64,000 nt of DNA from an uncultured Chloroflexia bacterium (GTDB lineage: Bacteria > Chloroflexota > Limnocylindria > Limnocylindrales > CSP1-4), in the NCBI GenBank assembly GCA_963829295.1, contig CAWHHU010000003.1, positions 360,157 through 424,156 on the forward strand. The letters are read 5' to 3'. The notes under the pieces are model-generated. The model saw nothing but the letters and a program-made list of their open reading frames with translations, searched no databases and was not told the DNA's origin. Made by a program: the position numbers and the translations under genes. How positions within the stretch are numbered: the stretch's first letter is position 1; each line of letters starts with the position of its first letter. Shown here one piece after another: positions 1-64,000 of this stretch.

Positions 1-658
1 GCGCCTGCACGGCCAGCAGATCGTCGATCGAGGCAATGCCGCCCGACGCGATGATCTGGCCCCGGTCGAGCCCGACCAGCGTCCGGAGCAGCCCGAGATC
101 GGGGCCCTCGAGCTGACCGTCCCGATCGATCGCGGTGACCTCGAACGCCGTGATCCCGGCTTCGGCCAGCATCGTCACGGCTTCGATCGCGGGCAGGCCG
201 GACGCTCCCGGTCGCCAGCCCTCGCCCAGCGCGAGACCGTCGCGCACGTCGATCGAGGCGACCACGCGATCGGGTCCGTAGTGCTCGACGATCGATGCCG
301 CGAAGTCAGGATCGTGCAGCGCGGCCGTGCCCACGGCCACCCTCGCGGCACCGGTGCCGAGCGCGCCCGCGACCGAGACCAGCGTCCGCAGCCCGCCGCC
401 CAGCTCCACGCTGGCTCGACCGTGCACCTCCGCGACCAGCGCAGCCGCGATGTCGAGCTGCCTGGGCTCCCCCACCCGGGCCCCGTCGAGATCGACCACG
501 TGCAGCCAGGTCGCGCCGAGGCCGGCAAACCGGGCGGCGACCGACACCGGTTCCGTCCCGTAGGCGGTCTCGCGCCCGAAGTCGCCCTGCCGGAGCCGCA
601 CGACCGACCCACCCCGCAGGTCGATCGCCGGCAACAGCTCGAACCCCGACACGCTCAC
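1..658 (-). CDS. hisA: HisA/PriA (ProFAR isomerase), 3' end truncated by window edge
   Basis: Minus-strand translation from GTG at 658 gives VSVSGFELLPAIDLRGGSVVRLRQGDF...WLHVVDLDGAR...GGGLR...IIASGGIASIDDL, the canonical HisA (beta/alpha)8 motifs. An in-frame stop lies at 662-664, and the ORF is open to position 1. It is not in the ORF track because it is incomplete. Confidence 0.8.
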   Translation of the reverse strand, partial: MSVSGFELLPAIDLRGGSVVRLRQGDFGRETAYGTEPVSVAARFAGLGATWLHVVDLDGARVGEPRQLDIAAALVAEVHGRASVELGGGLRTLVSVAGALGTGAARVAVGTAALHDPDFAASIVEHYGPDRVVASIDVRDGLALGEGWRPGASGLPAIEAVTMLAEAGITAFEVTAIDRDGQLEGPDLGLLRTLVGLDRGQIIASGGIASIDDLLAVQA

Positions 659-676
659 ACCTCAGTCCAGCCGTGA

Positions 677-694
677 TAGCGTATTAGTACGCTA
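677..694. promoter_or_regulatory. 18-bp palindrome TAGCGTA-TTAG-TACGCTA in an AT-richer divergent hisA/yerC-hisG intergenic region; candidate operator overlapping a GTGATA-17-TATGGT promoter-like element
   Basis: Perfect 7-bp inverted arms read directly from the sequence. It sits between divergent starts at 658 (-) and 763 (+), and local GC is much lower than the surroundings. Confidence 0.35.
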
Positions 695-762
695 CTATGG
701 TAGCATGAGCCTCGGCGGCACCGGCGAACGGCCGTCGATGGAACCTGGAGGCAGTCGAACCG

Positions 763-1095
763 GTGGCCGAGACCTGGCAGACACCCGAGACCGATGCGCT
801 GATCGGTGCCATTCTGCACCTCGACGATGCCGACGAGGCGGGTCGCTTTCTGCGCGACCTGTGCACGCTCGGCGAGCTGCATGCGCTGGCCCAGCGGTGG
901 GCCGTGGTCCGCCTCCTCGACGAAGGGCTGCACTACGCGGAGATCTCGAAGCGCACCGGGGCCAGCACGGCCACGATCACGAGGATCGCCAACTGGCTCA
1001 ACCACGGCGAGGGGGGCTACCGGCTGATGCTCGACCGGCTGCGCGACGGTGCCCGATCGGCGGCTCCGCGCAGCTACCCGACCGGCAGCGAGTGA
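763..1095 (+). CDS. YerC/YecD-family TrpR-like DNA-binding protein
   Basis: LIGAILHLDDADEAGRFLRDLCTLGELHALAQRWAVVRLLDEGLHYAEISKRTGASTATITRIANWL matches the Trp-repressor-like YerC/YecD signature (..LC T.NEL.ALAQR......L..G..Y..IS..TGASTATISR). GTG start at 763. Its stop TGA overlaps the hisG ATG (GTGATG). Confidence 0.8.
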   Translation: MAETWQTPETDALIGAILHLDDADEAGRFLRDLCTLGELHALAQRWAVVRLLDEGLHYAEISKRTGASTATITRIANWLNHGEGGYRLMLDRLRDGARSAAPRSYPTGSE

Positions 1096-1955
1096 TGCGG
1101 GAACGCCTGCGGCTCGCCGTCCCCAACAAGGGCCGCCTGGTGGAGCCGACCCTGAGCCTGCTCCACGACGCCGGCCTGGTGTTCGAAGAACACGATCGAA
1201 GCCTGGTTGCCCGGGTCCAGAACCACCCACTGGACATCCTGTTCGTGCGTACCGGTGACGTGGTCGAGTTCGTCGGCGACAACGTGGCCGATATCGGGAT
1301 CACGGGGATGGACATCCTCCAGGAGACCGGGGCCGAGCTCCCGGTGCTGCACACCCTGGGCTACGGTCACTGCCGGCTGGCCGCCGCCGTCCCCGCCGAC
1401 TCCCCCTACGAGACCATCACCGATCTGGCCGGCGTTCGGGTGGCGACCTCGCACCCCGGCGTGACCCGGCGGTTCTTCGCCAGCCAGGGGGTCGCGGTCG
1501 ACGTCGTGTCGCTGTCGGGAGCCGTCGAGGTCGCGCCACGCCTGGGCCTGGCCGACGCGATCGTCGATCTCGTGTCAACGGGCTCCACGCTGGCCATGAA
1601 CGGGCTGCGGGCGATCGGCGACATCCTCGCCTCGCAGGCCGTCCTGATCGGCAACCCGGTCGCCATCCGGCTACGCGCCGATGAGCTCGACTCGATCGTG
1701 ACCATGCTCGGCTCCGTGATCGCCGCGCGCGGCCGCAAGTACCTGATGATGAACGCCCCGGCCACGCACCTCGCCGAGCTCGAGGCGCTGCTGCCGGGCC
1801 TCGAATCGCCATCTGTGATCCCGCTGGCGCACGCCGGCATGATCGCCATCCATTCCGTGGTCGGCACCGACGAGGTGTGGGGCCTGCTGCCGCGGCTCAA
1901 GGCCGCCGGCGCCTCGGGGATCCTCGTGCTCCCGATCGAGAAGATCCTGCCGTGA
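1095..1955 (+). CDS. hisG: ATP phosphoribosyltransferase, long form with C-terminal regulatory domain
   Basis: MRERLRLAVPNKGRL...LILFVRTGDVVEFVGDNVADIGITGMD...IVDLVSTGSTL are HisG hallmarks. 286 aa. ATG at 1095 lies in the same frame as the track ORF 705..1955. Confidence 0.95.
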   Translation: MRERLRLAVPNKGRLVEPTLSLLHDAGLVFEEHDRSLVARVQNHPLDILFVRTGDVVEFVGDNVADIGITGMDILQETGAELPVLHTLGYGHCRLAAAVPADSPYETITDLAGVRVATSHPGVTRRFFASQGVAVDVVSLSGAVEVAPRLGLADAIVDLVSTGSTLAMNGLRAIGDILASQAVLIGNPVAIRLRADELDSIVTMLGSVIAARGRKYLMMNAPATHLAELEALLPGLESPSVIPLAHAGMIAIHSVVGTDEVWGLLPRLKAAGASGILVLPIEKILP

Positions 1956-3304
1956 CCACGCTCCCCACCGGGACCCCACCGGACCTCCGGTTGCGTCGCC
2001 TCGACCTGCGGTCGGATGACCCGGCGGTCATCCGTGAGCGCGACGCGCTGTTCCGCCGCGGGGCCGTCCCCGATCCCGCCATCCGCGAGGCAGCCCGCTC
2101 CATCCTGGCCGACGTGCGCGAGCGCGGCGCGGTCGCGGTGCGAGAGGCCGGCCGCCGCTTCGGCGGCGGGCGACCCGATGGGCGCCTGATCCTCGGCCGG
2201 GGGGAGCTTCGCGCCGCCCGGGATGCGCTGGGCGCCGCCGAACGGGCCGCGCTCGAGGCCGCGATCGCCAACGTTCGCCGCTTCGCCGAGGCCCAGCTGC
2301 CCCGGTCCGAGACCGTCGAGGTCATCCCCGGCGTCGCTCTCGAGCGTCGATGGCTGCCGTCGGCACGCGTGGGTGCGTACGTGCCCGGCGGATCGGCGCC
2401 CTACGCGTCGTCGCTGGTGATGACCGTCGTGCCAGCGCGCGTGGCCGGGGTCGAGAGCGTCGTGGTCGCCTCGCCGGCGGATGCGAGCGGGGCCAACGAC
2501 CCGGTCCTGCTGGGCGCTGCGGGCATCCTCGATGTCGACGCGCTCCTGGTCGCGGGCGGTGCGCAGGCCATCGGCGCGCTCGCCTACGGGCTGCCGGAGG
2601 AGGGCCTCGATCCCGTCGACCTGATCGTGGGACCGGGCAGCGCGTGGGTCACGGCGGCCAAGGTCGAGGTCGTGGGCGAGGTGGTGATCGACATGCCGGC
2701 GGGCCCGTCCGAGGGTCTGGTCCTCGCCGACGGCACGGCGTCGGTCCGGATCGTCGCCGCGGACCTCATCACCCAGGCCGAGCACGGTGTCGACTCGCCG
2801 GCGATCCTGGTCACCCCCGATGAGGCGCTCGCCGGCGCGGTCGAGGACGAGGTGCGCCGGCGGCTGGCGACCGCGTCGCGTCGCGGCATCCTCGGCCGCG
2901 CGCTCGCCGACCACGGGCTGATCGTGCTGGTGCGCGACATCGATGCCGGCATCGCGTTCGTCAACGGCTACGGACCCGAGCACCTCTCGGTCGAGGTCGA
3001 CGATCCGGAGACGGCGGTGGCGGCGATCCGCAGCGCGGGGTCGATCTTCGTCGGCCGCTGGTCGCCCGAGTCTGCGGGTGACTACGCGTCGGGCGCGAAC
3101 CACGTGTTGCCCACCGGTGGCCTGGCCCGCGGATGCGGACCGCTGGCGGTCGAGACGTTCGGCAGGTACAGCCAGGTCCAGCGGATCACGCGCGAAGGGC
3201 TGGCTGCCCTGCGACCCGCGATCCGCACCCTGGCCGAGGCGGAGGGTCTGCTCGCCCATCGCGACGCCGTCGAGATCCGGTTCGACGAGGAGGCCGGGAG
3301 ATGA
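1952..3304 (+). CDS. hisD: Histidinol dehydrogenase
   Basis: Full-length HisD similarity (…VGAYVPGGSAPYASSLVMTVVPARVAGV…ITQAEHGVDSP…GANHVLPTGG…). GTG at 1952 overlaps the hisG stop (GTGA). Confidence 0.95.
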   Translation: MTTLPTGTPPDLRLRRLDLRSDDPAVIRERDALFRRGAVPDPAIREAARSILADVRERGAVAVREAGRRFGGGRPDGRLILGRGELRAARDALGAAERAALEAAIANVRRFAEAQLPRSETVEVIPGVALERRWLPSARVGAYVPGGSAPYASSLVMTVVPARVAGVESVVVASPADASGANDPVLLGAAGILDVDALLVAGGAQAIGALAYGLPEEGLDPVDLIVGPGSAWVTAAKVEVVGEVVIDMPAGPSEGLVLADGTASVRIVAADLITQAEHGVDSPAILVTPDEALAGAVEDEVRRRLATASRRGILGRALADHGLIVLVRDIDAGIAFVNGYGPEHLSVEVDDPETAVAAIRSAGSIFVGRWSPESAGDYASGANHVLPTGGLARGCGPLAVETFGRYSQVQRITREGLAALRPAIRTLAEAEGLLAHRDAVEIRFDEEAGR

Positions 3305-4455
3305 GCCCCAGCCCCGTCACGACGACGTCGCCGACCGAGCCTGCCTCGTACAGCTGGGAGGCGACCGACGAGGCCGTCGCCGAGCGCTACGGGCTGCCGC
3401 TCGAGCGGATCATCCGGTTCGACCTCAACACCTCCCCTGCCCCGCCGCGGCTCCTCGGGGAGATGCTCGCTGCCGGCACCTTCGAAACCTCGCTGTCCGA
3501 GTACCCGCCGGGAGACTACCGGCGCTTGGTCGCGGCCGCCGCCGCGCGGTACGGCGTGAGCGAGGACGAGGTGGTGCCCGGAGCGGGTGCGGACGAGATT
3601 CTCGACATGTGCGTCAAGGCGTTCCTGCCGGCGGGGCAGAGCGCCGTCGTCCCGGTACCCAGCTATGCCATGTACCGGGTGGTGACCGAGCAGCGCGGCG
3701 GTCGCATGGTCGCCGTCCCTCGTCGCGGTCCGGGCGACGGCTTCGCGATCGATGTCGAAGCCGTCAGGGTCGCCGCCCGAGACGCGGCCATGGTCTGGCT
3801 GTGCAACCCGAACAACCCGACCGGGGCCGAGGAGCCTGCGGGCACGATCGAATCCCTCCTCCGCGCGATCGCCGCCGATTCCGCCGCCGAGGGCCGGGCG
3901 CCTGCGTGGGTCGTCGTCGACGAGGCCTACGCCGAGTTCAGCGGCCACACCTTCATCCCGCTGCGCACCCGCTATCCGAACCTTGCCATCGTGCGCACGG
4001 CGTCCAAGGCGTACGCGCTGGCCGGGCTGCGCGTCGGGTTCGCCGTGGCCGCGCCCACCACGCTGGCCCGGATCGCGCGGTACCGCCCGCCGGGCTCGGT
4101 GGGCACGATCTCAGAAACGGTGGCCACCCGCGCGCTGCGTGACGGCGAGGAGATGCGCGACAACGTCGCCAGGGTCGAACGGGAGCGCACGCGCCTCTCG
4201 AACGCTCTGGCCGCGGCCGGCTTGCGGCCCTACCCGTCGGTGACCAACTTCATCCTCGCGGATCTCGGCTCGCCCGAGCGCGCCGGGGCGACGGCCGGGG
4301 CCCTCATGCGGCGCGGGCTCGTGCCCCGGACGTTCCCCGCCGGGCACCCCCTGGCGGGTTGCCTCCGGGTCACGGTTCGTGCGGCCACCGAGAACGACCG
4401 GCTGCTGGATGCCGTTGGCGAGATCACGAACGCAGATCCGGGAGGGGCGTCATGA
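3301..4455 (+). CDS. hisC: Histidinol-phosphate aminotransferase
   Basis: Class II aminotransferase motifs (NPNNPTG, ...VVVDEAYAEF, TASKAYALAGLRVGFA with the PLP lysine). ATG at 3301 overlaps the hisD stop (ATGA). Confidence 0.9.
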   Translation: MSPSPVTTTSPTEPASYSWEATDEAVAERYGLPLERIIRFDLNTSPAPPRLLGEMLAAGTFETSLSEYPPGDYRRLVAAAAARYGVSEDEVVPGAGADEILDMCVKAFLPAGQSAVVPVPSYAMYRVVTEQRGGRMVAVPRRGPGDGFAIDVEAVRVAARDAAMVWLCNPNNPTGAEEPAGTIESLLRAIAADSAAEGRAPAWVVVDEAYAEFSGHTFIPLRTRYPNLAIVRTASKAYALAGLRVGFAVAAPTTLARIARYRPPGSVGTISETVATRALRDGEEMRDNVARVERERTRLSNALAAAGLRPYPSVTNFILADLGSPERAGATAGALMRRGLVPRTFPAGHPLAGCLRVTVRAATENDRLLDAVGEITNADPGGAS

Positions 4456-5078
4456 CCAGTCCGCTGGGCGGCATCGAGGTGATCGAGCGGTCGCCTCGTC
4501 GGGTACGGGTGGTGCGCCGTACGCGCGAGACCGACGTGACCGTGGCTCTCGACCTCGACGGCAACGGCATCGCCGACGTCACCACCGGAGTGGGGTTCTA
4601 CGACCACCTGCTCTCGTCGATGACCCACCACGGCCTGTTCGACCTCGAGATCCGGGCGACCGGCGATCTCCACGTGGACGAGCACCACAGCGTCGAGGAC
4701 GTCGCGCTCGTCACCGGGGCGGCGTTCGCGGCGGCGCTCGGCGACCGGGCCGGCATCCGGCGCTTCGGCGACAGCTCGGTGCCCATGGACGAGGCGCTGG
4801 CGACGGCCGTGATCGATGTCGGCGGCCGCCCGTATGCCGTGATCGATCTCCCGTTCCGCGCCGAGCGGGCGGGCGCGCTGCCGCTCCAGCTCGTCGAGCA
4901 TGCCCTCGAGGCGTTCGCCCGGACCGCCGGTTTCACCCTCCACTGCCGCGGGGCGGGGCGCAACGACCACCATCTCGCCGAGGCCACGTTCAAGGCCCTC
5001 GGGCGCGCCCTGCGCGAGGCCTGCGAGCTCGACCCGCGGCGGGTGGGCGTGGCCTCGACCAAGGGGACCCTGGGATGA
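4452..5078 (+). CDS. hisB: Imidazoleglycerol-phosphate dehydratase
   Basis: [16 protein letters not shown]...[13 protein letters not shown]...[15 protein letters not shown] are IGPD signature motifs. ATG at 4452 overlaps the hisC stop. Confidence 0.95.
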
Positions 5079-5737
5079 GCGACGGTCCGCTGGCGGCCGT
5101 GGTCGACTACGGGGCCGGCAATCTCGTGTCCATCGGCCAGGCGCTCGCGACGGCGGGTGCCCGCGTCCGGCGGGTCGCGAACGGCGCGGAGATCGATGGC
5201 GCCGATCTCCTGGTGGTGCCCGGCGTCGGAGCCGCGGCACCGGCCATGGAACGTCTGGGGGCGGCGGGGCTCGTCGAGCCGATCCTGCGCTGGATCGCCG
5301 CGGACCGACCGTTCCTGGGGATCTGCCTCGGGCTCCAGCTCCTGTTCCAGGGCAGCGACGAGGACGGAGCGGCGACGCTGGGCGTGCTGGCCGGTCGGAC
5401 GGAGCGGCTCTCCGGCGCCCCGACGCTGCCGCACATCGGCTGGAACCAGGTCACCCGAACGCAGCCGCACCCGGCCTTCGACGGCATCGCCGACGGCGCG
5501 GACTTCTACTTCGTCCATTCCTACATCGGTGTCCCGAGAGACGGACACGACGAGGCGATCCTGGCCCGCACGACGCACGGATCGTCGTTCGTGTCGGCGG
5601 TCGCGCGCGGGCGGCTGCTCGGCGTCCAGTTCCATCCCGAGCGGTCCGGCGTGGACGGCCTGCGGCTGGTGGCCAACGTGGTCGGGCTGGCGGCCACCGC
5701 GCGGTTGCCGGCGACGCCCGGCGCAGGCCCCGCCTGA
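5075..5737 (+). CDS. hisH: Imidazole glycerol phosphate synthase, glutaminase subunit
   Basis: [16 protein letters not shown]...LVVPGVGA...[12 protein letters not shown]...HIGWN...FYFVHSY is a class I glutamine amidotransferase with the catalytic Cys in GICLG. ATG at 5075 overlaps the hisB stop. Confidence 0.95.
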
Positions 5738-6552
5738 TGCTCCGCCGCCGGGTCATCCCGTGCCTCGACGTCGCCCACGGCCGCGTGGTCAAGGGCACCC
5801 GGTTCGTCGACCTCGTCGATGCCGGCGACCCGCCCGAGCTCGCCGAGCGCTACGCGCGCGAGGGGGCGGACGAGCTGGTGTTCCTGGACATCACGGCCGC
5901 CCCCGAGGAGCGCGGCACCCTGCTCGAGGTCGTGGAGCGCACGGCCCGCCGAGCGTTCATCCCGCTCACCGTGGGTGGTGGCGTGCGCAGCGTTGACGAG
6001 ATGCGCGACGTGCTCCGCGCGGGAGCCGACAAGGTCAGCCTCAACACCCGCGCGGTCGCCGAGCCGGAGCTGGTTGGCCGGTGTGCGGCCCGGTTCGGCA
6101 GCCAGGCCGTGGTGGTGGCGATCGACGCGCGACGGGTGGCCGGAGCCGGCCCCGACGATCCGGGCCGGGCCGACGGCGCCTCGGGCTTCGAGGTCGTCGT
6201 GCGCGGTGGCCGGGACCCTGCCGGCCTCGACGCTGTCGCCTGGGCCGTGCGGGCGGTCGAGCTCGGGGCGGGCGAGCTGCTGGTGACCTCGATCGACCGC
6301 GACGGGACCGGGCTGGGCTTCGACACCGATCTCCTGCGCGCGATCACCGATCGGGTGGAGGTCCCGGTGATCGCCTCGGGCGGGGCCGCCGGCCCGGCCG
6401 ACTTCGTGGCCGCCATCCGGCAGGGCGGCGCCGATGCGGTGCTCGCGGCCGGCATCTTCCACCGCCGGGAGGTCTCGATCGCCGACGTCAAGGCGGGGAT
6501 GGCCGCCGCCGGGCTACCGGTGCGAGCCGTCTCACCGGAGGTCGCCGCATGA
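5737..6552 (+). CDS. hisF: Imidazole glycerol phosphate synthase, cyclase subunit
   Basis: [17 protein letters not shown]...[10 protein letters not shown]...ASGGAG are HisF motifs. ATG at 5737 overlaps the hisH TGA (TGATG). There is no hisA between hisH and hisF. Confidence 0.95.
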
Positions 6553-7268
6553 CCGGGGCCGCTGGTCCCGTGGACCTCGATCGCGGGCTCGACCCCGCCC
6601 GCGTCGCCTGGGGCCCGTCCGGCCTTGTCGCAGGCGTGATCCAGGATGCCGGCGACGGCCGGGTGCTGATGGTCGGGTGGCTCGATGTGGAGGCGCTGGC
6701 GGCCACCCTCGCGACCGGCGAGGTGCATTTCCACTCGCGATCGCGAGGCCGCCTGTGGCGCAAGGGCGAGACCTCCGGCAACGTGCTCCGCCTGCGGTCG
6801 CTGGCGCTCGACTGCGACGGTGACGCGCTGCTGATCGGCGTCGACCCGGCTGGCCCCACCTGCCACCGCGGAACCCGCTCCTGCTTCGACGCCGTCGACA
6901 CGTCACCCGCGCTCGGCGCGACCACCAGACCCCAGGGGTTCGCCTGGCTCGAGTCCCTGTGGCTGACGATCACGGAACGCGCCGTCGAACGGCCGCCGGG
7001 CTCCTACACCGTCACCATGCTCGAGGGCGGCGTCGATCTGGTGGGGCGCAAGGTGGCCGAGGAGGCGACCGAGGTCCTGCTCGCCGCCAAGAACGACGAG
7101 GCCGCCGAGGCCGCGAGCTCGGATCGCGACCGGACCCGCGCGCTGCTGGCGAACGAGGCCGGCGATCTCGTGTACCACGCCCTGGTGCTCCTCGCCGAGC
7201 GGGGCATGGAGCCCACGGCCGTCATCGAGGTGCTGCGTGACCGCCACGGTGATGCGGGCCGCGGCTGA
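6549..7268 (+). CDS. hisIE: Bifunctional phosphoribosyl-AMP cyclohydrolase / phosphoribosyl-ATP pyrophosphatase
   Basis: The N-terminal part ...[25 protein letters not shown]...[18 protein letters not shown]...CDGDALL is HisI. The C-terminal part ...[10 protein letters not shown]...[13 protein letters not shown] is HisE. ATG at 6549 overlaps the hisF stop. Confidence 0.9.
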
Positions 7269-7295
7269 GCGGGAGACGGGCATCGAATCGCGGCC

Positions 7296-7316
7296 ACCGG
7301 GTCGCCCCCGGGCCGA
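7296..7316. terminator. Weak hairpin (CCGGG-TCGCC-CCCGG) between convergent hisIE and tyrS
   Basis: Short GC stem read from the sequence. There is no clear U-tract, so this is a low-confidence bidirectional terminator. Confidence 0.2.
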
Positions 7317-7333
7317 ACGCGATCGCGACCTCG

Positions 7334-8650
7334 CTAGGCGCCGCGCCGGACCCGGACGATCGCCCGTTGCCGCTTGCCCACCCGCACCTCGAGCCACTGT
7401 CCGTCGATGGCTGCCGGCGGCGACGCCGCGGCATCGGTGACTCGTTCACCGTTGATCGTGATCGCGCCACCCGCGACCAGCCGCCGGGCCTCGCCGCGCG
7501 AGGGCGTGAGACCCGCCTCGGCCAGCAGCGTCACGACCCCTGCCTCGACGGCCGTGGCAACCACCTCCGGGCCCCGCGTCGCTGCGTGGATGGTCGCGAG
7601 CAGCCCGGGGTCCGTGACTGGCTCGCGGCGGAACAGCGCCTCCGAAACGCGGACGGCCTCGCTCGCCGCCGCGGCTCCGTGGACCCGCGCGGTCACGTCG
7701 AACGCCAGGCGCCGCTGCGCCTCGCGTCCCTCCGGGCGTGCGACGATCTCCGCTTCCAGTGCCTCGATCTCCTCGCGGGACCAGAGGGTGAACCAGCGCA
7801 GGTAGACGGGCACGTCGTGATCGTCCGCCTGGATCCAGTACTGGTAGAAGGCATAGGGCGTCGTCCGCTCCGCATCGAGCCAGACCGACTCGCCTTCGTC
7901 GCTCTTGCCGAACTTGGCGCCCGATGGGGCGAGCAGCAGCTTGTATGCGATCCCGTGGGCCGGGCTCTCATCGCGGTCGGCGGCATGCGTCCGGCGGATG
8001 AGCTCGAGACCGGCGGTGATGTTGCCCCACTGGTCCGCGCCGCCCATCTGCATCTCGACGCCATGCTCCCGGTAGAGGTTGGCGAAGTCGAACGCCTGGA
8101 GCGTCATGTAGCTGAACTCGGTGAACGACAGGCCGCGGTCGAGGCGCTGCTGGACCGAGTCCTTGGCCAGCATGTAGGGGACCGTGAAGTGCTTGCCGAC
8201 ATCGCGCAGATACTCGATCAGCGACAGCTCGCCGAGCCAGTCCATGTTGTTGGCCATCACCGCCTGCGAGGGCCCGGGCGAGAAGTCGAGGAAACGCTCC
8301 AGCTGCCTTCCGATCGCGGCGACATTGCGCTCGATCGTGGCCGCATCGAGCAGGTTGCGCTCGGACGACCGTCCGGAGGGATCGCCGATCATGCCCGTGC
8401 CGCCACCGACCAGTGCGATCGGCCTGCCGCCGCGTTGCTGGAGCCGGATCAGCCCGAACACCGGGACCAGGTGCCCGACGTGGAGCGAATCTGCTGACGG
8501 ATCGAAGCCGTTGTAGGCCGCGATCCTGCGTCCGGTTGCCAGCCGCTCGGCGAGCCCGGGCGTGGTGGCATGCAGGATGCCCCGCCAGTCCAGCTCCTCG
8601 AGCAGCCCGGCGAGGGCCGGCGCATCGCCCTCCGTGGCCTGCCCGCTCAT
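7334..8650 (-). CDS. tyrS: Tyrosyl-tRNA synthetase
   Basis: Class I aaRS HIGH motif (DSLHVGHLVP) and KMSKS-like KFGKS. A C-terminal S4-like domain is present. Start is M 'MSGQATEGD' at 8650 (aa 119 of the longer track ORF). It is divergent from the PBP gene. Confidence 0.9.
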   Translation of the reverse strand: MSGQATEGDAPALAGLLEELDWRGILHATTPGLAERLATGRRIAAYNGFDPSADSLHVGHLVPVFGLIRLQQRGGRPIALVGGGTGMIGDPSGRSSERNLLDAATIERNVAAIGRQLERFLDFSPGPSQAVMANNMDWLGELSLIEYLRDVGKHFTVPYMLAKDSVQQRLDRGLSFTEFSYMTLQAFDFANLYREHGVEMQMGGADQWGNITAGLELIRRTHAADRDESPAHGIAYKLLLAPSGAKFGKSDEGESVWLDAERTTPYAFYQYWIQADDHDVPVYLRWFTLWSREEIEALEAEIVARPEGREAQRRLAFDVTARVHGAAAASEAVRVSEALFRREPVTDPGLLATIHAATRGPEVVATAVEAGVVTLLAEAGLTPSRGEARRLVAGGAITINGERVTDAAASPPAAIDGQWLEVRVGKRQRAIVRVRRGA

Positions 8651-8780
8651 GGTTCCTGTCGCCATCCGAAGCGCTCCCATCGTGGTCGCAGCGTCACAGA
8701 CACGGTGCCGGGACCGTCGTGCGACCGGCCCGGCGGAGGGAACGGGCTTCCATCCCGCGCATGGTATCGTTCCGCCCGCA

Positions 8781-11537
8781 ATGCAGACCAGCCTCGCCCG
8801 GAGGCAGCGGCAGCGCCGGCTTGGCAACCGCCGCCACCGAGGCAGCGGAGCCGCCCGTGCGGCCGCCATCACCCTTCCGCTCTTCCTGTTCGGGACGCTC
8901 GTGCTGCTCGGCGCAGCCGGCGCGATGGGGTCCGTGGCCGCGTACACGTACCTCTCGAAGGACCTGCCGGATCCCAAGCAGGCGTTCGAGCAGATCACGT
9001 TCACCTCGCAATCGGCTGTCTACGACCGCACGGGCAAGGTCCTGCTGGCCAAGCTCGGCGACGACCGCCGCGACGTCGTGACGTTCGACCAGATACCGCC
9101 CGCGCTGATCGATGCCACCACCTCCGTCGAGGACAAGACCTTCTGGAACAACTCCGGGTTCGACCCGCTGGGCTTCGTCTCGGCCGCCATCGACACGATC
9201 AACGGCAACGATCGCGGCGCCTCGACGATCACCCAGCAGCTCGTCCGGGCGCGCCTGCTGCCCGAGAGCGCGTTTGCCGAGGGCGTCTACATCCGCAAGG
9301 CCAAGGAGATCATCCAGTCGATCCGCCTGACCGAGGCGTACCCGGGAACCACCGGCAAGCAGGCGATCATGGAGAACTACCTCAACCAGAACTTCTACGG
9401 CAATCGCAGCTACGGTGTGGCCGCCGCCGCGAAGAGCTACTGGCGCAAGAGCCTCAAGGACCTCGACCTGGCCCAGATGGCGCTGCTCGCGGCCATCCCG
9501 CAGTCGCCGACCCGGTTTGACCTGGTCAAGAACGCCGTGGAGGAGACGTACACCGACGCGAAGGGCAACGAGCAGACGCACCTCGTGGTGTCGCCGACCA
9601 GCGAGGTGGTCCAGCGCCGGAACTTCATCCTCGACCTGATGAAGACCCGCAGCGTGCTGACGTCCCACCCGTTCACGTTCGACGGTCAGGATTACCCGGC
9701 CTACACGGAGGCTGACTTCGAGGCCGCCAAGGCCGAGCCCGTCGTCCTCGCGTCGCAGGCGGCGGACACCTGGCGGGCACCGCAGTTCGTGTGGCAGGCG
9801 CGCGATGAGCTGGGACAGATCCTGTGCGGCGATCCGAACAACTGCCAGAAGATCGACACCGGCGGCTATACGGTCATCACGACCCTCAACTACGACATGC
9901 AGCGCAAGGCCGAGAAGTGGGTCTATGCGTCCGCCATCGCCTCCAGCTCGAAGCATGCGGACACGCTGCTCAAGAACCACGGCGTCCAGCGCAGCCAATG
10001 GTCATGGATCACGGCGCTGCGAAGCCAAAACCTCCACAACGCGGCGGCGGGGGTGGTCGACTACCGGACCGGCCAGGTCCTCGCCTACGCGGGCTCGGCC
10101 CAGTACACAGGCAAGTCGACCAAGAAGTTCCAGCCGCAGTTCGACGTCCTCTCCAACGGCTGGCGCCAGACTGGCTCGGCGATCAAGCCGCTCATCTACT
10201 CGACCGGGATCGAGGATCGCACGTTCACGGCCGCCACGATGTTCATGGAGGTGGTCACGAACTTCGCGCCTTCCGGCGCCAAGCCGTACGAGCCGACCCA
10301 GGATGACGGCCTGGAGCGCGGGCCCGTCCGGCTGCGTGAGGCGCTCCAGTACTCGCTGAACATCCCGGCCGTGAAGGCCGGCATCCTGATCGGGCTCGAC
10401 CGCGAGCTCAGCCGGTTCAGGGACTTCGGGCTCGAGTTCCCCAGCGGAACCGCACCCGTGATCTCGCAGAGCCTCGGGACGCTGGTGACCCATCCGATCG
10501 AGCTGATCAGCGCGTTCGGCGCGATTGCCAATGGCGGGGTGCTGATGCCGCGCACGACGATCCTGAAGATCCTCGACCCCTCCGGCAGCCAGGTATGGCC
10601 GGCGCCCAACACCAAGGTCGCCGGCACCCGCGTGATCTCTCGTCAGACGGCGTACATCGTCACGGACATCCTGTCGGGCAACACCGACCCCAGCGTCAAC
10701 CCCTACTGGGCCAAGTGGAAGGTCACCGACGGCGTGAGCTCGTCGGTCAACCGGCCGGCCGCGTACAAGACGGGCACCACCCAGGATACGCGCGATGTGC
10801 TCGCGGCAGGCTACCTGCCACCGCCCGCCGATCCCTCGCTCCCGGGGCTCGTGGTCGGGGTCTGGATGGGCAACTCGGACAACTCGCCGACCGGCGCCAT
10901 CTCCCTCAAGTCGTCCGCTCCGCTGTGGTCCGCGATCATGTCCGACATCGCGAAAGGGATGCCGATCGACCGGTTCGCGCGAACCAAGCCAAAGGGCCTG
11001 GTGACCGCCAAGGTCGACGCGTTCACGGGCTTCAAGCCCGGTCCGAGCACCACCAGGACCGTCAAAGAGCTGTTCCTGACGGGCACGGGGCCGGCCAGCT
11101 CCACCGGGAACACGGTGACGCTCGACATCGATGCCGCGACCGGCAAGCTGTGGCAGGACGGCTGTGCCGGGCCGATGGAGACCAGGACGTACATCGATCT
11201 CAGCCAGGTGGAGTCGATCAAGTCGTGGCAGAAGGCCGATGCCGCCTGGCAGGCGCGGGCAGCCCGGGGCGTCGGCGTCGCCGGGGGCCCGAAGCACACG
11301 CGAACCTCGTACTTCTACGAGTACTACGGCTTCAAGCCATTCGGCTCATCCTGGGGCGGCCGGTTCGCCCCCACCAAGACCTGTCCGATCGCCCCGCCGT
11401 CGCCGTCGATCTGTGTGTCCACCGACCCACTCTCGCCGTGCCCGTCGCAGCCGGCCATCACCCCGGAGCCGACGCCAACCCCGGCGCCGCCGGGCCACGG
11501 GAACGGCAAGGGCAACCAGCCAACGCCCACGCCCTGA
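8781..11537 (+). CDS. Class A penicillin-binding protein (glycosyltransferase + transpeptidase), Pro-rich C-terminal tail
   Basis: N-terminal TM segment. GT51 motifs (SVEDKTFW, RGASTITQQL). Transpeptidase motifs (SAIKP, SLN, KTGT). ATG is at 8781 (M74 of the track ORF). The C-terminus is PEPTPTPAPPGHGNGKGNQPTPTP. Confidence 0.9.
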   Translation: MQTSLARRQRQRRLGNRRHRGSGAARAAAITLPLFLFGTLVLLGAAGAMGSVAAYTYLSKDLPDPKQAFEQITFTSQSAVYDRTGKVLLAKLGDDRRDVVTFDQIPPALIDATTSVEDKTFWNNSGFDPLGFVSAAIDTINGNDRGASTITQQLVRARLLPESAFAEGVYIRKAKEIIQSIRLTEAYPGTTGKQAIMENYLNQNFYGNRSYGVAAAAKSYWRKSLKDLDLAQMALLAAIPQSPTRFDLVKNAVEETYTDAKGNEQTHLVVSPTSEVVQRRNFILDLMKTRSVLTSHPFTFDGQDYPAYTEADFEAAKAEPVVLASQAADTWRAPQFVWQARDELGQILCGDPNNCQKIDTGGYTVITTLNYDMQRKAEKWVYASAIASSSKHADTLLKNHGVQRSQWSWITALRSQNLHNAAAGVVDYRTGQVLAYAGSAQYTGKSTKKFQPQFDVLSNGWRQTGSAIKPLIYSTGIEDRTFTAATMFMEVVTNFAPSGAKPYEPTQDDGLERGPVRLREALQYSLNIPAVKAGILIGLDRELSRFRDFGLEFPSGTAPVISQSLGTLVTHPIELISAFGAIANGGVLMPRTTILKILDPSGSQVWPAPNTKVAGTRVISRQTAYIVTDILSGNTDPSVNPYWAKWKVTDGVSSSVNRPAAYKTGTTQDTRDVLAAGYLPPPADPSLPGLVVGVWMGNSDNSPTGAISLKSSAPLWSAIMSDIAKGMPIDRFARTKPKGLVTAKVDAFTGFKPGPSTTRTVKELFLTGTGPASSTGNTVTLDIDAATGKLWQDGCAGPMETRTYIDLSQVESIKSWQKADAAWQARAARGVGVAGGPKHTRTSYFYEYYGFKPFGSSWGGRFAPTKTCPIAPPSPSICVSTDPLSPCPSQPAITPEPTPTPAPPGHGNGKGNQPTPTP

Positions 11538-11541
11538 GGAC

Positions 11542-11576
11542 GGTCGGAGGCTGGCGACCGCCGGCCGCCGTCCCGA
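11542..11576. terminator. Inverted repeat GGACGG...CCGTCC between convergent PBP and mutS2 genes
   Basis: A 6-bp perfect stem with a GC-rich interior, seen in the 45-bp convergent gap. Confidence 0.3.
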
Positions 11577-11582
11577 CGACCC

Positions 11583-13970
11583 CTACAGGCGGATGATCGT
11601 CGCGCCGTCCCCGCCTTCGCCGCGCTCCCCCGGCCGGAAGCTCCGGACCAGCGGGTGCGACCCCGCCTGATCCCGGACCGCGTCCCGCAACGCGCCCGTG
11701 CCGAGCCCGTGGATGATGGTCACCTGGTCCATCCCGGCGAGCGCCGCGTCGTCCAGGTAGCGGCCGAGCGCATCGAGGGCCTCGTCCACCCGGGCTCCCC
11801 GCAGGTCGAGCGACGAGGCCACCGTCCGGGCCCGCGAGAGCTGAAGGCTGCCGATGCCCGACGCCGTACCGGCGCCCCTACCCGATGCCGTCCCAGGACC
11901 CGTCCGGGCAGGCGGCGGTCCGCCGCGGCCGCCGCCCGCGTCGATCGCGGGCTCCAGATCCTCGACCCCGACCGACACCCGCATGTCGCCGGCCTCCAGG
12001 GTCGCGCGGGTGCCGCCCCGATCCATCGCCGCGATCCGCCCCTCCCAGCCGCCACTGCGGCTCCGTGCGCGATCGCCCGGCCGCCAGCGGCGGGGGGCCA
12101 CCGGCTGCGGCGCAACGGCCTCCGGCGTCGGCCCCGGCAACCGCTCGAGGGTCCGGTCCGCCCGTGCCAGCGCGGCGTCGATGGCCGGGGCCGTGATCGT
12201 CTCGCGCTCGAGTCGGCGACGGACACCCGCCACGTCCTGGCGCAGCCCGTCCACCAGTCGCTCGGCCTCGACGCGGGCGGCGCGGACGGCGTCGTCCCGC
12301 TCGCGTCTCGCCCGGCGTCGCTCCTCGTCGGCCGCTCGCAGCGCATCCGCCGCCTTCGCATCAGCCGCCCGCGCCCGCTCCACGGCCTCCGCGATCTCGC
12401 CCTCCTGGCGGCGGATCGAGGCCAGCGTCGCCTCGAACGCCTGCTGGTTCTCGGACAGGCGGCTGCGTGCGTCGGCGACGATCGCGTCGGGCAGGCCGAG
12501 CCGCTCGGCGATCGCGAACGCCTGGCTGCCACCCGGCAGCCCGATGCTCAGCCGGTACGTGGGCGTGAGCGTCTCCAGGTCGAACTCGACCGAGGCGTTG
12601 CGCGCGGCCGGCGTCTCGTGCGCATACACCTTGATCTCCGCGTAATGGGTGGTGGCCGCGATCAGCGCGCCCGAGCGGATGAAGTGATCGAGCAGAGCCT
12701 GCGCCAGGGCAGAGCCCTCGGTCGGGTCGGTGCCCGCCCCCAGCTCGTCGAGCAGCACCAGCGTCTCGGGCCCCGCGTGCTCGACGATCCGGATGATCGA
12801 CCGCAGGTGACCCGAGAACGTCGACAGGGACTGCGCGATCGACTGCTCGTCCCCGATGTCGGCGAACACGTCCCGGAACACCGGCAGCCGCGATCCCGCC
12901 TCGGCCGGGACATGCAGCCCGGCCTGGTGCATCAGGGAGAGCAGCCCGAGCGTGCGCAGGGCGACCGTCTTGCCGCCCGTGTTGGGACCGGTGATGACCA
13001 GCGCGCTATACCCGTCGCCCAGACGGACGTCGATCGGGACCACGTGGCCGGTCAGCCCGGGATGACGCGCGGACAGCAGCACGATCTCCGTCCGGTCGGC
13101 AGGCGCCGGACGGATGCCGTCGAGCTCGGCCCCGAGCTGCGCCTTGGCGGCCCAGAAGTCGAACTGGGCGAGGGCGCCGAGCGTCTCGCGCAGCAGCGTG
13201 GCGTTGGCGCCCACCAGCGCCGACAGCTCGTCGAGGATCCGCCCCTCCTCCTCCTCCACCGCGGACTGCGCCTCGCGCCAGGCGTTGCCCAGCTCCACCA
13301 CCACCAGGGGCTCGACGAACAGCGTCTGCCCGCTGCCGGACGCGTCGTGCACGATGCCCTTGACCTTGCCTCGCGCCTCAGCCCGGATGGGAACCACGTA
13401 GCGCCCGTTGCGCAGGGTGATGATCGGTTCCTGCAGCGCGCCTCCGAGCTCCGAACCGACCAGGGAATCGAGCCGGCGGCGGAGCCGGTCGTACGCGACG
13501 CGCACGGCCGCGCGCAGCCCGCCGAGCCGTGGCGAGGCCGTGTCCAGCAGCTCGCCGGCAGGATCGAAGCTCCGGCCGAGCGTGCTGCGGAGCGCGGGCA
13601 GCGGATGGACGCGGCGGCCCAGCTCGCGCAGCAGCGCGCGGCGCTCGTCGGCAAGCCCCGTGGCCAGGCGTGATGCCGCATCGAGCGTCTCACCGATCTC
13701 GAGGAACTGCCCGGCGTCGAGACGCCCGCCTCGGACCGCGCGGCCGACCGACGGGTCGATGTCGTGGGCCGCGCCGATGCCGACTCCCGGCCGCTCCTGG
13801 AGCAGCGCGCGCGCCTGGTCTGTCTCGTCCAGACCGCGTGCGACGAGCACCGGATCGGCCGACGGCTCCAGCGCCCGGGCCAGCCGCTCCGAGGGACCGA
13901 ACGAGGTGTGCCCGGCCAGACGCTCGCGGACGGCGGGGAACTCGAGCAGGGCGATCGAACGTGCGTCCAT
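11583..13970 (-). CDS. mutS2: Endonuclease MutS2 (MutS domains III-V ATPase + C-terminal Smr domain)
   Basis: Walker A GPNTGGKT. MutS signature STFSGHL. DEL box LVLLDELGAGTDP. C-terminal Smr-like LDLRGARVDEALDALGRYLDDAALAGMDQVTIIHGLGTGALR. Start MDARSIALLEF is at 13970. Confidence 0.9.
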   Translation of the reverse strand: MDARSIALLEFPAVRERLAGHTSFGPSERLARALEPSADPVLVARGLDETDQARALLQERPGVGIGAAHDIDPSVGRAVRGGRLDAGQFLEIGETLDAASRLATGLADERRALLRELGRRVHPLPALRSTLGRSFDPAGELLDTASPRLGGLRAAVRVAYDRLRRRLDSLVGSELGGALQEPIITLRNGRYVVPIRAEARGKVKGIVHDASGSGQTLFVEPLVVVELGNAWREAQSAVEEEEGRILDELSALVGANATLLRETLGALAQFDFWAAKAQLGAELDGIRPAPADRTEIVLLSARHPGLTGHVVPIDVRLGDGYSALVITGPNTGGKTVALRTLGLLSLMHQAGLHVPAEAGSRLPVFRDVFADIGDEQSIAQSLSTFSGHLRSIIRIVEHAGPETLVLLDELGAGTDPTEGSALAQALLDHFIRSGALIAATTHYAEIKVYAHETPAARNASVEFDLETLTPTYRLSIGLPGGSQAFAIAERLGLPDAIVADARSRLSENQQAFEATLASIRRQEGEIAEAVERARAADAKAADALRAADEERRRARRERDDAVRAARVEAERLVDGLRQDVAGVRRRLERETITAPAIDAALARADRTLERLPGPTPEAVAPQPVAPRRWRPGDRARSRSGGWEGRIAAMDRGGTRATLEAGDMRVSVGVEDLEPAIDAGGGRGGPPPARTGPGTASGRGAGTASGIGSLQLSRARTVASSLDLRGARVDEALDALGRYLDDAALAGMDQVTIIHGLGTGALRDAVRDQAGSHPLVRSFRPGERGEGGDGATIIRL

Positions 13971-13987
13971 CGGGGTTCGCGGGCCGG

Positions 13988-14815
13988 TCAGCCGTGCCGG
14001 CGCGGCCCGCTCAACGACGGGCTGTCCTCGACGACCAGCCGCCACGGAACGCTGACCCAGGGCTCGCCCGCATAGCTGATCCCGATCCGGGGCGTGGCAG
14101 CGATGCTCGGCGACGGCTCGCCGGCGGGCGGCAGCTCGAGCCGCAGCCGCGAGCGCGGGTCGCACAGGTCGAGGCCGTCGCACGAGCGGTCGATGTCGAA
14201 GGCGGCCGTCATCAGGCCCGGGCCGGCGGCCAATCGAGCGTCGGCGATCAGCCGGGCGGGCGCGACCGGCCGATCGCCTGCCGTCGCCTGACGATGGCCG
14301 TGCCGCGCACGAACCCGAGCCTCGCGCATGGCCGGGATGCCCTCCAGCGGCTCCACCGCGCGGATGAGCAGCGCCGCCGGATGCGAGGCTGGTTCGGTGA
14401 CGACATTGAGACAGTGATACATGCCGTAGACAAGGTACACGTAGGCGACGCCCGGCCGGCCGTACATCACCCGGTTCCGTGCCGTCGGTCCCATCCGCGC
14501 ATGCGACGCGCGATCCTCCTCGCCGATGTAGGCCTCGACCTCCACGATCCGCCCCACCCGCCGGCCGAGGTCACGCGCCGCGGACGCTCCCTGGCCGGGC
14601 GCTCCCTGCCCCGACGCCTCGCCGTCTGGCTCGCGGACGAGCCGTGCGCCGAGCAGTACCCGCGCAGCTGCGAGGGTGGCGCCCGCGAGGAGCTCGCGCG
14701 GGACGATGCGGCCCCTTGCCGGCCCGGGGCCGGTTCGCGGAGGTTGGGCCGCGATCTGCGACGGTCGCGATGACGGGTGGGGCCGAGGGCGACGCCGGGC
14801 TCCGCCGGCCGTCAC
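13988..14815 (-). CDS. mpg: DNA-3-methyladenine glycosylase (AAG/Mpg family) with R/P-rich N-terminal extension
   Basis: GRIVEVEAYIGEEDRASHA...RNRVMYGRPGVAYVYLVYGMYHCLNVV...ALLIRAVEP is the AAG-family core. The only in-frame start upstream of the core is the GTG at 14815, which overlaps the cvpA stop (GTGA). The start is uncertain. Confidence 0.75.
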   Translation of the reverse strand: MTAGGARRRPRPHPSSRPSQIAAQPPRTGPGPARGRIVPRELLAGATLAAARVLLGARLVREPDGEASGQGAPGQGASAARDLGRRVGRIVEVEAYIGEEDRASHARMGPTARNRVMYGRPGVAYVYLVYGMYHCLNVVTEPASHPAALLIRAVEPLEGIPAMREARVRARHGHRQATAGDRPVAPARLIADARLAAGPGLMTAAFDIDRSCDGLDLCDPRSRLRLELPPAGEPSPSIAATPRIGISYAGEPWVSVPWRLVVEDSPSLSGPRRHG

Positions 14816-15399
14816 TTGCCGTACAGGGCTCGCACCGATGCCGGGATGAGGAAGCCCGTGATGGTGATGAACCCCGGGATCAGCGTCCCGTGCAGCAGGG
14901 TGCCGGCGCCCGAGTCGTGGACCGTCTGCCAGAAGGTGCGCAGGAACCCGATCTCGTCGGAGTCCTGGGGCAGGTTCGTGTAGAGGAAGTACTGGTCGAG
15001 GATGATCACCACGAACATCAGCAGCAGGAACCCCTGCAGGACCCCGACCACGCCACCCAGGATCTCGTCGACGACCGGGTAGTCCGTGAACAGGGGGGCC
15101 TTGCGATAGGTGCCCTGGATGATCAGGGTGAACGCGATGACGCCGGCCACGAAGATCGTCAGGAAGCCCAGCATGACCGAGTACTCGCGTGGGAACTGCT
15201 TCCAGTTCTGAGCCAGGAACCCGCCCAGCCACGCGTCGTTGAGCTGCGCCGCCAGGAAGAACGAGAACACGATCGAGGCCGTGCCCACGACCCGCCGGAC
15301 GGTCCCCTGGATGAAGCCAGCGACGAACCAGCCGAACAGGTAGAGCAGGACCACCACGTCGAACACGTTCAACGCGTTGAGGAAGTCCGAGACGTTCAC
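14812..15399 (-). CDS. cvpA: CvpA-family membrane protein (colicin V production protein / B. subtilis YshB-like)
   Basis: A 4-TM small membrane protein (VNVSDFLNALNVFDVVVLLYLFGWFVAGF...) typical of CvpA. GTG at 15399 is preceded by GAGG. Confidence 0.7.
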   Translation of the reverse strand: MNVSDFLNALNVFDVVVLLYLFGWFVAGFIQGTVRRVVGTASIVFSFFLAAQLNDAWLGGFLAQNWKQFPREYSVMLGFLTIFVAGVIAFTLIIQGTYRKAPLFTDYPVVDEILGGVVGVLQGFLLLMFVVIILDQYFLYTNLPQDSDEIGFLRTFWQTVHDSGAGTLLHGTLIPGFITITGFLIPASVRALYGK

Positions 15400-15594
15400 C
15401 CACCCAACCTCGTGACGGCTGCCCCCGATCGCCCGGCCCACGCTCGGTCCAGGCCTGCGTCGAAGGGTAGCAGCGCGCGCTCGGGCCCCGCAATGCATTG
15501 CCGCCGCCTGCGGACGGGCTGTGGTGCGCTCACGCCTACGCAGGACGACCGATCGGGGCTGGATCCGTGCCGTTCCTGCCGGACCTTCGCAGGG

Positions 15595-18093
15595 TCAGGC
15601 TCGGAGCCTGCCACCCAGCACGTGGATCGCGCGAACGACCGCGGCCAGGGCATCGTCCACCTCGACCTCGGTGAGGGTGCGGTCGGGAGCGGCGAACGAC
15701 AACCGGATCGCGAGGCTCTTCTCGTTCTCCCCGAGGGGCGTGCCGCGGTACACGTCGAACAGCCGCGCGCCGCGCAGCAGGGGACCCGCCGCGCCGGCGA
15801 CGGCCTCGGTCACCGCCGCTGCCGTGGCCAATTCGGGAACGACGACCGCCAGATCGCGGCCAAGCTCCGGGAAGCGGCCGATCTCGGGGGCTCGCTCGGC
15901 TTCCAGCCGCCCGGCCGACAGCCCCCGGAGCGCGACCTCGGCGACGATCACCCGCTCCTGTGTCCGCAGGTCCCAGGCATCCACCAGGTCCGGATGGATC
16001 TCGCCGACCAGGGCATCGAGCCGGTCGGGGATGGATGCGCGCGCCGTTCGCCCTGGGTGGAGCCGGGGTTCCCCGGCCTCGGCAACGTAGACCGGGTGTC
16101 CGAGGCCCAGCCGATGTGCGAGCAGCTCGATCAGGCCCTTGGCGTCGTCGAGGTCATACACGCGCCGGCGGCGGTTCCAGGCCGGTGGCTCCGCCGACCC
16201 GGTGAGCGCGAACCCGAGCCGCCACCACTCACGCGGCTGATCGCCCGTTCGCGCGTACCCCTTGCCGACCTCGAACACCGCGATGTCATCGGTCCCGTGC
16301 CGCAGGTTCACGCCGACCACGTCGAGCAGGCTTCCGAGCAGGTTGCGACGGAGGAGCGAATGATCTCGCGACAGCGGGTTCGAGACGGCGATCGGGTCGC
16401 CCCCGGCGATCGGGTCTCCGGCAACCGAGGTCACCTCGTGGTGCAGGGCGAAGGTCTCGATGTGGCGCGGGGACACGAGCGCGGTCGTCACGACCTCGGT
16501 CAGACCCGCCCCGGCGAGGGTGTCCCGCACGAGCTCGCGCACCTCGAGCGGCGACGGGCGGAACGCAGGCATCTCCGTGTCCGGCCGCACCGACGGGACA
16601 AGCTCGTAGCCGTGGACCCTGGCCACCTCCTCGGCCACGTCCGCCTCGATCGCGAGGTCGCGCCGCCAGCTGGGCACCATCGCGGTCACGGCCTCACCGG
16701 CGCCGGCAGCCACGCTCAGGGGCTGCGGATCGAGCGACACGACGACGGCATCCCCGGCTGGCTCGGTATCGACGCCCACCCGCGCCAGCAGCGCGCGCTG
16801 CTCGTCCGCGGACAGCGCCGTTCCCAGCAACCGGTTGACCCGGGCGGGCCGGAAGGCGACCCGCCGCCGTTCGGGCTCGATGGGAGCTGTGTCCACGCGT
16901 CCGGCCGCGATCTCACCTCCCGCCCATGCCCTGACCAGCTCGGCGGTCCGGTCCGCGCCGAGCCGGGCCAATCGCGTCTCCTGGCCCTTCTCGAACCGGG
17001 TGCTGGCCTCGGAGCGCAGGCCCAGTCGCTGCGCGGTGCGGCGGATGCTCACGGGGTCGAAGATGGCGGATTCGATCGCAACCTCAGTCGTTCCCTCGGA
17101 GATCTCGGAATCTGCGCCGCCCATGACACCGGCCAGGCCGAGGGGACCCTCCGGATCGGCGATCAGCAACGTCTCGTCGGTCAGCTCACGATGGACGTGG
17201 TCCAGCGTCTCGAGCCGCTCCCCACTGACGGCACGCCGGACGATGATCCGCGCCCGTCCATCGGCATCGGGGTGCACCCGCCCGCCGTCGAAGGTGTGGA
17301 TCGGCTTGCCCAGCTCGAGCATCACGTAGTTGGACGCGTCCACGACGTTCGAGACGGGCCGCTGCCCCGCCGCAAGCAGGCGCATCTGCACCTGGTCGGG
17401 CGACGGACCGATCGTCACCCCGCTCACCCACCGGCCCACGAACCTTGCACACAGGTCCGGATCGCGCACCTCGACCGCAAGCCGGTCGGCGGTCGATGGC
17501 CCGCTCCCCTCCTCCACCTCGATCACCGGCATCCGCGACTGCCGACGTGTCGCCGCCGCCACCTCGCGTGCCAGGCCAACGATCGAGAGCGCGTCGCCGC
17601 GGTTGGGCTTGACGTCCACGTCGAGCACCACGTCGCCGTACAGGTCGGCCAGCGGCACGCCCAGCGGCGTGTCGCCGGGCAGGATCAGGATGCCGTCCGC
17701 ATCGCCGGTCAGCTGGAGCTCGTCGCCCGAGCACAGCATCCCGTTGGAGACGACGCCCATCTTCTCTGCGCGCTCGATGCGGCGGTTGCCGGGCAGCACC
17801 GCCCCGGGCACGGCGACCGGCACCCGCTGCCCGGGCGCGATGTTGGTGGCCCCGCACACGATCGAGAGTGGCGGCTGACCGTCGCCGAAGGTGACCGTGG
17901 TGAGCGAGAGCCGGTCGGCGCGGGGATGCTTCTCGACCGTCAGCAGCTCGCCGGTGACGACGCTCTGCCAGTCAGCGCCCCAGCGTTCGATGCTGCTGAC
18001 CTCCATGCCCAGCAGGGTCAGCCGCTCGGCCAGCTCGTCGGGCGTCAGATCGACGTCCACGAACTCTCGGAGCCAGGAGAGCGGGACTCTCAT
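15595..18093 (-). CDS. pheT: Phenylalanyl-tRNA synthetase beta subunit
   Basis: Full-length PheT: tRNA-binding N-terminal domain (MRVPLSWLREFVDVDL...), B3/4, B5, catalytic-like and FDX-ACB domains. ATG at 18093 overlaps the pheS stop (ATGA). Confidence 0.95.
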   Translation of the reverse strand: MRVPLSWLREFVDVDLTPDELAERLTLLGMEVSSIERWGADWQSVVTGELLTVEKHPRADRLSLTTVTFGDGQPPLSIVCGATNIAPGQRVPVAVPGAVLPGNRRIERAEKMGVVSNGMLCSGDELQLTGDADGILILPGDTPLGVPLADLYGDVVLDVDVKPNRGDALSIVGLAREVAAATRRQSRMPVIEVEEGSGPSTADRLAVEVRDPDLCARFVGRWVSGVTIGPSPDQVQMRLLAAGQRPVSNVVDASNYVMLELGKPIHTFDGGRVHPDADGRARIIVRRAVSGERLETLDHVHRELTDETLLIADPEGPLGLAGVMGGADSEISEGTTEVAIESAIFDPVSIRRTAQRLGLRSEASTRFEKGQETRLARLGADRTAELVRAWAGGEIAAGRVDTAPIEPERRRVAFRPARVNRLLGTALSADEQRALLARVGVDTEPAGDAVVVSLDPQPLSVAAGAGEAVTAMVPSWRRDLAIEADVAEEVARVHGYELVPSVRPDTEMPAFRPSPLEVRELVRDTLAGAGLTEVVTTALVSPRHIETFALHHEVTSVAGDPIAGGDPIAVSNPLSRDHSLLRRNLLGSLLDVVGVNLRHGTDDIAVFEVGKGYARTGDQPREWWRLGFALTGSAEPPAWNRRRRVYDLDDAKGLIELLAHRLGLGHPVYVAEAGEPRLHPGRTARASIPDRLDALVGEIHPDLVDAWDLRTQERVIVAEVALRGLSAGRLEAERAPEIGRFPELGRDLAVVVPELATAAAVTEAVAGAAGPLLRGARLFDVYRGTPLGENEKSLAIRLSFAAPDRTLTEVEVDDALAAVVRAIHVLGGRLRA

Positions 18094-19130
18094 CGGAAGG
18101 CTCCGAGGAAGCGCAGGTCGTCCTCCATGTACAGGCGCAGGTCGGCGACCCGGTGACGCAGGTTCGCGATCCGCTCCACGCCCATCCCGAACGCGAACCC
18201 CTGGTAGCGCTCGGGGTCGATGCCGCCGTAGCGGAGGACGACCGGATGGACCATCCCCGCACCCAGGATCGTCATCCAGCCCGTCCGCGAGCAGGCCGGG
18301 CACTTCGCACCGTCGCAGATCACGCACAGGATGTCGAACGCGACCGATGGCTCCGTGAACGGGTAGTAGCCGGGGCGGAAGCGGGTAGGCCGATCGATGC
18401 CGAACAGGGCGTGGGCGAACTGGTCGAGCAGGCCCTTGAGGTCGGCCAGCGACGTTCCCTCGTCGACCATCAGCCCCTCGACCTGGAAGAACTCCGAGCC
18501 GTGGCTGGCGTCGACCGCCTCGTACCGGAAGCAGCGGCCCGGCAGCAGCGCCCGGATGGGCGGTCGCTCCTGGTGCATCACACGGATCTGGCCGGGGCTC
18601 GTGTGCGTTCGCAGCAGCCGGCCGTCGACGTCGAGGTAGAGCGTGTCCCACAGGTCCCGGGCCGGGTGATCGGGCGGGATGTTGAGCATCTGGAAGTTGG
18701 TGAGATCGTCCTCGATCTCGGGACCCTCGTACACCACGAAGCCGAACTGGGCGAACACGTCGGCGATCTCGCGCGCCGTCTCCACGATCGGGTGCAGGCT
18801 GCCGCGGCGGATCGGACGGCCCGGGGTGGTGACGTCCACCGCCTCGGCCTCCAGACGGGCCGTCAGCTCGGCGCCACCCAGGCGCCCGCGCGCCCCGGCC
18901 AGTGCCGCCTCGATCGCGGCCTGGACCTGGTTGCCGATCGCGCCCACCCTGGGCCGGTCCTCGGGCGGCAGCGCGCCGATCCCACGCAGGACACCCTTCA
19001 GCTCCCCTTTCTTGCCCAGCACCTCGACCTGGAGCTGGTCGAGCGCGCCCGTATCCGAAGCCGCGGCCGCGGATTCGAGGGCACGGTCCCGGAGCGCGTC
19101 GAGGTCGCGAGTGAGCTGGGCGAGATCCAT
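18090..19130 (-). CDS. pheS: Phenylalanyl-tRNA synthetase alpha subunit
   Basis: Class II aaRS motifs 1-3 (...FRPGYYPFTEPS...GAGMVHP...GFAFGMGVERIA). 346 aa. Confidence 0.95.
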   Translation of the reverse strand: MDLAQLTRDLDALRDRALESAAAASDTGALDQLQVEVLGKKGELKGVLRGIGALPPEDRPRVGAIGNQVQAAIEAALAGARGRLGGAELTARLEAEAVDVTTPGRPIRRGSLHPIVETAREIADVFAQFGFVVYEGPEIEDDLTNFQMLNIPPDHPARDLWDTLYLDVDGRLLRTHTSPGQIRVMHQERPPIRALLPGRCFRYEAVDASHGSEFFQVEGLMVDEGTSLADLKGLLDQFAHALFGIDRPTRFRPGYYPFTEPSVAFDILCVICDGAKCPACSRTGWMTILGAGMVHPVVLRYGGIDPERYQGFAFGMGVERIANLRHRVADLRLYMEDDLRFLGAFR

Positions 19131-19263
19131 CAGGCCGGCGGTCCCTGAATCACGAACCTCCGCCCATCATCGATGCCCTTCGGAGGACCGAGGCGACGCT
19201 CAGGCGAGCCATCGGTCCGAGGATTCCGAAGCGACGATCCGCGGGCCATCGGTCCGAGGATTG

Positions 19264-19614
19264 CTAGGCGCTGCGGGCGACCTCGGCGATGCGGCCGAAG
19301 GTCGTCGCGTCACGAACGGCGATGTCGGCCAGGATCTTCCGATCGAGGTCCACCCTGGCGCGCTTCAGGCCGGCGATCAGCCTGCCGTACGTGATGCCGT
19401 TGAGCCGGGCCGCCGCGTTGATCCGGATGATCCACAGCTCGCGCATGTCGCGCTTGCGCTGCTTCCGGTCCCGGGTCGCGTACGCCAGCGCATGCAGCTG
19501 GGCCTCGCGAGCGGGCTTGATGAGCTTGCGGCGGGTGCCCTTCCGGCCCTCGGCCGCGTTGAGCAGCCGCTTGTGCCGCTTGTGGGCCGTGACACCCCGC
19601 TTGACGCGTGCCAT
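19264..19614 (-). CDS. rplT: 50S ribosomal protein L20
   Basis: MARVKRGVTAHKRHKRLL...GRLIAGL is a near-universal L20 sequence. Confidence 0.95.
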   Translation of the reverse strand: MARVKRGVTAHKRHKRLLNAAEGRKGTRRKLIKPAREAQLHALAYATRDRKQRKRDMRELWIIRINAAARLNGITYGRLIAGLKRARVDLDRKILADIAVRDATTFGRIAEVARSA

Positions 19615-19623
19615 CGATCGCTC

Positions 19624-19821
19624 CTAGAGATACGGCAGCAGCCGGCGAAGCTGCTCCTGGTGCTCGGGACCCACGATGGCCTTGCCCGCGTAGCGGCGGG
19701 TCCGGCGCGACGACTTGATCTCGAGGTGGTGGCCCCGCCAGGACTTCACCCGCACAAACTTGCCACTGCCGGTGACGCCGACGCGCTTCTGCGTCCCCTT
19801 GTGGGTCTTCATCTTCGGCAC
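19624..19821 (-). CDS. rpmI: 50S ribosomal protein L35
   Basis: (V)PKMKTHKGTQKRVGVTGSGKFVRVKSWRGHHLEIKSSRRTRRY is the L35 signature. GTG start at 19821 is preceded by GAGG. 65 aa. The longer track ORF 19624..20172 is a read-through artefact. Confidence 0.9.
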   Translation of the reverse strand: MPKMKTHKGTQKRVGVTGSGKFVRVKSWRGHHLEIKSSRRTRRYAGKAIVGPEHQEQLRRLLPYL

Positions 19822-19828
19822 GCTGGCC

Positions 19829-20638
19829 TCACTCTCCTGCTGGCGACGCCTCGGCCGCCTGGGCCGGTGGCGCTGGCTGCTGAACCGCGGCCGTTGCGGT
19901 CTGGTCGGTGGCTGCTTCGGTCTGGTCGGTGGCTGCTTCGGTCTGAACCGCGGCCGTTGCGGTCTGGTCGGTGGCTGCTTCGGTCTGAACCGCGGCCGTT
20001 GCGGTCTGGTCGGTGGCTGCTTCGGTCTGAACCGCGGCCGTTGCGGTCTGGTCGGTGGCTGCTTCGGTCTGAACCGCGGCCGTTGCGGTCTGGTCGGTGG
20101 CTGCTTCTGGCTCCTCTGGCCTGGGTCCCGGGCTGCGATGCTCGTGGACTCTCGGCTTGTGCACGGAGGCAAGCGTCATGAACATCGACTTGCCCTCGAG
20201 CACCGGTGTGCGGTCGACGGTGCCGTGGTCCTTCACGGCGTCGCCGAACCTCGCGAGGAGGTTCCGCCCGAGCTCCGGATGGGTCAGCTCCCGGCCCCGG
20301 AACCGGACGGTCACCTTGATCCGATCGCCATCCTCGAGGAACTCGATCGCCCGGTGGACCTTGGTCTCGAAGTCACCCGTGCCGATCTTCGGCGAGAGGC
20401 GGACCTCCTTGAACTCAACGGCCCGCTGCTTTCGCTTGGCCTCTTTCTCGCGCTTCGTCAGCTCGTACTTGTACTGCCCGAAATCGAGAAAGCGGACGAC
20501 CGGAGGAGCCGCGGTGGGCGCCACCTCCACGAGGTCGAGCCCCCGGTCCTGCGCCATCGTCATGGCCTGCGGCGTCGGCATGACGCCGAGCTGCGAGCCG
20601 TCCTCGTCGACGACCCGGACCTGAGGGACTCGGATCAT
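19829..20638 (-). CDS. infC: Translation initiation factor IF-3 with ~110-aa repetitive Ala/Thr/Gln-rich C-terminal extension
   Basis: The core is MIRVPQVRVVDEDGSQLGVM...DLVEVAP.A.PPVVRFLDFGQYKYE...EVRLSPKIGTGDFETKV...FLEDGDRIKVTVRFRGRE. It is followed by (EAATDQT/ATAAVQT)n heptad repeats. Confidence 0.9.
   Translation of the reverse strand: MIRVPQVRVVDEDGSQLGVMPTPQAMTMAQDRGLDLVEVAPTAAPPVVRFLDFGQYKYELTKREKEAKRKQRAVEFKEVRLSPKIGTGDFETKVHRAIEFLEDGDRIKVTVRFRGRELTHPELGRNLLARFGDAVKDHGTVDRTPVLEGKSMFMTLASVHKPRVHEHRSPGPRPEEPEAATDQTATAAVQTEAATDQTATAAVQTEAATDQTATAAVQTEAATDQTATAAVQTEAATDQTEAATDQTATAAVQQPAPPAQAAEASPAGE
19876..20108. repeat. About 5.5 copies of a 42-bp (2 x 21 bp) in-frame tandem repeat inside the infC 3' region
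   Basis: Units ggtctggtcggtggctgcttc / ggtctgaaccgcggccgttgc alternate. On the minus strand they encode EAATDQT/ATAAVQT. Confidence 0.85.
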
Positions 20639-20979
20639 CTGATTGACACGCAGGTCTCGGCTGATGACGTGGTCCCTTTGTTAGAACGGTGTTGGGTTTG
20701 CGGCGCGTGCGGGGAAGCACCCGGCGCGGTCGCCGCGGGAGGATAGCACACGCGTTCTCGGGGTCGCAATGAAGCCGACCCCCGTTGAGACGGCGTGCAG
20801 AGCGCTGGCAGGGGCGACTCGCCCGGGCCCGTGGAACCGTATCCTCGGATCCCCTCGTCCTTGCCAGCGTGAGGCAGCCCGGGCGCCGCCGACGTTGCCC
20901 GGCACGAGGAGCCGGCCGCGCTGGCGGCACGTTCTCCGCGTACCGGCTGCGCCTCCATCGTCCCGCCGTTGGCTGATGT

Positions 20980-22848
20980 TCAGCTCAGGCGCCGCTCGCG
21001 CGCCTCATCAGCCAGCCGGGTGGCGAGGTCGGTCCAGCCGACCCCCTGCTCCTGCGAGCCGTCGCGCCGGCGGACGGAGACCGTCCTGGCCTCGACCTCG
21101 CGGTCGCCGAGGATGAGCATGTACGGCACCTTCTGGCCCTGCGCGAGCCGGATCTTGTTCTGCATCCGGTTATCCGAGTCGTCCACCTCGACGAACCGCA
21201 GCCCGGCGGCGCGCAGCGCGTCCGCCAGCTCGCGAGCCGCATCGACGTGGCGATCGGCGATCGGGATCACCACCGCCTGAACCGGCGCGCACCACAGCGG
21301 GAACGCGCCCGCGAAGTGCTCGGTCAGCACCCCGATGAACCGTTCCAGCGAGCCGTACACGGCGCGGTGGATCGCGACCGGCCGCTGCTGCGTGCCGGCC
21401 TCGTCGATGTAGGTCAGGTCGAACCGCTCGGGCAGCATCACCCGGTCCACCTGGATCGTCGCGGTCTGCCACTCACGGCCCAGCGCGTCGGTGATCTGGA
21501 TGTCGATCTTGGGCGCGTAGAAGGCGCCGTCCTTCTCCTTCACGCGATACTGGAGCCCCGAGCGGTCGAGCTCGGTGCGCATGATCGCCTCGGTCTCCGC
21601 CCACACGGCCGGGTCGCCCAGGGCCTTGTCGGGCCGGGTGCCGAAGGTGAGCGTCGGCGTCAGCCCGAACCACGAGTATGCCTCGCGGATCTCGCCCATC
21701 AGCGCCTCGATCTCGGCCGCGATCTGGTCCGGACGCACGAAGATGTGCGCGTCATCGGTCACGAAGTGGCGGACGCGGGTCAGGCCCGACAGCACCCCCG
21801 ACAGCTCGTTGCGGTGGAGGACCCCGTATTCGGACAGGCGCAGCGGCAGGTCGCGGTACGAGCGCAGCCGAGATCGGTACAGGAATGACGACTCGGGGCA
21901 GTTCATCGGCTTGAGGCTGAACCACTGATCCTCGACGTCGACCAGGTACATGTTGTCGCGGTAGAGGTCCCAGTGCCCGGAGCGCTCCCACAGCTTCTGG
22001 TGGACGAGGGGCGGCGTGTAAATTTCGTCGTACCCGCGCCGGTCCTGGAGCTCGCGCATCGCGTCGCGCAGCGTCCGGTACAGCCGCCAGCCCTTGGGAT
22101 GCCAGAAGGCGGCACCCGGTGAGACGTCATGGAAGCTGAACAGGTCGAGCTGGACGCCCAGCTTGCGGTGGTCGCGCTTCCGGGCCTCCTCCCGCTGCCA
22201 CAGGTAGTGATCGAGCGCCTGCTGCGTCTCCCAGACCGTCCCATAGATCCGCTGCAGCGACTGGCGCGACTGATCGCCTCGCCAGTACGCGGCCGAGACC
22301 GCAAGCAGCTTGAAGGGCCCGATCCTGCCGGTGGACTCGACGTGCGGCCCACGGCACAGGTCGCGGAACGGACCGTGTTCGAAGAAGCTGACCGGTGGCA
22401 TCGGCTCACCCGTCTCGGCCGCCCTGCGCGCCAGGTCGTCGAGGATCTCGACCTTGAACGGTTGACCCGCGCGCTCTTCGATCGCACGCCCCTCGTCGAA
22501 CGGGACCTCACGGCGCACGAAGGCGTGATCGGCCGCGATGCTGCTCCGCATCCGCGCCTCGATCGCCTCGAGGTCGTCCGGGGTCAGTGGTCGCGGGAGG
22601 TCGAAGTCGTAGTAGAAGCCGTTCGCGATCGCCGGCCCAATGCCCAGCCTGGCATCCGGGAACAGGTCGAGCACGGCCTCTGCCATCACATGAGCAGCGG
22701 AGTGGCGCATGGCGTCGATGGGCGCCTGCGCGCCGGCGTCGAGCAGCTCGTCGGCCGACCCTCGCGATGATGCCTCGAAGGCCAGCTCCTCGTCGTCATC
22801 GGGCCGCCCGTCCTGGACCTGTGCCTGATCGTCCGTCATGTCATCCAC
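20980..22848 (-). CDS. thrS: Threonyl-tRNA synthetase lacking the N-terminal TGS domain
   Basis: Second additional domain HxxxH (RHSAAHVMAEAV). Class II motifs. Anticodon-binding domain. The RHSxAH motif begins ~45 aa from the start, versus ~70 in E. coli ThrRS. The N-terminus is acidic (MDDMTDDQAQVQDGRPDDDEE). Confidence 0.95.
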   Translation of the reverse strand: MDDMTDDQAQVQDGRPDDDEELAFEASSRGSADELLDAGAQAPIDAMRHSAAHVMAEAVLDLFPDARLGIGPAIANGFYYDFDLPRPLTPDDLEAIEARMRSSIAADHAFVRREVPFDEGRAIEERAGQPFKVEILDDLARRAAETGEPMPPVSFFEHGPFRDLCRGPHVESTGRIGPFKLLAVSAAYWRGDQSRQSLQRIYGTVWETQQALDHYLWQREEARKRDHRKLGVQLDLFSFHDVSPGAAFWHPKGWRLYRTLRDAMRELQDRRGYDEIYTPPLVHQKLWERSGHWDLYRDNMYLVDVEDQWFSLKPMNCPESSFLYRSRLRSYRDLPLRLSEYGVLHRNELSGVLSGLTRVRHFVTDDAHIFVRPDQIAAEIEALMGEIREAYSWFGLTPTLTFGTRPDKALGDPAVWAETEAIMRTELDRSGLQYRVKEKDGAFYAPKIDIQITDALGREWQTATIQVDRVMLPERFDLTYIDEAGTQQRPVAIHRAVYGSLERFIGVLTEHFAGAFPLWCAPVQAVVIPIADRHVDAARELADALRAAGLRFVEVDDSDNRMQNKIRLAQGQKVPYMLILGDREVEARTVSVRRRDGSQEQGVGWTDLATRLADEARERRLS

Positions 22849-23142
22849 TCCCGAGAATCACAGAACCTCTCGTCCCGACAGGACGAGAGGTCCGACCTCC
22901 CGCGGTTCCACCCGCCTTCACGGTGCGGCACCCTGAGGGCCGCCGTTGCCGTGCGCTCGTGCCGCGCTAACGGGCGGATCCCGGGCCGGTTCGCCGGCCG
23001 CTCACGGGTGGTGCCGCCACCGGTCGGATCGGTCGGGGCTCACAGCCGATGGCCCCGGCTCTCTGGCGATCTCGCGGTGGAGCGTGTCCCGCTCAACGCG
23101 TTGCTTCTGTGTCGCTGCCGGCGGCACGCGGCCGACCGACGA
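22849..23142 (-). promoter_or_regulatory. T-box leader (probable Thr specifier) upstream of thrS
   Basis: The minus strand contains the T-box consensus GGGTGGAACCGCGG (forward 22901-22914). It is immediately followed by a terminator hairpin ACCTCTCGTCC-TGTCGG-GGACGAGAGGT (forward 22866-22892) and an AGAGAG GA-motif. ACC triplets lie in the putative stem I region (~23000-23090). Confidence 0.55.
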
Positions 23143-23219
23143 TGGTGGGCGATACTGGACTCGAACCAGTGACCTCATGCATGTCAAGCATGCGCTCTAA
23201 CCAGCTGAGCTAATCGCCC
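23143..23219 (-). tRNA. tRNA-Val (anticodon GAC), CCA encoded
   Basis: The minus strand reads GGGCGATTAGCTCAGCTGGTTAGAGCGCATGCTTGACATGCATGAGGTCACTGGTTCGAGTCCAGTATCGCCCACCA. This gives a cloverleaf with a 7-bp acceptor stem, anticodon stem CATGC/GCATG and loop TTGACAT. Confidence 0.9.
23179..23219. repeat. attL core: 41-nt direct repeat, equal to tRNA-Val nt 1-41
   Basis: Identical to 47769..47815 apart from a 6-nt CTCTAA duplication in the distal copy. Confidence 0.8.
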
Positions 23220-23282
23220 GATGATTTTGTCGAGCTCCTGTTCGGGTTCACCCGATAACTGGTTCTCGACGATCCTGGCCTC

Positions 23283-23311
23283 TTGACCATGGCGCTCGTA
23301 CACCCTATAAC
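23283..23311 (+). promoter_or_regulatory. Sigma70-like promoter TTGACC-17-TATAAC upstream of the integrase gene
   Basis: Near-consensus -35/-10 with 17-bp spacing, ~40 nt upstream of the int ATG. Confidence 0.4.
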
Positions 23312-23350
23312 TAACGTGGTTCCAACCCGCCGATCCGGGGAGCACGAACG

Positions 23351-24337
23351 ATGACCGGTCAAGCGGCCAAGGCCGCGATTGTAGCAACCGAGGGCGACCT
23401 CGGCGCCAACCTCGCCCGCTTCCGGCGCAGCCTGCGCGCCGAGAACGTCAGCCCCAACACGCTCCTCGCCTACGGTGGCGCGGTCGAGCGGCTCGCCGGC
23501 TACCTGACGGCCGAGGCAATGCCGACCGATGTTGGCGCCATTCGCCGCGAGCACATCGAGGCGTTCATCGCGGACGCGCTCGAGCGCTTCAAGCCCGCGA
23601 CCGCCAACCACCGCTTCCGCGGCGTCCAGCGCTTCTTCAACTACCTCGTCGATGAGGGCGAGCTGGCGGCGTCGCCAATGGCCCGGATGCGGCCGCCGCG
23701 CATTCCCGACGACCCGCCCGCGGTCCTGTCCCGGGCCGACCAGGCGCGCCTGCTCACGGCCTGCGAGGGCGCCGACTTCGAGGCGCGGCGCGACCGGGCG
23801 ATCATCAGCGTGTTCCTTGATACCGGGGCCCGTCGGGCCGAGGTGGCCGGTCTGCGCTGGACGCCCGCGGATGACGCGACCAACGACGCCGACCTCGACG
23901 GTCGCGCGATCAGGGTCCTCGGCAAGGGCCGGCGCGAACGGCTGGTCAGGATCGGCCACAAGACCGTCAAGGACCTCGATCGCTACCTCGCCCTGCGGGC
24001 GCGCCACCCGCAGGCGCACCTGGCCGCCCTGTGGATTGGTCGCCGCGGCGCGCTGACCGACTCGGGCATCGGGCAGCTCGTCCAGGAGCGGGGCCGGGCG
24101 GCCGGGCTCGGCGACAACCTCCATCCGCATCAGCTGCGGCACACCTTCGCCCATGAATGGTTGGCGGCCGGCGGAAACGAGGGCGATCTCATGCGGCTCG
24201 CGGGCTGGCGCTCGCGAGCGATGCTCCAGCGCTACGCGGCGTCGACCGCCCAGGACCGCGCGCTCGCTGCCCACGATCGGATCTCAGCCCAAGGATCGCC
24301 TCTGAGGAGACTTGGTCGCTCCGGCCCCGGAACTTAA
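23351..24337 (+). CDS. int: Tyrosine recombinase / phage-type integrase (XerC/XerD-like)
   Basis: N-terminal SAM-like core-binding domain. Catalytic R...HxxR...Y ([28 protein letters not shown]). Confidence 0.9.
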
Positions 24338-24491
24338 GGTCTGGACGATCGTCTTTGTGTCGGGATGGTCCGGCTTACGAAGCGGATGGGGCTGCCCTCG
24401 AGCGTCGACGCGTTAGCGGGCGCTCTTTGACACGGCCCGCTCCTTACGGCACGGAGAGGGACTGGTCAATCGACGCCGCGTGGATCCTCGT

Positions 24492-25304
24492 ATGCGCCTG
24501 ACCATCCGGAAGACCGCGACCCTGCTGGCCGCGATCGGCCTCATCGCCATCATGATGCCGCTCCAAGCTGCCCCGGTCCTGGCATCGGGGTCGTCGCAGT
24601 TCGACACCAACTACAACAACTACTGCATCCATGGATACCACAACGTCGAGCCGTATGGCTATGACTGGGTTCGGGCCGACGCGTCCGGCGACCCGAATGA
24701 TGTCGGCTCGCGCATCCTCGGAGCTCGTGGGAAGATAACCGCTCGCGCCCTCTGGCCGTGCCTCGACGGCGACGGGTTCTATGTGAGCAAGAGCCTGATC
24801 TTGGCGGCCGACATCCAGAGCGACGCGTCGAGAGATGGGGCCTACAACTTCGCCCAAGCGGGCCTTGGCAAGATCAACTACCAGTCTGGCCTCTACCAGT
24901 GTTCCGGCCAGGACCAGATGGTCAACGACCAGACACACTTTATCTACGTGCCCGACCCGACCGACACCGCCAATGGTGGTGGCAATTTCTGTCGCGCGGG
25001 CTTCGTCGACTTCAACAACGATGGCGTACCGGATGATCCAATCGGTGGCCGCCAGTACCTCATCTCGGTATTCGAGCACAACACCTCAAGCGGCGCGAAG
25101 AAATGGCGCTACTGCTTCGAAGACCTGTACACGTTGGCGACCTCATGCAAGAACACGCCACGGACGACGAACAAATGGCGGCGTCTCGGGCCACAATGCA
25201 GCATGGTGGGGATGCGAGATCGGCAACCAGGAGAATGCGCTCGGCACCCCAACCGACGTCAGCGCGACCACGATTTCGCAATCGCAGTACAAGAAGGCGT
25301 CTGA
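24492..25304 (+). CDS. Secreted hypothetical protein (signal peptide; Tyr/Trp/Asn-rich), probably frameshifted and continuing to 25452
   Basis: MRLTIRKTATLLAAIGLIAIMMPLQAAPVLASG is a signal peptide. The region is low-GC. The overlapping frame 24835..25452 carries a protein-like C-terminus (GQWWYTEDSNLVNNPWHTSLGNPWYFTYAQSQAGTGESVTCFTYSHTT). Confidence 0.45.
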   Translation: MRLTIRKTATLLAAIGLIAIMMPLQAAPVLASGSSQFDTNYNNYCIHGYHNVEPYGYDWVRADASGDPNDVGSRILGARGKITARALWPCLDGDGFYVSKSLILAADIQSDASRDGAYNFAQAGLGKINYQSGLYQCSGQDQMVNDQTHFIYVPDPTDTANGGGNFCRAGFVDFNNDGVPDDPIGGRQYLISVFEHNTSSGAKKWRYCFEDLYTLATSCKNTPRTTNKWRRLGPQCSMVGMRDRQPGECARHPNRRQRDHDFAIAVQEGV

Positions 25305-26269
25305 CGGACAATGGTGGTACACCGAAGACAGCAACCTCGTCAACAACCCTTGGCACACCAGCCTGGGCAATCCCTGGTACTTCACCTACGCGCAATCCCA
25401 GGCCGGCACCGGTGAGTCAGTGACCTGCTTCACCTACTCGCACACCACCTGATAGCGGCTCACGCCACCGCAACAAGGGGCCCCGCGGCTTCCCGCGGGG
25501 CCTCCGCGGGCCAGGGCAACTGGCTCATGGCCCGCGCACCGTCGACCTCCTCTTGGGAACAGGGACGGTCGAAGCCCGGCCCCACCCGAGGCTTATGGGG
25601 TCCTGGGAGGGCGTTGGGGTAGTAGCACCAATACCCATCGGCGCCTGCGGTGGCATCGGGTCCGAACGTTTGATACGCGGGCAGGTAGACTGGCGCTGGG
25701 CGGTTCAGGTCCTGAACGAGAACAAGCCCGACTGCCGAGAGCACAACGAGCGCAACGGCCATAGACAGCCTACGCATCGGCGGGCCGCCTCCAGGGAGGA
25801 GCAGAGCCCACGCGAACAGCGCCGACGCGGCCAAGACTACGAGCGGCGCATGGCGAGTGACGGGGTGCGCGAGTCCACCGAGGGCACTTGGGCCCCGCAG
25901 TGCCTCGTGGACCGGGACCGCGACCACCATGGCCGCTGGGGATGGACGGCCGCGACACGATTCGGGGGCCGTGCCGGCCGGCTTGGCTGAAGATGGATTG
26001 CGATGCGATCACTGTTTGGCCGACGCCGGAAATGACGGTGCATAGCCGAAAGTCTTCATCCAAGAATGTTATGCCCTGACTCTCGCCTGCATCTACGGGA
26101 AACCCCGCAAGAAGGCCCTGAGCTGTGCTTGGTTCGACCGAGCCTGCGTCACATTGCAGGAAGATGACGGCCATCGACGCGCCGATCCGTTCCAATGAAC
26201 CGTCACTCCTTCGGTTCGCGCAGGAGCATGCGCAGGGTGGTGACGGTCGGGGTCGGTGTCGGCGGCTAA

Positions 26270-27291
26270 GGGCCTGTGGCCGAATTCTCCCGTTCGGATC
26301 GGCCTGTTGTGACGCCTGAGCTGTCACCGCGGCTCGGCAGACTGCGGGCATGGCGTTCGCGATCGCTCTCTCCGACGAGCAGTGGGAGCTGGTGGCGGAC
26401 CTGTTCGATCCGCCCCGCCGACGCGGTGCGCCGGCCGTGATCCCGCGGCGCCAGATGGTCGACGCGATGCTGTTCATCGGGCGGACCGGGATCCAGTGGC
26501 GCTACCTGCCCGAGCGCTACGGGTCCTGGACCGCCGTCTGGGCCCAGTGGCGCCGCTGGCGCGCCAACGGGGTGTGGGCGGCGGCGATGACGAGGCTCGT
26601 CGCGGTCGTGCGCCGGTTTCACGAGCGCGAGCCGATCCCGTCGATGGTGATGGTCGACGCCCAGACCGTGAAGGGCGCCCGCTACGGGCCGACGTTCCAT
26701 GCGGCCGGCGGCCGGGGTGGCCGGACGATCGCACCAAGCGCACGCTGCTCGTCGAGATCCTGGGCCTGCCTGTCGCCGCGGCGGCCTGCTCGGCCCGGCC
26801 GCATGACGTGGTCGCTGGCCGGGAGCTCCTGCGCGAGCGGATCGACACCCTGCCGCGCCTCCGGGCGATCGTCGGCGACCGTGCCTATCGCGGCCTGGCC
26901 AAGCTCGCTGCCCGCAAGCGGCTCGCGCTCGACATCAAGGCGCCGCCGCCGGGTGCCAGCGGCTTCACCCCGCTGTGGCCGCTGTACAAGGTCGAGCACG
27001 CGATCGCCCAGCCCGGTCGCTGGCGCCGGCTGTCGCGCTGCGACGAGGGCAGCGAGGCGTCCGCCCGGGCGTGGCTCGAGGTCGCCTCGGTCGGCTATCT
27101 CGCCTGGCGCGCCTCGATCTGACCGCACCATCCCATCAGCCCCGGTGCGCGGTCACCTCCACCTGCTCCCGGCCTTGGCACCGACGCCCCACGGCTCACG
27201 CACGCGCGGCTTCGGGGCTTGGTCTCCATGCGTCCAGGACCCAGCCGGTCGCGAGGCTGCCAGCTGGCGTTCCCGAATTCGGCCACAGGCC
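26270..27291. mobile_element. IS5-family (IS427-group-like) insertion sequence, 1022 bp, perfect 18-bp terminal IRs, 3-bp TAA target-site duplication
   Basis: IR-L GGGCCTGTGGCCGAATTC (26270-26287) and IR-R GAATTCGGCCACAGGCCC (27274-27291). Both ends are flanked by TAA (26267-26269 and 27292-27294). Confidence 0.85.
26350..27122 (+). CDS. IS5-family transposase (DDE) in two frames joined by a -1 frameshift (programmed or mutational)
   Basis: Frame A (26350-~26720) has LSDEQWELVADLFDPP....IPRRQMVDAMLFIGRTGIQWRYLPERYGSWTAVWAQWRRWRANGVW...VMVDAQTVKGARYGPTFHAAGG. Frame B (~26700-27122) has DDRTKRTLLVEILGLPVAAAACSARPHDVV...IVGDRAYRG, which is the DDE core. Confidence 0.75.
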
Positions 27292-27742
27292 CTAAGCAAT
27301 TCCGCCGCCCGCTGCCGTGGCGCTGGGCCCGGAGGCGAACGCACTCGACCTCGGCGAGGTCTCGGGACGCGGCGACGTGGACCCGTCGTCGCGCTCGGGC
27401 AAACCAGCCCGGCTCCGTGCGCCGGTCCCTCGAGCGTCCGGGCCAGCAAGTGATCTGCCTGGTTGACATGCGACGGCCGTCGTCGCTCGCAGCGTCAGGC
27501 GGCGCTCGACCGTCGCTTGGCTGGCGCCGCGCAGCGGTTCGGCATCAGGCGACTCGGCCCGGTCGCTCTGGTGTAGGCCCCTGGGCGGCATGGAATCGCA
27601 GAGCGAAGTCGCGTTTCGGGACAGGCCGCTGCCACGCACGTCGCCTGGTCGTGCCGATCGTCGCGAACGGGTCGTGACCAGGTCGCGGCTATCGGTCCTG
27701 GACGCGCCGGGGACGCGACCGTCCGCGCGACACGCGCCCGGC

Positions 27743-28684
27743 TCACTCGACGAACCGCGCCAGCGCCGGGATCGTCGCGAACACGCGCTCGTCGAGCCCG
27801 TCGAGCCCGTCGGGCTCAGCCAGGTGGCCCGGCGTGCGCAGGGGCCACGGATCGCCCGTCCAGTGCGGCGCAAGCTCCGAGGTCCGGGCTCGGTCGCCGA
27901 CGGGTGACGTCCAGATCGCGTGGAGCGGATCGACCGCCAGGGTCGGCTCAGCGATGAGCCAGACGTGAATGGGCTCGCTCGGGTGGTCGCCCCGGGCGAT
28001 CAGCCGCCCGAGCGATGAAGCCCGGCGCGGCGAGTCGACAACGATCCCGACATGGACCGGCAGCTCGTCGCGCTGGCGCGCCAGGGCCGAGCGGTAGCGG
28101 CGGACCTTCTCCGGCAGGACGGCGCCGCGCTCGGTGCCGAGGTCGCGCTCGACGAACAGGACGATCGAGCGCCCGCCAACGCGGATGACGGCGAATGCGT
28201 CCGGCCGGAGCCAGCCGCCGAACAGACGCAGACAGGCGCGCTCGGGCACCCAGGCCGCGATCCCGGTCTCTGACCCAAGATCGGCCGCTCGCAGGAACGC
28301 TGCCAGCAGGTCGTGCGTGGCCAGCCCGTGGATGACGGGCGAGGTGACCTCGACGCCTCCGTCGAGCCGCGGCCGGCCGGAGGGCCAGACCAGCCGCTCG
28401 AGCCCGACGCGGGCGGTCTTGGTCAGCGCGTACGCGTAGCGGCCGCGCGGGCGCTGGCGGTTGGCGGCCCAGCCGCCCGACACCAGGCTGTACTCGGCGA
28501 GCCGAGCGAGCCTGCGCTGGGCGATCCGCCGATGGCCGTAGGCGAGCAGCGCCGCGAGCTCGGCAGTGATCACGTCACCGCCTAGGAGCCACAGCAGGAC
28601 CGCCCGGTCGCGCTCGGGAAGCGCGCTCCAGCCGGCGAGCCCCGGGGCGCTCCGGAGCGGGACGACCCGTGCTGTCGTCCTCAC
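27743..28684 (-). CDS. Replication-relaxation family protein (Replic_Relax-like, HTH N-terminus)
   Basis: LPERDRAVLLWLLGGDVITAELAALLAYGHRRIAQRRLARLAEYSLV resembles the Replic_Relax N-terminal wHTH motif (...RHRLAVLHRLGLV..). 313 aa. Confidence 0.65.
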   Translation of the reverse strand: MRTTARVVPLRSAPGLAGWSALPERDRAVLLWLLGGDVITAELAALLAYGHRRIAQRRLARLAEYSLVSGGWAANRQRPRGRYAYALTKTARVGLERLVWPSGRPRLDGGVEVTSPVIHGLATHDLLAAFLRAADLGSETGIAAWVPERACLRLFGGWLRPDAFAVIRVGGRSIVLFVERDLGTERGAVLPEKVRRYRSALARQRDELPVHVGIVVDSPRRASSLGRLIARGDHPSEPIHVWLIAEPTLAVDPLHAIWTSPVGDRARTSELAPHWTGDPWPLRTPGHLAEPDGLDGLDERVFATIPALARFVE

Positions 28685-29166
28685 GTGCGGCCCTGGCGGC
28701 GTGCCGACCGCGTCCGGCGCGCACGCGCCGAGAGATAGGCGAGCCGCGCGAAATGGGCCGACCGGGCATGGGCAGCGCGGCGCGCCCGCTCCGCCGGCGG
28801 AAGGGCGCCGTCGGGGTCCACAAGTCGCTCAAAGCTGGCGAGGAACGCGGCTCGGCCTGCGGCCGAGGTCTCGCGCGGGTCGTGCGTCGCGTGGAGGCGG
28901 TAGGCGCCGATCCGGCCGCGCAGCGAGCGCTCCGCCCGGCTCGGGCCGTCGTGTGCACCGTCGCGCCGTGCCCGGGTCACGCCGGCGCCTCGTGGATCTC
29001 CTCGTCGCCCCCGTCGCCAAGAACGCCCAGCCAGGCGTCGGTTGCGACTGGCGTCGGGCAGGAGTACGGCGTCGGATCGGTGAGGAGGTCGCCGAGCGCC
29101 GTCCGGTGGCCGCCGGGGAACAAGCAGAGGATCCGCAGGCACGTTCGGTCGCGGGTGCGGAGGCAC
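28681..29166 (-). CDS. Hypothetical small protein, real start probably internal, overlapping a diverged repeat
   Basis: The ORF overlaps the upstream gene's start. The C-terminal ~80 aa look protein-like and the N-terminus is R/P-rich. Confidence 0.2.
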   Translation of the reverse strand: MPPHPRPNVPADPLLVPRRPPDGARRPPHRSDAVLLPDASRNRRLAGRSWRRGRRGDPRGAGVTRARRDGAHDGPSRAERSLRGRIGAYRLHATHDPRETSAAGRAAFLASFERLVDPDGALPPAERARRAAHARSAHFARLAYLSARARRTRSARRQGRT

Positions 29167-29408
29167 CCCGGATGAATGACCAGCAGGCGATCACATGCGG
29201 GAGCGGACACAAACGAACCGATCACCCGTATGGGGTCCCGCGTCGAAGGTGCGCCGAGCACACACGGACCGCGCGGCAGCAGTGGGGCACGCAAGACCCC
29301 ACGGCGCGACCGATCCATCGACCGACCAAACGCGTGTTTGGCGCCGTTCCGGACGATCGCGTTGTTCCGTTTGTGCAACGTCCCGCGTTTCCCAATTCAG
29401 GGCGACCT

Positions 29409-30496
29409 CAACCAGGGGCTTCATCGACCCTCGATTTCGAGGGCGGCCCAGTCCCATCTCCTCTCCGGCGGCACGGCCATGAACCCCGGAGCCACCGATC
29501 GATCCACGCCGCCGTCGCGAGGGGACGGAGCCTTCCGATCGACCGGCCGGCCGCCGGGCCGCACGGTCACGGCGCCGGCCTCGAGGGTGACGACCCGCCA
29601 CGGCGTCTGCGACCGGCAGGGCGACGGCCCCGACCCTGATTGACACGGCGGACGGCTTGCGCTGGCAGCCATGGTTCCGCCGAGACGTCGAGCGGGCGGT
29701 CGACCGCCGAGGTCAGCCGCCGGCTTCGACCCTAGCCACTTCGGCCGTCGCAGGGAACCCGGATTCCGTGCAAGATTCTGTGTATTGTCAGCTCCGCTAC
29801 GTCCCGATTGACACCCAGAATTACGTGTGCGACGCTCCCATCGTGCTCAAGACGAAGCGGACGTACAACCTCAGCCGGCGGACGATCGAGACGGTTCAGG
29901 CGCTCGCGGAGCGGAAGGTCGCGCCGACCCAGGACGCCCTCGTCGAGCTCGCCGTCGACGAGCTCGCCCGCCATGTCCGCGAGACCGACGAAGCGGCCGC
30001 CTGGGCGGGCGCGGCCACCGATCCGGACTTTGTCGCCGAGGCCGCCGAGCTCGAGGCGGCATATGGCGACGCCGACCCGGCCACGTGGCCGAGACCGTAG
30101 GGCTGCCAGCGCTCCGCTGGGCCGTCGTGATCGTCGGACTCGATCCGGTGGAGGGTCACGAGCAGGCCGGTGAGCGGCGGGCGCTGGTCGTGAGCTATGA
30201 GGCGTTCCACCGCTCGGGGCTGCTGACCGTGTGTCCGATCAGCGCCGCCCGCGAGAAGCCGCGCTATCCGGGCGAGGTCGCGATCCCGGCCGGCGAAGGT
30301 GGCCAGACGAAGTCCGGGCTCATCCTGTGCGCCCAGGTCCGGACGATCTCGGTCCGTCGGATCCGGGCGACCGGCATCCTGCCCGGTGGCGGCGTCGCCC
30401 ACCTCACCGACGCCCGGATCCGCTCGGCGGTGCGAGCGGCCCTTCGACACCACCTCGGGCTCGATATCCCAGCCCAGTCGGACGGGGCGGCGAGCG
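29409..30496. repeat. Copy A of a duplicated 1088-bp segment (operator region + RHH antitoxin + MazF toxin)
   Basis: Identical to 40277..41228 except for a 136-bp deletion in copy B. Diverged (~78%) homology extends left, with 28985-29140 matching 39360-39515. Confidence 0.85.
29843..30100 (+). CDS. Ribbon-helix-helix type antitoxin, cognate to the downstream MazF
   Basis: VLKTKRTYNLSRRTIETVQALAERKVAPTQDALVELAV... is an RHH DNA-binding N-terminus with an acidic C-terminal tail. It is located just upstream of the toxin and overlaps it by 16 nt. Confidence 0.5.
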   Translation: MLKTKRTYNLSRRTIETVQALAERKVAPTQDALVELAVDELARHVRETDEAAAWAGAATDPDFVAEAAELEAAYGDADPATWPRP

Positions 30497-30507
30497 GTAG
30501 TGCGTGA
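30085..30507 (+). CDS. mazF: MazF/PemK-family endoribonuclease toxin
   Basis: GLDPVEGHEQAGERRALVVSYEAFHRSGLLTVCPISAAR....SGLILCAQVRTISVRRI matches the PemK/MazF signature (G.EQ.G.RP.lVvS...........P.T.......V.......gl...S..lc.Q.Rt.s..R.). Confidence 0.8.
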   Translation: MAETVGLPALRWAVVIVGLDPVEGHEQAGERRALVVSYEAFHRSGLLTVCPISAAREKPRYPGEVAIPAGEGGQTKSGLILCAQVRTISVRRIRATGILPGGGVAHLTDARIRSAVRAALRHHLGLDIPAQSDGAASGSA

Positions 30508-30578
30508 AGCGCTTCACGCCATCGCGGGTGCCGTCCCCGGTGCACCAACATCGGAGACCACGCAAGGACTCCGTAGGC

Positions 30579-33200
30579 CTACTCGCCGCGAAGCGAGGCG
30601 GCCGGAAGCTCCCGATAGACGTGGGCGAGGGGCACCAGCGCGGCCAGCGTGGTGGCAAGGACAGCGCTCAGGAGCGCGAGCCCGAGGCTCACCGCGAATG
30701 CTATGGGCATGACCCTGAGCACTAGCCCGATCGCCCCGACGATCAGCGTCGCTCCGGTGCCGCCTATGCATCCGATCACGATCGCTTGGATCGTGACAAC
30801 GGTCGCGACAGCCCGCCGTGGCCAGCCCAGGGCGCGAAGCGCCCCGAACTCCGCCTGCCGCTCGACATAGCCGAGGGTGACGATCTCTGCGACGGCCAGC
30901 GCTCCGATCACCAGTGTGACCAACGCAACCACGAAGTTGAACGTTCGTGCGCGGGCAGCGATGTGAACGCCGAGCAACGTGGTGTCCAGCTGCCCCGCGA
31001 ACCCGGCAGCCACGAGCGTGGAGCCGCCGACGAGCACCGCGCCGAGGCCAATGGTCACCGCGCCGAGCAGCGCCTCGGTGCGCCGGCTGCCAAGTACCTC
31101 CCTGAGCCCGAGCCCGGGAACAGACGTGACTCGTCGGACCCGTTCCGGGCCTGTACGCATGGCGCGACCGGCTGACGCCCGTGACGACGCGAGAGCCGGA
31201 ACCAACCCGGCCACCCCCGAGATCGCGAGTGCCAGGGGCACCACGGCTGCAAGCTGCCACGGCTCGATCCGGAGCGCAAGGGCGGCCTGCAACGCAGTGG
31301 CGGCCACCAACCCGATCACGGCGACCACCGCGCCCAGGAGCAGGACCTCGATCTCAACGAGGGCTCCGACACGCCATGCGGGCCAGCCCAGGGCGCGCAG
31401 GACGCCAAACTCGGCAACTCGACGCCGACTGGCCAGGTAGGCCGTCGCTGCCACCAGCACCGTGGCAGCGATCAGCACGACGATCAGGATTGCCAGATCC
31501 TGGGTCGCGAGTGCCTGCGCGAAGCGGATCGCCACCCCCTTGACGGACCATTGCTCGGAGACCGTCAGGGCGGGCCGGCCGAAGTCACCGGCTGGCAGGT
31601 CGACGACCACATGGCGGGGCGACGACCCGGCGACGATGTCGACATCGAGCCCGGTCGCGTCGTGGATGTCGGCGGCCACCTGAGCGAGCCGATCCTGGGC
31701 CTCTTGCCCCGGGTTTTCCGTTCCCGCCACGCGGACGCGGATGGCGCTGATGAATGCCGCACCGGCGGCGCCATCGTAGCGAGATGGATCGGCAAGCCAG
31801 GCTGCCGTCTGGAGCGAGACCAGGATGAGTGGCGGGCTGGTCACGTACGACGCCGGAGACCGGGTCGCGCCGAGCTGCCGGCCATCCGCCACCTGAACGG
31901 CCGGCAGTGAATAGGTCTCGAGTCGCCCGCCTGCCAGGATGTCGAAGCCTGGCACGCAGTCAGGGTTGAACTGACCGATAGGGTCCCAGCGGCTGAACAC
32001 TTCCGACCGGCGCTGCTGGTCATGGCGCACCACCGGCCGGAACCAGGTGTCAGTGGACTCGGGCGGGACGTGGGTCGCGCCGCCCGGGGTGATGGTCACG
32101 CTGGACTCATAGATCGAGGGATCGGTCGGTTGAGCATGGGCGGCGAGGTGATCGGGGCCGAGCAGGTCGTAGCTGACGTCGCCGATCGACCACAGCGGTG
32201 ACGTGTCGTAGAACGATCCGCTGTTGAGGGTCGGCAGGAACGCGCGATACGCGTCGTTTGCGCTCGCCGTGCGGCTGTCGACCGGTTGCCACCCCGAGAG
32301 GGTGTCGACACCGTCCTTGGCGAGCACCTCCGGATTCGCCGCGCGCTCGATCGTCATCGTGAGCGTCTCGTCGAGGAACGAGCGGTCGCTGACGAGGACC
32401 GGCAGGACAGGCTGTGGGCCGGCGGGCGAGCTGACCTCTGTCGGCACGTCGGACGCCTGGAGATAGCGACCCTGGGTCACGCACCGGTCGAGGTCGACGA
32501 GGCTGGCCTCCGCAACCGGATCGATGCCGGCGATGACGAACGGCTCCGGGAAGTTCACGAAGGCGCCCGCTGTCCCTGCCGGCAAGCCGCGGACCGGGAG
32601 TGCGTCGGGCGTCTGACCACCAAAGCAGGTGACCGTCGCGTCGCAGGCGATCTCCAGATCACCGACCTCGAGGTGGGCCGCCCCGACCGCGCTGCGCACG
32701 ACCCGGCCCTGGGGCGCGATCACCAGGTAGCCAGCAGGCTCCGGCGGATACCGACTCAGCCCGGCCTCCGCGGTGATGCTGGTCGTGATCCGAAGAACCG
32801 TGACTCCTGTGCCGTCGGCGAGCGACGAGAGATCCACCGGAATGCCGGCCGGCCATTGCACGAAGCCGGCGACCGCGATCGGCGCGGCGACCTCGACCTC
32901 GGGGACCGCGCGGATGCTCGCGAGCTGCGCCTCGGTGATCCCGCCGTACAGGCCGGAGATGGCATTGGGTCTGACCAGGCCCTGCGCCTGCTCGAGTGCG
33001 GTCGCCGACCCCACCGGGCGAACGAGCAGCTGATACGGTCCGCCCCATGCTCGGGTGATGTCGCCTGTCACGCTCGCCTGCGTCGTGCGGGTCGTCCCGG
33101 CCATCAACACGAACCCAATGACCGCGGTGGCCAGGCCAGCTGTTGCGAGGAGGGTGGCGAATCGCCGGGAAGTGATTTCCTGAACTGCGAGCCTGAGCAT
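30579..33200 (-). CDS. ABC transporter permease with two FtsX domains (MacB-like, 873 aa)
   Basis: N-terminal TM, large extracytoplasmic domain, FtsX TM bundle, second ECD, second FtsX bundle. Immediately downstream of the ABC ATPase. Confidence 0.85.
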   Translation of the reverse strand: MLRLAVQEITSRRFATLLATAGLATAVIGFVLMAGTTRTTQASVTGDITRAWGGPYQLLVRPVGSATALEQAQGLVRPNAISGLYGGITEAQLASIRAVPEVEVAAPIAVAGFVQWPAGIPVDLSSLADGTGVTVLRITTSITAEAGLSRYPPEPAGYLVIAPQGRVVRSAVGAAHLEVGDLEIACDATVTCFGGQTPDALPVRGLPAGTAGAFVNFPEPFVIAGIDPVAEASLVDLDRCVTQGRYLQASDVPTEVSSPAGPQPVLPVLVSDRSFLDETLTMTIERAANPEVLAKDGVDTLSGWQPVDSRTASANDAYRAFLPTLNSGSFYDTSPLWSIGDVSYDLLGPDHLAAHAQPTDPSIYESSVTITPGGATHVPPESTDTWFRPVVRHDQQRRSEVFSRWDPIGQFNPDCVPGFDILAGGRLETYSLPAVQVADGRQLGATRSPASYVTSPPLILVSLQTAAWLADPSRYDGAAGAAFISAIRVRVAGTENPGQEAQDRLAQVAADIHDATGLDVDIVAGSSPRHVVVDLPAGDFGRPALTVSEQWSVKGVAIRFAQALATQDLAILIVVLIAATVLVAATAYLASRRRVAEFGVLRALGWPAWRVGALVEIEVLLLGAVVAVIGLVAATALQAALALRIEPWQLAAVVPLALAISGVAGLVPALASSRASAGRAMRTGPERVRRVTSVPGLGLREVLGSRRTEALLGAVTIGLGAVLVGGSTLVAAGFAGQLDTTLLGVHIAARARTFNFVVALVTLVIGALAVAEIVTLGYVERQAEFGALRALGWPRRAVATVVTIQAIVIGCIGGTGATLIVGAIGLVLRVMPIAFAVSLGLALLSAVLATTLAALVPLAHVYRELPAASLRGE

Positions 33201-33208
33201 CGACGCGG

Positions 33209-33940
33209 CTACTCCGCGTCCAGAACATTGACCACGCCGGGCAGGCCTTCGTCCAGGCGCTCGTCGCTGGTCAGGCGTCCGCTCACCAGGTGCAGCACGC
33301 GATCCGCAGCCGCGGCGACCGCGGGATCGTGGGTGGCGACGACGACCGTCAGGTCACTCTCCTCTCGGAGTTGATCGAGATAGGCCATGAACTCGGTGGT
33401 TCGGTCTGCATCAAGGTTCCCGGTTGGCTCGTCAGCGAGCAGCAGCGCGGGCGCACCCACCATCGCGCGTGCCAGCGAGACCCGCTGGCGCTCGCCACCG
33501 GACAGTCGAGCCGGCGGGAAATCGGTCCGATCGGCCAACCCAAGGGAGGCGAGAAGCGTGCGAGCGCGCGGTTCAAGGCTGCGGCGAGACTCCCACGGCA
33601 AGCGTGCGGCGATGACGTTGTCAAGGGCGCTGAGCCCTGGGAGGAGAAACGGCTCCTGGAACACCAGGCCCATGAGCCTGGCACGGAGCGCCGTGCGTTC
33701 GCGGTCGCTGGCGGCGTCCATCGCTTCGCCCAGAACCTTGACGGTTCCGTGGGTCGGTAGATCGAGCCCAGCGATGAGGTTGAGGAGGGTGGTCTTGCCT
33801 GAGCCCGATGGGCCTGTGATGGCAACCGCCTGACCCTGTTGCACCTCAAGGGTGACGTCCAGCAGGGCGGCCACCTCGGTTGGCCCGACCTGATAGACCC
33901 GGGAGAGTGCCTGGAGCTCGATGGCCGGCAGCAGGCGCAT
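33209..33940 (-). CDS. ABC transporter ATP-binding protein (MacB/LolD-type)
   Basis: Walker A GPSGSGKTTLLN. Signature LSGGERQRVSLARA. Walker B LLLADEPTGNLD. H-loop. Start MRLLPAIELQ at 33940. Confidence 0.9.
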   Translation of the reverse strand: MRLLPAIELQALSRVYQVGPTEVAALLDVTLEVQQGQAVAITGPSGSGKTTLLNLIAGLDLPTHGTVKVLGEAMDAASDRERTALRARLMGLVFQEPFLLPGLSALDNVIAARLPWESRRSLEPRARTLLASLGLADRTDFPPARLSGGERQRVSLARAMVGAPALLLADEPTGNLDADRTTEFMAYLDQLREESDLTVVVATHDPAVAAAADRVLHLVSGRLTSDERLDEGLPGVVNVLDAE

Positions 33941-34497
33941 CAGGCGAGCTTGGCGGACCTCGTGCCCACTCGCCTGCGCGCCCGAGTGCGCGCCACGACC
34001 GCCGATGACGTGTCGTGGATATGGGTGGCCCACCGAAGGTCGGCTTCAGTACGCCGGATCTCGCGGTCGAGGGCGGATTGACCAAAGCCTTCGTCCCCGG
34101 GAATTCCACGTCGGGCGGCTCGAAGCCGATGCAGCTCAACCGTGCGCTCACGGACGACGGTCTCGGCGAGCGCGTCAAATCGATCGGGAATGGCGAGCCT
34201 CGCAACAGCCAGACGCACGACGATCTCGTCGGCCGTGCTCGGTTCCCAGAGCCAGGCCTCTGCAACACGACGACCAGCAGGTGTCAGCGTGAGGAGGTGG
34301 CGATCGGGCCGGCTCACCTGACGGACTCGGCGGGGATCGACCAGCCCATCGCGCTCCATGCGCCCGAGCGTGAGATAGACCTGACTGGTGCGGGTCGACC
34401 AGAGGGGGCCGAGCTCGGCCTCGAGCGTGATCACGAGCTCATAGCCATAGGAGGGTCCCACGAGGAGAAGTGCGGCGATTGCCCCATGCAGGTTCAT
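33940..34497 (-). CDS. PadR-family transcriptional regulator
   Basis: GYELVITLEAELGPLWSTRTSQVYLTLGRMERDGLV is a PadR winged-HTH. It is followed by a C-terminal helical domain. Confidence 0.8.
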   Translation of the reverse strand: MNLHGAIAALLLVGPSYGYELVITLEAELGPLWSTRTSQVYLTLGRMERDGLVDPRRVRQVSRPDRHLLTLTPAGRRVAEAWLWEPSTADEIVVRLAVARLAIPDRFDALAETVVRERTVELHRLRAARRGIPGDEGFGQSALDREIRRTEADLRWATHIHDTSSAVVARTRARRRVGTRSAKLA

Positions 34498-34847
34498 GCT
34501 CGGGCGGTCATCCGGTGGCCCGCAGAGGAGAGCATGGCCAACACCCGAGACAACCCGGCGCCAAGTTGCTGGTCGGCAATTCGACCATCGCGCACCAGGA
34601 ACGTATGCGGAGTGGCCTGCGCCCCGAAGTCGTCTCGCACCCTCCCCTCCCGATCGGTCACACAGGAGGCACCAGGGATTCGGACCAGCTCAGCGAGTGA
34701 GCCATCATTTGGCGTCTCCGGCTCGATTACGATAATCGGCCAGTCTTCTGGCACCACTGCCTCATTGAGCCCTGCCAACAGGTCGCGACAGGGTCGGCGA
34801 TCGAGGTGAGAGGCCACCACGTCGGTCACATTGCCCATTCTGTTCAC
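34494..34847 (-). CDS. Thioredoxin-fold TlpA/MauD-like protein lacking the CXXC motif (degenerate paralogue of 37879..38412)
   Basis: ...TPHTFLVRDGRIADQQLG aligns with ...SPFAIHVRDGVVRAKGV of the MauD-like protein. Only PCRD sits where CGIC is expected. The ORF overlaps the padR start by 4 nt. Confidence 0.45.
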   Translation of the reverse strand: MNRMGNVTDVVASHLDRRPCRDLLAGLNEAVVPEDWPIIVIEPETPNDGSLAELVRIPGASCVTDREGRVRDDFGAQATPHTFLVRDGRIADQQLGAGLSRVLAMLSSAGHRMTARA

Positions 34848-34926
34848 GAAACCCGCCTCCTGATACTCTACTGTAGATTATTCTTCAGTCGTCAAGAGCA
34901 CGCGGGCAGACCTCTTTGGGACCCTG

Positions 34927-35212
34927 GTGGACGTCTGGCAACTCTTCGCTCGGGCCTTCTACATCTCGCTCCTCGTCCTGTCAGTGCGCGTCAAGACACG
35001 AATGATTGAGGTCGCCGAGGTCACCTTGGCCGTCGGCCCTCGTGCTTGTCCGAGGGGCCGTTCCATGGATCGAAACGATCGCGATGTTCGGTGTGTTTTC
35101 GGTGGCTCAGGCCTGGAGTTGGAGGAGAGGCGGAACCCACGGCTGTCATTGCTTCGGCGCAGATGAAATCATCGGGGTGTCACCCTGGGGGGCAGCCTAC
35201 CTCTGGCACTGA
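34927..35212 (+). pseudogene. MauE/DoxX-like membrane protein remnant (frameshifted)
   Basis: IAMFGVFSVAQAWSWRRGGTHGCHCFGADE matches AALFIGFAVVQAFMARRHPGLRCGCYGQLDE of the MauE-like protein at 38415..38906, including the C-x-C-(F/Y)-G motif. The N-terminal portion lies in a different frame (34927 versus 35006). Confidence 0.4.
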
Positions 35213-35539
35213 TCGCGATCGGCACGGTCGTGCTCACACACCGGTGCTCGATCGGCCGGTTGACACCTCCGACGGTCCGTTGTCGTGTCTTTGGCGTCTC
35301 CGCGGTCGACAGCCGCGACCACGTCGCGACCGGTGCGCATTCCGGGGAATCCGATCGCCCATTCCGGGGTTTTCGATCACCCTCGGTCGGAGGCCGCGGA
35401 GCGGCCGACACGAGGGCTGGTTCAGCCCCTGATGGTCACCTCCTCTCGATGGTCTGCGGGTAGTCTGGCACGCCGCCCGTGGTGGACGACGGTGTCGACG
35501 CGTCCGGGGCCGGTGCGACCCCGGCTGGGTCGTCGGGAG

Positions 35540-35732
35540 CCTTGACCGTCCGGCGGCTCGAGTCGCCCTTGAGCTCCAGCCCGTAGGCGTTGTGGACCAG
35601 GCGGTCGAGGATCGCGTCGGCGACGGTGGGCTCGCCCAAGGCCTCGTGCCAGTGCCCGACCGGGAGCCGGCTCGTGACGATGGTCGAGCGCAGGCCTCCG
35701 CGATCCTCGATCACCTCCAGCAGGTCGGCCGC
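35540..35732 (-). pseudogene. IS21-family IstB-like helper ATPase C-terminal fragment
   Basis: ...TSRLPVGHWHEALGEPTVADAILDRLVHNAYGLELKGDSSRR matches the IstB C-terminal signature (TSN...EW.E.FGD...A.AILDRL.HH.....I.GESYR). There is no upstream ATPase core. Confidence 0.45.
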
Positions 35733-36058
35733 CCGGGCGGGAGGCACCGGGGAGAGCCGATCCCGATCAGCGACCCGTGAACGGGCGAGATCCGGGCGGC
35801 GCAGCTGTTCGTGGCGGTGATCGGCGCGTCTTCGTACACGTACGCCGAGGCGACGCCGTCCCAGGAGCTGCCCCACTGGCCTGGGCGCCTTCAAGAAGCG
35901 TGCACGCCGTGGCCAGGGCTGGCCGCTCGCGCGCCGAAGCAGAGCCGAACATCGAAGAGGCTGCGCTCCCCGCCGGCATCATCCCGGGAGGGCTTGAGAA
36001 TGGTCCAGCGAGGAACAGGTGCCGAGCATCCCCTTGCGGCCCAGCGCTGCGCTGCCTG

Positions 36059-36697
36059 TCAGCCAGGTGGGACCTTGTCTCGACCCCCAGTCGAGGGGAC
36101 CCCGGTAACCAAGAAGACATCAACTATCGAGAAGCCGATACCGTCAACTTGGTACGCGAAGCAGCCTGGACCCCCTACCAATGTAAGAGACGGCCATGTT
36201 CGTTCGACGCCAGGGGTCCCTGGAGGGAAGAGGAGTTCGCCGGCTGCCGGCTGGCCGCTCAAGATGAAGGTCACGGAGCCTGGTATGTCGAGTTGAGCTC
36301 CTCGGATCTGAATTGGCCCGGCATACTGAGCCGCAGCAAACCACAGAACCTTGATCTGATAGAGCGAACCAGAGCGCGCTCCAAGGGGTTGGCTTCCCTC
36401 GTTGCCGAACCCAACGGGATACACCGGGCCGACGCCCAGCGCAGGTCCGACGCTCGGCGAGACATCGCTCCCGGTGGAGACCGGGCAGTCATCAAGAGCC
36501 CGATGCAGAGTTAGCAGCCGATTGGGGATCGACGTCAGGTTCGTGTTGCCCGCGCTAGACCCGAGAATTGCACTGGCACCTCCGGACGCGACTAACGTGG
36601 CAAGGATCCCGAGGATGACGATGGCGGTCGCGACAAGAATGCCGACGCGCTGCGTGGAAAGGATCGTATGCAGGCGCGGCGGGCTCGGGCTGCGCAT
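36059..36697 (-). CDS. Membrane-anchored extracytoplasmic hypothetical protein
   Basis: N-terminal signal-anchor ([24 protein letters not shown]) then a ~170-aa domain. Low-GC region. No recognisable family. Confidence 0.4.
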
Positions 36698-36720
36698 GGG
36701 ATCAGACGACGACGGGACCA

Positions 36721-37284
36721 TTAAATCGATCGGGCAATGACGAGCCAAGCCAGGAAGAGCATGGCGAGATCGAGCATCCGAAACAACCTCCACCGCCCAG
36801 TGAAGGCCATTGCTACGCGCGCTGGATCCGTGCGGGTCGACAGGAGGCCAACAAGGAGGGGGACCCATCGTCCTACTCCATATGCGACAGCGGAGAACCC
36901 TGCTAGGTCACCACGCCCAGTCAGCCACCCGATGACGAGAGTCGCCAGCCAGGCGCCATAGGGTGCTTTGGTAGCCAACCCCGTTCCAAGAAAGATCCCA
37001 TATCTCGTGGCGCCGAGCAAAGGGCGCTCACGCATCCATCCTCGTGGCACCTGCCAGCCAGACTGGGGTACCCGGTGCATGAGGCTTGCCAAGAACAAGA
37101 TGCTGACGGCGACAAGCGCGGCGACCGGCCACCATGCAGATCGAGGCGTTACTATACCAATCGCACCGACAGCGACAAATACCGATCCCGCACCGACCAA
37201 TAGCCCACCCAAGTGCAAGATACTTGCTGCTACAACTCTAGGTAGTGATGCCACCTCGACCAGGGGCCTGATCGTCATGATCAT
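36721..37284 (-). CDS. Polytopic membrane protein (4-6 TM, Cys-free), hypothetical
   Basis: Hydrophobic helices throughout. Downstream of the Cys-rich gene, low GC. Confidence 0.45.
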   Translation of the reverse strand: MIMTIRPLVEVASLPRVVAASILHLGGLLVGAGSVFVAVGAIGIVTPRSAWWPVAALVAVSILFLASLMHRVPQSGWQVPRGWMRERPLLGATRYGIFLGTGLATKAPYGAWLATLVIGWLTGRGDLAGFSAVAYGVGRWVPLLVGLLSTRTDPARVAMAFTGRWRLFRMLDLAMLFLAWLVIARSI

Positions 37285-37370
37285 GTTGGCCCCTCACGGC
37301 AACGAGCCGGTCGACACCCCCGCAAATAGCGCAAGCATCACCGCCGTCTCGCCAACGTCCATCGGCGCCC

Positions 37371-37877
37371 TCAGCAGTTTGGATTAACCCCGGTCAGCTT
37401 CCGATCCCTTGGCTGGACAAATACCGGTGAGTCCGGCACGCCCCTTGGGAGGGCATGATTGTCACGATACGCGCAGCCACACGCGTATGTATTGCACGCG
37501 CCTGCTGGGCACCAACAATCACAGCAGTACCAAAGAACGCCATAACAGACAGCAGACCAACAGTTGCCTGGACTCCAGTATTCCGTGTCCGGATAGCACC
37601 CGCCCTGACACGAAGATCCGCTCGATGAACACTTGCTCGACGGGCAATTCACTCCTCCCGGAGGGCTACAGCAGGCAATCGCCTCAACGTCCAGAACGCC
37701 CAAGGCACCTTCGGCCAGTGACGCCGCCGTCGCCGCGAATACGAACTGGAGACCCCTCCGCAAGAGCTGTCTACGATTGCGCCGACGCGCGAACTCCTCC
37801 GCAGCAAGGCCGAATGATCCGGGCTGTGCTTCCCGATCGAACTCCAGTCTGGGCGAGTTCGGATCATCTCCTGTCAT
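37371..37877 (-). CDS. Tat-signal, cysteine-rich (16 Cys, 4 Trp) small secreted protein with local MauA-like (methylamine dehydrogenase light chain) motifs
   Basis: ATG at 37877 has a strong SD (GAGGAGGG) and lies 1 nt after the MauD-like stop. The ~60-aa leader carries RRRNRRQLLRRGLQFVFAATAASLA (twin-arginine). The mature region is IACCSPPGGVNCPSSKCSSSGSSCQGGCYPDTEYWSPGNCWSAVCYGVLWYCCDCWCPAGACNTYACGCAYRDNH. Compare MauA ICDCSGGSLTNCPPGT...ASW57VASCY...YRDCCG. Confidence 0.6.
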   Translation of the reverse strand: MTGDDPNSPRLEFDREAQPGSFGLAAEEFARRRNRRQLLRRGLQFVFAATAASLAEGALGVLDVEAIACCSPPGGVNCPSSKCSSSGSSCQGGCYPDTEYWSPGNCWSAVCYGVLWYCCDCWCPAGACNTYACGCAYRDNHALPRGVPDSPVFVQPRDRKLTGVNPNC

Positions 37878-37878
37878 A

Positions 37879-38412
37879 TCAGCCCTCCTCAGAGCGGGGG
37901 TGTTCCAGGTTCTCAATCCGGAATAGGTCAATCGCGTGGTTTACGACGCCCTTGGCCCTAACCACCCCATCTCTGACATGTATCGCAAAGGGGCTCACTC
38001 GAACCCGAAGCCTCGAGGCCAGATCAGAATCCGTACCGGCAGCCTCCAATCCAGATGCAGCTGCCCAGTAGGGAAGAGCGCCGCCGTCGGTCTGTACGAG
38101 CAGGTGAAGACCAAGGTGGTCAATCTCTTGGCGCTCGAAAGTGCCAAGCTCTTCGATCAAGCTCTCGCAGATCCCGCAGCCGTTCAGACCGAACAACAAG
38201 AGGTGGTTGCCGCTAGAAACATCGATGCTGCCGTCATGTACACGGACTTGATCAAGGCTCGTGCCCACTCGTGGACCATCGCGCGTCGTTGCGCCCCGCG
38301 TGCGCAGATACAGATGACCGAGCTCTCGGTACAGCGACAGCAGTAGCACAAGAATAGCGACGACCACGAGCCAAAGCAGGACGTAGCTGGCGACAAAGAA
38401 ACCTCCGCTCAT
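37879..38412 (-). CDS. MauD-like membrane-anchored thioredoxin-fold thiol-disulfide oxidoreductase (CGIC active site)
   Basis: N-terminal TM anchor, then LLLFGLNGCGICESL (CXXC) and the thioredoxin fold. Located between the MauE-like gene and the Cys-rich gene. Confidence 0.6.
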   Translation of the reverse strand: MSGGFFVASYVLLWLVVVAILVLLLSLYRELGHLYLRTRGATTRDGPRVGTSLDQVRVHDGSIDVSSGNHLLLFGLNGCGICESLIEELGTFERQEIDHLGLHLLVQTDGGALPYWAAASGLEAAGTDSDLASRLRVRVSPFAIHVRDGVVRAKGVVNHAIDLFRIENLEHPRSEEG

Positions 38413-38414
38413 GG

Positions 38415-38906
38415 TCAGGCTACTTCGTAGAAGTGACGCACAGCGCCAAGAATCAGGGCACCAAGCGGAATGATCGCGCCAGCAATGCGAATGGTAATCG
38501 CATCAGCCATGGCTTCTTCTGGAAGCGACTGCCGGCCGAAGCTCAGCCAGATGAGTAGCAACCCCAGAGAGAGGAAGACAACGGCGTGCACGTACGAGTA
38601 CGTGGCAGCTTCGTCCAATTGTCCGTAGCACCCGCAGCGCAGCCCGGGATGGCGGCGCGCCATGAACGCTTGTACGACAGCAAATCCGATGAAGAGCGCC
38701 GCCGCCGGCACCGCAAACGGCTGTGGGCCGAGCAACAGCAGGCCGGCGAAGACCTCAGCGAGGACGAGAGTCCCAATCAGCGTTGCGCGACGTCGGTCCG
38801 TTGGCCACGCGACGTCCGCCGTCCCACGCATCAACTTGCCTGCAGCGGCCCCGAGAAGGATCCAACCCCCGCCAAATGCGGCGACCCAGTAGAGGCTCGA
38901 ATCCAT
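38415..38906 (-). CDS. MauE/DoxX-family membrane protein
   Basis: A 4-TM, ~160-aa protein with RCGCYG in TM3, as in methylamine-utilisation MauE-like proteins. Its stop lies 2 nt before the MauD-like start. Confidence 0.55.
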   Translation of the reverse strand: MDSSLYWVAAFGGGWILLGAAAGKLMRGTADVAWPTDRRRATLIGTLVLAEVFAGLLLLGPQPFAVPAAALFIGFAVVQAFMARRHPGLRCGCYGQLDEAATYSYVHAVVFLSLGLLLIWLSFGRQSLPEEAMADAITIRIAGAIIPLGALILGAVRHFYEVA

Positions 38907-39352
38907 AGACGCCTCACCCCCACTTCCTTCGCGAGCATTATCGGCGTCGGTGTCAAGGGTCCGAGGTAATCAAGTGCAAGGACGATCGGCCAATCGACCG
39001 TGATGTTCGGCGCGAGATCCTCAGGCCCAGTAGGTCACGATGGCCGCGGGGAGGCGGATCTGAAAGGCTCACAGCCTCACACTTGATAGCGGGGTCCGCG
39101 AGGCACGCCACGCCAGCGAGCTCGAGCGGCGCGGATCGCCTGAGTTGACCGGAGATTGGCGGCCCGCTTCAGCAACTCCCCGTCGGGAAGGTCGGGATGC
39201 AGGCGGCGGGCCTCGACGATGAACCGATCACCAGCTGCCGCCCTCGCGGCCGCGGTCGCGGCCGTTCGATCGCGCACCCGCGCCCCAGCGTTCGTGGGCC
39301 GCGAGCCGTGCGATCGTGGCTCGACAGAGGGAGTGGCGCGGCTTCGATCCGC

Positions 39353-40120
39353 TCACCGGAGCGCCTCGTCACGCTCCTCGTCGCCGCCCTCACCGAGCAG
39401 GTGTAGCCACCCCTCGGTGGCACCTGGCGTCGGACAATGCCGCGGCATCGGATGGGCAAGGAGGTCGCCGAGCGCCGACCGGTGGCCGCCGGGGAACAGC
39501 GGCCCGATGCTGGTCCCGAGCCCTGCCCTCCGGAGCTCGCCGAGCCCGAGCGCCCAGGCCCGACCGGCGAGCTCAGGGTGACCGCCGTCCCGCCGGACGA
39601 CCCGGGCGAGGAAGCCGACCCGCTCTCGACCCGGAGCCACGAACAGGACATGCGAGCCCTGCCGGCGAGCGCGGTGGCGTAGCGGGCGAGCTTGTCGCGG
39701 CTGTCGGGTCGGTGCTCGGTGCCCTCGTCGATCTCGAGGCACAGGACGCCCGACGCCGTCGACTCCCGCAGGACGACGATGCTGGCGGGGTAGACGCCGG
39801 CGAGGAGTTGGGTCGCGTTGCCCTCCGGGTGCTAGAGCTGGACGATCGGTTCGGCGGTGGGCTCCGAGCGGACGAGGGCGCAGATGCTCTCGACGACGTT
39901 GAGCGAGTGGCCCAGTTGCGTGCCGGCGCGGAAATGGGTGAGCGACTTGTGGCCGAGACTTGTAGCCGAGACGGCGGCGACCGCGGGCCGAGACGCGGAA
40001 GGCGAGCGACGCACAACCGCGCGTCTGTGGTGGGAGGACGGCGCGATCGACGTAGCCGAGGCGGTGGAGGACCGCGAGACGCTGCTGGGCGGTCTGCCGG
40101 CGGCGGTTGACGAGGGTCAC
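39353..40120 (-). pseudogene. Replication-relaxation family pseudogene (paralogue of 27743..28684; frameshifts and internal stop)
   Basis: The N-terminus QRLAVLHRLGYVDRAVL is the Replic_Relax HTH. Homology to copy A continues in a second frame (LNVVESICALV..PASIVVLRES...EIDEGTEH...KLARYATALAGR) through a TAG at 39832-39834. Confidence 0.5.
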
Positions 40121-40276
40121 AAGCTGAGCGGTCGTGGCAACGTCGCAGCGGCAGAGAATCCGCGGGCGGGCCCGGTCACGGGTGCGGAGGCACCCCGGAT
40201 CGATGACTAGCCGGCGATCACATGCGGGAGCGGATCATGACGAGGCCCAGATCTCGCACGCGTTCGAGGACATGCT

Positions 40277-41228
40277 CAACCAGGGGCTTCATCGACCCTC
40301 GATTTCGAGGGCGGCCCAGTCCCATCTCCTCTCCGGCGGCACGGCCATGAACCCCGGAGCCACCGATCGATCCACGCCGCCGTCGCGAGGGGACGGAGCC
40401 TTCCGATCGACCGGCCGGCCGCCGGGCCGCACGGTCACGGCGCCGGCCTCGAGGGTGACGACCCGCCACGGCGTCTGCGACCGGCAGGGCGACGGCCCCG
40501 ACCCTGATTGACACGGCGGACGGCTTGCGCTGGCAGCCATGGTTCCGCCGAGACGTCGAGCGGGCGGTCGACCGCCGAGGTCAGCCGCCGGCTTCGACCC
40601 TAGCCACTTCGGCCGTCGCAGGGAACCCGGATTCCGTGCAAGATTCTGTGTATTGTCAGCTCCGCTACGTCCCGATTGACACCCACGATGACGTGTGCAA
40701 CGCTCCCATCGTGCTCAAGACGAAGCGGCCGCCTGGGCGGGCGCGGCCACCGATCCCGACTTTGTCGGCGAGGCCGCCGAGCTCGAGGCGGCATATGGCG
40801 ACGCCGAGCCGGCCACGTGGCCGAGACCGTAGGGCTGCCAGCGCTCCGCTGGGCCGTCGTGATCGTCGGACTCGATCCGGTGGAGGGTCACGAGCAGGCC
40901 GGTGAGCGGCGGGCGCTGGTCGTGAGCTATGAGGCGTTCCACCGCTCGGGGCTGCTGACCGTGTGTCCGATCAGCGCCGCCCGCGAGAAGCCGCGCTATC
41001 CGGGCGAGGTCGCGATCCCGGCCGGCGAAGGTGGCCAGACGAAGTCCGGGCTCATCCTGTGCGCCCAGGTCCGGACGATCTCGGTCCGTCGGATCCGGGC
41101 GACCGGCATCCTGCCCGGTGGCGGCGTCGCCCACCTCACCGACGCCCGGATCCGCTCGGCGGTGCGAGCGGCCCTCCGACACCACCTCGGGCTCGATATC
41201 CCAGCCCAGTCGGACGGGGCGGCGAGCG
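40277..41228. repeat. Copy B of the duplicated TA segment, with an internal 136-bp deletion
   Basis: Identical to 29409..30496 minus the 136 bp between two GACGAAGCGG direct repeats (A: 29851-29860 and 29987-29996). Confidence 0.85.
40711..40832 (+). pseudogene. RHH antitoxin remnant (RHH domain deleted, downstream frame shifted)
   Basis: VLKTKR is followed directly by the post-deletion sequence. The 136-nt deletion is not a multiple of 3. Confidence 0.5.
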
Positions 41229-41353
41229 CGATAGGGGTTGACCTGGCGCAGCGCGAAGACGGGACCGTCACGAAGCCCGAGCGACCCGAGGGTGAAGCCA
41301 TGACGCCGTCGCCCGGCGTGTCAGACGACCGGCAGCCAACAGAAAGGAGGTGA
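40817..41353 (+). CDS. mazF: MazF/PemK-family toxin, copy 2 (intact core, divergent C-terminus)
   Basis: Identical to copy A through ...DIPAQSDGAAS, then a different 40-aa tail. Confidence 0.7.
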   Translation: MAETVGLPALRWAVVIVGLDPVEGHEQAGERRALVVSYEAFHRSGLLTVCPISAAREKPRYPGEVAIPAGEGGQTKSGLILCAQVRTISVRRIRATGILPGGGVAHLTDARIRSAVRAALRHHLGLDIPAQSDGAASAIGVDLAQREDGTVTKPERPEGEAMTPSPGVSDDRQPTERR

Positions 41354-41811
41354 TCGTCAGGGGGTGAAGAGCGCCCAGGTGTCAGGCGCTGCGCGGCCTC
41401 CGACGCCGAGTGATCGAAAACTCCAGACTGACTGATCACTTTCGCCGGGATACGCATCATCGTCCAGTCCCGCTGAGTCGCTGCCGTGGCTGGCACACGG
41501 CGGAGTAGGTGTCAGCGGGATCTCCCGTCCGTTGTCCGTTTGGGAAGGAGATTTTCCCACGCGATTTGACGAGGGCTCGGCTCCACGGCGCAGTCATCGG
41601 TGTGGGCGGCGGCGCTCCTCGAGCCGTCGGCCGACGACGCGACCCGTCCCCGATCTCGTGGCGCCCATCGCGGTTCGCGACCTCGTCAACCCTGCCGCGT
41701 TTCGGGGCGGCCGTCCGGACCGAGCTCGAGGCGACGCGCGGGTGCTCTGGTGGAACGTCTTGCCCGTGCCCGTTACCTCCGGCTCGTTCTGACGCCTCGG
41801 TCGCTGATGGC

Positions 41812-42369
41812 CTACTCGACAACCAGCTCCCGGATCTCCATCACGGCTCCCTTGACCGCGAAGTCCACGTCCCACACGAGGACTGCTTCGACCGGCTCGA
41901 CCCCGGCGACGCGAGGACGATCCCATGCGACATCAGTGAACGGCGGAGCGCCCGCGACGAGCGAGCGGAACTCGACACGTGTCCCCGCAACTCGATAGAC
42001 GTCGACATCGCCGTTCACGATCCTGAATGACGTGCTGGAGTGAACACCCTCCGCGAACGCGAGGTGGCCGATGACGAGCTCATGGTGGCCGACGCCGCCG
42101 ACCGGGACCGACAGCGCGTCGATCCGTAGCGGCGTGCCCTTGGCCCGGTTCTCCGGATCGAGCGTCGGATACGGCGTGCCGCACGGTCCATCCTCAGTCT
42201 CGCAAGGGGCGTCGCCCGTATCCGGCCACGCCAGGAAGGGTTGGTTCCACTCATAGGTGGCGTGGCCCGCGACTGCGTTGAGTGGTGACGGAGTGGGCTG
42301 GGTCGCGCATCCAGCAACGACCAAGGCTAGGACGATGACCTCCGCGAGGCCACGAACCGGTCGACTCAT
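41812..42369 (-). CDS. Lipoprotein, hypothetical
   Basis: Signal peptide with lipobox LVVAGC (MSRPVRGLAEVIVLALVVAGCATQ). Confidence 0.5.
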   Translation of the reverse strand: MSRPVRGLAEVIVLALVVAGCATQPTPSPLNAVAGHATYEWNQPFLAWPDTGDAPCETEDGPCGTPYPTLDPENRAKGTPLRIDALSVPVGGVGHHELVIGHLAFAEGVHSSTSFRIVNGDVDVYRVAGTRVEFRSLVAGAPPFTDVAWDRPRVAGVEPVEAVLVWDVDFAVKGAVMEIRELVVE

Positions 42370-42380
42370 TGGACCCCTAT

Positions 42381-43280
42381 TCAGTGCAGCGAAGTCCAGG
42401 CTTCCACGCTGTCGCCCTGTGACACTACGGTCTTGATCTGACAGTGATACCAGGAAGGGGCCGGATCATGTCGGCATCCACCCTGATTATTGTAATCGTA
42501 CGGAGCTGGTTCATTTCCCATACCATTTCGGACGAACCACGTCGAGGAATTCTCTCGCCGATACTGCAGCCACCGCAGGCTAATGTTGCCCGTGTTGGTG
42601 TGGCCTATCGCATCCATCGTGTTCTTCGTCTCATTCACCCACCAAGCTAGCTTCGCATAGTGGCTCCACGTTCGCGATATGTAGGTGCAGACGTACGACT
42701 CACCGTTGCTCTTATTTCGAATACAGATCTGCCACTCTGGACGTGGGTAGGGCTCCGAAGTATAGACGCCCTGAATGCGGAATCTGTAGACGCAGGTCGT
42801 GCACACGGCATTGCCGCTGTGATACCAGGTTGCAACTGCAAGTTGGCCGGATTGGTAGCTTCCAGTGCCGTGGTCAAATGGGGTGTAGACCATTATGGTG
42901 CTGTCCATCGACGAGTCTTCGTAGAAGCCAACCTGGACGAGTCCGCCGTTGGTCAAGTTCTCTTGGAGATTCGCCGGGAGGACTGCCGAAAAGCCGGAGT
43001 GACTCGAAGACGCGCCGTAACAGGTCGCGCGGTCCCTGGCGTAGCCTTCACCAATGACGCCATTGAACTCATCGGTGTCAATATTTGTCTCTTTGTGGAC
43101 ATACATGTGGTACTGGCTGGCGGCCTGCTGGCCTAGGTCGCAGTCGTACGTGTAGTGGGAGCTCGCCTGCGCGGCCCGAGGCATGAACGCCAAAGCCAAG
43201 ATCAGGGAAAGGGCGACCGACCATGCAGGCTTCCCTGGTCGCCTTCGTGGAGAGCTCACAATGCCGCGGTCCGCGTGCAT
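42381..43280 (-). CDS. Secreted Tyr/Trp-rich hypothetical protein (low GC)
   Basis: Signal peptide ...AWSVALSLILALAFMPRAAQA. ~280-aa mature protein with many W/Y/N/T residues and 6 Cys. The start at M16 (43280) versus 43325 is uncertain. Confidence 0.5.
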   Translation of the reverse strand: MHADRGIVSSPRRRPGKPAWSVALSLILALAFMPRAAQASSHYTYDCDLGQQAASQYHMYVHKETNIDTDEFNGVIGEGYARDRATCYGASSSHSGFSAVLPANLQENLTNGGLVQVGFYEDSSMDSTIMVYTPFDHGTGSYQSGQLAVATWYHSGNAVCTTCVYRFRIQGVYTSEPYPRPEWQICIRNKSNGESYVCTYISRTWSHYAKLAWWVNETKNTMDAIGHTNTGNISLRWLQYRRENSSTWFVRNGMGNEPAPYDYNNQGGCRHDPAPSWYHCQIKTVVSQGDSVEAWTSLH

Positions 43281-43422
43281 GGCCGGTGTCTTCGGCGTCA
43301 CCGTGCTCACAGCATGTACATCCATGCCGACAAGTCAAGTCATCTACGGTGAAGGGTTCAGTTTCCCGATTCCGGCTCCTCTGTACCGGTAGCATGCGAT
43401 CCCCCTGCAGACGAGGAGATCC

Positions 43423-43700
43423 ATGCTGTTCTCGCTCGTGTACTTCGCGCCCTGCCGTCTCCTCGGAGCCGGAGGCCGCCAACAGGTCGAGAGGGACATC
43501 GAGCTCCTCGTGCTCCGCCACCAGGTGAAGGTGCTCCAGCGGCGGGTCAAGCGTCCCAGGCTCAACCGTCTCGACCGGGTCCTGCTCGCGGCCGCGAGCA
43601 CCGGGTTGCCGAGAGGCAGCTGAATGTCGTTCATGGTGCGGCCGGAGACCCTGCTGCGGTGGCACCGGGAGCTCGTCCGGAGGAAGTGGACGTAACCAGG
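43423..43700 (+). pseudogene. N-terminal fragment (~90 aa) of an integrase-core-type transposase (IS remnant)
   Basis: DIELLVLRHQVKVLQRRVKRPRLNRLDRVLLAAAS...(frame change)...MVRPETLLRWHRELVRRKWT matches the conserved N-terminal region of actinobacterial DDE transposases. The catalytic domain is absent. Confidence 0.45.
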
Positions 43701-44426
43701 CTTGCGGGCCAGGATCTCGAGATAGTGGTCGAGGAGGAGGGTCTGGCTGCCCCGGACCGTGCTCCGCTCGTGACGGGACAACGACCGATCCGGCATCGGT
43801 GACCTCGATCGCGGTACCCCCGATGCGCGCGACGAGCGTCCGCCCCACGTACCGCGCCGGGACCGAGTAGAAGCACTGGCGGACGCACACCCGTGATCGG
43901 GCGTCACCTTGACCGGGGTCATCCGCGCGAAGTCAAAGGGTTCCGCCGGCAGCGGGTGCAGGGCCGCCCCGGTCGGCCTCGCCCATGGCGCCGACCGTGG
44001 CCCGACGGCTGCCGATGTGGCGCGGCTGCAGAGGGTGTTGATCCGCCGGATCTTGACAACGGCCCTTCTTCATAGTGGTGGCGGGCCGCTGGCGCGGCCA
44101 CCCGAGACCGATGAAAGTAGGCGCGCGCCCCGGAGCCGGGCCATCAGCACCTCGCCTGATCCGGGCGGCGCCAGCGAACAGTGCTCAGCCTTCGAGCGAT
44201 GTCGGGGTTCCAACTGGCTAGGCGATCCCCTGCCACTGGACCCTTGAATTCGAGCACCCCACGCCGACCGTGCTGCTAGGCGTCCACGTAGGGGGGATCA
44301 GCCGATGAGCGAGTGATGCGGCCGCGGTGGAATGGCTTGGCCGCTCCCTGTTACGTCTCCGGCGGCCCCGTAACCAGCGCTAGCCGTGCCACCCCTAGGA
44401 TGAGACTGCCGTAAGGGGGTTCACAC

Positions 44427-45317
44427 GTGCGACGATTCCTCTTGGCGACCACGCTCGCATTTCTGGTCGTCAGCATTGTCTGCAACTCCGTATCCGCGAG
44501 TGTCTGGACGGGCGCCCGCGGGATCTGGACCAACATCAACGCATTCAAGTCTCCATGCCTCGGGTTCGACGACGCCTACCCGGCAGAGATGCGGAAGCAG
44601 GCGAAGGACGGGCTCGATGCCATCGGCTGGTATGCCGGGTACAACGTTTCGGGCGCCGACTTCACTAAAAGCGCGTTCCTCAACGCGCTCACGTCCGTGA
44701 AGAACGAGACGTACGGCGAAGGTGCCGTCTACGTCCACAGCCACGGCGACGTCTACCGGAGTTCAAGTATCCGGGCTGCGTTCCTCACGGATCCTGGCGT
44801 CGGCGACTGCAATGATTGGTCGACCGACAACATCTCCAACTTCGCGATCAAAGCCAAGTTCGATGCCTCGCCGACCCAAGAGGGCCCGACCCCGATCGTG
44901 ATCATGTCGACGTGCTGGCTTGGCGCTGCTACGCATCCAGTCAAGGATCTCGAGAACAAGATGCCCGAGGCATTCGGGATCGCCAAGAACAAAACCCAGA
45001 ACGACGGCTTCTACATGGGCTACAAGTGGGAGACGTACGACTCGGCCCAGTACAAGTTCGAAGGGCGGTTCTTCGACTACATCGACGCCAACCCAGCCTA
45101 CCGTACCTTCAAGCAGGCATTTACCTACGCGAAGAACCTAGGCGGATACTCTGCGCCGTCCGGCAATCCCGTTCGTCCCGAACTGGTTCGGATCGCCGTA
45201 CGATTGAAAGGGGGGAAGCTGGATGAACGCGATCGCGAAGAGTATTGCGTCGGTGGCACTTGTCGTGCTGCTGACGTCCAGCATCACAGGCGACATCGGG
45301 GCAGTGTCCGCCGTTGA
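44427..45317 (+). CDS. Secreted protein, possible clan-CD-like cysteine peptidase (His...Cys dyad); C-terminus uncertain
   Basis: Signal peptide VRRFLLATTLAFLVVSIVCNSVSASVW (GTG start). VYVHSHGD and ...IVIMSTCWLGAA lie ~55 aa apart, as in caspase-like H/C dyads. Low GC. Confidence 0.4.
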   Translation: MRRFLLATTLAFLVVSIVCNSVSASVWTGARGIWTNINAFKSPCLGFDDAYPAEMRKQAKDGLDAIGWYAGYNVSGADFTKSAFLNALTSVKNETYGEGAVYVHSHGDVYRSSSIRAAFLTDPGVGDCNDWSTDNISNFAIKAKFDASPTQEGPTPIVIMSTCWLGAATHPVKDLENKMPEAFGIAKNKTQNDGFYMGYKWETYDSAQYKFEGRFFDYIDANPAYRTFKQAFTYAKNLGGYSAPSGNPVRPELVRIAVRLKGGKLDERDREEYCVGGTCRAADVQHHRRHRGSVRR

Positions 45318-46104
45318 TCAGTCAGTCGGTGCCGCAGTCGATCCAGGGGCGGTCGCCGCCCTCTCGGACGACGACCTGCGCACCGAGCACGATCGCATGC
45401 GGGACGCGCTCGGTTTCCCTCGCGGTCGGACCACGACGGTAAGCCGCTTGGTCGGCCGCGGCCACCTGAATGACCAGGTCGAGGAGACCGACCAGCGAGG
45501 CCATCCGGTCGTACTCTCCGAGTTCGCCCCGGGCCAGTCTCTCGTCGCCTCGATGCGGCTCGACCAGGGTCCGTCCGAAGCCCGCTTGGTAACCGCGTCC
45601 ACGGCGGCTGCAAACGCACGGAGTGCTCGCGCTGCGCTCGGGTTCGGCGACTCGGCGCCGGACCAAATCTGGGATGACGACTCTACGGGCGGCTGGGGCG
45701 TCGCCTGGGGTCGCACCGAGGCCGGTTACGCGGTCCGCGGTGACGGAACCATCGTCTACGTCTGGCCGGACGGCCGGATCCAGAGCTTCGCCAACCAGGC
45801 TCGCACACTCGCGGCGGCCCCCGGTGCGCGGATCAGCTCCGGAGAAGCGATCATGCTGTCGCAGGCGTTCATCACCTCGCCGGGCCGACAGGGACCGACG
45901 TTCGTCATAGCCAAACCGAGACTCGAATGGGTCAGCCCCAACGGCGCCTTCGATTCCGCACTGCCTGCGGACGGCCTGCCTGTCTTGCGGCTCGCCTGGG
46001 TCGTCGATGCGCAATCGGAGGACGAGAACGCAGTGCCGTGGCTGGTCACCGTGTTCCTTGACGCCGGCAGCAGCCAGACCCTCGGCGGCGAGGTAGTCGA
46101 GTAG
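45223..46104 (+). CDS. Secreted hypothetical protein
   Basis: Signal peptide MNAIAKSIASVALVVLLTSSITGDIGAVSAV. GGGGGG-AAGCTGG-ATG (SD-like). Overlaps the previous ORF by 95 nt in another frame. Confidence 0.45.
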   Translation: MNAIAKSIASVALVVLLTSSITGDIGAVSAVDQSVGAAVDPGAVAALSDDDLRTEHDRMRDALGFPRGRTTTVSRLVGRGHLNDQVEETDQRGHPVVLSEFAPGQSLVASMRLDQGPSEARLVTASTAAANARSARAALGFGDSAPDQIWDDDSTGGWGVAWGRTEAGYAVRGDGTIVYVWPDGRIQSFANQARTLAAAPGARISSGEAIMLSQAFITSPGRQGPTFVIAKPRLEWVSPNGAFDSALPADGLPVLRLAWVVDAQSEDENAVPWLVTVFLDAGSSQTLGGEVVE

Positions 46105-46222
46105 CCAGCGAAGTCTGCGGGCCGGCCACCACATCGAGTGGAGCCGGCCCGCCATCGAGACTGCTGGCGGCATCACGATCATTACCCGAGAAGTCACGCC
46201 TCGTGGAAAGGGAAATGCGCAG

Positions 46223-47398
46223 ATGAGCGGACGATGGCGCTGGAGCGTGTTGGCGGCGCTCATCGTGCTCGGTGCGACCGGCTGCTCGGATAATCAGCCG
46301 GGCGCTGTCCGGCCTTCCGTGGCGTCGGCATCGAGGCCTTCGTCGGATGTCCCGACCACGGCCCAGATCTCCAGCCCAGTCTCAACGTCGACCGTGAACG
46401 AAGCGTCGCGCGGCCGGTTCCGTCCGACCGGGGCGCCCATGATCGCGCGGGCCGAGGCGCTCGCAGCGCCGCTGCCCGATGGTCGCGTCCTTGTCGTCGG
46501 CGGCTGCGCCTGTGCGGACGCCGAGGTCTACGATCCGGCTATTGGGACATTCTCCGCGACGGGCCCCGTCTCGCACGTTCGCGCTCAGGGCGAGACCTTG
46601 ACACCACTTCCAGATGGGCGCGTCCTGCTCGCGGGCGGCTGGTCACCCTCTGGCCTTGGGGTTCCCGAGGCCGAGGTCTACCATCCCGCGTCGGGCTCCT
46701 TCGCCGACGTCGGCGACCTCATTGTCCCGGTCGCGTTCCATGCCGCGATCACCCTCGCGAACGGGCGCGTGCTCCTCGCGGGCGGCGCTGACGACGAAGG
46801 CGACCGGCTTGTTGTCACCCAGGTCTTCGACCCTGCGACGAACACGTTCTTCCGCGGCCAGGACCTGCCCGGCGCGCGTGCCGGGGCAGCCACCGCGACA
46901 CTGGAGGATGGTGCCCTGATCGTCGGCGGTGCCGGGTCCTGCACTCGCGACGACCCGCTCCCTGATGCGCTCCGCGTGAACGACACCGGCTTGGTCACCT
47001 CGGTCGCCACGCTGATCACGCCCCGCACGGGTGCCACCGCGGTCGGGCTCGTCGGCGACAGCGTGGTCGTGGTCGCCGGCAGCACGAGCTGTCGCACCGA
47101 AGAGCCGATCGGCAAGGCGGAGATCCTCGCTTCGGGCGCGGCGGCGTTCGCGTCCGCGGGCGAAACGGCCCCCATGCTGGCCGCGGCGGCGGTCCTGCTC
47201 GACAACGGATCCGTCCTCGTGCTAGGTGATGGCACTCCCGCCTCGGTCCTATACGAGATGCCGGCGGGCGTCCTCGTTCCGGGCCCCGATTTGACGCATG
47301 CCCGGTTCCGGCCGGCGATGGTCGGGCTCGACGACGGGAGCATTCTCGTGGTTGGCGGGAGTGACGAGCGGATCGCAGCCGAGATATACGAGCCCTGA
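46223..47398 (+). CDS. Kelch-repeat beta-propeller lipoprotein
   Basis: Lipobox LGATGC. A disordered S/P/T linker. Seven repeats of the L(P)DGRVL(V/L)(A/V)GG...(E)VYDP type. Confidence 0.65.
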   Translation: MSGRWRWSVLAALIVLGATGCSDNQPGAVRPSVASASRPSSDVPTTAQISSPVSTSTVNEASRGRFRPTGAPMIARAEALAAPLPDGRVLVVGGCACADAEVYDPAIGTFSATGPVSHVRAQGETLTPLPDGRVLLAGGWSPSGLGVPEAEVYHPASGSFADVGDLIVPVAFHAAITLANGRVLLAGGADDEGDRLVVTQVFDPATNTFFRGQDLPGARAGAATATLEDGALIVGGAGSCTRDDPLPDALRVNDTGLVTSVATLITPRTGATAVGLVGDSVVVVAGSTSCRTEEPIGKAEILASGAAAFASAGETAPMLAAAAVLLDNGSVLVLGDGTPASVLYEMPAGVLVPGPDLTHARFRPAMVGLDDGSILVVGGSDERIAAEIYEP

Positions 47399-47768
47399 TC
47401 CTACTGTCGCCTCTTGAGTGCCGTCCTGCGGAAATCCCGTACGGGAATATGCTCGTGTGACTCATCCGCTGACCGAGGAGTGGATCGTCATTCCGACCTG
47501 TGGGCTGCACTGTTCGCCGAACCGACCATCGTGGCCGCCCCCTCCCACCGGGAGGGCCACCAGCGGCGTCCAAGCGAACAGACGCTCGAGCGCCTCGCGG
47601 CCGCCATGTCTTTGTCGATGTTGCTGGTCACAGTCCAGGCCGGTCCGCTGCGAGGCCGCCTCTGCTCCGCTGTTGCCCGCTAGGGCAGTCTAGAGCACTT
47701 CACTGGGCACGAACGGAAGCCCCTCCCATGCACGGGAGGGGCCGATTCCATGGCGCTTGCGACCGGCC

Positions 47769-47815
47769 GCATGTCAAGCATGCGCTCTAACTCTAACCAG
47801 CTGAGCTAATCGCCC
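47769..47815. repeat. attR core: 5' 41 nt of tRNA-Val with a 6-nt CTCTAA internal duplication (tRNA fragment, non-functional)
   Basis: GCATGTCAAGCATGCGCTCTAAC[TCTAAC]CAGCTGAGCTAATCGCCC matches 23179..23219. There is no D/T-arm completion and no 3' half. Confidence 0.8.
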
Positions 47816-47944
47816 TTCGGGCGCGGAGAATAGCACCAACCCCCGGGCGCCCCGACGCTGACCTGCGGGCTTCGCGCGGCTCCGGCAGCGCCGATGGAGC
47901 TCGCCACCTCCGGGGCCGCGGACACGCCTCGGAAGGGCGCTGCC

Positions 47945-49858
47945 CTACGCGGCCGTCCTTCGGCTCCTCGAGCGCTCCGACTGCGCCGACTGCTTGCCGC
48001 CCTTGCCCGCGGGCTTGTTGCGGTCATGGGTCGCCTCTGCCTCGCCTTTGCGCTTGCGCCCGGACGACTTCGGGCGCGCGTCCTGCTTCGCCGGCGTCGG
48101 CGTCCTGCCGGCTGCAGGGGTCGTGGCGCCGGAGCCCTGGCTGGGATCGAGGTTCGCAGGGGTCGGCCGCGCCTGGCTGGCTGTGCCGGTGCTCTTGGGC
48201 CGGGCCGCCCGCGTCCGCCCGGCCGGACCTGGCGTTCCGGATGCACCAGCGGCAGGCAGAGACGGTTCTCGTCGCACGGGCGCAGCGGGCCGGGCCGGGG
48301 GCCGTGTTGATGGCGCAGGATCCGCGGCGCGGCCTCGGGCCGCCGGAACGGTGTCGGGCCGTGCAGCGGGGGCCACTGCGGTGCGCCTCAACGGCTCGGC
48401 TGGCGCCGGAGGCGTCGTCGCGGACGCGGCGATCGCGTGGTCGTCGTTCCCCGCCGGGGCTGGCGCCGGAGGCGTCGTCGCGGACGCGGCGCTCGCGTGG
48501 TCGTCGTGCGTGGCTGTCGCCTGGTCGTCGTGCGTGGCTGAGACCTTGGCGGTCTGCAGCCCGGAGCGGACGCGCCCAGAGGTGGCGGCAGCCGGGCCGG
48601 CCGTCCGCCGTACGGTCCTGGGGGTCACGGCACGGCTGGGGGCGGCGGCTGGATCAGATACCGGAGCCGGCTCATGCGCGGCGGCGGTGCGCCAGGGCGC
48701 ATCGGGAGCTGGCTCGCCGCTCGGATGGGCCATCCGGGTGCGTGCGACATCGCCCTGTGGCGCCGCCTCCTCCACTGCCGGGCCCACGACCGACATCGCC
48801 ACCATGTATCGAGCACAGTCCCTATGCGCAGCCGTCAGGCAGCGTGTCCGCTGCTGCGCGGCCGTGATGACCTGGTTTCGACCGGCCCCGGATCGACCGG
48901 TGAGGCGACGGCGCAGGAAGCCGAGCGGCGTCGAACCGCCCGATGGAACGGCATGGCACAGGTTCCTGGGATCGGCGAAGTCGTACCAGGTCGACGGATC
49001 CTCCTCCATCCCGAGGAACGGGCAGATCGAGAGGCCAGCTCGCGGCCCTCCCGCACTCGCCCACTCGGCGCCTGCCGGCCCCGACGCGCCAGCGGCCACC
49101 GGCACACCAGCGGGCGGCGGCGCCGCGATGGTGGGATGTTGCGGTAAGGGCGGCGAGACGGGAAGCGGTCGCTCGGCGGCCCGGCGCGGCCCGGCGATAT
49201 TGCCCCTCCGCCCACTCATCGACCGGTCCGGCGCGCGCCGGATCCCGTCGGCGCGAGTGAACCCGCGCTCCGGTTCATCGGGACTCAGCCTCGAGTGCTC
49301 GGTCACGCGGGCCGCGTTTCCAGTCGCCTGGCCCGGATCGGCCGCGCCGAGGCGAGCCACGGTGGCCAGCACTGCGGGCGTCCTCGCCTGTCCGGCGCGG
49401 CTTAAAGTGACGGCCGGCGCCCGATCATCTGCCCTCGCCACCGCCTCGCCCTCCGCAGCCTCCACCTCCGGATGCGCGAGCATTGCCGGTGTCGCCTCCA
49501 GCCACGCCGGATCCCGCTGCGCGATCGCATCCGCCATGACCGGGACCATGTCCGTGGACGGCGCCAGGCCGGGCTCCCGCATGGCTTCATCCTGGGCGGT
49601 GCGGCATCCGTAGCATCGCCCCGCGTCGCGCCGGTTCAGCGACTTGCACACGCCACAGACCCAGAACCCGTACTGGGCGACCAGCGCCTGAACCTCCTCG
49701 GTCCCCGGCCGTGGCCCTGCCGAATCGAGCTCCGTACCGGCTCGCGTCTCACGGCGGAAGGTTTCGCGCCGGCCGCGGACCAGCTGAAGCAGCAGCCAGA
49801 TCGCCGTAGGCCCCCACAGGAGCGCGACGATGGTTAGCAACGCCAGTTCGGGACTCAT
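47945..49858 (-). CDS. Membrane protein with N-terminal TM helix, C4 zinc-ribbon (CGVC...CYGC) and a long Pro/Ala/Thr-rich repetitive disordered region ending in a Lys/Arg-rich tail
   Basis: Start MSPELALLTIVALLWGPTAIWLLLQLV at 49858 (M79 of the track ORF). VCGVCKSLNRRDAGRCYGC. Repeats ATHDDQATATHDDHASAASATTPPAPA. C-terminus KRKGEAEATHDRNKPAGKGGKQSAQSERSRSRR. Confidence 0.45.
   Translation of the reverse strand: MSPELALLTIVALLWGPTAIWLLLQLVRGRRETFRRETRAGTELDSAGPRPGTEEVQALVAQYGFWVCGVCKSLNRRDAGRCYGCRTAQDEAMREPGLAPSTDMVPVMADAIAQRDPAWLEATPAMLAHPEVEAAEGEAVARADDRAPAVTLSRAGQARTPAVLATVARLGAADPGQATGNAARVTEHSRLSPDEPERGFTRADGIRRAPDRSMSGRRGNIAGPRRAAERPLPVSPPLPQHPTIAAPPPAGVPVAAGASGPAGAEWASAGGPRAGLSICPFLGMEEDPSTWYDFADPRNLCHAVPSGGSTPLGFLRRRLTGRSGAGRNQVITAAQQRTRCLTAAHRDCARYMVAMSVVGPAVEEAAPQGDVARTRMAHPSGEPAPDAPWRTAAAHEPAPVSDPAAAPSRAVTPRTVRRTAGPAAATSGRVRSGLQTAKVSATHDDQATATHDDHASAASATTPPAPAPAGNDDHAIAASATTPPAPAEPLRRTAVAPAARPDTVPAARGRAADPAPSTRPPARPAAPVRREPSLPAAGASGTPGPAGRTRAARPKSTGTASQARPTPANLDPSQGSGATTPAAGRTPTPAKQDARPKSSGRKRKGEAEATHDRNKPAGKGGKQSAQSERSRSRRTAA
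48396..48545. repeat. Imperfect ~63-bp tandem repeats inside 47945..49858
   Basis: ggctggcgccggaggcgtcgtcgcggacgcggcg(a/c)tcgcgtggtcgtcgt... occurs twice, then shorter tggtcgtcgtgcgtggctg repeats. Confidence 0.6.
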
Positions 49859-50106
49859 TCGACTTCGGGGGGCCCTCCGGCGACAGCATAGCCCACGGTC
49901 AGCGGATCGCCTTCCGATGCGACTTCGTCCGTGGTGCGCCGATGCGCCGCTGCGGTGGGTCACAAAGCGGGGGCCTACTGGCCGTGCGGCCCGACGCCGG
50001 TCCTCTCGGCCTCCCCTCTCGGCCCCGGCCCGCATCGACCGGCCGGCGCCAGCAGTGTGCACGCCCCGGTCGCGCAGCGGCCAGGTGCGCATGCGACCAT
50101 GCCTTC

Positions 50107-50925
50107 ATGTCTGATCTCGAGCTCCTGGATTGTGGCGACGGCCGCCGGCTGGAGCGGTTCGCCGACATCGTGGTCGACCGGCCGGCACCCGGAGCGGACC
50201 GTCCACGTCGGGACCCCGCGGTCTGGAGCCAACCGCAGCTGGAGTTCCGGCGCAGCGCATGGGTGCGGGGGGCGGCCCGCGACCCCTGGCACGTCCGGGC
50301 TGCCGGGCTCACGTTCGAGTGCCGGCCCGCAACCGGTGGTCAGGTTGGGCTGTTTCCGGAGCACGCGTCCATCTGGCCGTGGCTGACGGGCGCGTGCGAG
50401 GCGGCCCTCGATCGGCTGGGCCGGCCGCCCGAGGTGCTGTCCCTGTTTGCGTACACGGGTGGCTCCTCGCTGGCCTGCGCGCGCGGCGGGGCACGGGTCG
50501 CACACGTCGATGCGTCGCGGCCGGCCCTCGCCTGGGCTCGGCGCAACGCGGAGCTGTCCACGCTTGCGGACAGCCCGATTCGCTGGCTTCCGGACGACGC
50601 TCGGGCGTTCTTGCGGCGTGAGCGACGCCGGGGCCGACGGTACGACGCAGTCGTCCTCGATCCACCTTCGTACGGCCACGGGCCGGGGACCTGGCGCATC
50701 GACGACGACCTTGCCCCCCTGCTCGACGACCTCGCTGCGCTCCTCGGGCCATCGCCAGCCTTCATCCTGCTGACAGCCCACACGCCGGGCTACGACGGCG
50801 ACCGCCTGGCCGGCCTCGTGCGCGAGCACTTCAACGTCCCTGCCAGCGGGAGGACGATGACGCTCGCCGCGCGGTCGGGCGCGTCGCTCGATGCCGGGGC
50901 GCTCGCACGCTCCGATCCGCGCTGA
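50107..50925 (+). CDS. Class I SAM-dependent RNA methyltransferase (RlmI/YccW-like catalytic domain, no PUA)
   Basis: VLSLFAYTGGSSLACARGGARVAHVDAS (motif I-like) and DAVVLDPPSYG (the (D/N)PP(Y/F) motif IV). ATG at 50107. Confidence 0.75.
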   Translation: MSDLELLDCGDGRRLERFADIVVDRPAPGADRPRRDPAVWSQPQLEFRRSAWVRGAARDPWHVRAAGLTFECRPATGGQVGLFPEHASIWPWLTGACEAALDRLGRPPEVLSLFAYTGGSSLACARGGARVAHVDASRPALAWARRNAELSTLADSPIRWLPDDARAFLRRERRRGRRYDAVVLDPPSYGHGPGTWRIDDDLAPLLDDLAALLGPSPAFILLTAHTPGYDGDRLAGLVREHFNVPASGRTMTLAARSGASLDAGALARSDPR

Positions 50926-50957
50926 CTGCCCCCCTCTCGACCTGCGACGATTGGGCC

Positions 50958-51803
50958 ATGGCGATCCCGATCCTCACCAGCACCCGCAACCCTCGGGTTC
51001 GCGCTGCCGCGGAGCTGCGGGATCGCCGCCATCGTGACGAGACGGGTCTGACGCTGGTCGACGGCGTGCGCGAGCTCACCCGGGCGCTCGACGGCGGGGC
51101 GCAGGTGACCGAGCTGTTTGCCGTCGTCGAACCCGCGCCTGCGGCACGCGACGTCATCGGTCGCGCTGCGTCGGCCGGCGCGACGATCGTCACGGTCGAG
51201 CCACGCGTGGTCGAGCACCTCGCCTACGGAGCACGATCCGAGGGTCTCGTCGCGGTCGTGCGAACGCCGGCCACGGCCATCGGTGACATCCCGCTGCCGG
51301 CCGATCCGCTGCTGGTGGTGGTCGAAGGCATCGAGAAGCCCGGCAACCTCGGCGCCGTGTTGCGCAGCGCGGACGCTGCGGCGGCCTCGGGGGTGGTGGC
51401 TGCCGATGCCGGCACCGACCTGTTCAACCCCAACGCGATCCGGGCGTCGCTGGGTACCGTGTTCACGCTGCCGGTCGCAGCGGCCACATCGGAGGTCGTT
51501 CGAGCCTGGCTGCGCGATGCCCGCGTGGGAATCGTGGCCGCACGGGTCGACGGCGACGTCGAGTACACCGAGGCCGATCTCCGCGGCCCCACGGCGATCA
51601 TCCTGGGCAGCGAGGCCCGGGGCCTGACGCCCACCTGGTCCGGCGGCGACGTGCGCAGCGTACGGCTCCCGATGCTGGGTGTCGCCGACAGCCTCAACGT
51701 GTCGATCACCGCCGCCGTGCTGCTGTTCGAGGCTCGCCGCCAACGGACGAAGGAAGCCGATGGCCCGGAGGCCCGGCCAGCGCAGCCAGATCCCGCCTCT
51801 TGA
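50958..51803 (+). CDS. TrmH/SpoU-family RNA 2'-O-methyltransferase (RlmB-like)
   Basis: SPOUT motifs VVVEGIEKPGNLGAVLRSADAAAASGVV, AIILGSEARGL and LNVSITAAVLLFE. N-terminal substrate-binding domain present. Confidence 0.85.
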   Translation: MAIPILTSTRNPRVRAAAELRDRRHRDETGLTLVDGVRELTRALDGGAQVTELFAVVEPAPAARDVIGRAASAGATIVTVEPRVVEHLAYGARSEGLVAVVRTPATAIGDIPLPADPLLVVVEGIEKPGNLGAVLRSADAAAASGVVAADAGTDLFNPNAIRASLGTVFTLPVAAATSEVVRAWLRDARVGIVAARVDGDVEYTEADLRGPTAIILGSEARGLTPTWSGGDVRSVRLPMLGVADSLNVSITAAVLLFEARRQRTKEADGPEARPAQPDPAS

Positions 51804-51816
51804 CCGTGCGAGGACG

Positions 51817-53198
51817 ATGACCGACATGCAAACCTTTGACTTCGTGGTGATCGGGGCCGGTCCGGCCGGCGAGGCAACCGCACACAAGGCGCGAGCGCTG
51901 GGCGCCAGCGTCGCCATCATCGACCGTCGCTGGTTCGGCGGCTCGTGCCCGCATATCGGCTGCGTGCCGTCGAAGGCGCTCCTCCACGCCGCCGAGCGTC
52001 ACGCGAGCGGCGCCGATTACCCTTGGCCGCGAGCCTCGGCCCGGCGCGACTACATGGTCAACCGCGCCCCCGATGCCGCCGATCCGGACGACACGTCCCA
52101 CGTGAAGGCGCTCGAGTCCGACGGTGCCATCGTCTACCGGGGCGAGGGCCGGATCGTCGGCCGGGGGCGGGTCGCGGTGACGCACGACGGCGTCAGCCAT
52201 GAGATCGCCGGGCGCAATGTGGTCGTCGCCGTCGGATCGTCGTCGAAGGTCCCGCCGATCGAGGGCCTCGCCGACGCCCATCCCTGGTCAAACCGCGAGG
52301 CGACCCTCACCCGCGAGCTGCCGCGGAGCCTGCTCGTGCTGGGCGGCGGACCCACCGGCTGCGAGCTGGCCCAGGTCTATGCGCGGTTCGGCGTGCCCAC
52401 GACCATCGTCCAGTCCGGCCCAAGGCTGGTGCCGACCGATCATCCCCGGAATTCTGAGGCGATCCGGTTTGCGCTCGAGCGCGATGGCGTCACGGTCCGG
52501 ACCGGGGTCCGGGCGATCCGTGCCCATGCCGGCGCCGGGTCGGACGGAGCCCATGTCATCGACCTCAACGACGGCTCCACCGCCGATGGGCACGCGATCC
52601 TGCTGGCGGTCGGCCGCCAGTTCCCGCTGGCCGATCTGGGCCTCGAGCGCTACGGGGTCGCCGTGTCCGGCCCCGACGCCTACCGCCGGGATGGCCGGCT
52701 GCGCCTCGCCGACGGTCTGTGGATGGCGGGTGATCCGGCGGGCCCCGAGCTCCACACCCACCAGGCCCACTACCAGGGCGAGCTGGTGGTCCGGATGGCG
52801 CTGGGCGAAGACGCTCGTGCCCGACTACCGCGCGCTGCCGCGCGCAACCTACATGGATCCCGAGGCGGCCTCGGTGGGCCTGACGCTCGACCAGGCCACG
52901 GAGCGCGGGCCTGGACGCCTTCGAGTGCACGACCGACTTCACGCGATCGGCGAAGGGATACTCGGTCGAGGCAGAGACGGGGCACGTCACCATCACGGTG
53001 GACCGCGGCACCCGCGAGCTGGTCGGAGCCGCGATGGCCTGCCCGGACGCATCGGCGGCGATCCACGAGTGCGTGCTCGCGATCAAGGCGCGAACCAAGG
53101 TCGATCTGCTGGCCGAGACGATCCACGCGTTCCCGTCGACCTCGCGGATCTTCAACGGGCTGTTTGCGGAGGCGCTGGCCCGGCTCGATGCCGGCTGA
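51817..53198 (+). pseudogene. FAD-dependent pyridine nucleotide-disulfide oxidoreductase (Lpd/MerA/mycothione-reductase-like) interrupted by two +1 frameshifts
   Basis: FDFVVIGAGPAGEATAHKA...GGSCPHIGCVPSKAL (redox Cys pair) runs in frame 1 up to ...HYQGELVVRMALGE (~52806). KTLVPDYRALPRATYMDPEAASVGLTLDQATERG follows in frame 2 up to ~52905. LDAFECTTDF...TIHAFPSTSR (dimerisation domain) follows in frame 3. Confidence 0.7.
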
Positions 53199-53291
53199 CA
53201 CCAGAAGGACATGCCGGTACGTCGTACTCGTTGCGCGACTGGCGTCGCGGGGACGCGGCGCCGGGCGGGGCGCCGCGGCACGGTGATCCGG

Positions 53292-54869
53292 CTACCGGCG
53301 CCCCCGGGGCGGCTTGAACTCGGCCACCCGCCGCTTGCCTGCCGCTTTCGCCTCGTACATCGCGGCGTCGGCCTCCCCGATCAGCGCATCGACGGTGACG
53401 CCCTGCACGGTGCGGAAGGCCACGCCGATCGAGAGCATGGCTGTGACGGTCTCGCCGGCGAGCTCGATCGGAGCCGCGACGGCGGCGATGGCCCGCTCGG
53501 CGATGGCGATTGCGTCGGCCTCGGTTGGGAGCTCCTCGAGCAGCAGCCCGAATTCGTCACCACCGAGGCGAGCGACGGTGTCCTCCGGGCGGGCGGCCGC
53601 GCGGAGACGATCCGCCACGATCGCGAGCAGCCGGTCGCCCGCGGCGTGGCCGAGCCGGTCGTTCACGACCTTGAAGTCGTCGAGATCGCCGAACAGGACG
53701 GCAACGGTCGCGCCCTCCCGGCGCGCCAACCGCTCCAGGGCGTGTCCGACCCGGTCGTGGAACAGGCTCGCGTTGGCGAGGCCGGTGAGCGGGTCGTGAA
53801 GCGCGCGGCGGCGCATCTCCTGGTATAGCCGCCCGTTCTCGATCGCCATCGCCGCCTCGAACGCCAGCGTGCGCAGGAGCGCGATCCGGCGCTCGTCGAG
53901 CGGGTGACGTTTGGTTGTCGTCAGCTCGGCGACACCCACGGGCCCGGTCGGCGCGATGAGCGGCAGGTCGAGCATGGTCTCGCGACCGAGGCGCCGCAGG
54001 CGGGCCTGGCCATCTGGATCACCCGACCTGCCCTCGACATCGGTCAGGGCGCGGGTCCGATCGCGGAGGACGCGTGCGAGCACCGGCCGCTGCGCAATGG
54101 ACTCGGGAGCGGTCTCGAGCGCCCGCTCGACCGGGTACGACCCGAACGGGACCAGCCGACCGGTCTCCGCCTCGAGCGCGTAGAGGATGCACTCGTCGTA
54201 CTCGATCGCCTCCGCCAGGTGCCGCGCGACGACCGTGCCGAGGACCGCCGGATCGCTCGTCTCGGCAAGGTCGGATGACAGCCGGACGAGACGGTTGAAC
54301 TCGTGGCCCGATGTCTTGAGGCGCTCGCTCGAGCGGTACATCAGGAACGTCACGGCACCGAGGACGATCAGCAGCGACGCATACCGCATGAGCTCGATCG
54401 CCGCTGCCGGCGTCCCCTTGTCTCCGGGGAGAAAGCCCGCAAGCGCGCTCACGATCATGGCCACCATTGCGAAGGCCATCATCCTGCGCAGCCGCCGGCC
54501 CTCGAGATACGGCAGCGCGAGGGTGATCGGGGTCAGCATTGAGGTCGCCACGACGAAGGCAAGGAATGGCTCGAGGATGGCCATGACCACGGCGGCGAGG
54601 ATGATCCCGGATGCCGTCAGGGTCACGATCCCGGCCGCGTTGCTGTTGCTGGTCATCCTCAACGGGACCACGATCGCCCAGGCGACCAGCACGAAGATCA
54701 GCACCGACCCGGCCAGCCACCGCACGCTGCCAACCAAGCCGGCTCCGAGGAGCTGGAGCACGGCGGCGGTCATGCCGATGGCGATCATGCCCACCAGCAA
54801 CCGCCGGACCTGATCGCGCTGGGTTGCCTCATCCGGGCTGGGGATCGCGTGCGGCTCGCCTTCAAGCAT
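53292..54869 (-). CDS. Membrane-anchored GAF-GGDEF diguanylate cyclase
   Basis: About 6 TM helices at the N-terminus, then a GAF-like domain. The GGDEF domain contains RLGGDEFGLLL and the DLDDFKVVND inhibitory-site context. Start M121 of the track ORF, at 54869. Confidence 0.85.
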   Translation of the reverse strand: MLEGEPHAIPSPDEATQRDQVRRLLVGMIAIGMTAAVLQLLGAGLVGSVRWLAGSVLIFVLVAWAIVVPLRMTSNSNAAGIVTLTASGIILAAVVMAILEPFLAFVVATSMLTPITLALPYLEGRRLRRMMAFAMVAMIVSALAGFLPGDKGTPAAAIELMRYASLLIVLGAVTFLMYRSSERLKTSGHEFNRLVRLSSDLAETSDPAVLGTVVARHLAEAIEYDECILYALEAETGRLVPFGSYPVERALETAPESIAQRPVLARVLRDRTRALTDVEGRSGDPDGQARLRRLGRETMLDLPLIAPTGPVGVAELTTTKRHPLDERRIALLRTLAFEAAMAIENGRLYQEMRRRALHDPLTGLANASLFHDRVGHALERLARREGATVAVLFGDLDDFKVVNDRLGHAAGDRLLAIVADRLRAAARPEDTVARLGGDEFGLLLEELPTEADAIAIAERAIAAVAAPIELAGETVTAMLSIGVAFRTVQGVTVDALIGEADAAMYEAKAAGKRRVAEFKPPRGRR

Positions 54870-55739
54870 GCGCGTCACCAATCCGTCACCCGGGCTGGAT
54901 CGCCCCGACGGACGAGACCCGGCAAGCCCGAAGCCCGACCGCACTGGCGGACGGGGCTCCGAACCACGCTCCGACCTCGCCGGTCGTCGTTGGTCCCGAG
55001 CCGGGGCGCGGCATTGCCCTTCATGGGCAGGCACCCGGCAGGAACGCGCGCAGGGTCGCCGAACCGCTGACCTAGCCCGCGAGCACGAGCAGGCCTCGCC
55101 GCGATCGCGGCGAGGGCGGGGAGCAGGGCGCGGAACGCGACGAGGGTAAGCCGCGAGATCTGGCCGACATCCACGTGCCTGGCACCGCCCGTCATCGGCG
55201 GATCCTGGGCGCGCGGCGAGGGCGGCCACTTGAGCTCTCGCAGGTCCTCGCGCACGCGATCCTCGGGGACGAGCCCCTCGCCATGGCCGCCCAGGCAGGC
55301 GGCGAGGTCAAGACGGGCAGACACACCCAGACTTGACGGTAGGGCACGAGGGGCTGGCGATCATGACGAACCGTCATGCCTCGGCGGGTGCGGCCGGACA
55401 TAATCCGGCGAGCGCCACGGAGAGGCGGACGTCCGACGTGTGGCGTAGTGGCCTCGCCTGCACCGAGCCTGGCTCTGCCCGGGACCGTATCGATCGATGC
55501 CCGGACAGCCAGCTCGCCTCGCTCGCAGCCGACCAGCCATTCCCTCGTCCCATGTCGCCAGTGGAACGTCGTCCGTTCACTCAAGCGGCGCGTTGGCGGC
55601 CGCACCGCCGCCTGGAACGGTGCGCGGACCATTCCGCGGTCGTGTTCCACCCCAACTGCCTGGTGCACGCGAGGCATGCCACCGCGAGGCCGAACCGCTG
55701 CAGTGAACGCGCCAGGATCCAGGGTGATCGGCCGGCGGA

Positions 55740-57440
55740 TCAGCTGCCGGCGACGATCTCGCCGTCCATCAGGACCAGCCTCGGGCGGGCGTGCCACAGC
55801 GCGCCATCCGGCTCGACCGGCTCGCCGACCGCCGCCGCGCCCAGGACGATCAGGTCAGCGCGACATCCGGGGACGAGCCGGCCGCGGTCGAGCTCGCCGG
55901 CGGTGACGACCGGACCGACGCACGCGGCCCGGATCGCGCGCCACAGCGACACCGCCTGGGTTTGTCCCAGCGGCTCCGTGCCGGCCGGCCAGGTGGGCGC
56001 CCGTCGGGTGACCGCACAGGCCACTCCGGGCCACGGATCGATGGGCTCGACCGGGGCGTCGGTACCGATGGCGAGGACGGCACCGGCGTTCGCCAGGGCG
56101 GCCATCGGAAAGGCGCGCGCATCGGCCCGGCTGCCCCACAACCGCCGCGCCTTGCCGGCGTCGGATCGGATGTGGACGGGCTGCATCGAGGCGGCGATGC
56201 CGAGCTCGGCGAAGCGCGGGATGTCGAGCTCCTCGACGAGCTGGGCGTGCTCGACCCGCGGCATCAGGGCCGTCAGGCCCACGGTGGGCGCCAGGGCATC
56301 GAGCGCCGCCCTGACGGCCGCGTCGCCGATCGCATGGATCTGGGTTGCGATCCCGACCCGGGCCGCGCCCGCCGCCTGGTCGGCCAGGGCCTCGGGCGTC
56401 AGCAGCCAGATGCCACGGTCGTCGGTGCCGCTCCCCCACCCCGGGACACCATCGGCCCGGCCGCGCTCGATCGGGGCCAGCAGCGCGGCCGTTCGCGATC
56501 CGAGCGATCCATCGGCGAAGGTTTTGAGCCAGCCGAGCCTGAGCCGGTCCAGCGGGTCCGGGCCCAGCGGCTCACCGCTGCGCAGCCCGTGCCCGGTGGC
56601 CGTCTCGAGCTGCTCCGGACGCAGGCACACGTGGACGCGAACACCGAGCCGCCCGGCCGCCGCCAGGCCGCGGTAGGCGGCGAACGGTCCCCCGAGTCCC
56701 GCCTGGATGGAGAGCCCGCCGGGATCGTGGACGGCGACCACGCCGAGCGCCACCAGCTCGGCTGTCAGGGGCCCGAGCGCCGCAGCGATGGCCTCCACGG
56801 TTGGCGCCGGGACCAGGTCGGCCACCAGCCGCGCAGCGTTCTCGTGGAGCACGCCGGTCGGTGTGCCGTCGTCGCTGCGCCGGATCACCCCGCCGGCCGG
56901 ATCACGCCGACCAGCATCGATGCCTGCGGCCTCGAGCGAGGCGCGGCTCGCGAGCAGCGCGTGGTGATCGTGTGCCCAGAGGGCCACCAGCCGGCCGGGT
57001 GCGGCGCGATCCAGATCGTCGGCGGTGGGCCAGCGACCGAGCGCGTCCACATCCCAGCCGCCACCCTCGATCCAGGTTGGCGGGCCGTCCGCAACGCTCG
57101 TCCCGGACCGGATCCTCCCGAGGAGCTCCTCCATGTCGGACGAGCCCTCGAGGTCCACCCGGGCCCGCGCCAGGGCGGCCTCGACGAGGTGGAGATGCGC
57201 GTCGGTGAGCCCCGGCAGCGCCACCTCGTCCGGCGCGAGATCCAGACGGCGCGTTCCCGGACCGGCCAGCCGCACGACCTCCGTCCGTCGTCCTCCCGCC
57301 ACCACCCGGCCGCCGGCGACCGCGATCGCCTCGACCCAGCCGGCTCCCGCATCGCCCGCGAGGCTGGCGATCCTGCCGGTCACCACGAGGTCGGGCCATG
57401 CCCGTTGGCGGGACGGAGCGCCGGGCCTGACCTCGGTCAC
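55740..57440 (-). CDS. Metal-dependent amidohydrolase (Amidohydro_3 family)
   Basis: LPGLTDAHLHL (metal-binding HxH), ...VAVHDPGG..., ...IGTDAPVEP. GTG at 57440 is preferred over the long R/P-rich N-terminus. The start is uncertain. Confidence 0.7.
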   Translation of the reverse strand: MTEVRPGAPSRQRAWPDLVVTGRIASLAGDAGAGWVEAIAVAGGRVVAGGRRTEVVRLAGPGTRRLDLAPDEVALPGLTDAHLHLVEAALARARVDLEGSSDMEELLGRIRSGTSVADGPPTWIEGGGWDVDALGRWPTADDLDRAAPGRLVALWAHDHHALLASRASLEAAGIDAGRRDPAGGVIRRSDDGTPTGVLHENAARLVADLVPAPTVEAIAAALGPLTAELVALGVVAVHDPGGLSIQAGLGGPFAAYRGLAAAGRLGVRVHVCLRPEQLETATGHGLRSGEPLGPDPLDRLRLGWLKTFADGSLGSRTAALLAPIERGRADGVPGWGSGTDDRGIWLLTPEALADQAAGAARVGIATQIHAIGDAAVRAALDALAPTVGLTALMPRVEHAQLVEELDIPRFAELGIAASMQPVHIRSDAGKARRLWGSRADARAFPMAALANAGAVLAIGTDAPVEPIDPWPGVACAVTRRAPTWPAGTEPLGQTQAVSLWRAIRAACVGPVVTAGELDRGRLVPGCRADLIVLGAAAVGEPVEPDGALWHARPRLVLMDGEIVAGS

Positions 57441-57480
57441 GTTCGGCCGGCGCTCAGGCACGCATCGGTCGAGCCGCGGG

Positions 57481-59026
57481 TCAGTCCGCGTCCCCGGGTC
57501 GCGTTTGCCCGGGTTGCGGCTGGGGCGGATCGTCGGGCCGCTGGCCAGGGTGCCAGCCACCGGCCTCGAGCTCGGACGCAGTCACCACCGCGACCATGTC
57601 GATCCCGGCCGGCTGGCCGTGAACCGGGGGGCCCGCGTGCTGCTCGGCGGCCTTGAGCGGACCACGGGTGAAGATCGACAGCAGGCCCGCGGCCATGATC
57701 AGCAGCGCCACGAAGAGCAGCACGGTCGTCGTCCCGATCAGGTCCGACACGGGCCCCACGATGATGATCGGCGCGAAGCTTGAGACCGACACCAGCATGT
57801 TCAGGACGCCGAACACCCGACCCCGGACGTCCTCGGGCAGGTCCTCCTGAAGCTGGGTCTGGGCCGGGATCGCGACGAACCCATAGGCCATGCCCGCCAG
57901 CAGCGCGACGAACACGACGATCCCGAGCAGCGACGTGAAGTCGGCGAGCGACACCAGACCGGTCGCGGTCTCCGCGCGCTGGAGGAACCGGGCGATGGGA
58001 CCGGCCACCGCCAGGATCGCGAGCAGCAGCCCCAGGGCCACCAGGCCGCCCTCGATGATCCGGCGCCGGGGCAGCAGGTGGCCGAACGAGTTGAGCATGA
58101 GGATCCCGGTCACGATCCCGAACCCCAGCGGCAGGACCACGACCACGAAGTCCTTGGGCTCGAGCCCCAGGGAGTCCGACGCGAAGTCGGGACCCAGGAC
58201 CCCGAGCACGCCGATCAGCGAGGCGGCAATCCCGAGATACAGCAGCGACCAGCTGATCATCCGGTGATCCCGGATGAACGCGATCCCCTCGCGCAGCTGG
58301 GCGAACGTCGAGCCCATCGCGCGCTCGGCATCGGCGGCCATGCTCCGGGCCGGCTCCCCGTCCCGTGCCACCGACGGCGGCGCGGACGGCAGCGTCCAGC
58401 AGAAGCCGGCGGCAATGAGGTAGCAGGTGGCGACCAGCAGGATCAGGGCCGGAGCGCCGAACAGGGTGACCACGATCGGACCCAGAAGCGCAAAGCCGAG
58501 CGCGAACGCCGCGTTGAGCGTGAGCGTGAACACCCCGTTCGCCGCCAGCAGCTGGCGGCGCGGGACGAGGAACGGGATCATCGCGAGCTCGGCCGGCGCG
58601 AAGAACACCGTGATCGTGGACACGGCGATGTTGAGCACCAGGATCGCGGGCACGAACCCGCCGGCCAGGAAGATCAGCACGAACGCGGCTGACCGGAGCA
58701 GGTTGGTGATGACCAGGATCACCCGTCGATCGGCACGGTCCACGTACACCCCGGCGACTGCCGAGAACAGGACGGCGGGTCCGAGGAAGGTCAGGATCAG
58801 GAGACTGACCGCCGTGTTGGACGAGGTCGCCTCGAGGATGATCACGGTCAGCCCGTAGATCACCATGTTGCCGCCGATCTGGGTGAACGCCTGGCTCAGC
58901 CAGAGCAGCAGGAACGGGCGGTTGCGAAAGACGTCGACGGCGCTCGCGCTCTCGACCTCGGCTGCGATCAGGTCGCCTTCGTCGATCCGCGGTGCGGGCG
59001 AGCCGCGGGTGCTCACGATGGGCGTG
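57481..59026 (-). CDS. MFS transporter
   Basis: About 12 TM helices and MFS motif-A-like GVYVDRADRRVIL. The N-terminal boundary is uncertain (GTG at 59026 versus upstream). Confidence 0.75.
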
Positions 59027-59252
59027 GTCCAACAGCGGCGCTGATCGCGGCATCCCCGCGGCGCATGAACTCGACGCTGCGGCGCTCCAGCGCCGCTCGC
59101 TCCAGCAGGACATGGCGGTTGCACGTCTCGCAACGCAGCCCGATGTCAGCCCCGAGGCGGTCGATCAGCCAGGTGTCACCGCCGCACGGATGGCGTCGCC
59201 GCAGCCGGACGACATCGCCGAGGAGCAGCTCGAGCACCCGCTGGCCTGGCAT
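59013..59252 (-). CDS. Small hypothetical Cys-containing protein
   Basis: 79-aa ORF with HPCGG...LRCETCNRH. Overlaps the MFS 5' end. Weak support. Confidence 0.25.
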   Translation of the reverse strand: MPGQRVLELLLGDVVRLRRRHPCGGDTWLIDRLGADIGLRCETCNRHVLLERAALERRSVEFMRRGDAAISAAVGPRPS

Positions 59253-59355
59253 GCTTCGAGCGTAGCAGAGGCGTCACACGGCCCGGACCGGAGGCCGGGC
59301 ACCCGGAACCCGCTTGCGGCAGCGCCCACCCGCTTGGGGCAGCGCCCCCCGGCGG

Positions 59356-60030
59356 TCAGAGCCTTGGGTGACCCAGCACCGGGACGAGCGAGCGGTCCGT
59401 GGCGGGAGTCGTCACCTCGTCCTCGGCCGTCACGGTGATCATCACGTCGGGGAACCGGGCGGCAAGCTGGGCGATCGGCCCGCCGGCCCTGGTCAGCGAT
59501 CCCGCCAGCGTCTGCGGCTGCCCGATGGCGACCAGGTTCACCGGGTTGTCGAGCGCCCGGCCGCCCACCAGGACGTCCCCGGCCGGGCCGCCGGCCACGA
59601 CACCCGCCACCACCCGAATGTCGTCGATCGCGATCGCTTCGGCGCCCGCGTTCCGAAGCTCGTTGAGCAGCAGCTCCACCGCATCTCCCGGGACCGGGCC
59701 GACGATCGTGACCTCCACGCCCGATCCGACCACCGCCATCGCCCCCGACCAGCCCTCGATCCGGTTGAGGTCGGCCCGGATCTGGACAGCCGAGGTGTCA
59801 CCTCGCTGCACGTCCAACTGGACCACCTCGCGCTGCAGCTCGAGCGTCCGGATCTCGTCACGCAGCTCGTTGTTGCGCGTGGTCACATTGGCGACCAGCT
59901 CCGTGAGGTCCTGGACCGACAGAGCGGCCAGACCCTGATCGGTCGCCTGCGACCGCGCCTGGGCGACGACCAGGAACCCGAGCAGGAACAGCACCGCGCC
60001 CACGACCAGGCGACCCGACGAGCGGCGCAT
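59356..60030 (-). CDS. DUF881-domain membrane protein (YlxW/Rv0012-like)
   Basis: N-terminal TM, coiled coil, then ...VEVTIVGPVPGDAVELLLNELRNAGAEAIAIDDIRVV, typical of DUF881. ATG at 60030 overlaps the upstream paralogue's stop. Confidence 0.75.
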   Translation of the reverse strand: MRRSSGRLVVGAVLFLLGFLVVAQARSQATDQGLAALSVQDLTELVANVTTRNNELRDEIRTLELQREVVQLDVQRGDTSAVQIRADLNRIEGWSGAMAVVGSGVEVTIVGPVPGDAVELLLNELRNAGAEAIAIDDIRVVAGVVAGGPAGDVLVGGRALDNPVNLVAIGQPQTLAGSLTRAGGPIAQLAARFPDVMITVTAEDEVTTPATDRSLVPVLGHPRL

Positions 60031-60839
60031 CAGGGACGCGGCCCCGGCAGGAGGGTATGGCTCGGACCGGCCGTCGGCGCGAGGGTCGGCGGCGCCGTCG
60101 GCGCGACGTGCCCGTAGCGAAGGGTGACGGATCCGGCGTAGGCGGGCAGATCCACCTCGTCGAGCGTCGCGTAATCGACGCCGATCCCGAACGTCTCGGC
60201 CCGGGTTCGAATGAAGTCCACGAAGCCCACTGCGCTTGTCAGCCGGTCGAACATCTCCGGCGGTCCGATCGCGCTCACCTGGTAGGGCGGTGCGAGGTAG
60301 GCTGAGTTGACGAGGACCGACCCACCGATATCGACGATCGCAGTGGCCCCCGTCACCCGCTCGGTGTTCACCGCCACCCCCTCCGCGCCGGCCAGCCACA
60401 GCTCCTCGACGACGGTTCGGACATCGGAGCCCGATACGAGATAGTCACGTTCGTCGCCGTCCTGGGGCACCGGCAGCCCCGAGTCCGAGAGGCGGATCAC
60501 CAGACCCGGACCCGCCAGGGCCACCAGGCCGGCGGAGACCTGGGCGAGCTGGAGCCGGTCGTTGAGCGACTTGGTGACGGCGGTGCCGCCCTGGCCGGCC
60601 GCCTCCAGGTCCTTGATGCTGGACCGCAGGTCGAGCACCTGCTGCTTGAGGCTCTCCTGCTGGGCCTGGAGATCGAGCGCCGTCTCCACCAGCGGTGTCC
60701 GTTCCTGGCTGGTGATCCGGATCCGGGGGCCCTCCGACGCCAGCTGGGCGGCGACCAGAAACCCCAGCACCAGCAGCGCGCCGCCGAGGGTGACCTGCCA
60801 GCTCGGGATGGCCCGGATCCGGCTGACAACGATGCTCAT
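60030..60839 (-). CDS. DUF881-domain membrane protein, second tandem paralogue
   Basis: MSIVVSRIRAIPSWQVTLGGALLVLGFLVAAQ..., coiled coil, then ...LVIRLSDSG...TVVEELWLAGAEGVAVNTERV. Confidence 0.75.
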   Translation of the reverse strand: MSIVVSRIRAIPSWQVTLGGALLVLGFLVAAQLASEGPRIRITSQERTPLVETALDLQAQQESLKQQVLDLRSSIKDLEAAGQGGTAVTKSLNDRLQLAQVSAGLVALAGPGLVIRLSDSGLPVPQDGDERDYLVSGSDVRTVVEELWLAGAEGVAVNTERVTGATAIVDIGGSVLVNSAYLAPPYQVSAIGPPEMFDRLTSAVGFVDFIRTRAETFGIGVDYATLDEVDLPAYAGSVTLRYGHVAPTAPPTLAPTAGPSHTLLPGPRP

Positions 60840-62287
60840 GGCCGGGAGACGCGGCGCCGGGAGCGGAGCGTGAGACCGGCCATCGCGCCCAGCACGACGA
60901 TCAGTGCCACCAGCCCGACCATGAGCAGGCCCGGATCGAATCCTCCGCCGGCGTCCGCCGGCGCGCCTGCCGGGCTCCCCGTCTGGCCCGGGGCGCCGTT
61001 GACGGGCGTGGCCGCCGCGCCGGGACCCGCGGCCGACGTCCCGGGCGCCGACTCGGGAGAGCTGACCGGGCCCGACGGCAGCGGGCCGGACCAGCCGTCG
61101 GGCAGGGGTCCCGACGGTGCCGGCACGGGACCGTACCTGTGGGGCGGCTGGGCGCCGAGCTCGGTGAGCCAGCCGTCCTGGAAGGCGGCGAGGCTCTCGC
61201 CCAGCGCGCGTGTGAATGCCTCGTCGTCGGTCAGGCCGTCCTTGTACGCCGTCACCAGCCGGACCAGGGCGCCCTGGTCGAAGGTCCGGACCAGGTAGTC
61301 GATCGCGGACACCGACTCGGCGTAGGCGAGGTACGTCCGGTCGGCCTCGGTCGGGAACTGGCCGGTCAGGGCATCGAGCGGCATCAGGTCGCCGCCCGAC
61401 ACCGCCCCCGAAACGAGGCTCTGGTTGCTCTGCGAGTACCCCTCGCTGAGGTAGACCGCCAATCCCTCGTTGAGCCAGCGGGGCGGGAAGCGGTACGGAT
61501 TCTTCACCGCCGTGTCGAACACAAGGTGGACGAGCTCGTGCGGGATCACCGTGCCGACCCACGGATCGTTGATCTCGGACGGCGTGATCAACGCGAACAG
61601 GGTCCGGATATCGGCGTGGGCCTGGCCGCCGACGTTCTCGCGGGTCCCCGGTCCGAGCGCGTCCCGGAACGCCGCATCGTCCGCGTAGATGAAGAAGTCA
61701 ACCGGTCGCGTCTCGGTCACCCCGAGCAGGTCTGCCGTCTTGCGGATGGCGTCCTCACCGATGTTGAGGGCCTTGGTCGCGAACGACTGGCCCCCCTGGT
61801 ACCAGTGGACGGTCACGATGGCGCCCTTCACGGTCCGCCAGTCATGCGTCGTGTCCTGGTAGTCGACGTCGATCGTCCGGCTCGTGATCGGGTCGCTGGC
61901 CGGCGACTCGTACGCGGCCCATGTCGCCTGAAAGCGGGTGTTCGGCACCAGGTGCCCGCTGCCGGTAAGGTCGAGCGTGTAGCGCAGGGTCCGGGTCCCG
62001 GATCCGACGGGATCCGGCACGCTGACCACGTAGGGCCCGATCGTGTCGGGAAACCGGAGCCAGAGCTCGACGCGCGCAAGGTGGTCCGAGGTCACCGGCA
62101 CCGTGAAGTCGATCGACTGGTCGTAGGTGGCGCTGGCGGTGGGCTTCCCGAACGAGGTCGACGCGGCGTGCGCCGGGGACGCAGCCGGCAGCACGACGAG
62201 CGTCGCCATCACCATCGCCAGCAGGGCGGAGCGCGCCAGATCCGCCGTCCGCTGCCGGGCTGCCGTTGCGGCCGTCCGGGCGCTCAT
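60836..62287 (-). CDS. Secreted/membrane-anchored zinc metallopeptidase, MA clan (Peptidase_MA_2-like HExxH...NEGLA)
   Basis: Signal peptide MSARTAATAARQRTADLARSALLAMVMATLVVLPAASPAHAAS. IPHELVHLVF and NEGLAVYLSEGY. Pro/Gly-rich linker and C-terminal TM anchor. Confidence 0.7.
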   Translation of the reverse strand: MSARTAATAARQRTADLARSALLAMVMATLVVLPAASPAHAASTSFGKPTASATYDQSIDFTVPVTSDHLARVELWLRFPDTIGPYVVSVPDPVGSGTRTLRYTLDLTGSGHLVPNTRFQATWAAYESPASDPITSRTIDVDYQDTTHDWRTVKGAIVTVHWYQGGQSFATKALNIGEDAIRKTADLLGVTETRPVDFFIYADDAAFRDALGPGTRENVGGQAHADIRTLFALITPSEINDPWVGTVIPHELVHLVFDTAVKNPYRFPPRWLNEGLAVYLSEGYSQSNQSLVSGAVSGGDLMPLDALTGQFPTEADRTYLAYAESVSAIDYLVRTFDQGALVRLVTAYKDGLTDDEAFTRALGESLAAFQDGWLTELGAQPPHRYGPVPAPSGPLPDGWSGPLPSGPVSSPESAPGTSAAGPGAAATPVNGAPGQTGSPAGAPADAGGGFDPGLLMVGLVALIVVLGAMAGLTLRSRRRVSRP

Positions 62288-63882
62288 TGTCCGCTGGCCC
62301 ACGCAAGCCCCGCCAGCCGCAGGATCCCCAGCCCGTTCTGGCTGGCACCCAGCAGGCCGTCGCGTACCAGCGAGAACGACGTGCCGTAGCTGACCGGGAC
62401 CACCGGTGCCTGGTCGCGCACGAAGGCCTCGGCGCGGGCGTATCCGGCCATGGCGTCGGCGGGGCTGGCAGCGGACGTCGCGTCCGCGATCGCCGCGTCG
62501 AACGCCGTGGATGTCCAGCGGCCCTGGTTGGCGGTCGACCCGGACCCGAGCAGCACGCCCAGGAAGTCGTTGGGGCCCGGGAAGTCCGCGATCCACGACA
62601 GGCTCCACAGCTGCGGCGGGTCGCTGGCGAGACGCGCCTGGTAGGCGTCGAAGTCCATGGTCGCGTACGAGATCGTGACCCCCAGGTTGTCCTCGAGCAT
62701 GGCCACGATCCCCTCGTCGTAGCCGCCACCGCTGGCGATGAACGAGATCGGTCCCAGCGATGCGCCGGTCGGGTAGCCCGCCTCGGCCAGGAGCTGCTTC
62801 GCGCCCGCCGGGTCGTACGGTGGCAGGTAGTCGCCCTCGGGTGCACCCGGCATGCCGGCCGGTACCAGGCCCGTGGCCGGCACCGACGAGCCGGGCTCGT
62901 CGAGCTGGGCCAGGCGCCGCCAGTCGACCGCCTCCGCGAACGCCTGCCGGACGCGCACGTCGTCGAACGGCGGCCGGGTGGTGTCGAACCCGTAGTAGGT
63001 GACCGACAGCGAGGGATCGCTGCGAAGCGACGGACCCAGCGTGCGGTCGTAGGCGATCCAGCCCGCATCAATGAACCCGATCGGAGCGTAATCCACGTCG
63101 CCCGCGGAGAACGCATCCACCGGGCTCTGGCCCTGGAGGGTGGTGAGCATCCGCACGGTACCGATCGCGGGCGGACCCGCCCAGTAGTGCGGGTTGGCGG
63201 TGAGCACCCACGTGTCGCCGTCGATACTCGAGAGCAGGTATCCCCCGCTGCCGACCATGTGGCCCGGGTCGAGGCTGATCTCCGCGTCGCCGACGCTCGG
63301 CGGCACGATCGCGAACGGCGCGCTGGAGACGATCGCCGGCAGGTCCCCCCCGCCACGCTCCAGGTCCACCACGACGCGCTGGCTCCCATCCGCTCGCACG
63401 CCCAGGGTGGTGACGTCGGTCGAGGCGCCGGAGAGGAGGTCTCGGGCACCCACCACGTCCGCGATCAGGGAGGCGAGTGGCGAGGGGTTGCCGGGTGTGA
63501 ACAGGCGCCGCCAGCTGTGGACCACGTCGGCTGCCGTCAACGGCGTCCCGTCGCTGAACGCGAGGCCGTCGCGCAGCGTGAACACGACGCGCGTGCCGCC
63601 GTCCTCGATGGTCCACGACTGCGCCAGCGCGGGACGGATCGCGAGCGAGGCATCGACCGCGGTCAGCGACTCGTACAGCTGGCTCACGTACGAGGCGCTG
63701 CCCAGGTCACCGTGATGGGCAGGATCGATCGAGGCGGGTGCACCGGCAAGGATCGTCACCGTTCCCGGGTGGGACGCGGCACCCACGGCGAGCCGCGGCG
63801 ACTCGCCCGGCGACCCGAGCCAGGCCGGCATCAGCTGGATCACCATCGCCAGCACGACCAGCGCCGCGATCAATCCGATCAC
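62284..63882 (-). CDS. ABC transporter substrate-binding protein, family 5 (peptide/nickel type)
   Basis: SBP_bac_5-like throughout. GTG at 63882 with a signal-peptide-like VIGLIAALVVLAMVIQLMPAW. No in-frame stop upstream to the window edge (Pro-rich), so the gene may start beyond 64000. Confidence 0.8.
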   Translation of the reverse strand: MIGLIAALVVLAMVIQLMPAWLGSPGESPRLAVGAASHPGTVTILAGAPASIDPAHHGDLGSASYVSQLYESLTAVDASLAIRPALAQSWTIEDGGTRVVFTLRDGLAFSDGTPLTAADVVHSWRRLFTPGNPSPLASLIADVVGARDLLSGASTDVTTLGVRADGSQRVVVDLERGGGDLPAIVSSAPFAIVPPSVGDAEISLDPGHMVGSGGYLLSSIDGDTWVLTANPHYWAGPPAIGTVRMLTTLQGQSPVDAFSAGDVDYAPIGFIDAGWIAYDRTLGPSLRSDPSLSVTYYGFDTTRPPFDDVRVRQAFAEAVDWRRLAQLDEPGSSVPATGLVPAGMPGAPEGDYLPPYDPAGAKQLLAEAGYPTGASLGPISFIASGGGYDEGIVAMLEDNLGVTISYATMDFDAYQARLASDPPQLWSLSWIADFPGPNDFLGVLLGSGSTANQGRWTSTAFDAAIADATSAASPADAMAGYARAEAFVRDQAPVVPVSYGTSFSLVRDGLLGASQNGLGILRLAGLAWASGQ

Positions 63883-64000
63883 GAGCTGCCGGCGTCGCGA
63901 CGGGGCCTCCGGCGCGGACCAGCCGGCCGGCTGCGACCAGCCCGGATCGGGACCCGGCCAGCCGGCAAGCGGCGGCGGCGGAGGCTGCGGCGGCGGGGCC

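Follow-up and report, generated by a model that had tools for sequence, protein, structure and literature searches.

A complete IS5-family insertion sequence in an uncultured Chloroflexia bacterium, with a transposase very probably disabled by a one-base deletion rather than split by programmed frameshifting

We analyzed a 64,000-nucleotide stretch of DNA from an uncultured Chloroflexia bacterium (hereafter, the window) and conclude that it very probably carries a complete copy of an IS5-family insertion sequence (IS) whose transposase has been disabled by the deletion of one base, rather than being produced through a programmed frameshift. The family normally encodes one uninterrupted 257-aa DDE transposase comprising DUF4096 and DDE_Tnp_1 domains. 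In the course of events that we propose, this copy inserted at an intergenic spot of an approximately 24.6-kb element integrated at a tRNA-Val gene, and a single G of its Gly128 codon, which belongs to the catalytic domain, was subsequently deleted. Initiated at the ATG, translation would then run through 127 native residues into approximately 240 out-of-frame residues, and active transposase would probably no longer be made from this copy.

Anatomy of the element and its genomic setting

An inverted repeat search located the left terminus (IR-L, GGGCCTGTGGCCGAATTC) at 26270-26287 on the forward strand and the right terminus (IR-R) at 27275-27292 on the reverse strand. The two are exact reverse complements over 18/18 bp, in agreement with the initial annotation, and the same terminus is found in relatives of the element. 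Even with three mismatches permitted, the 18-mer matched only these two sites in the 64-kb window, whereas shuffled sequences gave a mean of 0.10 matches and two or more matches in 0/100 shuffles. By direct reading, a TAA lies outside each IR on the forward strand, at 26267-26269 (within the target C-TAA-G, corresponding to the TNA of CTNAG across the family) and at 27293-27295, as had also been described. The element proper thus extends from 26270 to 27292 and measures 1,023 bp, not 1022 bp; the previously given extent of 26267-27294 stops one base short of 27295 on the right. A second copy or fragment of the element was not found within the 64-kb window.

A terminus of the form GGGCCTGT(A/G)GCCGAATTC is common to the relatives L001, L005-L009, L013, L023, L029 and L031, whose IRs as a rule show 0-2 mismatches and whose elements measure 1,022-1,077 bp. 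The target across relatives is C-TNA-G, with 3-bp duplications of TTA/TTA, TAA/TAA and TGA/TGA. Because the family inserts at CTNAG, and the T-N-A flanks of several relatives differ at the middle base, only the middle A of the TAA...TAA duplication is informative. The empty site, as reconstructed, reads ggcggcTAAgcaattcc.

Between the termini, all features lie on the forward strand. A 5' leader (26288..26349) separates IR-L from the transposase ATG at 26350 and can be aligned with its counterpart in the intact relative L001. Codons 1-127 follow in frame A (26350..26730), encoding the DUF4096 'IS4/5 transposase' DNA-binding domain (PF13340, E 1e-24) and the first part of the DDE domain, where catalytic D103 lies; their assignment is based on this profile match, on an alignment to 23 homologues and on tblastn (q1-127, 92%). 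DNA alignments place the lesion at 26731..26732, where the Gly128 codon lacks one G. Codons 129-257 and the stop codon (26733..27122, stop at 27120-27122; tblastn q129-256, 93%) are read in the -1 (+2) frame and encode the remainder of the DDE domain, which contains D177 and E216. The remaining 3' non-coding part (27123..27274) is conserved in the intact relative, as judged from the alignment with L001.

The catalytic residues D103, D177 and E216 are invariant in a 24-sequence alignment and all present in the window copy, split over its two frames. The initial annotation was therefore right to describe a transposase in two frames, whose C-terminal part is read in the -1 frame, and imprecise in assigning a helix-turn-helix to frame A and the DDE core to the -1 frame, since D103 is encoded in frame A and the break cuts the DDE domain, leaving D103 upstream and D177/E216 downstream. 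The change of frame, for which 26690-26720 had been suggested, is actually at 26731/26732. Beyond it, frame A meets no stop until 27451-27453 and runs out through IR-R, so that its product of 127 native and approximately 240 out-of-frame residues ends outside the element, at 27453.

We next considered the repaired protein, obtained by joining both frames with one residue inserted (257 aa). It scored 143.8 bits against the NCBIfam model NF033580 (transpos_IS5_3, IS5 family transposase; curated cut-off 110), with a match covering profile positions 4-254 of 258. The Pfam domain DDE_Tnp_1 (PF01609) spans residues 98-186 of this protein; it scored 17 bits, below the cut-off, with the C-terminal frame alone, and 26.8 against a cut-off of 23 after the one-base repair. 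Together, the DUF4096 and DDE_Tnp_1 domains, the NCBIfam model, the DDE triad, the IRs and the short duplication make membership in the IS5 family secure and bear out the original family assignment: this is a complete IS with intact termini and a matching 3-bp flank.

With regard to the genomic setting, a housekeeping block (mutS2, cvpA, pheS, rplT, infC, thrS) lies to the left and is followed, in order, by a tRNA-Val gene (23143-23219), a tyrosine recombinase gene (23351-24337), a lower-GC stretch, the IS and a Replic_Relax gene (27743-28684). The 5' 41 nt of the tRNA-Val gene recur at 47769-47815 with a 6-nt internal duplication, and this repeat brackets an integrated element of approximately 24.6 kb that coincides with a dip in GC content. 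The IS lies inside it, consistent with its earlier placement within an island. The reconstructed empty site is not spanned by any ORF whose codon bias resembles that of coding sequence, which indicates that the insertion is intergenic and disrupted no gene. The transposase relatives come almost all from Chloroflexota/Limnocylindria-type soil metagenome-assembled genomes (MAGs), which probably points to the lineage of the host.

Intact relatives and the missing base in the Gly128 codon

A protein database search with the repaired protein returned 680 homologues, of which the best 120 are 73-93% identical to it. Of these 120, 92 match the repaired window protein in length at exactly 257 aa, and more than 100 of the close homologues are uninterrupted ORFs. 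The residue at the junction, position 128, is Gly in 118 of the best 120 (...GGRGGRTI-G-TKRTLLVEILG...), and a Gly occupies the aligned position even in IS1032, which is 34% identical. Among 36 related genome loci, 20 encode an uninterrupted full-length transposase in a single frame. Uninterrupted single-ORF homologues, which the initial annotation had itself named as counting against its reading, are thus the overwhelming norm.

The closest intact relative, L001/L002 (encoding P0001), shares 93% amino acid identity with the repaired protein and 89% nucleotide identity over the whole element. Where it reads ACGATCGGTACC, the window has ACGATC-GCACC, and this 1-nt gap at codon 128 is the sole gap in the ORF in the DNA alignment. 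At codon level, the window reads ATC-GC-ACC, compared with ATC-GGT-ACC in L001 and ATC-GGC-ACC in most other intact relatives. Given a one-base gap relative to intact L001/L002 in the codon of a near-invariant Gly, the split is a 1-nt deletion, private to this copy among the relatives compared.

Other broken members of the family carry lesions of their own, at codons 7, 24, 29, 53, 108, 115, 117, 118, 127/132, 157, 186/189 and 207; each has a different one, and none shares the codon-128 lesion of the window. These comprise 1-nt deletions at codon 115 (L070) and codon 118 (L072), a 2-nt insertion at codon 117 (L071), single-base insertions at codons 29, 127 and 132 (L069), and further lesions at codon 108 (L032), 186/189 (L021), 157 (L023), 207 (L022) and 7/53 (L038), with several in L033. 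L070 and L071 bear MEGAHIT-style contig names (k141_...). Judging from these names, the two are probably short-read assemblies and their lesions real mutations.

We also looked for other copies of the same broken allele. A degenerate DNA pattern for the 1-nt loss in the Gly128 codon gave 23 matches in JGI metagenome contigs, none of them in the family, and an exact-product look-up of the 367-, 246-, 208- and 182-aa ORFs returned no record. A lineage sharing the frameshift, considered on the basis of eight proteins that matched the frame-B product, was discarded when DNA alignment revealed individual lesions in its members. The first ~115 residues of the frame-B query are out of frame, a part that all eight matches covered, and the contigs of four of the eight were aligned with intact references. 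Such a query favors -1-type lesions just upstream of codon 128, and the local cluster of lesions at codons 115-118 reflects ascertainment at least in part; across the genome set, which is free of this bias, lesions are scattered from codon 7 to codon 207.

Reality, recency and consequences of the lesion

The repaired ORF compared with its closest intact relative yielded dN/dS = 0.117 (dS 0.33), and comparisons of intact relatives with one another yielded 0.13-0.18. Across the 111 columns conserved at ≥97% in 120 homologues, the window copy departs at one (L222P), while 36% of intact members show at least one departure at such columns. The low dN/dS and the single violated column among 111 suggest that the lesion is recent; the gene probably evolved under purifying selection through nearly all of its history, with the frameshift arising late. 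A 'heavily decayed' copy, which G23R, L222P and Y232D had suggested in a 24-sequence alignment, was dropped, as only L222P stands with 120 homologues.

The main caveat is that the deletion might reflect an error of assembly or of basecalling, perhaps a systematic one, at this site. On this reading, the Gly128 codon would really be intact, the deletion a consensus error and the element autonomous and active, which we regard as unlikely. An otherwise pristine ORF, under strong purifying selection and with one conserved-residue departure, is what an error in an intact gene would look like. However, the identical deletion is present in L039, a k-mer assembly of run ERR11718636 that is 100% identical to window positions 26493-29436, a segment including both the deletion and the right junction. 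The local context, CGATCG|G, contains a GATC motif and would favor an error, yet the window holds 33 CGATCGG sites and no other recognizable gene in it is frameshifted. Among its identifiable genes, as assessed with Pfam profiles, no other split gene was found, and MutS2, CvpA, PheS, L20, IF3, ThrRS, HisG, an amidohydrolase, an MFS transporter and an ABC ATPase/permease pair all gave end-to-end matches. Likewise, the related records look like long-read assemblies, and one long-read relative (L069) has its three separate 1-nt insertions, whereas four contigs, drawn from three runs and overlapping the window by approximately 10.3 kb in all, show seven substitutions and 0 gaps. The gap-free overlap and the lack of split genes together argue for a low indel error rate in the window.

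The left junction is covered by L063 (run ERR11718636, 99.9%) and by L067 (run SRR27973946, another project, 99.8%). L039 is the only contig that independently covers the deletion, and it may come from the same sample as the window. The impression of long-read assembly in the related records derives from their contig names (contig_N, MFD bins).

Taking the deletion as real, we also considered whether the region is an indel hotspot that acts as a switch, with GC-rich codons ~108-132 being hypermutable, copies flipping OFF and ON by single-base indels, and the window copy representing a reversible OFF state of a still-competent element instead of a dead gene. We find this very improbable. Independent lesions at codons 108, 115, 117, 118, 127/132 and 128 in six copies would fit such a switch, but the search that yielded most of them preferentially recovers -1-type lesions a short way 5' of codon 128, and the unbiased genome set shows the wider spread described above. 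Similarly, P0105 leaves the frame at approximately codon 117 and regains it at approximately codon 150, as a switch might do; the window site, however, involves neither a long homopolymer nor a repeat tract (GG to G), and the lesion types differ (del1, ins1, ins2).

Finally, we examined the sequence for signals of recoding, having noted that programmed ribosomal frameshifting had been proposed for this transposase. Of the slippery heptamer and downstream structure to be expected from that proposal, neither was found. Frame A was scanned from 26350 to 27120 and contains no X XXY YYZ heptamer. The break sequence is ACGATCGCACC; the longest homopolymer near it is GGGG, and no A or T run suited to transcriptional slippage lies near it. 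Three windows around and 3' of the break gave folding z-scores of +0.21 to +0.84 relative to shuffled sequence, showing no stimulatory RNA structure, and the equivalent L001 region gave z +1.35. A search for Rfam recoding elements returned no match at E up to 1. A programmed -1 frameshift that joins OrfA (frame A) and OrfB (-1 frame) into an active OrfAB, as in frameshifted IS427-group elements, would account for the -1 frame of the C-terminal part and has precedent in the two-ORF members of some IS5-family groups (PMC3196728), but it is very improbable and can hardly be upheld against a family norm of one uninterrupted 257-aa ORF, a split arising from a 1-nt deletion unique to this copy, the lack of heptamer, downstream structure, Rfam element and further copies with this lesion or relatives broken at the same site, a break that parts D103 from D177/E216, and a frame A that has no stop after the break and leaves the element. 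The comparison with intact relatives is what settles the question of lesion versus programmed frameshift.

The element had been called apparently young, likely functional and mobile. The description as young stands insofar as the gene appears to have decayed only recently; a very recent transposition is not demonstrable, because perfect IRs are a trait of the family, only the middle base of the target-site duplication is informative, and a contig of a separate sequencing project (L067, SRR27973946) carries this insertion as well. The description as functional is not supported: the transposase is broken by a deletion in a near-invariant Gly codon, from which a loss of activity would be predicted, and the copy is not demonstrably active. 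No near-identical intact master copy was present in the protein clusters examined, in which the best identity was 93.5%. Since the k-mer contigs continue without a break across each end of the IS, another identical copy is unlikely to have been appreciably abundant in those samples. As both ends are intact, an intact relative sharing the cell might at most mobilize this copy in trans.

The biological weight of these observations is small, as they concern a routine IS5-family copy that would only just have lost its transposase. They do carry a caution for annotation. DNA of 70% GC keeps alternative frames open for hundreds of codons, so that the loss or gain of one base can look like overlapping OrfA and OrfB genes and be wrongly labeled a 'programmed frameshift'. 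In addition, soil Chloroflexota-type MAGs can be searched for members of this abundant and apparently unnamed IS lineage with a signature made up of the element, the termini GGGCCTGT(A/G)GCCGAATTC and the target CTNAG, and the insertion itself can serve as a strain marker for the approximately 24.6-kb element at tRNA-Val.

Relation to known IS5-family groups

Elements of the IS427 group measure approximately 800-1000 bp, duplicate 2-4 bp of target and have termini beginning with G (ISfinder). The window element resembles them in its DUF4096 and DDE_Tnp_1 transposase and its G-starting termini, and may do so in its small size and short duplication; its duplication is 3 bp, and its length is 1,023 bp, with 1,022-1,077 bp in relatives. 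In contrast, the two-ORF programmed-frameshift layout is not a property of the window family, and it was mainly on this layout that the earlier IS427 assignment rested. The termini of the window element start with GGG, which may set them apart from those of the IS1031 group, given as GAG in the ISfinder table. Single ORFs and 3-nt targets are common features of the IS1031 group (PMC2516522; PMC3196728), and the window family has both, with a single ORF and a 3-nt TNA duplication.

A comparable ambiguity of grouping has been described for ISLxx6 and IS1237 of the actinobacterium Leifsonia xyli, to which we liken the window element by description. These were classed in the IS427 group (PMC2516522), and yet ISLxx6 shares with the IS1031 group a 3-nt target and a single ORF that is read through, whereas the ORF of its close relative IS1237 is interrupted, and a possible further group within the IS5 family was suggested for the two (PMC2516522).

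The nearest elements with PGAP names in the plasmid collection were IS1032 (35%) and ISRtr3 (34.6%), which do not discriminate between groups. IS1032 of Komagataeibacter (WP_035366909.1, 'IS5-like element IS1032 family transposase') has a single uninterrupted ORF like the window family, and a full-length alignment (hhalign probability 99.7%, 34% identity) includes a G-x-K-R motif containing the junction Gly; it differs in being only ~35% identical and in coming from a different host phylum. ISRtr3 of Rhizobium tropici CIAT 899 (pRtrCIAT899b, WP_004126090.1) also has a single ORF, with 34.6% identity over 99% of the protein, and similar termini (GAGCCTGACCGAA... compared with GGGCCTGTGGCCGAA...), but is distant in sequence and has the terminal triplet GAG rather than GGG. 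Among plasmid records, the closest copy in a cultured organism is an unnamed 'IS5 family transposase' of a Miltoncostaea oceani plasmid (WP_217924893.1), a single 258-aa ORF with 55.8% identity over 100% of the protein, which is still below 60%.

Taken together, the organization of the family fits the features of the IS1031 group better than a frameshifted design of the IS427 type. We therefore treat the element as an unnamed member of the IS5 family whose organization is IS1031-like, a subgroup placement made by features rather than by ISfinder clustering. With at most 35% identity to the PGAP-named IS retrieved from the plasmid collection and a CTNAG target, the family may represent an undescribed IS5 subgroup, possibly one specific to soil Chloroflexota/Limnocylindria-type lineages.

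Integrated element surrounding the IS copy

The IS5-family copy in the window is surrounded by an integrated element of ~24.6 kb (23143-47815), in which a tRNA-Val gene (23143-23219, minus strand) adjoins a tyrosine recombinase (23351-24337). A direct repeat of the first 41 nt of the tRNA-Val gene (its 5′ end, 23179-23219) is found at 47769-47815, where it includes a 6-nt CTCTAA duplication. It is unusual both that this repeat corresponds to the 5′ half of the tRNA-Val and that the island is situated 5′ of the gene. Among the genes carried by the island are those for Replic_Relax (27743-28684), a pair consisting of an ABC ATPase and an FtsX permease (30579-34045), and a protein with Kelch repeats (46097-47395). 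The GC content of the island drops to 0.59-0.66 in parts.

When we compared the window with the strain of run SRR27973946 (contig L067), we found five substitutions inside 30 nt of the integrase gene (24024-24053); the other ~2.7 kb of the overlap were identical. Either hypervariability of this patch or a short tract of recombination may explain the cluster. L067 and a contig from a different sequencing project, L063, both end exactly at window position 26511, and a third overlapping contig, L039, starts at 26493. Position 26511 falls within the conserved ...TGIQWRYLP... coding stretch, away from the IS ends. These stops presumably reflect branching of the assembly graph, presumably because k-mers at this position are common to other family members in the sample.

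Target-site flanks and terminus spacing in related copies

In six relatives, both 3-bp flanks conform to T-N-A with an unequal middle base (left/right): L009 (TTA/TGA), L013 (TCA/TGA), L029 (TAA/TGA), L031 (TGA/TAA), L021 (TCA/TTA), and L025 (TAA/TGA). Four of these copies have TGA as their right flank, and the ORFs of L009 and L013 are intact. Such flanks could result from inter-copy recombination, from mutation, or from some feature of the insertion chemistry.

We also observed correctly oriented family termini spaced ~1.6-2.6 kb apart, compared to the usual ~1.03 kb, in L011 (2419-4507), L003 (2421-4014), and L025 (2420-4991), a spacing that suggests additional internal sequence or nested insertions in these elements. 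The flanks of L011 form a palindrome, tcgacTTA...TTAgtcga.

Chimeric gene calls and the closest homologue from a cultured organism

Two called genes, P0176 (L069 1501-2667) and P0105, are chimeric, running into the transposase from outside or from the inverted repeat. In P0176, a triply frameshifted IS copy is fused to the 3′-terminal part of a gene for an AI-2E transporter. The start of P0105 (MAEF...) looks as though it could be situated in the inverted repeat (GTGGCCGAATTC), and its reading frame is lost from approximately codon 117 and regained at approximately codon 150. Both are misleading ORFs arising from open alternative frames in high-GC DNA.

On the Miltoncostaea oceani plasmid NZ_CP064357.1 (L066 1136-1374), the transposase homologue that is the closest from a cultured organism among the plasmid records is positioned directly upstream of a gene for a TnpB-family RNA-guided endonuclease.

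Follow-up and report, generated by a model that had tools for sequence, protein, structure and literature searches.

The nearest known counterparts with solved structures of the toxin–antitoxin (TA) genes described here are the RHH-type MazE/MazF pairs EndoAI/EndoA of B. subtilis (4ME7) and MazEF4 (5XE3) and MazEF9 (6KYT) of M. tuberculosis. Not all TA loci are complete; partial systems are common, and most are remnants of degraded canonical systems (PMC7354431). This analysis concerns a 64,000-nt stretch of Chloroflexota DNA (the window) that carries two related modules, A and B, in the second of which the toxin gene has lost its antitoxin. The orphaned toxin copy is real, yet a stage of this kind is ordinary in the decay of mobile elements. 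The best explanation of the locus is that the modules are paralogous copies of one that is typical of small tRNA-integrating elements in Limnocylindria-type Chloroflexota, in which a Replic_Relax-family gene lies divergent to an apparently leaderless operon that pairs a MazF-family endoribonuclease toxin with a putative antitoxin of the RHH-type MazE-like kind. Both modules are decaying: copy A retains a complete TA pair beside a Replic_Relax remnant, and copy B combines a pseudogene with a lost antitoxin. The features are collected in Table 1.

Table 1. Features of the tRNA-Val island and of its two TA modules (positions in the window).
Feature	Position	Strand	Basis or remark
tRNA-Val(GAC)	23143..23219	-	ARAGORN; Rfam 72 bits
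Left direct repeat of island (tRNA-Val 5' half)	23179-23219	-	41-nt repeat
Tyrosine integrase, the island's only one	23351..24337	+	PF00589 2e-21
RR313, intact Replic_Relax gene	27743..28684	-	PF13814 7e-19
p100, small conserved protein beside RR313, 99 aa	28681..28980	-	78% aa identity to L087 100-aa gene
Copy A Replic_Relax-like remnant, 82 codons	28977..29225	-	tblastn with L005/L001 RR-like proteins; blastn collinearity with L005
Copy A of near-identical tract	29407..30496	+	intergenic region, promoter, mazE-like gene, mazF-like gene
Upstream element TTGACA-N17-GACGCT-N6	29808..29842	+	ends directly at antitoxin A start codon
Antitoxin A, 85 aa	29843..30100	+	RHH-type MazE-like N-terminal part (predicted), conserved C-terminal part
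136 bp absent from copy B	29861..29996 (in copy A)	+	between direct repeats
Toxin A, MazF/PemK family, 140 aa	30085..30507	+	PF02452 1.6e-18; overlaps antitoxin gene end by 16 nt
66-aa ORF downstream of copy B pseudogene	39077..39277	-	region homologous to L005 7981-8254 (blastn)
Copy B Replic_Relax-like pseudogene	39353..40234	-	alignment with four intact orthologues
Copy B of near-identical tract	40275..41228	+	self-BLAST pairing with copy A
Alternative 45-codon ORF, GTG start	40695..40832	+	antitoxin residues 49-85 in frame
Antitoxin B from native start	40711..40905	+	six native codons, then frameshifted 58-codon tail
Toxin B, 178 aa	40817..41353	+	137 core residues as in toxin A, then 41-codon read-through tail
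Inverted match to 35334-35475, 75% identical	41314..41456	.	partner beside IstB (IS21) C-terminal fragment 35436-35894
Right direct repeat (tRNA-Val 5' half with 6-nt CTCTAA duplication)	47769..47815	-	repeat search

Both modules lie within a single 24.5-kb island, a mosaic, of a Limnocylindria-type genome. Its integrase adjoins the tRNA-Val gene, tRNA repeats stand at both of its ends, as in a tRNA-integrated element, and the integrase is 42-51% identical to those of the related elements L005, L001 and L087. The first-pass annotation regarded the region as two integrative elements stacked in tandem and then eroded. Erosion is evident from the lesions and the remnant in the modules; the tandem arrangement is not borne out, with one integrase and two tRNA-Val repeats in the window and neither a third internal att repeat nor a second integrase between the modules. 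Tandem accretion, with three repeats, is found in the relative L005. At the right edge of copy B, the inverted match is probably the trace of an insertion-sequence (IS) rearrangement.

L005, L001, L007 and L009 provide intact modules for reference, each made up of a Replic_Relax-like gene, an antitoxin and a MazF toxin, in this order. Judged by its sequence, RR313 is a distant paralogue of the Replic_Relax-like gene that belongs to this module: it shares 28-29% amino-acid identity with the RR-like proteins of L005 and L001, and 75-77% with the equivalent gene of L087 and L010. Each copy had earlier been described as preceded by a Replic_Relax gene. RR313 is indeed an intact gene of this kind, but with an identity of only ~28% it is not the counterpart of the copy B pseudogene. 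The neighbouring p100 has neither a Pfam nor an NCBIfam match, and a longer ORF of 161 aa at this position was rejected because its 5' end is spurious. Copy A has its actual counterpart in a remnant in which residues 1-33 are fused in frame to residues 247-294 by an internal deletion of ~650 bp. In copy B, tblastn with the L005 and L001 proteins covers residues 7-297; as a single ORF the pseudogene has no Pfam match, and its intact orthologues carry PF13814. It was correctly called as frameshifted, but it extends beyond the earlier limit of 40120 to 40234. Besides a 13-bp tandem duplication and deletions of 3 and 4 bp, its lesions are the loss of the start and a TGG>TAG nonsense codon, the last two being absent from the earlier description. 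The small ORF downstream has no family match.

The TA genes themselves lie in a tract that is nearly identical in the two copies. In self-BLAST, 29407-29863 aligns with 40275-40731 at 98.9%, and 29987-30496 aligns with 40719-41228 at 99.2%; the respective offsets, 10868 and 10732, differ by 136. The 10-bp repeat GACGAAGCGG occurs twice in copy A (29851-29860 and 29987-29996) and once in copy B (40719-40728), which bears out the proposal of a deletion between direct repeats. Antitoxin codons 7-51 of 85, the whole predicted DNA-binding part, are gone, and the frame is shifted because 136 is not a multiple of 3, again as first proposed. Thus, the antitoxin of copy B was destroyed by a deletion between 10-bp direct repeats, and the toxin ORF was spared. 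The 136-bp gap was originally reported as the only difference; the copies also differ at eight positions. Of the eight, seven are grouped about the deletion junction in a stretch of 123 bp, out of 952 bp aligned (binomial 4e-6), and four fall in the upstream element (29818, 29819, 29822 and 29831). The left part of the tract has no substitutions across 411 bp of non-coding DNA.

The predicted fold of the 85-residue antitoxin appears to match that of RHH-type MazE antitoxins. It has no Pfam match at 0.01, sub-threshold PSK_trans_fac matches being confined to 8 of 50 homologues, and none to NCBIfam families or PDB sequences; among the matches listed, none of 120 homologues carries a Pfam domain. 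Orphan toxins are rare: antitoxin and toxin are kept together, with the putative RHH part directly upstream, in 76 of 80 surveyed loci, and three of the remaining four sit at contig ends. Such a small upstream gene, overlapping the toxin gene, is present in copy A and is broken by the deletion in copy B. Read from the native start, antitoxin B overruns the toxin start and stops 88 nt within the toxin ORF. The alternative 45-codon ORF ends at the native antitoxin stop and keeps W54, F63, E66, T81, W82 and P83, with the changes A65G and D78E. Its GTG precedes the point at which transcription is inferred to begin, and no Shine–Dalgarno (SD) motif accompanies it.

Both toxins score above the PF02452 cut-off of 23.1 (67.4 bits for A, 66.5 bits for B); the NCBIfam ChpB and MazF models also match, below their equivalog cut-offs, and profile matches of toxin A to solved MazF, Kid and EndoA structures range from 1e-12 to 1e-8. 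Protein identity between A and B runs to '...SDGAAS', after which A ends in GSA* and B reads through 41 further codons, so that the earlier description of an intact core with a different C-terminal tail is accurate. Within the family alignment R31 is invariant, and S53 aligns with the 'ITA' threonine of solved MazF proteins. R31 corresponds to R29 of the E. coli and R25 of the B. subtilis protein, and S53 to T52 and T48, respectively. Both catalytic-type residues are the same in toxins A and B, and all invariant family positions are kept; inactivating catalytic substitutions in toxin B, which the first-pass annotation had named as grounds against its proposal, are absent. Public annotation likewise gives toxin B a length of 178 aa and has both toxins on one 945,607-nt contig.

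Upstream of the antitoxin gene, about 70 related loci share the geometry TTGACA-N17-nAnnnT-N6-start, which is kept in copy B, and conserved inverted boxes surround the −35 element. A strict sigma-70 consensus scan does not call the upstream element; its geometry is nevertheless consistent with the promoter/operator of a leaderless mRNA. Together with the conserved C-terminal segment of the antitoxin, the inverted boxes are indirect signs that the antitoxin may both neutralise the toxin by binding and autoregulate the promoter. In 16 loci the toxin start lies within the T-W-P codons of the antitoxin, whose stop follows 10-13 nt further downstream, and none of the 16 has an SD-like motif at -4 to -15 of the toxin start. 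The toxin family therefore seems to be translated by termination–reinitiation coupling. Since the toxin start lies in the last codons of the antitoxin and has no SD motif, the frameshift in copy B has probably ended this coupling, and little toxin B would then be made. Uncoupling is thus probably a further factor that lowers toxin B synthesis, one that was absent from the earlier choice between a toxin neutralised in trans and an inactive one.

The origin of the two copies is best judged from their identity profile. Diverged homology further left, as reported earlier, is found in two self-BLAST blocks, 28985-29122 against 39361-39498 (77.5%) and 29124-29207 against 40151-40234 (86.9%). With flanks at 78-87% and a TA tract at 99%, the modules would already have diverged when they were recently homogenised over ~1 kb by gene conversion or patch copying; gene conversion is the most likely route by which the TA tract would have been copied. 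The tract fills the homologous block completely, from one heterology to the next: at its left border copy B has an unrelated filler of 40 nt (40235-40274) and has lost ~180 bp that are present in A and L005, and its right edge is the point at which homology to every other element also stops. The grouping of the residual differences around the deletion suggests that the deletion predates the copying. Compared with outgroups, these differences are a mixture of A-derived and B-derived states; the outgroups point to neither a direction nor a date for the event. The first-pass annotation favoured a simpler course, a recent duplication of the whole Replic_Relax and TA module followed by erosion, and it is true that both copies have Replic_Relax-family sequence on their left in the same orientation. 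The identity profile already contradicts this, near-identity being limited to the ~1-kb TA stretch with its unsubstituted non-coding DNA; moreover, RR313 is a paralogue with an identity of only 28%, and the two arrangements occur separately in other genomes (RR313, p100 and TA, as in A, in L087 and L010; the B layout in L005, L007, L009 and L001). Whole-module duplication is therefore very improbable. An assembly or sequencing artefact as the source of the 136-bp difference is barely credible, even though the DNA probably comes from a metagenome-assembled genome and a scan of public metagenome contigs gave no independent copy of the junction. Each copy has unique flanks unlike those of the other, and the copies have differences of their own, most of them beside a junction that has cleanly the form expected of a deletion between 10-bp repeats; the window's long conserved genes, for example that for ThrRS, are intact, and the duplication and nonsense codon in the neighbouring pseudogene are atypical of read errors.

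A toxin gene can outlive its own antitoxin only if something else keeps the toxin harmless. The best explanation overall, and a reasonably probable one, is that copy B is a decaying remnant sheltered by copy A and not a separately functioning system. Antitoxin A can plausibly neutralise toxin B in trans, as its own cognate toxin has the same sequence; it would bind toxin B and probably also repress promoter B. The probable loss of coupling, which would keep toxin B scarce, belongs to this explanation as a second reason why the cell tolerates the gene. It is also conceivable, if unlikely, that toxin B is silent through lost coupling or inactive through its 41-residue tail, in which case protection by copy A would be unneeded and copy A would have no additional 'addictive' role. 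The missing SD motif and the overrunning upstream ORF are in keeping with silence. As to inactivity, the tail is foreign sequence past the end of family conservation, which could inactivate or destabilise the protein, and an orphan copy in L001 (P0101) is changed at near-invariant residues, as expected if orphans are non-functional and decaying. Against both stand the unaltered promoter geometry and start codon context, the integrity of every conserved toxin residue, and the natural C-terminal extensions of 4-18 residues in family members P0005, P0009 and P0065 (typical length 138 aa). Protection in cis by a 'mini-antitoxin' from the 45-codon ORF, one with the toxin-binding segment but no DNA-binding domain and without autoregulation, is highly doubtful. 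This ORF does hold the conserved C-terminal segment in frame, its native stop would keep the coupling, and the independent L001 orphan retains exactly this stretch, likewise from GACGA(A/G)G on; but the promoter geometry would place the transcript start 16 nt downstream of the ORF's GTG, no in-frame start codon follows the junction, and the near-invariant D78 is changed to E.

Sheltering by copy A leads to a bolder and rather improbable idea, namely that a single antitoxin gene protects against two toxins of the same sequence, conversion from A having kept or made toxin B matching after B had lost its antitoxin, so that the island is locked by addiction. If so, toxin B would be released if copy A disappeared or if recombination removed the 11 kb that separates the two; a decaying duplicate would then stabilise the whole island, and the L001 orphan with the same antitoxin segment would mean that the arrangement recurs. 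More generally, trans-protection, if it holds, would show how the duplication of a TA module can make distant parts of an island depend on one another. The locus is in any case a clean natural example of TA decay in islands, by short-repeat deletion, pseudogenisation of a replication gene and homogenisation of paralogues. Two by-products may be more useful than the main finding: an undescribed RHH/MazE-like antitoxin family, apparently leaderless and with a tightly conserved promoter-operator, and a Limnocylindria element family that duplicates the 5' half of tRNA genes.

Compared with the three solved pairs, the operon is apparently leaderless, the antitoxin cannot be linked by sequence to any Pfam, NCBIfam or PDB entry, and the toxin is longer (138 aa), with a conserved C-terminal '...RSAVRAALRHHLGLDIPxxSDGAA'; the family is almost entirely confined to Limnocylindria-type Chloroflexota MAGs. 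Elements that integrate at tRNA genes usually show a 3'-end repeat. As in other elements of this kind, the integrase adjoins a tRNA gene, a partial-tRNA direct repeat bounds the island, and related elements show tandem accretion. Here, in contrast, what is repeated is the tRNA's 5' half as far as the anticodon loop, with the island on the 5' side, and the replication or mobilisation gene is of the Replic_Relax family. The closest parallel for the decay itself is with degraded type II TA loci (PMC7354431), in which one partner is destroyed, the same genome also has an intact homologous pair, and the antitoxin that remains should serve for both toxins. In the present case recent homogenisation has made toxins A and B identical, so that cognate recognition would suffice without cross-reactivity. 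Unlike in those loci, the partner left here is the toxin, and the antitoxin is the one destroyed; of the two outcomes this is the riskier.

The two mazEF-like modules of the window, copy A and copy B, share a tract that is nearly identical on either side of a single gap. In a self-comparison of the window (G+C = 70%), 29407-29863 is 98.9% identical to 40275-40731, and 29987-30496 is 99.2% identical to 40719-41228. The offsets of these two blocks, 10868 and 10732, mean that copy B is without 136 bp. In the alignment, the decamer GACGAAGCGG occurs twice in copy A and once in copy B, as expected where short direct repeats have recombined and the sequence between them has been deleted. The first-pass annotation had described the tract as identical apart from this gap; the gap between the decamers stands, but the copies differ at eight further positions. 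Four of these lie left of the deletion (29818, 29819, 29822 and 29831) and three to its right (30025, 30036 and 30076); the remaining one, at 30444, is the only difference within the toxin gene and is synonymous. The leftmost 411 bp of the tract, which are non-coding, carry no differences at all, and seven of the eight crowd into a stretch of 123 aligned bp that surrounds the junction, where the whole alignment has 952 (binomial probability 4e-6). As had been claimed, the deletion takes away the predicted DNA-binding domain of the antitoxin: codons 7-51, the entire strand-helix-helix part, are lost together with one base.

An assembly artefact as the source of the 136-bp difference is unlikely, because the two copies have distinct flanks, the substitutions are clustered and the junction is a clean repeat-mediated one. 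When public metagenome contigs were scanned for the junction sequence GTGCTCAAGACGAAGCGGCCGC, no independent copy came up; the two contigs that matched did so by chance, through unrelated genes encoding 'VLKTKRP'.

Positions of features in the window and of the tRNA-Leu repeats in the reference contig L005
Feature	Position	Detail
tRNA-Val(GAC) 5' half and its repeat	23179-23219, 47769-47815	bounds of the 24.5-kb island
Integrase	23351-24337	only one in the island
IS5-like transposase	26350-27453	DUF4096 N-terminal domain; apparently frameshift-split
Replic_Relax gene	27743-28684	intact
99-aa gene	28681-28980	paired with the Replic_Relax gene
Copy A Replic_Relax-like remnant	28977-29225	82-codon ORF; residues 1-33 joined in frame to 247-294
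Conserved promoter-like element	29808-29845 (A), 40676-40713 (B)	cross-locus conservation
Decamer	29851-29860, 29987-29996 (A); 40719-40728 (B)	
IstB (IS21) fragment	35436-35894	C-terminal part
Inverted repeat, 143 nt	35334-35475, 41314-41456	arms 75% identical
MauE cluster	36059-38906	five minus-strand genes
Copy B Replic_Relax-like pseudogene	39353-40234	residues 7-297 kept
Unrelated filler in copy B	40235-40274	40 nt
L005 tRNA-Leu repeats	3799-3838, 5198-5238, 13554-13593	

The ORFs downstream of the deletion site both match the PemK/MazF model well above its cut-off (67.4 and 66.5 bits; cut-off 23.1). More than 1,600 relatives of the toxin family can be detected, the close ones almost all of 138 aa, and in an alignment of 20 members its conservation stops at '...LGLDIPxxSDGAA'. 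The right boundary of the tract (30496 / 41228) lies just past this motif, so that the conserved core is complete in both toxins, with not one difference between them over 137 residues. Toxin A reaches its stop three codons beyond the boundary, and toxin B continues through 41 foreign read-through codons, which bears out the earlier description of an intact core with a different C-terminal tail. The family profile finds MazF, Kid and EndoA proteins of solved structure (1e-12 to 1e-8), whose catalytic-type Arg and Thr correspond in the alignment to the invariant Arg31 and Ser53 of the family. Toxins of 140 aa and 178 aa are both annotated in the public record, on one 945,607-nt contig.

The antitoxin is less easily placed. 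None of its 179 detectable relatives carries a Pfam domain, searches against Pfam, NCBIfam and PDB sequences gave no significant match, and no membership of a curated sequence family was found. Its relatives are mostly 85-86 aa long and begin with M(L/R)KTKRTYNLS; this common N-terminus places the start of antitoxin A at the GTG at 29843. In an AlphaFold2 model built with 50 homologues (pLDDT 88), the N-terminus is extended and helices follow at 12-23, 30-59 and 61-74; the Foldseek matches of the model are of the RHH type, below significance. 'RHH-type MazE-like' is therefore used as a working description that leans on the predicted fold.

An intact reference module is provided by L005, from a 730-kb MAG contig. 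Here, a Replic_Relax-family gene (297 aa, minus strand) is followed by an intergenic region of ~540 bp, the antitoxin, MazF, a 261-aa gene, an integrase and a tRNA-Leu. The core of Replic_Relax-like gene, antitoxin and MazF is common to L005 and three related loci (L001, L007 and L009). Between the start of the Replic_Relax-like gene and the toxin end, copy A follows the order of L005 throughout, except that ~650 bp within the Replic_Relax-like gene are missing. The copy B Replic_Relax-like gene is a pseudogene; alignment to four intact orthologues shows that its start codon is gone and that it has acquired a 13-bp tandem duplication, a TGG>TAG nonsense codon, and deletions of 3 bp and 4 bp. 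The orthologue comparison also revises its limits: 39353-40120 had been taken as one pseudogene ORF, but the middle of that ORF is out of frame. In the adjoining intergenic region of copy B, ~180 bp are missing and unrelated filler stands in their place.

The intact Replic_Relax gene of the window had been regarded as the copy A duplicate of this pseudogene; with only 28-29% identity to the module's own Replic_Relax-like protein, it is not. It forms a pair with the 99-aa gene, in the same position as in other genomes; the longer ORF 28681-29166 (161 aa) was discarded as a gene, conservation being limited to its last 99 codons. The compact element L087 has the order integrase, Replic_Relax, 100 aa, antitoxin, MazF, and L010 also carries the pair of Replic_Relax and 100-aa genes. 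The Replic_Relax-like remnant in L010 (2837-3103) corresponds to residues 202-295, unlike the fusion found in the window. These differing remnants indicate separate erosion of the Replic_Relax-like gene in each case where the other Replic_Relax gene is also found.

While the first reading of the sequence is accurate in essentials, its evolutionary model, duplication of a module followed by erosion, is in need of correction. The more diverged homology that it noted to the left of the tract is real, and consists of Replic_Relax-like remnants that are 77.5% and 86.9% identical between A and B. Such flanks next to a 99% tract with 411 unchanged non-coding bp exclude a duplication of the whole module followed by divergence. 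The tract extends from the left heterology of copy B, at the filler, to just short of the toxin stop, and its right end is also the limit of homology to all the other elements; with both ends at homology limits, it fills the entire homologous block available. The differences grouped to the left and right of the deletion are a mix of A-derived and B-derived states when compared with six outgroups, and are thus not simply new mutations in B. Gene conversion, or another form of patch copying, between two old paralogues is the simplest reading of these patterns. Conversion would have proceeded in two stretches, each stopping short of a 136-bp heterology that was already present. Its direction is not discriminated by comparison with A-type (L087, L010) and B-type (L005, L007, L009) elements, identity to both being ~72-88%.

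Across ~70 loci, the antitoxin start codon is preceded by TTGACA, 17 nt, an nAnnnT hexamer and 6 nt. Strict sigma-70 consensus and terminator scans found nothing in either copy, and the case for a promoter is built on this cross-locus conservation rather than on a consensus scan. The -35 element upstream of the antitoxin lies among inverted boxes, GACAC/GTGTC and CACGTCC/GGACGTG. The arrangement suggests a leaderless mazE mRNA and a putative operator over the -35 element and spacer. Copy B keeps this geometry, and four of the differences between the copies affect the spacer and the first position of the -10 hexamer. The toxin start is, in 16 loci, embedded in the conserved Thr-Trp-Pro codons of the antitoxin (window 30085-30100), the antitoxin stop follows 10-13 nt past the toxin start, and no Shine-Dalgarno-like motif is present at -4 to -15 of that start. 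Toxin translation thus probably depends on ribosomes finishing the antitoxin, and the arrangement suggests that this translational coupling is obligatory.

From the native antitoxin start of copy B, six correct codons lead into an out-of-frame tail of 58 codons; the frameshifted ORF overruns the toxin start and ends 88 nt within the toxin ORF. Coupling would be lost, and little toxin B would be produced. As the cores of toxins A and B are the same, antitoxin A would be the cognate partner of any toxin B that is made, and the proposal of the first-pass annotation that toxin B is neutralised in trans by antitoxin A, or is inactive, is plausible on sequence grounds. Copy B might instead retain a translated antitoxin remnant, since the alternative ORF 40695-40832 holds antitoxin residues 49-85 in frame; the probability of this is low, as the ORF starts upstream of the inferred transcript start, its start has no ribosome-binding motif, and the near-invariant D78 is changed to E.

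Both modules lie with the integrase in the tRNA-Val-bounded island, which also contains an ABC transporter with a PadR regulator, an IstB fragment and a MauE-containing cluster. The first-pass annotation saw two elements stacked in tandem. This is possible, but only two tRNA-Val repeats and one integrase are present, and neither a third repeat nor a second integrase was found in the window. In L005, three copies of the first 40 nt of its tRNA-Leu mark off an 8.3-kb element and a 1.4-kb Fic remnant, an arrangement indicative of tandem accretion. Elements that integrate into tRNA genes usually target the 3' end. The island and its relatives differ from this in being bounded by direct repeats of the tRNA 5' half, reaching the anticodon loop, with the integrase on the tRNA 5' side; the tRNAs concerned are tRNA-Val in the window, tRNA-Leu(TAG) in L005, L001, L009 and L088, and tRNA-Pro in L007.

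Further features of the region may be recorded here. The IS5-like transposase sits between the integrase and the Replic_Relax gene and is an insertion relative to L087. The MauE cluster is of lower GC (~60%); a MauE-family membrane protein comes first, a Cys-rich 186-aa protein is included, and similarity to the MauE cluster directly after MazF in L087 is weak. The arms of the inverted repeat, one beside the IstB fragment and the other 85 bp past copy B, flank the MauE cluster and copy B; that they are the scar of an old IS-mediated inversion is speculation. Within a minus-strand ORF at 19624-20175, the sequence repeats in tandem over 19880-20125, the period being 21/42 nt (TGCGGTCTGGTCGGTGGCTGC / TTCGGTCTGAACCGCGGCCGT).

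Of 80 related loci, nearly all belong to MAGs of Chloroflexota, Limnocylindria or Chloroflexia. In 76 of them the toxin gene directly follows the RHH-coding part; of the four that depart from this, three are cut by the end of a contig. The true orphans of the survey are a MazF homologue in L020 and the second toxin copy of L001. The former (129 aa, 6817-7206) has a divergent alpha/beta-hydrolase-like gene 115 bp away, and no antitoxin was detected at it. The latter (P0101, 7461-7967 on a 10.6-kb contig) is a protein of 168 aa that combines MazF with the last 28 residues of an antitoxin in one fusion, the RHH part being absent. Its homology to its own paralogue and to copy A starts at GACGA(A/G)G, as at the copy B junction, and several near-invariant toxin residues are changed; by its sequence, it seems to have gone further along the same course of decay as copy B. 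Degraded toxin-antitoxin loci, orphan partners, and toxins neutralised by the antitoxin of a homologous copy are well described (PMC7354431). Copy B is of the same kind as these degraded loci, here from a little-studied phylum.

Follow-up and report, generated by a model that had tools for sequence, protein, structure and literature searches.

Within the 64,000-nt stretch of DNA from an uncultured Chloroflexia bacterium analyzed here ("the window"), a PadR/ABC/FtsX locus is likely a degenerate copy of a conserved module of six genes, reduced to an orphaned PadR-controlled type VII ABC pump that would probably serve in peptide immunity or resistance, a role suggested by the gene neighborhood and the Tat signal of the associated precursor. 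The three genes for making the peptide are all dead in the window, while the regulator and pump half is intact. This amounts to ordinary gene decay inside an uncharacterized but conserved cluster type. A first-pass annotation of the same DNA had proposed that a second, decayed Mau-like module is present in the island, which is borne out here by a chimeric ORF and a MauE pseudogene, and the features it described (the ORF, its overlap with padR, the operon, the motif, and the MauE remnant) are all present.

The 117-aa ORF upstream of padR (34847-34494, minus strand, GTG start) had been read as a retained, redox-dead thioredoxin paralog. Blastn and protein alignments show instead that it is a chimera, the product of an in-frame deletion of ~535 nt, i.e., a scar rather than a point-mutated thioredoxin. 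Codons 1–18 (34847-34794) correspond to the leader of a gene for a Cys-rich precursor with a Tat signal, codons 19–117 (34793-34494) represent the C-terminal 55% of a gene for a transmembrane-anchored CxPC thioredoxin-like protein, and the junction (34793..34796) lies within codon 18 (DRR/PCRD), where the blastn alignment ends are one base apart. Compared with the intact locus L001, window positions 34850-34795 match 2663-2719 with 81% identity and positions 34793-34317 match 3256-3732 with 69% identity, a single nucleotide in the window replacing the 536 nt that separate the two segments in L001. At the protein level, 11 of the 18 leader residues agree (MNRMGNVTDVVASHLDRR vs MDRLSDLSDAVASHLDRR), and the rest of the chimera aligns with full-length proteins of 175–180 aa from CxPCRE onward, the ORF reading ...DRRPCRD... 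where the full-length homologs have C-x-P-C-R-E. The CXXC motif is thus gone, as initially noted, although the original was CxPC rather than CGIC and was lost by deletion, not substitution. The deletion took the precursor gene from just past the twin arginine as well as the first ~80 thioredoxin codons, and the remnants of both genes became fused in frame, leaving an ORF that keeps the promoter, ribosome-binding site, and start codon of the precursor gene. A second assembly (L004) is identical to the window base for base (100% over 1884 nt), hence the chimera is not an assembly artefact.

The relationship of this ORF to thioredoxins holds at the profile level. The family profile of its thioredoxin-like proteins matched a thioredoxin oxidoreductase in the PDB (E 0.0025), followed by many thioredoxins, and hhalign against the MauD-like family of the neighboring module returned a probability of 96.6% (E 7e-10) with the CxxC and cis-Pro aligned. 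Pairwise BLASTP between the ORF and the CGIC MauD-like protein was not significant (E 0.66), and the ORF did not reach threshold against either Pfam or NCBIfam. Within the thioredoxin-derived part, none of 8 invariant positions and 2 of 20 positions conserved at 80% or more were changed; since there is no excess of change at conserved positions, the sequence does not separate a recent deletion from continued constraint.

On the opposite strand, the MauE gene was inactivated separately and cut short where IS21-type sequence begins. The pseudogene (34915..35245, plus strand) retains the CXC motif (GCHCFG) and carries two frameshifts, an internal deletion of ~74 nt, and a 3' truncation. Using tblastn with the L001 MauE, residues 1–29 matched 34915-35001 and residues 67–117 matched 35039-35191 in another frame (61% identity), both significantly, and residues 115–135 matched weakly at about 35182-35244 in the first frame; residues 30–66 (about 37) and 136–185 (the last ~50) are absent. 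The plus-strand segment with GCHCFG (35006-35212) scored 26.3 bits against Pfam MauE, just below the cut-off of 27, and the remnant reached 62.7 bits (E 4e-17) against a custom MauE HMM built from neighboring loci. About 90 nt past the truncated end lies the IS21-type remnant (35334..35894, minus strand; Pfam IstB_IS21 66.9 bits, profile positions 164–234 of 238 only), comprising the C-terminal ~70 residues of IstB (35894-35436) and the element end (35475-35334), of which an inverted 143-nt copy occurs at 41456-41314 with 75% identity.

The three downstream genes, all on the minus strand, are full length, with conserved family positions kept. The TGA of the chimera overlaps the ATG of padR by 4 nt (ATGA, 34497-34494), so that the decayed module is, as had been proposed, physically and translationally joined to a PadR/ABC/two-FtsX operon. 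The PadR-family regulator (33940..34497, 185 aa, including a C-terminal domain; Pfam PF03551 47.2 bits, cut-off 27) is 69% identical to its counterpart in the intact locus L006, and its stop overlaps the ATPase start by 1 nt. The ATPase (33209..33940; Pfam ABC_tran PF00005 115.5 bits), with a length of 243 aa taken from the L004 gene call, has a type VII (MacB/LolD/FtsE/YbbA-like) nucleotide-binding domain and is 73% identical to the L006 ATPase. A relative-rate test detected no excess of window-specific changes in PadR and likewise no acceleration in the ATPase. The 873-aa permease (30579..33200) contains two FtsX four-helix modules (Pfam FtsX 54.5 bits, two stretches), with hydropathy peaks at residues 14–32 (TM1), three between 569 and 668, and more between 714 and 837, and a ~530-aa extracytoplasmic domain after TM1. 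Its coverage was 100% against about 60 homologs of 860–900 aa, and it departs at 3 of 91 positions invariant in the other sequences, i.e., within the range of intact homologs. No adaptor or outer-membrane partner gene of the pump was identified.

Intact modules are present on six further contigs, which come from Chloroflexota and from unclassified metagenomes (L001, L002, L003, L005, L006, and L023). Their order is a divergently transcribed MauE gene, then genes for a ~116-aa precursor that combines a Tat signal with a 12-Cys tail, a membrane-anchored CxPC thioredoxin-like protein of ~178 aa, PadR, the ABC ATPase, and a two-FtsX permease of ~870 aa. In the window, the conserved promoter and putative operator region (34856..34895, minus strand) comprises TTGACG (34895-34890), ATAATC (34881-34876), the palindrome TCTACAGTAGA (34877-34867), and the Shine-Dalgarno AGGAGG (34861-34856) ahead of the GTG of the chimera. 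Alignments of five and of seven loci share this layout, with TTGAC, a ~10-nt spacer, ATAATC, ~6 nt, AGACTAT, GGAG, and the start codon, and the conservation of the inverted repeat points to a possible operator role; a scan for consensus sigma-70 sites did not call the promoter. The thioredoxin–exporter linkage had been interpreted as a secondary fusion. Because intact modules elsewhere share this promoter region, and at least three of them (L001, L002, and L006) also show the 4-nt thioredoxin/padR overlap in their gene calls, the linkage is instead the ancestral gene order.

The proposed recurrence of Cys-rich, thiol-disulfide, and PadR-ABC pump genes was also observed more broadly, with all three together in 7 of the 18 loci whose permease is at least 41% identical, and, among more distant loci, precursor, MauE, and thioredoxin genes in L032, L047, and L086 and MauE and thioredoxin genes in L054. 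In the other 11 close loci, no thioredoxin, MauE, or Cys-rich gene was found near PadR-ABC-FtsX. The suggestion that the exporter would be unrelated if widespread without such partners is thus partly upheld, and the pump may have a general, peptide-unrelated function. A cassette for general drug or envelope-stress efflux, with the Cys-rich, thioredoxin, and MauE genes as merely frequent neighbors in mobile DNA, would fit these 11 solitary three-gene cassettes and an island rich in mobile-element genes (integrase, Replic_Relax, IS5 and IS21 fragments, and a toxin–antitoxin pair). However, we consider this unlikely given the recurrent 4-nt overlap, the single promoter region common to seven loci upstream of the precursor gene, and an association that recurs in varied gene orders across Chloroflexota, Dormibacterota, and Actinomycetota, where permease identities range from 24% to 75%.

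It is more doubtful still, and in our view quite improbable, that the 117-aa ORF is kept as a CXXC-less, thioredoxin-fold chaperone or substrate-binding adaptor for the exporter. In favor of this reading, the ORF is uninterrupted and in frame after a strong Shine-Dalgarno, it keeps conserved C-terminal family positions including ATPHTFLVRDGR and the second Cys, and its AF2 model displays a thioredoxin-like secondary-structure pattern, albeit at low confidence (pLDDT 52). Yet its N-terminus comes from another gene's leader, the deletion took the native first strand and first Cys, its partners (precursor and MauE) are dead, and a hydropathy scan predicted no transmembrane segment, whereas the full-length relatives examined have a membrane anchor. 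Nor does the CXXC-less form occur in any other genome: a search of 5.8 billion proteins returned only the ORF itself and three full-length proteins of 175–180 aa. A third reading, in which the thioredoxin and MauE serve the pump by oxidizing Cys residues of the permease ectodomain and were replaced in the window by the neighboring MauE and MauD, could draw on Cys 186 and Cys 192, both invariant, on the near-invariant Cys 240 and Cys 415, and on locus L014, where thioredoxin and MauE genes adjoin the pump and no precursor gene was detectable. Most close pump homologs have no dedicated thioredoxin or MauE, however, and where a thioredoxin gene is present the Cys-rich precursor gene is usually directly beside it, making this reading very improbable.

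Under the preferred reading of a decayed peptide module, MauE in the intact module would generate disulfides in the manner of DsbB, linked to quinones and using a CXC active site, with the anchored thioredoxin as its DsbA-like partner, and the pair would oxidize the exported 12-Cys peptide. The conserved inverted repeat over the promoter would be the site at which PadR represses the operon. The role of the type VII ABC pump would be to shield the producer from the peptide or to remove the peptide from the envelope; since the precursor has its own Tat signal, the pump would not be needed for membrane crossing. In the window, the production half is dead and the PadR/ABC/FtsX half would persist as an autonomous, inducible pump. 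The chimeric ORF would have no redox role, and at most its translation may keep padR translationally coupled. The surviving pump could be an orphan immunity or resistance determinant or, based on gene neighborhood, may now act on behalf of the neighboring intact Mau-like module at a distance of ~2 kb, which lacks a pump of its own. This module (36059..38906, minus strand), delineated with Pfam, NCBIfam, and a Tat/Cys scan, encodes MauE (38906-38415; Pfam MauE 46.7 bits), a MauD-like CGIC thioredoxin (38412-37879; NCBIfam MauD TIGR02661 E 1.3e-7, below its cut-off), a Tat-signal Cys-rich protein (37931-37371; Tat motif, 13 Cys in a 60-residue window), and two further ORFs. A 187-aa membrane protein (37284-36721) is not MauE. 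Two MauE-like sequences are detectable in the window, rather than the three initially counted.

Among type VII ABC pumps (MacB superfamily), those in which the ATPase is a separate protein and a single chain carries both FtsX modules are exemplified by E. coli YbbA/YbbP, and include the BceAB-type and YknYZ-type peptide-resistance pumps, while MacB has a fused nucleotide-binding domain with four transmembrane helices and forms a homodimer. The pump described here resembles the former, with a two-FtsX permease bearing a large extracytoplasmic domain and an ATPase whose best NCBIfam matches are LolD, the MacB nucleotide-binding domain, YbbA, and FtsE, although no NCBIfam equivalog cut-off was met and the permease scored only 16.5 bits against the MacB model (cut-off 966). 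Similar to LmrR-LmrCD of Lactococcus, a PadR-repressed efflux operon, a PadR-family gene heads the ABC genes that it presumably controls and an inverted repeat overlies the promoter. Here, however, the regulator gene comes second or third in the operon, behind those for the peptide and the thioredoxin, and the putative operator (TATAATC-N7-GACTATA) is unlike the PadR box (ATGT-N8-ACAT).

On the redox side, the module resembles mau clusters in combining MauE and an N-terminally anchored thioredoxin-like protein with a small, very Cys-rich secreted protein, and MauA likewise carries a Tat signal. It differs in its coupling to PadR and an ABC pump, in a CxPC thioredoxin that does not reach the MauD model TIGR02661, and in a Cys-rich product that matches no Pfam family and is not recognized as a methylamine dehydrogenase light chain; inspection of 24–42 kb of the window revealed no mauB, mauG, or other mau genes. 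In Paracoccus denitrificans, the methylamine dehydrogenase clusters contain mauE and mauD together with mauA (van der Palen et al. 1997, as cited in PMC7794033). MauE was also reported to replace DsbB in E. coli in a CXC-dependent manner, the published oxidases being generalists from Calditrichota and Thermodesulfobacteriota (bioRxiv 10.64898/2026.03.05.709764). Accordingly, the Lys, the Glu, and the CxC are invariant in our alignment of seven MauE sequences from module loci, as in the published proteins, and the window remnant retains GCHCFG; in contrast to these generalists, MauE here would be dedicated to a small cluster, and is a pseudogene in the window. A related arrangement is found in decRiPPter candidate RiPP families in Streptomyces, where, away from mau clusters, mauE with or without mauD lies beside a predicted precursor containing 8 or more Cys; the authors interpreted these as peptide-modification clusters, and none is characterized (Kloosterman et al. 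2020, PMC7794033). As in these candidates, MauE and thioredoxin genes accompany a Cys-rich precursor gene without a mau cluster, although the loci described here come mostly from Chloroflexota and Dormibacterota MAGs.

We found that the 117-aa open reading frame (ORF) heading the padR-ABC exporter operon (34847-34494, minus strand, GTG start) is, as judged from alignment with intact relatives, a chimera formed by an in-frame deletion that fused two neighbouring genes. Across 5.8 billion proteins searched, the matches were the ORF itself and three full-length proteins of 175-180 aa, so that its form lacking a CXXC motif was not seen to be conserved elsewhere. These three relatives have an N-terminal hydrophobic anchor and a CxPC motif, and their C-terminal two-thirds aligns with the ORF from PCR(D/E)L on. 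On their contigs, the gene order is a Cys-rich 115-116-aa gene, the thioredoxin-like gene (Trx), padR, the ABC ATPase, and the permease, with a divergent MauE gene additionally found upstream in one contig (L001). The 115-116-aa proteins combine a twin-arginine signal (DRRRFLA...AxA) with a ~50-residue terminal tail containing 11-12 cysteines, and over residues 1-18 they match the window ORF (MDRLSDLSDAVASHLDRR in L001 vs MNRMGNVTDVVASHLDRR in the window). At the DNA level, window positions 34850-34795 align with L001 2663-2719 (81%) and, one base further, window 34793-34317 aligns with L001 3256-3732 (69%), with the intervening 536 nt of L001 absent from the window. Taken together, the leader match and the adjacent DNA segments indicate that the ORF starts as the precursor leader, which it follows as far as the twin arginine, and continues as the distal 55% of a thioredoxin-like gene. 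Since the two genes are in different frames in L001, the net loss of 535 nt yields an in-frame fusion. A second assembly (Logan, ERR11718636) was 100% identical over 1884 nt across this junction, which is thus not an assembly error.

Along with the anchor and the native first strand, the deletion took out the first Cys of the CxPC motif, of which PCRD is the remaining second half: at the start of helix 1, the ORF reads RRPC where intact relatives read CQPC, CWPC, CGPC, CEPC, or similar. No hydrophobic or transmembrane segment was identified in the ORF; both the Trx of L006, the closest intact locus, and the MauD-like protein encoded in the window have anchors. The first-pass annotation had proposed a redox-dead thioredoxin retained in the operon, an idea that a fusion of precursor leader and truncated Trx does not support. 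Instead, we regard the feature as ordinary gene decay, and the chimeric ORF probably matters only as a translated leader cistron coupled to padR. Its reconstructed origin is a warning against inferring function from such "active-site-less" ORFs.

The relationship to MauD proposed in the same annotation is visible with profile methods only: pairwise BLASTP detected no significant similarity of the ORF to the CGIC MauD-like protein in the window (E 0.66), whereas hhalign linked the parent family to the MauD-like family with 96.6% probability (E 7e-10). Among NCBIfam models, the ORF did not match MauD (TIGR02661), its sole match being DsbE, below the cut-off (14.3 vs 123 bits), and none of ten full-length relatives checked reached a curated NCBIfam model. 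A thioredoxin fold is supported by homology for the parent family, whose profile matched a PDB thioredoxin oxidoreductase (E 0.0025) with the CxxC and cis-Pro in register and, ranked after it, many thioredoxins. The 117-aa ORF itself had no Pfam match. An AlphaFold2 model of the ORF, based on a 5-sequence alignment and of low confidence, had a pLDDT of 52 and a pTM of 0.37. When 1.84 billion representatives were searched exhaustively by HMM, 663 Trx relatives reached E ≤ 1e-3, of which 68 had E ≤ 1e-10 and only 2 had E ≤ 1e-30, and the best matches were mostly ~180 aa long and matched from near the N-terminus. Some anchored-Trx relatives (P0133, P0138, P0154, P0157, and others) are 340-700 aa long with two or three matched stretches, possibly as tandem or fused forms. 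When GTDB species genomes were scanned with the Trx alignment, there was no match, the window's own genome included.

We also evaluated whether the Trx-derived part of the chimera has remained under constraint. Leave-one-out departures showed no surplus of change at conserved sites, and relative-rate tests with true outgroups gave 10-11 against 6-9 changes, i.e., no significant excess. At 55-58% amino-acid identity, synonymous sites are too saturated for dN/dS. A seemingly significant result obtained with L001 as outgroup (23 against 4) was discarded: with 55 of 62 PadR residues identical between them, L001 and L006 are sister loci, which makes this test invalid. These observations fit a recent deletion and residual constraint alike; because the 117-aa form is unique and structurally crippled, we favour a recent deletion.

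The remaining gene of the production half, MauE, is damaged as well. On the plus strand, 35006-35212 carries GCHCFG, aligned to the invariant CxC of MauE, and the remnant is homologous to MauE with a custom HMM (E 4e-17), although its longest frame, spanning positions 62-110 of the 128-position profile, stays just below the PF07291 cut-off (26.3 vs 27 bits). Based on tblastn, this MauE remnant is a pseudogene split over at least two reading frames: residues 1-29 of the L001 MauE map to window 34915-35001, residues 67-117 to 35039-35191 in another frame (61% identity, including AQAWSW.RGG.HGCHCFGADE), and residues 115-135, as a weak match, to ~35182-35244, back in the first frame. Residues 30-66 are absent (a ~74-nt deletion), as are residues 136-185, and an IS21-type remnant (element end at 35334-35475, last ~70 residues of IstB at 35894-35436) lies ~90 nt past the truncation. 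Hence the precursor, Trx, and MauE genes have all been inactivated, each by a structural lesion. The features described in the first-pass annotation are present at the locus, as confirmed by ORF calls, Pfam scores, and the GCHCFG motif, and its decayed second Mau-like module is borne out by the MauE pseudogene and by the precursor/Trx deletion relative to L001. A third MauE-like sequence, the membrane protein at 37284-36721, was ruled out (hhalign probability 0.1%).

The exporter half, by all sequence measures applied here, is intact. All its genes lie on the minus strand: padR (34497-33940), whose ATG overlaps the TGA of the 117-aa ORF as ATGA, the ABC ATPase (33940-33209), called with a 1-nt overlap onto padR, and the 873-aa permease (33200-30579). 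An AGGAGG and an A+T-rich stretch with the palindrome TCTACAGTAGA are found upstream of the 117-aa ORF. Pfam matches included the PadR winged helix (PF03551, 47.2 bits against a gathering cut-off of 27), ABC_tran in the ATPase (115 bits), and two FtsX stretches in the permease. The permease has its first transmembrane segment at residues 14-32 and the next at 569, leaving a ~530-aa domain in between, an FtsX-module and extracytoplasmic-domain layout that places it in the type VII ABC (MacB) superfamily. However, this is not MacB proper, in which the nucleotide-binding domain (NBD) and permease are fused: the ATPase is a separate gene, and the MacB model NF007826 scored 16.5 bits for the permease and 193 bits for the ATPase against a cut-off of 966. 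In NCBIfam, the ATPase was closest to LolD, the MacB NBD, YbbA, and FtsE, and missed every equivalog cut-off. The permease is alignable end to end with ~60 homologues of 860-900 aa and deviates at 3 of the 91 sites invariant in the other 14 aligned sequences, within the range of those others. PadR shares 69% and the ATPase 73% identity with its L006 counterpart, neither showing a surplus of window-specific changes. Permease cysteines C186, C192, C240, and C415, located in the ~530-aa domain, are invariant or nearly so across 15 homologues (C186 and C192 strictly), and may form structural disulfides.

Outside the window, L006 (7179-12583) has a permease 75% identical to that of the window and the order MauE on the opposite strand, then a Cys-rich gene (116 aa), Trx (CEPC), PadR, ABC, and FtsX. 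Its Trx/padR overlap is 4 nt, as in the window, and the linkage to a PadR-ABC exporter noted in the first-pass annotation is thus both upheld and ancestral. The region 5' of the precursor gene is conserved in seven loci (TTGAC, ~10 nt, ATAATC, ~6 nt, AGACTAT, GGAG, start codon), and in L002, L003, and L005 its centre reads TATAATC-N7-GACTATA, an imperfect inverted repeat at the expected -10 position that we infer to be a putative PadR operator. A consensus sigma-70 scan did not call this conserved promoter site. In nine loci (L001, L002, L003, L005, L006, L017, L019, L023, and L028), the precursors share a conserved acidic, helix-like region before the twin arginine (M-D/E-x-L-x-x-L/V-x-x-x-V/A-x-x-x-L-x-RRRFL), unusually long and conserved for a Tat n-region. 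The precursor family is rarer than the Trx family, with 6 clusters, all hypothetical or unnamed; the Cys-rich peptides had no Pfam match even at E up to 1, and homology to the MADH light chain was not found.

GTDB species genomes were scanned with a permease alignment, and the resulting 78 loci in Chloroflexota, Dormibacterota, and Actinomycetota were searched by tblastn, custom HMMs, and a Tat-plus-Cys pattern. Among the 18 close loci (permease ≥41% identical, usable flanks; L006-L008, found separately by exact protein look-up, included), 7 had Trx with or without MauE and the Cys-rich precursor (L006, L013, L014, L017, L019, L023, and L028), whereas 11 had PadR-ABC-FtsX alone. Related neighbours also accompany permeases only 24-29% identical, with precursor, MauE, and Trx in L032, L047, and L086 and MauE and Trx in L054, and a Trx-like gene adjoins the permease in several Streptomyces and Micromonospora loci. 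On this evidence, the exporter is a self-sufficient cassette repeatedly joined to peptide and redox genes, and the linkage is ancestral in the window's lineage and recurrent, yet not universal. In L014 (8111-13065), Trx (CQAC), PadR, ABC, FtsX, and MauE occur together, and a Cys-rich precursor gene was not detected nearby.

The window locus is situated in mobile DNA, with a tyrosine recombinase at 23351-24337, an IS5-type transposase near the locus, and a Replic_Relax gene at 27743-28684 (minus strand). The latter is 60% identical at the protein level to the Replic_Relax gene adjoining MauE in L001 (603-1544), which suggests that a plasmid-like or integrative element carries the module. The neighbouring, intact Mau-like module at 38906-36059 (minus strand) has no dedicated ABC pump and consists of MauE, the MauD-like CGIC thioredoxin, a Tat-signal protein of 186 aa in which 13 Cys fall within 60 residues, and two ORFs of unknown function. 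Two 143-nt repeats in inverted orientation (35334-35475 and 41456-41314, 75% identity), each comprising an istB tail and an IS21-type element end, enclose this intact module and the second copy of a toxin-antitoxin segment, which suggests an IS21-mediated rearrangement. The two copies of this PemK/MazF toxin-antitoxin segment (29407-30496 and 40275-41228) are direct and 99% identical, and flank a ~9-10-kb segment with both Mau-like modules; in the second copy the toxin ORF is intact, and ~126-136 nt are lost from the presumed antitoxin ORF, where the junction shows a 10-nt overlap. A short tandem duplication lies at 19897-20107 (two overlapping ~169-nt copies, offset by 42 nt, 96% identical). 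Both module types also stand side by side in the metagenomic contig L005 (JADEYI010002900.1, 1168-7835), where one strand has MauE, Trx (CSSC), and a Cys-rich gene, and the opposite strand has a second Cys-rich gene followed by Trx (CEPC), PadR, and ABC, with an IS481-like transposase remnant separating the two groups. Given this co-occurrence and the missing pump of the neighbouring module, the surviving pump may now serve the latter.

MauE proteins can substitute for DsbB in E. coli, with an essential CXC motif and a conserved Lys and Glu predicted to hold the quinone (bioRxiv 10.64898/2026.03.05.709764), and K, E, CxC, and G are invariant among the seven MauE proteins aligned from these loci. 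Most economically, MauE and the anchored CxPC thioredoxin of the intact module would form a dedicated DsbB/DsbA-like pair oxidising the exported 12-Cys peptide, with the PadR-repressed type VII ABC pump providing protection or clearance. The pump is unlikely to be the peptide translocase, because the peptide has its own Tat signal. As less likely alternatives, the pump may have a general efflux function, or Trx and MauE may be needed to oxidise conserved cysteines in the ectodomain of the permease itself, two of which (C186 and C192) are invariant. In the window itself, the production genes are dead and the pump operon retains its native promoter.

The first-pass annotation had likened this gene linkage to bacteriocin production and immunity loci. 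This remains a putative assignment from gene neighbourhood, for a module whose peptide gene is deleted in the window, and the annotation was half right overall, with support for the decayed module and exporter linkage and none for the retained thioredoxin. Somewhat doubtfully, the intact relatives might represent an undescribed class of disulfide-rich peptide toxins, in which a ~55-residue 12-Cys peptide would be Tat-exported, oxidised by the dedicated MauE (DsbB-like) and anchored Trx (DsbA-like), and countered by the type VII ABC pump acting in immunity under PadR control; in that case, the window would be a "cheater" that lost production and kept immunity, or its pump would have been re-used by the neighbouring module.

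The wider value lies in the intact module, i.e., a Tat-leader 12-Cys precursor, MauE/thioredoxin, and a PadR-controlled two-FtsX ABC pump, which recurs in Chloroflexota, Dormibacterota, and Actinomycetota. The conserved module behind the window locus is uncharacterised, with no curated protein family for its peptide or Trx and nothing specific on the combination in the literature searched, and its loci may yield new disulfide-rich secreted peptides. Since MauE was recently shown to be DsbB-like, they also constitute a natural client-specific system in which MauE disulfide chemistry could be tested on a dedicated client. Among known systems, decRiPPter flagged three candidate RiPP families in Streptomyces, none of them characterised, that include mauE, in one case together with mauD, and whose precursors contain at least 8 Cys (PMC7794033).

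Follow-up and report, generated by a model that had tools for sequence, protein, structure and literature searches.

What does a set of genes known for maturing methylamine dehydrogenase (MADH) do where the enzyme itself is missing? The question is raised by a window of 64,000 nucleotides from an uncultured Chloroflexia bacterium, in which a mauE-like and a mauD-like gene are followed by a gene for a small cysteine-rich protein, here called the cargo. To our knowledge, MauE, MauD and MauF have been studied almost solely as helpers of one enzyme, and helpers of these types are reportedly necessary for the MADH small subunit. A first-pass annotation had described the locus as an orphan mauE–mauD–'mauA-like' cluster of tightly packed minus-strand genes. 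We recovered these ORFs on the minus strand at 38415-38906, 37879-38412 and 37371-37877, with the same spacing of 2 nt and 1 nt. The two uncharacterised membrane proteins that were said to flank them are both encoded downstream of them, within a single operon. The first is homologous to MauF; the second, of 220 aa rather than 269 aa, is secreted or lipid-anchored. The features of the operon are as follows.

38415..38906, minus strand: mauE-like membrane protein of 163 aa (Pfam PF07291), with a CGC (CXC) motif in PGLRCGCYG.
37879..38412, minus strand: mauD-like thioredoxin-fold protein of 177 aa, anchored by an N-terminal TM segment and carrying CGIC; TIGR02661 is its top match.
37371..37877, minus strand: cargo precursor, an ORF of 168 aa belonging to an orphan Cys-rich family unmatched in Pfam and NCBIfam.
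37680..37877, minus strand: predicted cargo leader of ~66 aa; NRRQLLRRG is its twin-arginine motif, its h-region is mildly hydrophobic and its cleavage-type site reads VEA.
37374..37679, minus strand: predicted cargo mature domain of 102 aa, with 16 Cys, 4 Trp and a Pro-rich tail ending in Cys.
37294..37362, minus strand: mini-ORF MDVGETAVMLALFAGVSTGSLP followed by TGA, in frame with the mauF-like gene.
37260..37296, minus strand: junction of the mini-ORF and the mauF-like gene, comprising the TGA, a GGGGCC segment (Shine-Dalgarno-like GAGGGG), the mauF-like ATG and a predicted two-tier hairpin.
36721..37284, minus strand: mauF-like polytopic membrane protein of 187 aa with 0 Cys, carrying PQSGWQVPRGW and LGTGxxTKAPY motifs; profile match to MauF.
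36059..36721, minus strand: fifth gene, Y, of 220 aa, with a signal/anchor sequence followed by a β-rich domain of ~140 aa with two conserved Cys.

The two helpers named at the outset are confirmed as homologues of MauE and MauD by profile searches. The mauE-like protein, with the RCGCYG motif noted in the first annotation, matches the Pfam MauE family (PF07291) at 5e-12 (46.7 bits, for a cutoff of 27), the profile of its cassette family matches Methylobacterium MauE (27.5 bits, E = 1.7e-9) and C91-G92-C93 is invariant across the cassette homologues. MauE has recently been described as a general DsbB-like disulfide generator, distributed unlike the other mau markers and able to replace DsbB in Escherichia coli, with the CXC motif as the active site needed for activity (10.64898/2026.03.05.709764). 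The mauD-like protein is likewise the membrane-anchored thioredoxin with CGIC that had been described. Its best NCBIfam match is MauD (TIGR02661, 1.3e-7), with mauD-like proteins scoring 31-49 bits against an equivalog cutoff of 188.6, whereas the cassette family profile aligns with authentic MauD over its full length (86 bits, E = 1.3e-27), including the CxxC, which is invariant, the cis-Pro and the AKG..N motif. The mauD-like protein is therefore better regarded as a homologue, or as belonging to a sister subfamily, than as an equivalog.

The third helper went unrecognised in the first annotation. The profile of the mauF-like family matches residues 108-279 of Methylobacterium MauF (48.6 bits, E = 5.7e-16), and tblastn with MauF reaches 6.4e-7 at another locus of this kind (L009; loci are numbered L). 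In an alignment with three canonical MauF proteins the core keeps the PQ..QVP motif (PQRRAQVP in the MauF core), and the AF2 model has a pLDDT of 78.6. Authentic MauF itself is unmatched by Pfam and NCBIfam. Judging from these alignments, the downstream membrane protein is a MauF homologue, which makes mauE–mauD–cargo–mauF the conserved core. This core is seen at ~10 loci, between which the fifth gene differs; the order is repeated in L001, L002-5, L006, L007, L008/9, L010 and L023/24 with protein identities of 22-80%. One relative is a Propionibacteriales MAG.

The mauF-like gene opens with an unusual junction. A 22-aa mini-ORF stands in for the pre-motif region of MauF, directly before its invariant Cys, and the TGA that closes it aligns exactly with this residue, the sole invariant Cys of MauF (WSP-C-GYS). 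Both the mini-ORF and the TGA at this position are found in 16/16 loci inspected. Substitutions in the mini-ORF are concentrated at third codon positions (12/12 variable, compared with five first and two second positions), and the codon differences between pairs of loci comprise 60 synonymous and 24 nonsynonymous ones; from this pattern, the mini-ORF is translated and under coding selection. Conservation extends past the TGA, to the G-x-[S/N] residues that follow it. A two-tier hairpin is predicted in 9/11 loci, with z spanning only +1.2 to -2.7: the window gives the extreme value (-19.2 kcal/mol, z = -2.7) and the remaining loci range from +1.2 to -2.3. It contains the Shine-Dalgarno-like GAGG and the invariant AUG, as translational coupling would predict. 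The pattern by which selenoprotein genes are recognized, an in-frame UGA opposite a Cys of homologues with conservation on either side, is found here too. The mauF-like helper may be a selenoprotein in which UGA replaces the invariant MauF cysteine. No Rfam family matched the junction, and no tRNA-Sec was found in the window or in the relatives' loci examined. The junction would reflect either the splitting of one gene into two translationally coupled parts or a selenoprotein that has gone unrecognised, a matter separable from the nature of the cargo.

The cargo matches no Pfam or NCBIfam family, and its relatives are very few: 4 in a set of 5.8 billion proteins, and 2 clusters in a library of 1.84 billion representatives. 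The family is confined to such cassettes, where it invariably follows a mauD-like gene and precedes a mauF-like gene with gaps of 1-90 nt; no MauB occurs in the flanks checked. The 168-aa protein had been given a Tat-type leader, 16 Cys and 4 Trp. The twin-arginine motif, the Cys and the Trp are all present, with a leader of ~66 rather than ~60 aa and a mature domain of 102 rather than ~105 aa. The RR pair of the leader is identical in the eight cargo sequences inspected (seven of the window type and the L009 variant), and we infer a Tat-type export signal. This assignment is made by motif, since the window cargo matches neither TIGR01409 nor a Pfam Tat model at E <= 1; the L009 cargo reaches 0.028 with a Tat-signal model, under the cutoff. 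A Tat route is odd for a protein forming its disulfides outside the cell, which speaks against a dedicated folding operon, although MauA takes this route too. In the mature domain 12 of the 16 Cys are invariant, as are W107, W122 and D120 within PGNCW...CCDCWCP...CGC, which defines an orphan family with 12 invariant Cys and two invariant Trp. These Trp and Asp residues beside Cys would suit a cross-linked cofactor too. The AF2 model of the cargo (pLDDT 38.7) is unusable, so that its fold cannot be predicted and could still be MauA-like.

The reading of the cargo as 'mauA-like' was based on local motifs shared with the MADH light chain, and is rejected on sequence. These motifs are at chance level: against a MauA profile, 628 of 2000 composition-matched shuffles attain the score of the real cargo (p ~0.3; z ~0.35), whereas the same test detects the very divergent MauA-like proteins of L016 (z = 8.2) and L020 (z = 6.8), with 0/2000 shuffles in both cases. 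Compared with L016-type MauA-like proteins, the cargo has a z of ~0. The Me-amine-dh_L family (PF02975), proposed as a check, is not matched by the window cargo at E <= 1 or by six other cargo sequences at E <= 10; a PDB profile search (E <= 10) retrieves no MADH light chain, and MauA is not among the matches in the 1.84 billion representatives. In hhalign the leader alone aligns with MauA, and it is no closer to the MauA leader than unrelated Tat leaders are. As the cargo is not MauA-like in tests validated in this way, a TTQ-like cofactor is left without positive support. The MADH partners are missing as well, as had been claimed for the window: tblastn for MauG and amicyanin (MauC) is empty in the 64 kb, where no ORF of at least 100 aa contains CxxCH, and tblastn with Methylobacterium MauB, the β-propeller heavy chain (PF06433), and with the L016 MauB-like protein (E <= 0.1) is empty in the window, L001, L002, L006, L007, L008, L009 and L010. 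MauB, MauG and amicyanin are also absent from flanks of up to ~10 kb in L001, L006 and L007.

The start of the fifth gene overlaps the mauF-like stop (TAATG), and Y is also called as 220 aa on an independent Logan contig. Its homologues in L002, L001 and L006 bear lipobox-like sequences. The slot is occupied by a different family in L007 and L010, by another in L009 and by a MauB-like protein in L016, and the Y family changes with the cargo subtype.

The cassette lies on a tRNA-Val island, as first described, for which we find an integrase and flanking repeats.

23143..23219, minus strand: tRNA-Val (GAC), one island boundary (ARAGORN).
23351..24337, plus strand: tyrosine integrase (Pfam Phage_integrase, 2e-21).
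47769..47815, strand not applicable: distal direct repeat of the tRNA-Val 5' half, made up of exact matches of 23 nt and 25 nt that adjoin each other (families D16 and D12).

The 5' half of the tRNA gene (23179-23219) is thus repeated at 47769-47815, giving an island of ~24.6 kb. The low GC reported for the cassette is borne out (0.58-0.63 overall, with a GC3 of 0.60-0.70 compared with ~0.90 in host-like genes). Together, the atypical GC3, the integrase and the tRNA-Val repeats support the proposal that the cassette was acquired horizontally as one unit.

We consider that the operon is most probably a dedicated MauE/MauD/MauF oxidative-folding and export operon for one orphan Cys-rich cargo, horizontally acquired, with a probability of about 0.6 judged from sequence data. 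This retains the earlier proposal of an orphan mau-type maturation cassette around a Cys-rich Tat-type protein, to which MauF is now added. The succession mauE-like, mauD-like, cargo, mini-ORF/mauF-like and Y would form a self-contained export and oxidative folding line with a single client. The long twin-arginine-type leader would export the precursor, as its motif suggests. Outside the membrane, the anchored MauD-like protein (CGIC) would form or shuffle six to eight disulfides in the 102-aa mature domain, and the CGC of the MauE-like protein would re-oxidise MauD and pass the electrons to quinone, by analogy with the published DsbB-like activity of MauE. The MauF-like protein with its mini-ORF would be the third conserved helper, these being the set that matures the small subunit in methylotrophs. 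The product would be a disulfide-knotted extracytoplasmic small protein, which most likely works with the cognate, lineage-variable surface protein Y. Y, whose slot holds a MauB-like heavy chain in L016, may be a partner subunit or a cognate binding or immunity protein. It should be noted that L014-type loci carry a mauE and mauF pair without an adjacent cargo, and therefore the helpers need not be client-specific.

The cargo could also be a disulfide-knotted protein that is secreted as an antimicrobial or effector, much like a bacteriocin or RiPP, with MauE, MauD and MauF simply folding it and Y as its cognate immunity or receptor lipoprotein. The rare, patchy distribution, the mobile island and the atypical GC would fit this, as would the surface or lipid anchoring of Y and its switching of family with the cargo subtype, and among the candidate RiPP BGCs that decRiPPter lists for Streptomyces are mauE(/mauD) clusters whose precursors are Cys-rich (PMC7794033). 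An ABC ATPase, an FtsX-type permease and a PadR regulator adjoin the cassette in the window, but these ABC/PadR genes are not kept beside it in other loci, and the conserved core holds no protease or dedicated exporter. Moreover, RiPP cores are much smaller than the cargo, which shows no relation to the decRiPPter precursors; bacteriocins do not typically carry a Tat-type leader whose long n-region is conserved; and PADLOC returned nothing. We regard a bacteriocin-like product as unlikely.

Quite improbable, in our view, is that the cargo serves as a functional analogue, diverged to an extreme degree, of the MADH/AADH light chain, bearing a Trp quinone or Cys/Trp cross-link, matured by MauE, MauD and MauF, with Y replacing the β-propeller. 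All three small-subunit helpers are there, the cargo occupies the mauA slot right after mauD, its 12 invariant Cys equal the MauA count, and two Trp and one Asp (in CCDCW) are likewise invariant. The related MauF-linked loci L016, L019 and L020 have genuine MauA-like proteins with additional Cys, and in L016 a MauB-like protein follows mauF. The long twin-arginine-type leader recalls MauA, but this likeness is generic to Tat leaders. The shuffle tests, which recover the divergent controls and not the cargo, and the empty family, PDB and library searches stand against this reading, and no cassette contains MauG, a flavoprotein hydroxylase or a radical-SAM enzyme. The cargo might instead found a new class of cross-linked small redox subunits, with a Trp-quinone or other Cys/Trp cofactor, a MauG-free maturation by MauE, MauD and MauF and Y as partner, evolved beyond recognition from the MADH light chain or in parallel with it; this we hold to be decidedly improbable. 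Finally, it is very improbable that the mauE-, mauD- and mauF-like genes are an island-borne general disulfide system, an alternative to DsbB/DsbA with the Cys-rich protein as a mere neighbour or client, as would suit the generalist, widespread MauE found outside mau clusters (10.64898/2026.03.05.709764) and the L014-type loci without mauD or a Cys-rich gene nearby, given that the cargo family always sits between mauD-like and mauF-like genes, is absent outside cassettes in both protein collections and shares the atypical GC3 of the helpers.

The cassette can be set against the known systems, starting with the canonical mau clusters of Methylobacterium and Paracoccus (mauFBEDACJGLMN; L011 and L025). 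Cassette and canonical clusters alike have MauE, MauD and MauF homologues and the order E-D-[small Cys-rich exported protein], the small protein having a long twin-arginine-type leader and many Cys. Unlike these clusters, the cassette has no MauA homologue and, by tblastn, no MauB, MauG, amicyanin or MauJ/L/M/N; its mauF-like gene follows the cargo, whereas the canonical mauF comes first, and lacks the first ~85-90 residues and the invariant Cys of MauF, with the mini-ORF ending in TGA there. The cassette host, in contrast to those of the canonical clusters, is a high-GC organism. QhpC, the gamma subunit of quinohemoprotein amine dehydrogenase, is also small, Cys-rich and periplasmic, carries CTQ and thioether cross-links and needs dedicated maturation genes, encoding the radical-SAM enzyme QhpD, the protease QhpE and the flavoprotein QhpG. 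The cassette resembles it in its small Cys-rich cargo with dedicated maturation genes, but contains none of these three, and no search related the cargo to QhpC by sequence.

Two published descriptions anticipate in part what the first-pass annotation called an undescribed use of the MauE/MauD pair, a claim that was overstated. The 2026 preprint on MauE shares with the cassette the MauE family, the CGC motif and a thioredoxin-fold partner; it deals with the housekeeping MauE of Calditrichota and Thermodesulfobacteriota with DsbA, and a mobile operon in which MauD and MauF are dedicated to one client is outside its scope (10.64898/2026.03.05.709764). The decRiPPter study (2020) reported Streptomyces mauE(/mauD) clusters, with mauD in one family, that lack the other mau genes and adjoin a gene for a small product rich in Cys (at least 8) and Trp (PMC7794033). 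Unlike the cargo, the decRiPPter precursors are of 57-66 aa with a short non-Tat leader, have no reported MauF and are experimentally uncharacterised (PMC7794033). With a precursor of 168 aa and a mature domain of 102 aa, the cargo falls outside the decRiPPter class of short precursors (<100 aa, >=8 Cys), and against the cargo profile the scores of the three published decRiPPter precursors do not rise above those of shuffles.

A further comparison is with L016, a divergent MADH-like locus from a soil metagenome with a mauD-like gene, a 19-Cys MauA-like protein, a split mauF and a MauB-like protein. It shares with the window the MauF-like subfamily and its TGA-split junction; in both, the small Cys-rich protein comes directly after a mauD-like gene, and mauF is followed by a gene for a partner, a putative one in the window. 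However, its small protein is a clear MauA homologue and its partner a Pfam-positive MADH heavy chain (4.1e-10), neither of which the window contains. Relative to MADH clusters, the cassette appears to keep the three helpers and to swap the client, which would make the trio a transferable module for folding disulfide-dense proteins that bear Tat-type leaders. The cassette would then offer a minimal four-gene system for dissecting the role of MauF and a possible production route for knotted Cys-rich proteins.

The cassette encodes a MauE/MauD/MauF-like module that we read, at a probability of roughly 60%, as dedicated to the folding of an orphan Cys-rich cargo, a precursor with a twin-arginine-type leader. 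Its genes are the following.

38415-38906, minus strand: first gene, mauE-like, 163 aa
37879-38412, minus strand: second gene, mauD-like, 177 aa, 2-nt gap from the first gene
37371-37877, minus strand: third gene, cargo, 168 aa counted from ATG, 1-nt gap
37294-37362, minus strand: mini-ORF of 22 codons, in frame with the mauF-like gene
36721-37284, minus strand: fourth gene, mauF-like, 187 aa
36059-36721, minus strand: fifth gene, Y, 220 aa, start overlapping the mauF-like stop as TAATG

The tight packing of the first three genes and the low GC content described in the first-pass annotation both stand: GC drops to 0.58-0.63 in the cassette, with a GC3 of 0.60-0.70 compared with about 0.90 in host-like genes. 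The gene calls are also of 163, 177, 168, 187 and 220 aa in an independent Logan contig (L023), where the cargo protein is identical; a 269-aa version of the fifth gene, taken from a mechanical ORF listing, is too long and was replaced by the 220-aa one. The first protein is a member of the Pfam MauE family (5e-12, 46.7 bits for a cutoff of 27) and carries PGLRCGCYG. The second contains CGIC, and its top NCBIfam match is MauD (TIGR02661, 1.3e-7), under the equivalog cutoff. The cargo consists of a leader of about 66 aa containing NRRQLLRRG and a mature part of 102 aa with 16 Cys and 4 Trp.

The tRNA-Val island proposed at first reading is likewise present. The 5′ half of a tRNA-Val (23179-23219) recurs at 47769-47815 in two exact blocks, of 23 nt and 25 nt, that abut each other. 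With a tyrosine integrase (23351-24337) and, in the interior, IS fragments and a Replic_Relax protein, this duplication marks out an island of about 24.6 kb. As an element that targets a tRNA gene, the island is unusually oriented, with its integrase 5′ of the tRNA. The cassette, an IstB fragment (35436-35894) and the ABC/FtsX/PadR genes lie between two direct repeats 1.3-1.7 kb long (28985-30286 and 39361-41018), which match in blocks at 78-100% identity. The layout resembles the outcome of accretion, or of tandem recombination, between related elements. An ORF for a Pfam PemK/MazF-type toxin (40676-41353) overlaps the copy at 40-41 kb. Adjoining the cassette (30579-34497) are genes for a PadR regulator (Pfam 2.3e-12), an FtsX-type permease of 873 aa and an ABC ATPase, whose Walker A GPSGSGKTT and LSGGERQR motifs were recognised by eye; in other loci these genes are not kept as its neighbours. 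A 117-aa ORF (34494-34847) resembles by eye the C-terminal half of a TlpA/ResA-type thioredoxin and has no Pfam match. The island also carries, at 46223-47398, the gene for a beta-propeller protein of the Kelch-repeat (galactose-oxidase) type, in which stretches of 147-150 nt are repeated at the DNA level; the protein is unrelated to MauB by tblastn and was not seen beside the cassette in other loci. Neither PADLOC nor blastn against plasmids gave a match.

Relatives of the cargo are rare, only four being found among 5.8 billion proteins. Searching 1.84 billion representatives exhaustively with a profile gave two genuine cargo clusters, the further matches of the exhaustive HMMER search (P0006-8) being repetitive junk. 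The gene order is identical in every recovered locus (L001, L002-5, L006, which is a Propionibacteriales MAG, L007, L008/9, L010 and L023/24), the first four cassette proteins each align between loci, and the redox motifs are conserved. We scored the cassette-family profiles against the proteins of the canonical Methylobacterium cluster mauFBEDACJGLMN (L011).

Matches of cassette-family profiles to proteins of the canonical mau cluster
Family D profile, MauD, full length: 86 bits, E 1.3e-27
Fourth-gene profile, MauF residues 108-279, PQ..QVP motif in common: 48.6 bits, E 5.7e-16
Family E profile, MauE: 27.5 bits, E 1.7e-9

Neither the Y profile nor the cargo profile matched any Mau protein of this cluster. 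The fourth gene, initially described as an uncharacterised membrane protein, is a MauF homologue; it had looked uncharacterised because authentic MauF is matched by neither Pfam nor NCBIfam. We found no paper on MauF function in the open literature.

The mini-ORF upstream of the mauF-like gene is found in 16 of 16 loci (the window, L001, L002, L006, L007, L009, L010 and L012-L020), and its stop is always TGA. It varies at 12 of 12 third positions compared with five first and two second positions, with 60 synonymous and 24 nonsynonymous codon differences, and is under coding selection. In three canonical MauF proteins this region is LSTWSPCGYSS, with one invariant Cys, and the TGA aligns exactly with this residue (WSP-C-GYS), as in ...LWSP*GDSM of L016, a divergent MADH-like locus from a soil metagenome. 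After the TGA come G-x-[N/S] (G-A-N in the three-codon spacer of the window) and an invariant ATG. The hairpin that also follows it is statistically weak and encloses a Shine-Dalgarno-like GAGG 7 nt before the invariant AUG, and the TGAGGG...ATG device recurs in the operon at the cargo/mini-ORF junction. An Rfam scan of the cassette gave no match, and no paper was found linking selenocysteine to 'methylamine utilization protein'. The TGA could be a selenocysteine codon, which would require that all sixteen loci, in about five sequence groups, belong to Sec-decoding hosts; we therefore consider this possible but rather unlikely, and favour as the probable explanation a fissioned mauF with translational coupling through stop, Shine-Dalgarno and start.

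The fifth gene was tried as a conserved core member and rejected, since at least three unrelated families occupy its slot: the Y family is common to the window, L002 and L001 (weakly also L006 and L021), another family is shared by L007 and L010, and a third is found in L009. L021 (5764-7383) has a homologue of the window Y (profile E 5.4e-18) downstream of a MauF-like ORF whose N-terminal part is degenerate, with cargo, mauE and mauD all missing nearby. The pair could be what is left of a cassette, and it ties Y to MauF-like without the cargo. An explanation in which the cargo is a bacteriocin or effector and Y its immunity protein we regard as improbable.

The first-pass annotation had called the cargo MauA-like from pairs of shared motifs. 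Pfam, NCBIfam, a PDB profile search and the exhaustive HMMER search assigned the cargo to no known family. For direct comparison, we gathered 231 homologues with the MauA of P. denitrificans (identical to PDB 1mg2_B) and built the alignment from 44 sequences. The mature domain of the window cargo scores 9.0 bits against this profile without composition correction, compared with 7.9 ± 3.1 for shuffles, 628 of 2000 of which equal or exceed it, and all cargo relatives likewise do no better than shuffles. The test has power, as judged from three MauA-like proteins with extra Cys that adjoin MauF-like genes.

Positive controls against the MauA profile
L016: 37.9 bits, z 8.2, shuffles reaching the score 0/2000
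L020: 31.3 bits, z 6.8, shuffles reaching the score 0/2000
L019: 16.6 bits, z 3.1, shuffles reaching the score 18/2000

Conversely, a profile of window-type cargos does not recognize these three proteins (z about 0). Aligning the cargo to MauA with hhalign paired the leader alone (43% probability), a signal removed by controls: unrelated Tat leaders (TorA, DmsA, SufI and NapA) are at least as close to the MauA leader as that of the window (TorA 19.1, DmsA 13.9, window cargo 5.6), and the n-region motif is common even to PhoD, whose n-region gave the best score against that of MauA. The same Tat-leader controls dispose of the L009 leader LDLLAERTTRR as a MauA-leader likeness, and a by-eye alignment of the L009 cargo with MauA (C23, C29, D32, W57, D76 etc.) is reached by 436 of 2000 shuffles. 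An AF2 model of the mature cargo from four sequences was unusable (pLDDT 38.7). Sequence comparison detects no MauA in the cargo; the cargo, its relatives and its leader being no closer to MauA than shuffles or Tat leaders, the motif pairs are chance resemblances between two Cys-rich sequences.

MauA, MauB and MauG do not accompany the cassette. As first noted, MauB, MauG and amicyanin are missing from the window: tblastn with MauB, MauG, MauC, MauJ, MauL, MauM and MauN found none there, and CxxCH occurs in no window ORF of at least 100 aa. The same seven queries found none in the flanks of L001, L002, L006, L007, L008, L009 and L010, and the divergent MauB-like protein of L016 matched neither the window nor those seven loci. 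A cofactor-bearing MauA analogue as the identity of the cargo is, in our judgement, slightly less probable than a bacteriocin or effector.

Scanning metagenomes with the MauF-like profile gave two further architectures. L016 (1-3603) encodes, in order, a mauD-like gene, a MauA-like protein (168 aa, 19 Cys, leader with LPVDR), a TGA-split mauF, a MauB-like propeller (399 aa, Pfam PF06433, 4.1e-10) and a lipoprotein; L019 and L020 carry partial relatives. From this gene content, genuine if divergent amine-dehydrogenase-like systems are served by the MauF-like subfamily as well, with the partner (heavy) subunit in the slot after mauF. A RepB-primase gene lies downstream, so that L016 could belong to a mobile element or plasmid. 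In the other architecture, mauE and a split mauF-like gene stand amid housekeeping genes (L014, 4988-6441, GC 56%; also L012, L013, L015, L017 and L018) with neither mauD nor a Cys-rich gene nearby, which suggests a general MauE-MauF partnership outside client-specific cassettes. In the cassette itself the helpers are strictly linked to the cargo, and that they form a general Dsb-like system is very unlikely.

In the dedicated-folding model, the cargo would be exported by Tat, after which MauD would oxidise or isomerise its 6-8 disulfides. MauE would re-oxidise MauD and pass the electrons to quinone, the MauF-like protein may be a further helper in cargo maturation, and the product would act with the variable Y protein. 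MauE has been described in a preprint as replacing DsbB, with an essential CXC motif (10.64898/2026.03.05.709764), so that its use outside MADH is unsurprising. Orphan mauE(/mauD) genes have also been reported by decRiPPter beside precursors with at least eight Cys in Streptomyces (PMC7794033); those precursors, however, are short, have no Tat leader and are unrelated in sequence to the window cargo. What is new compared with these systems is the MauF membership and four-gene core of the cassette, the orphan cargo family with its Tat-type leader, and the continuum from the cassette towards MauA-like systems.
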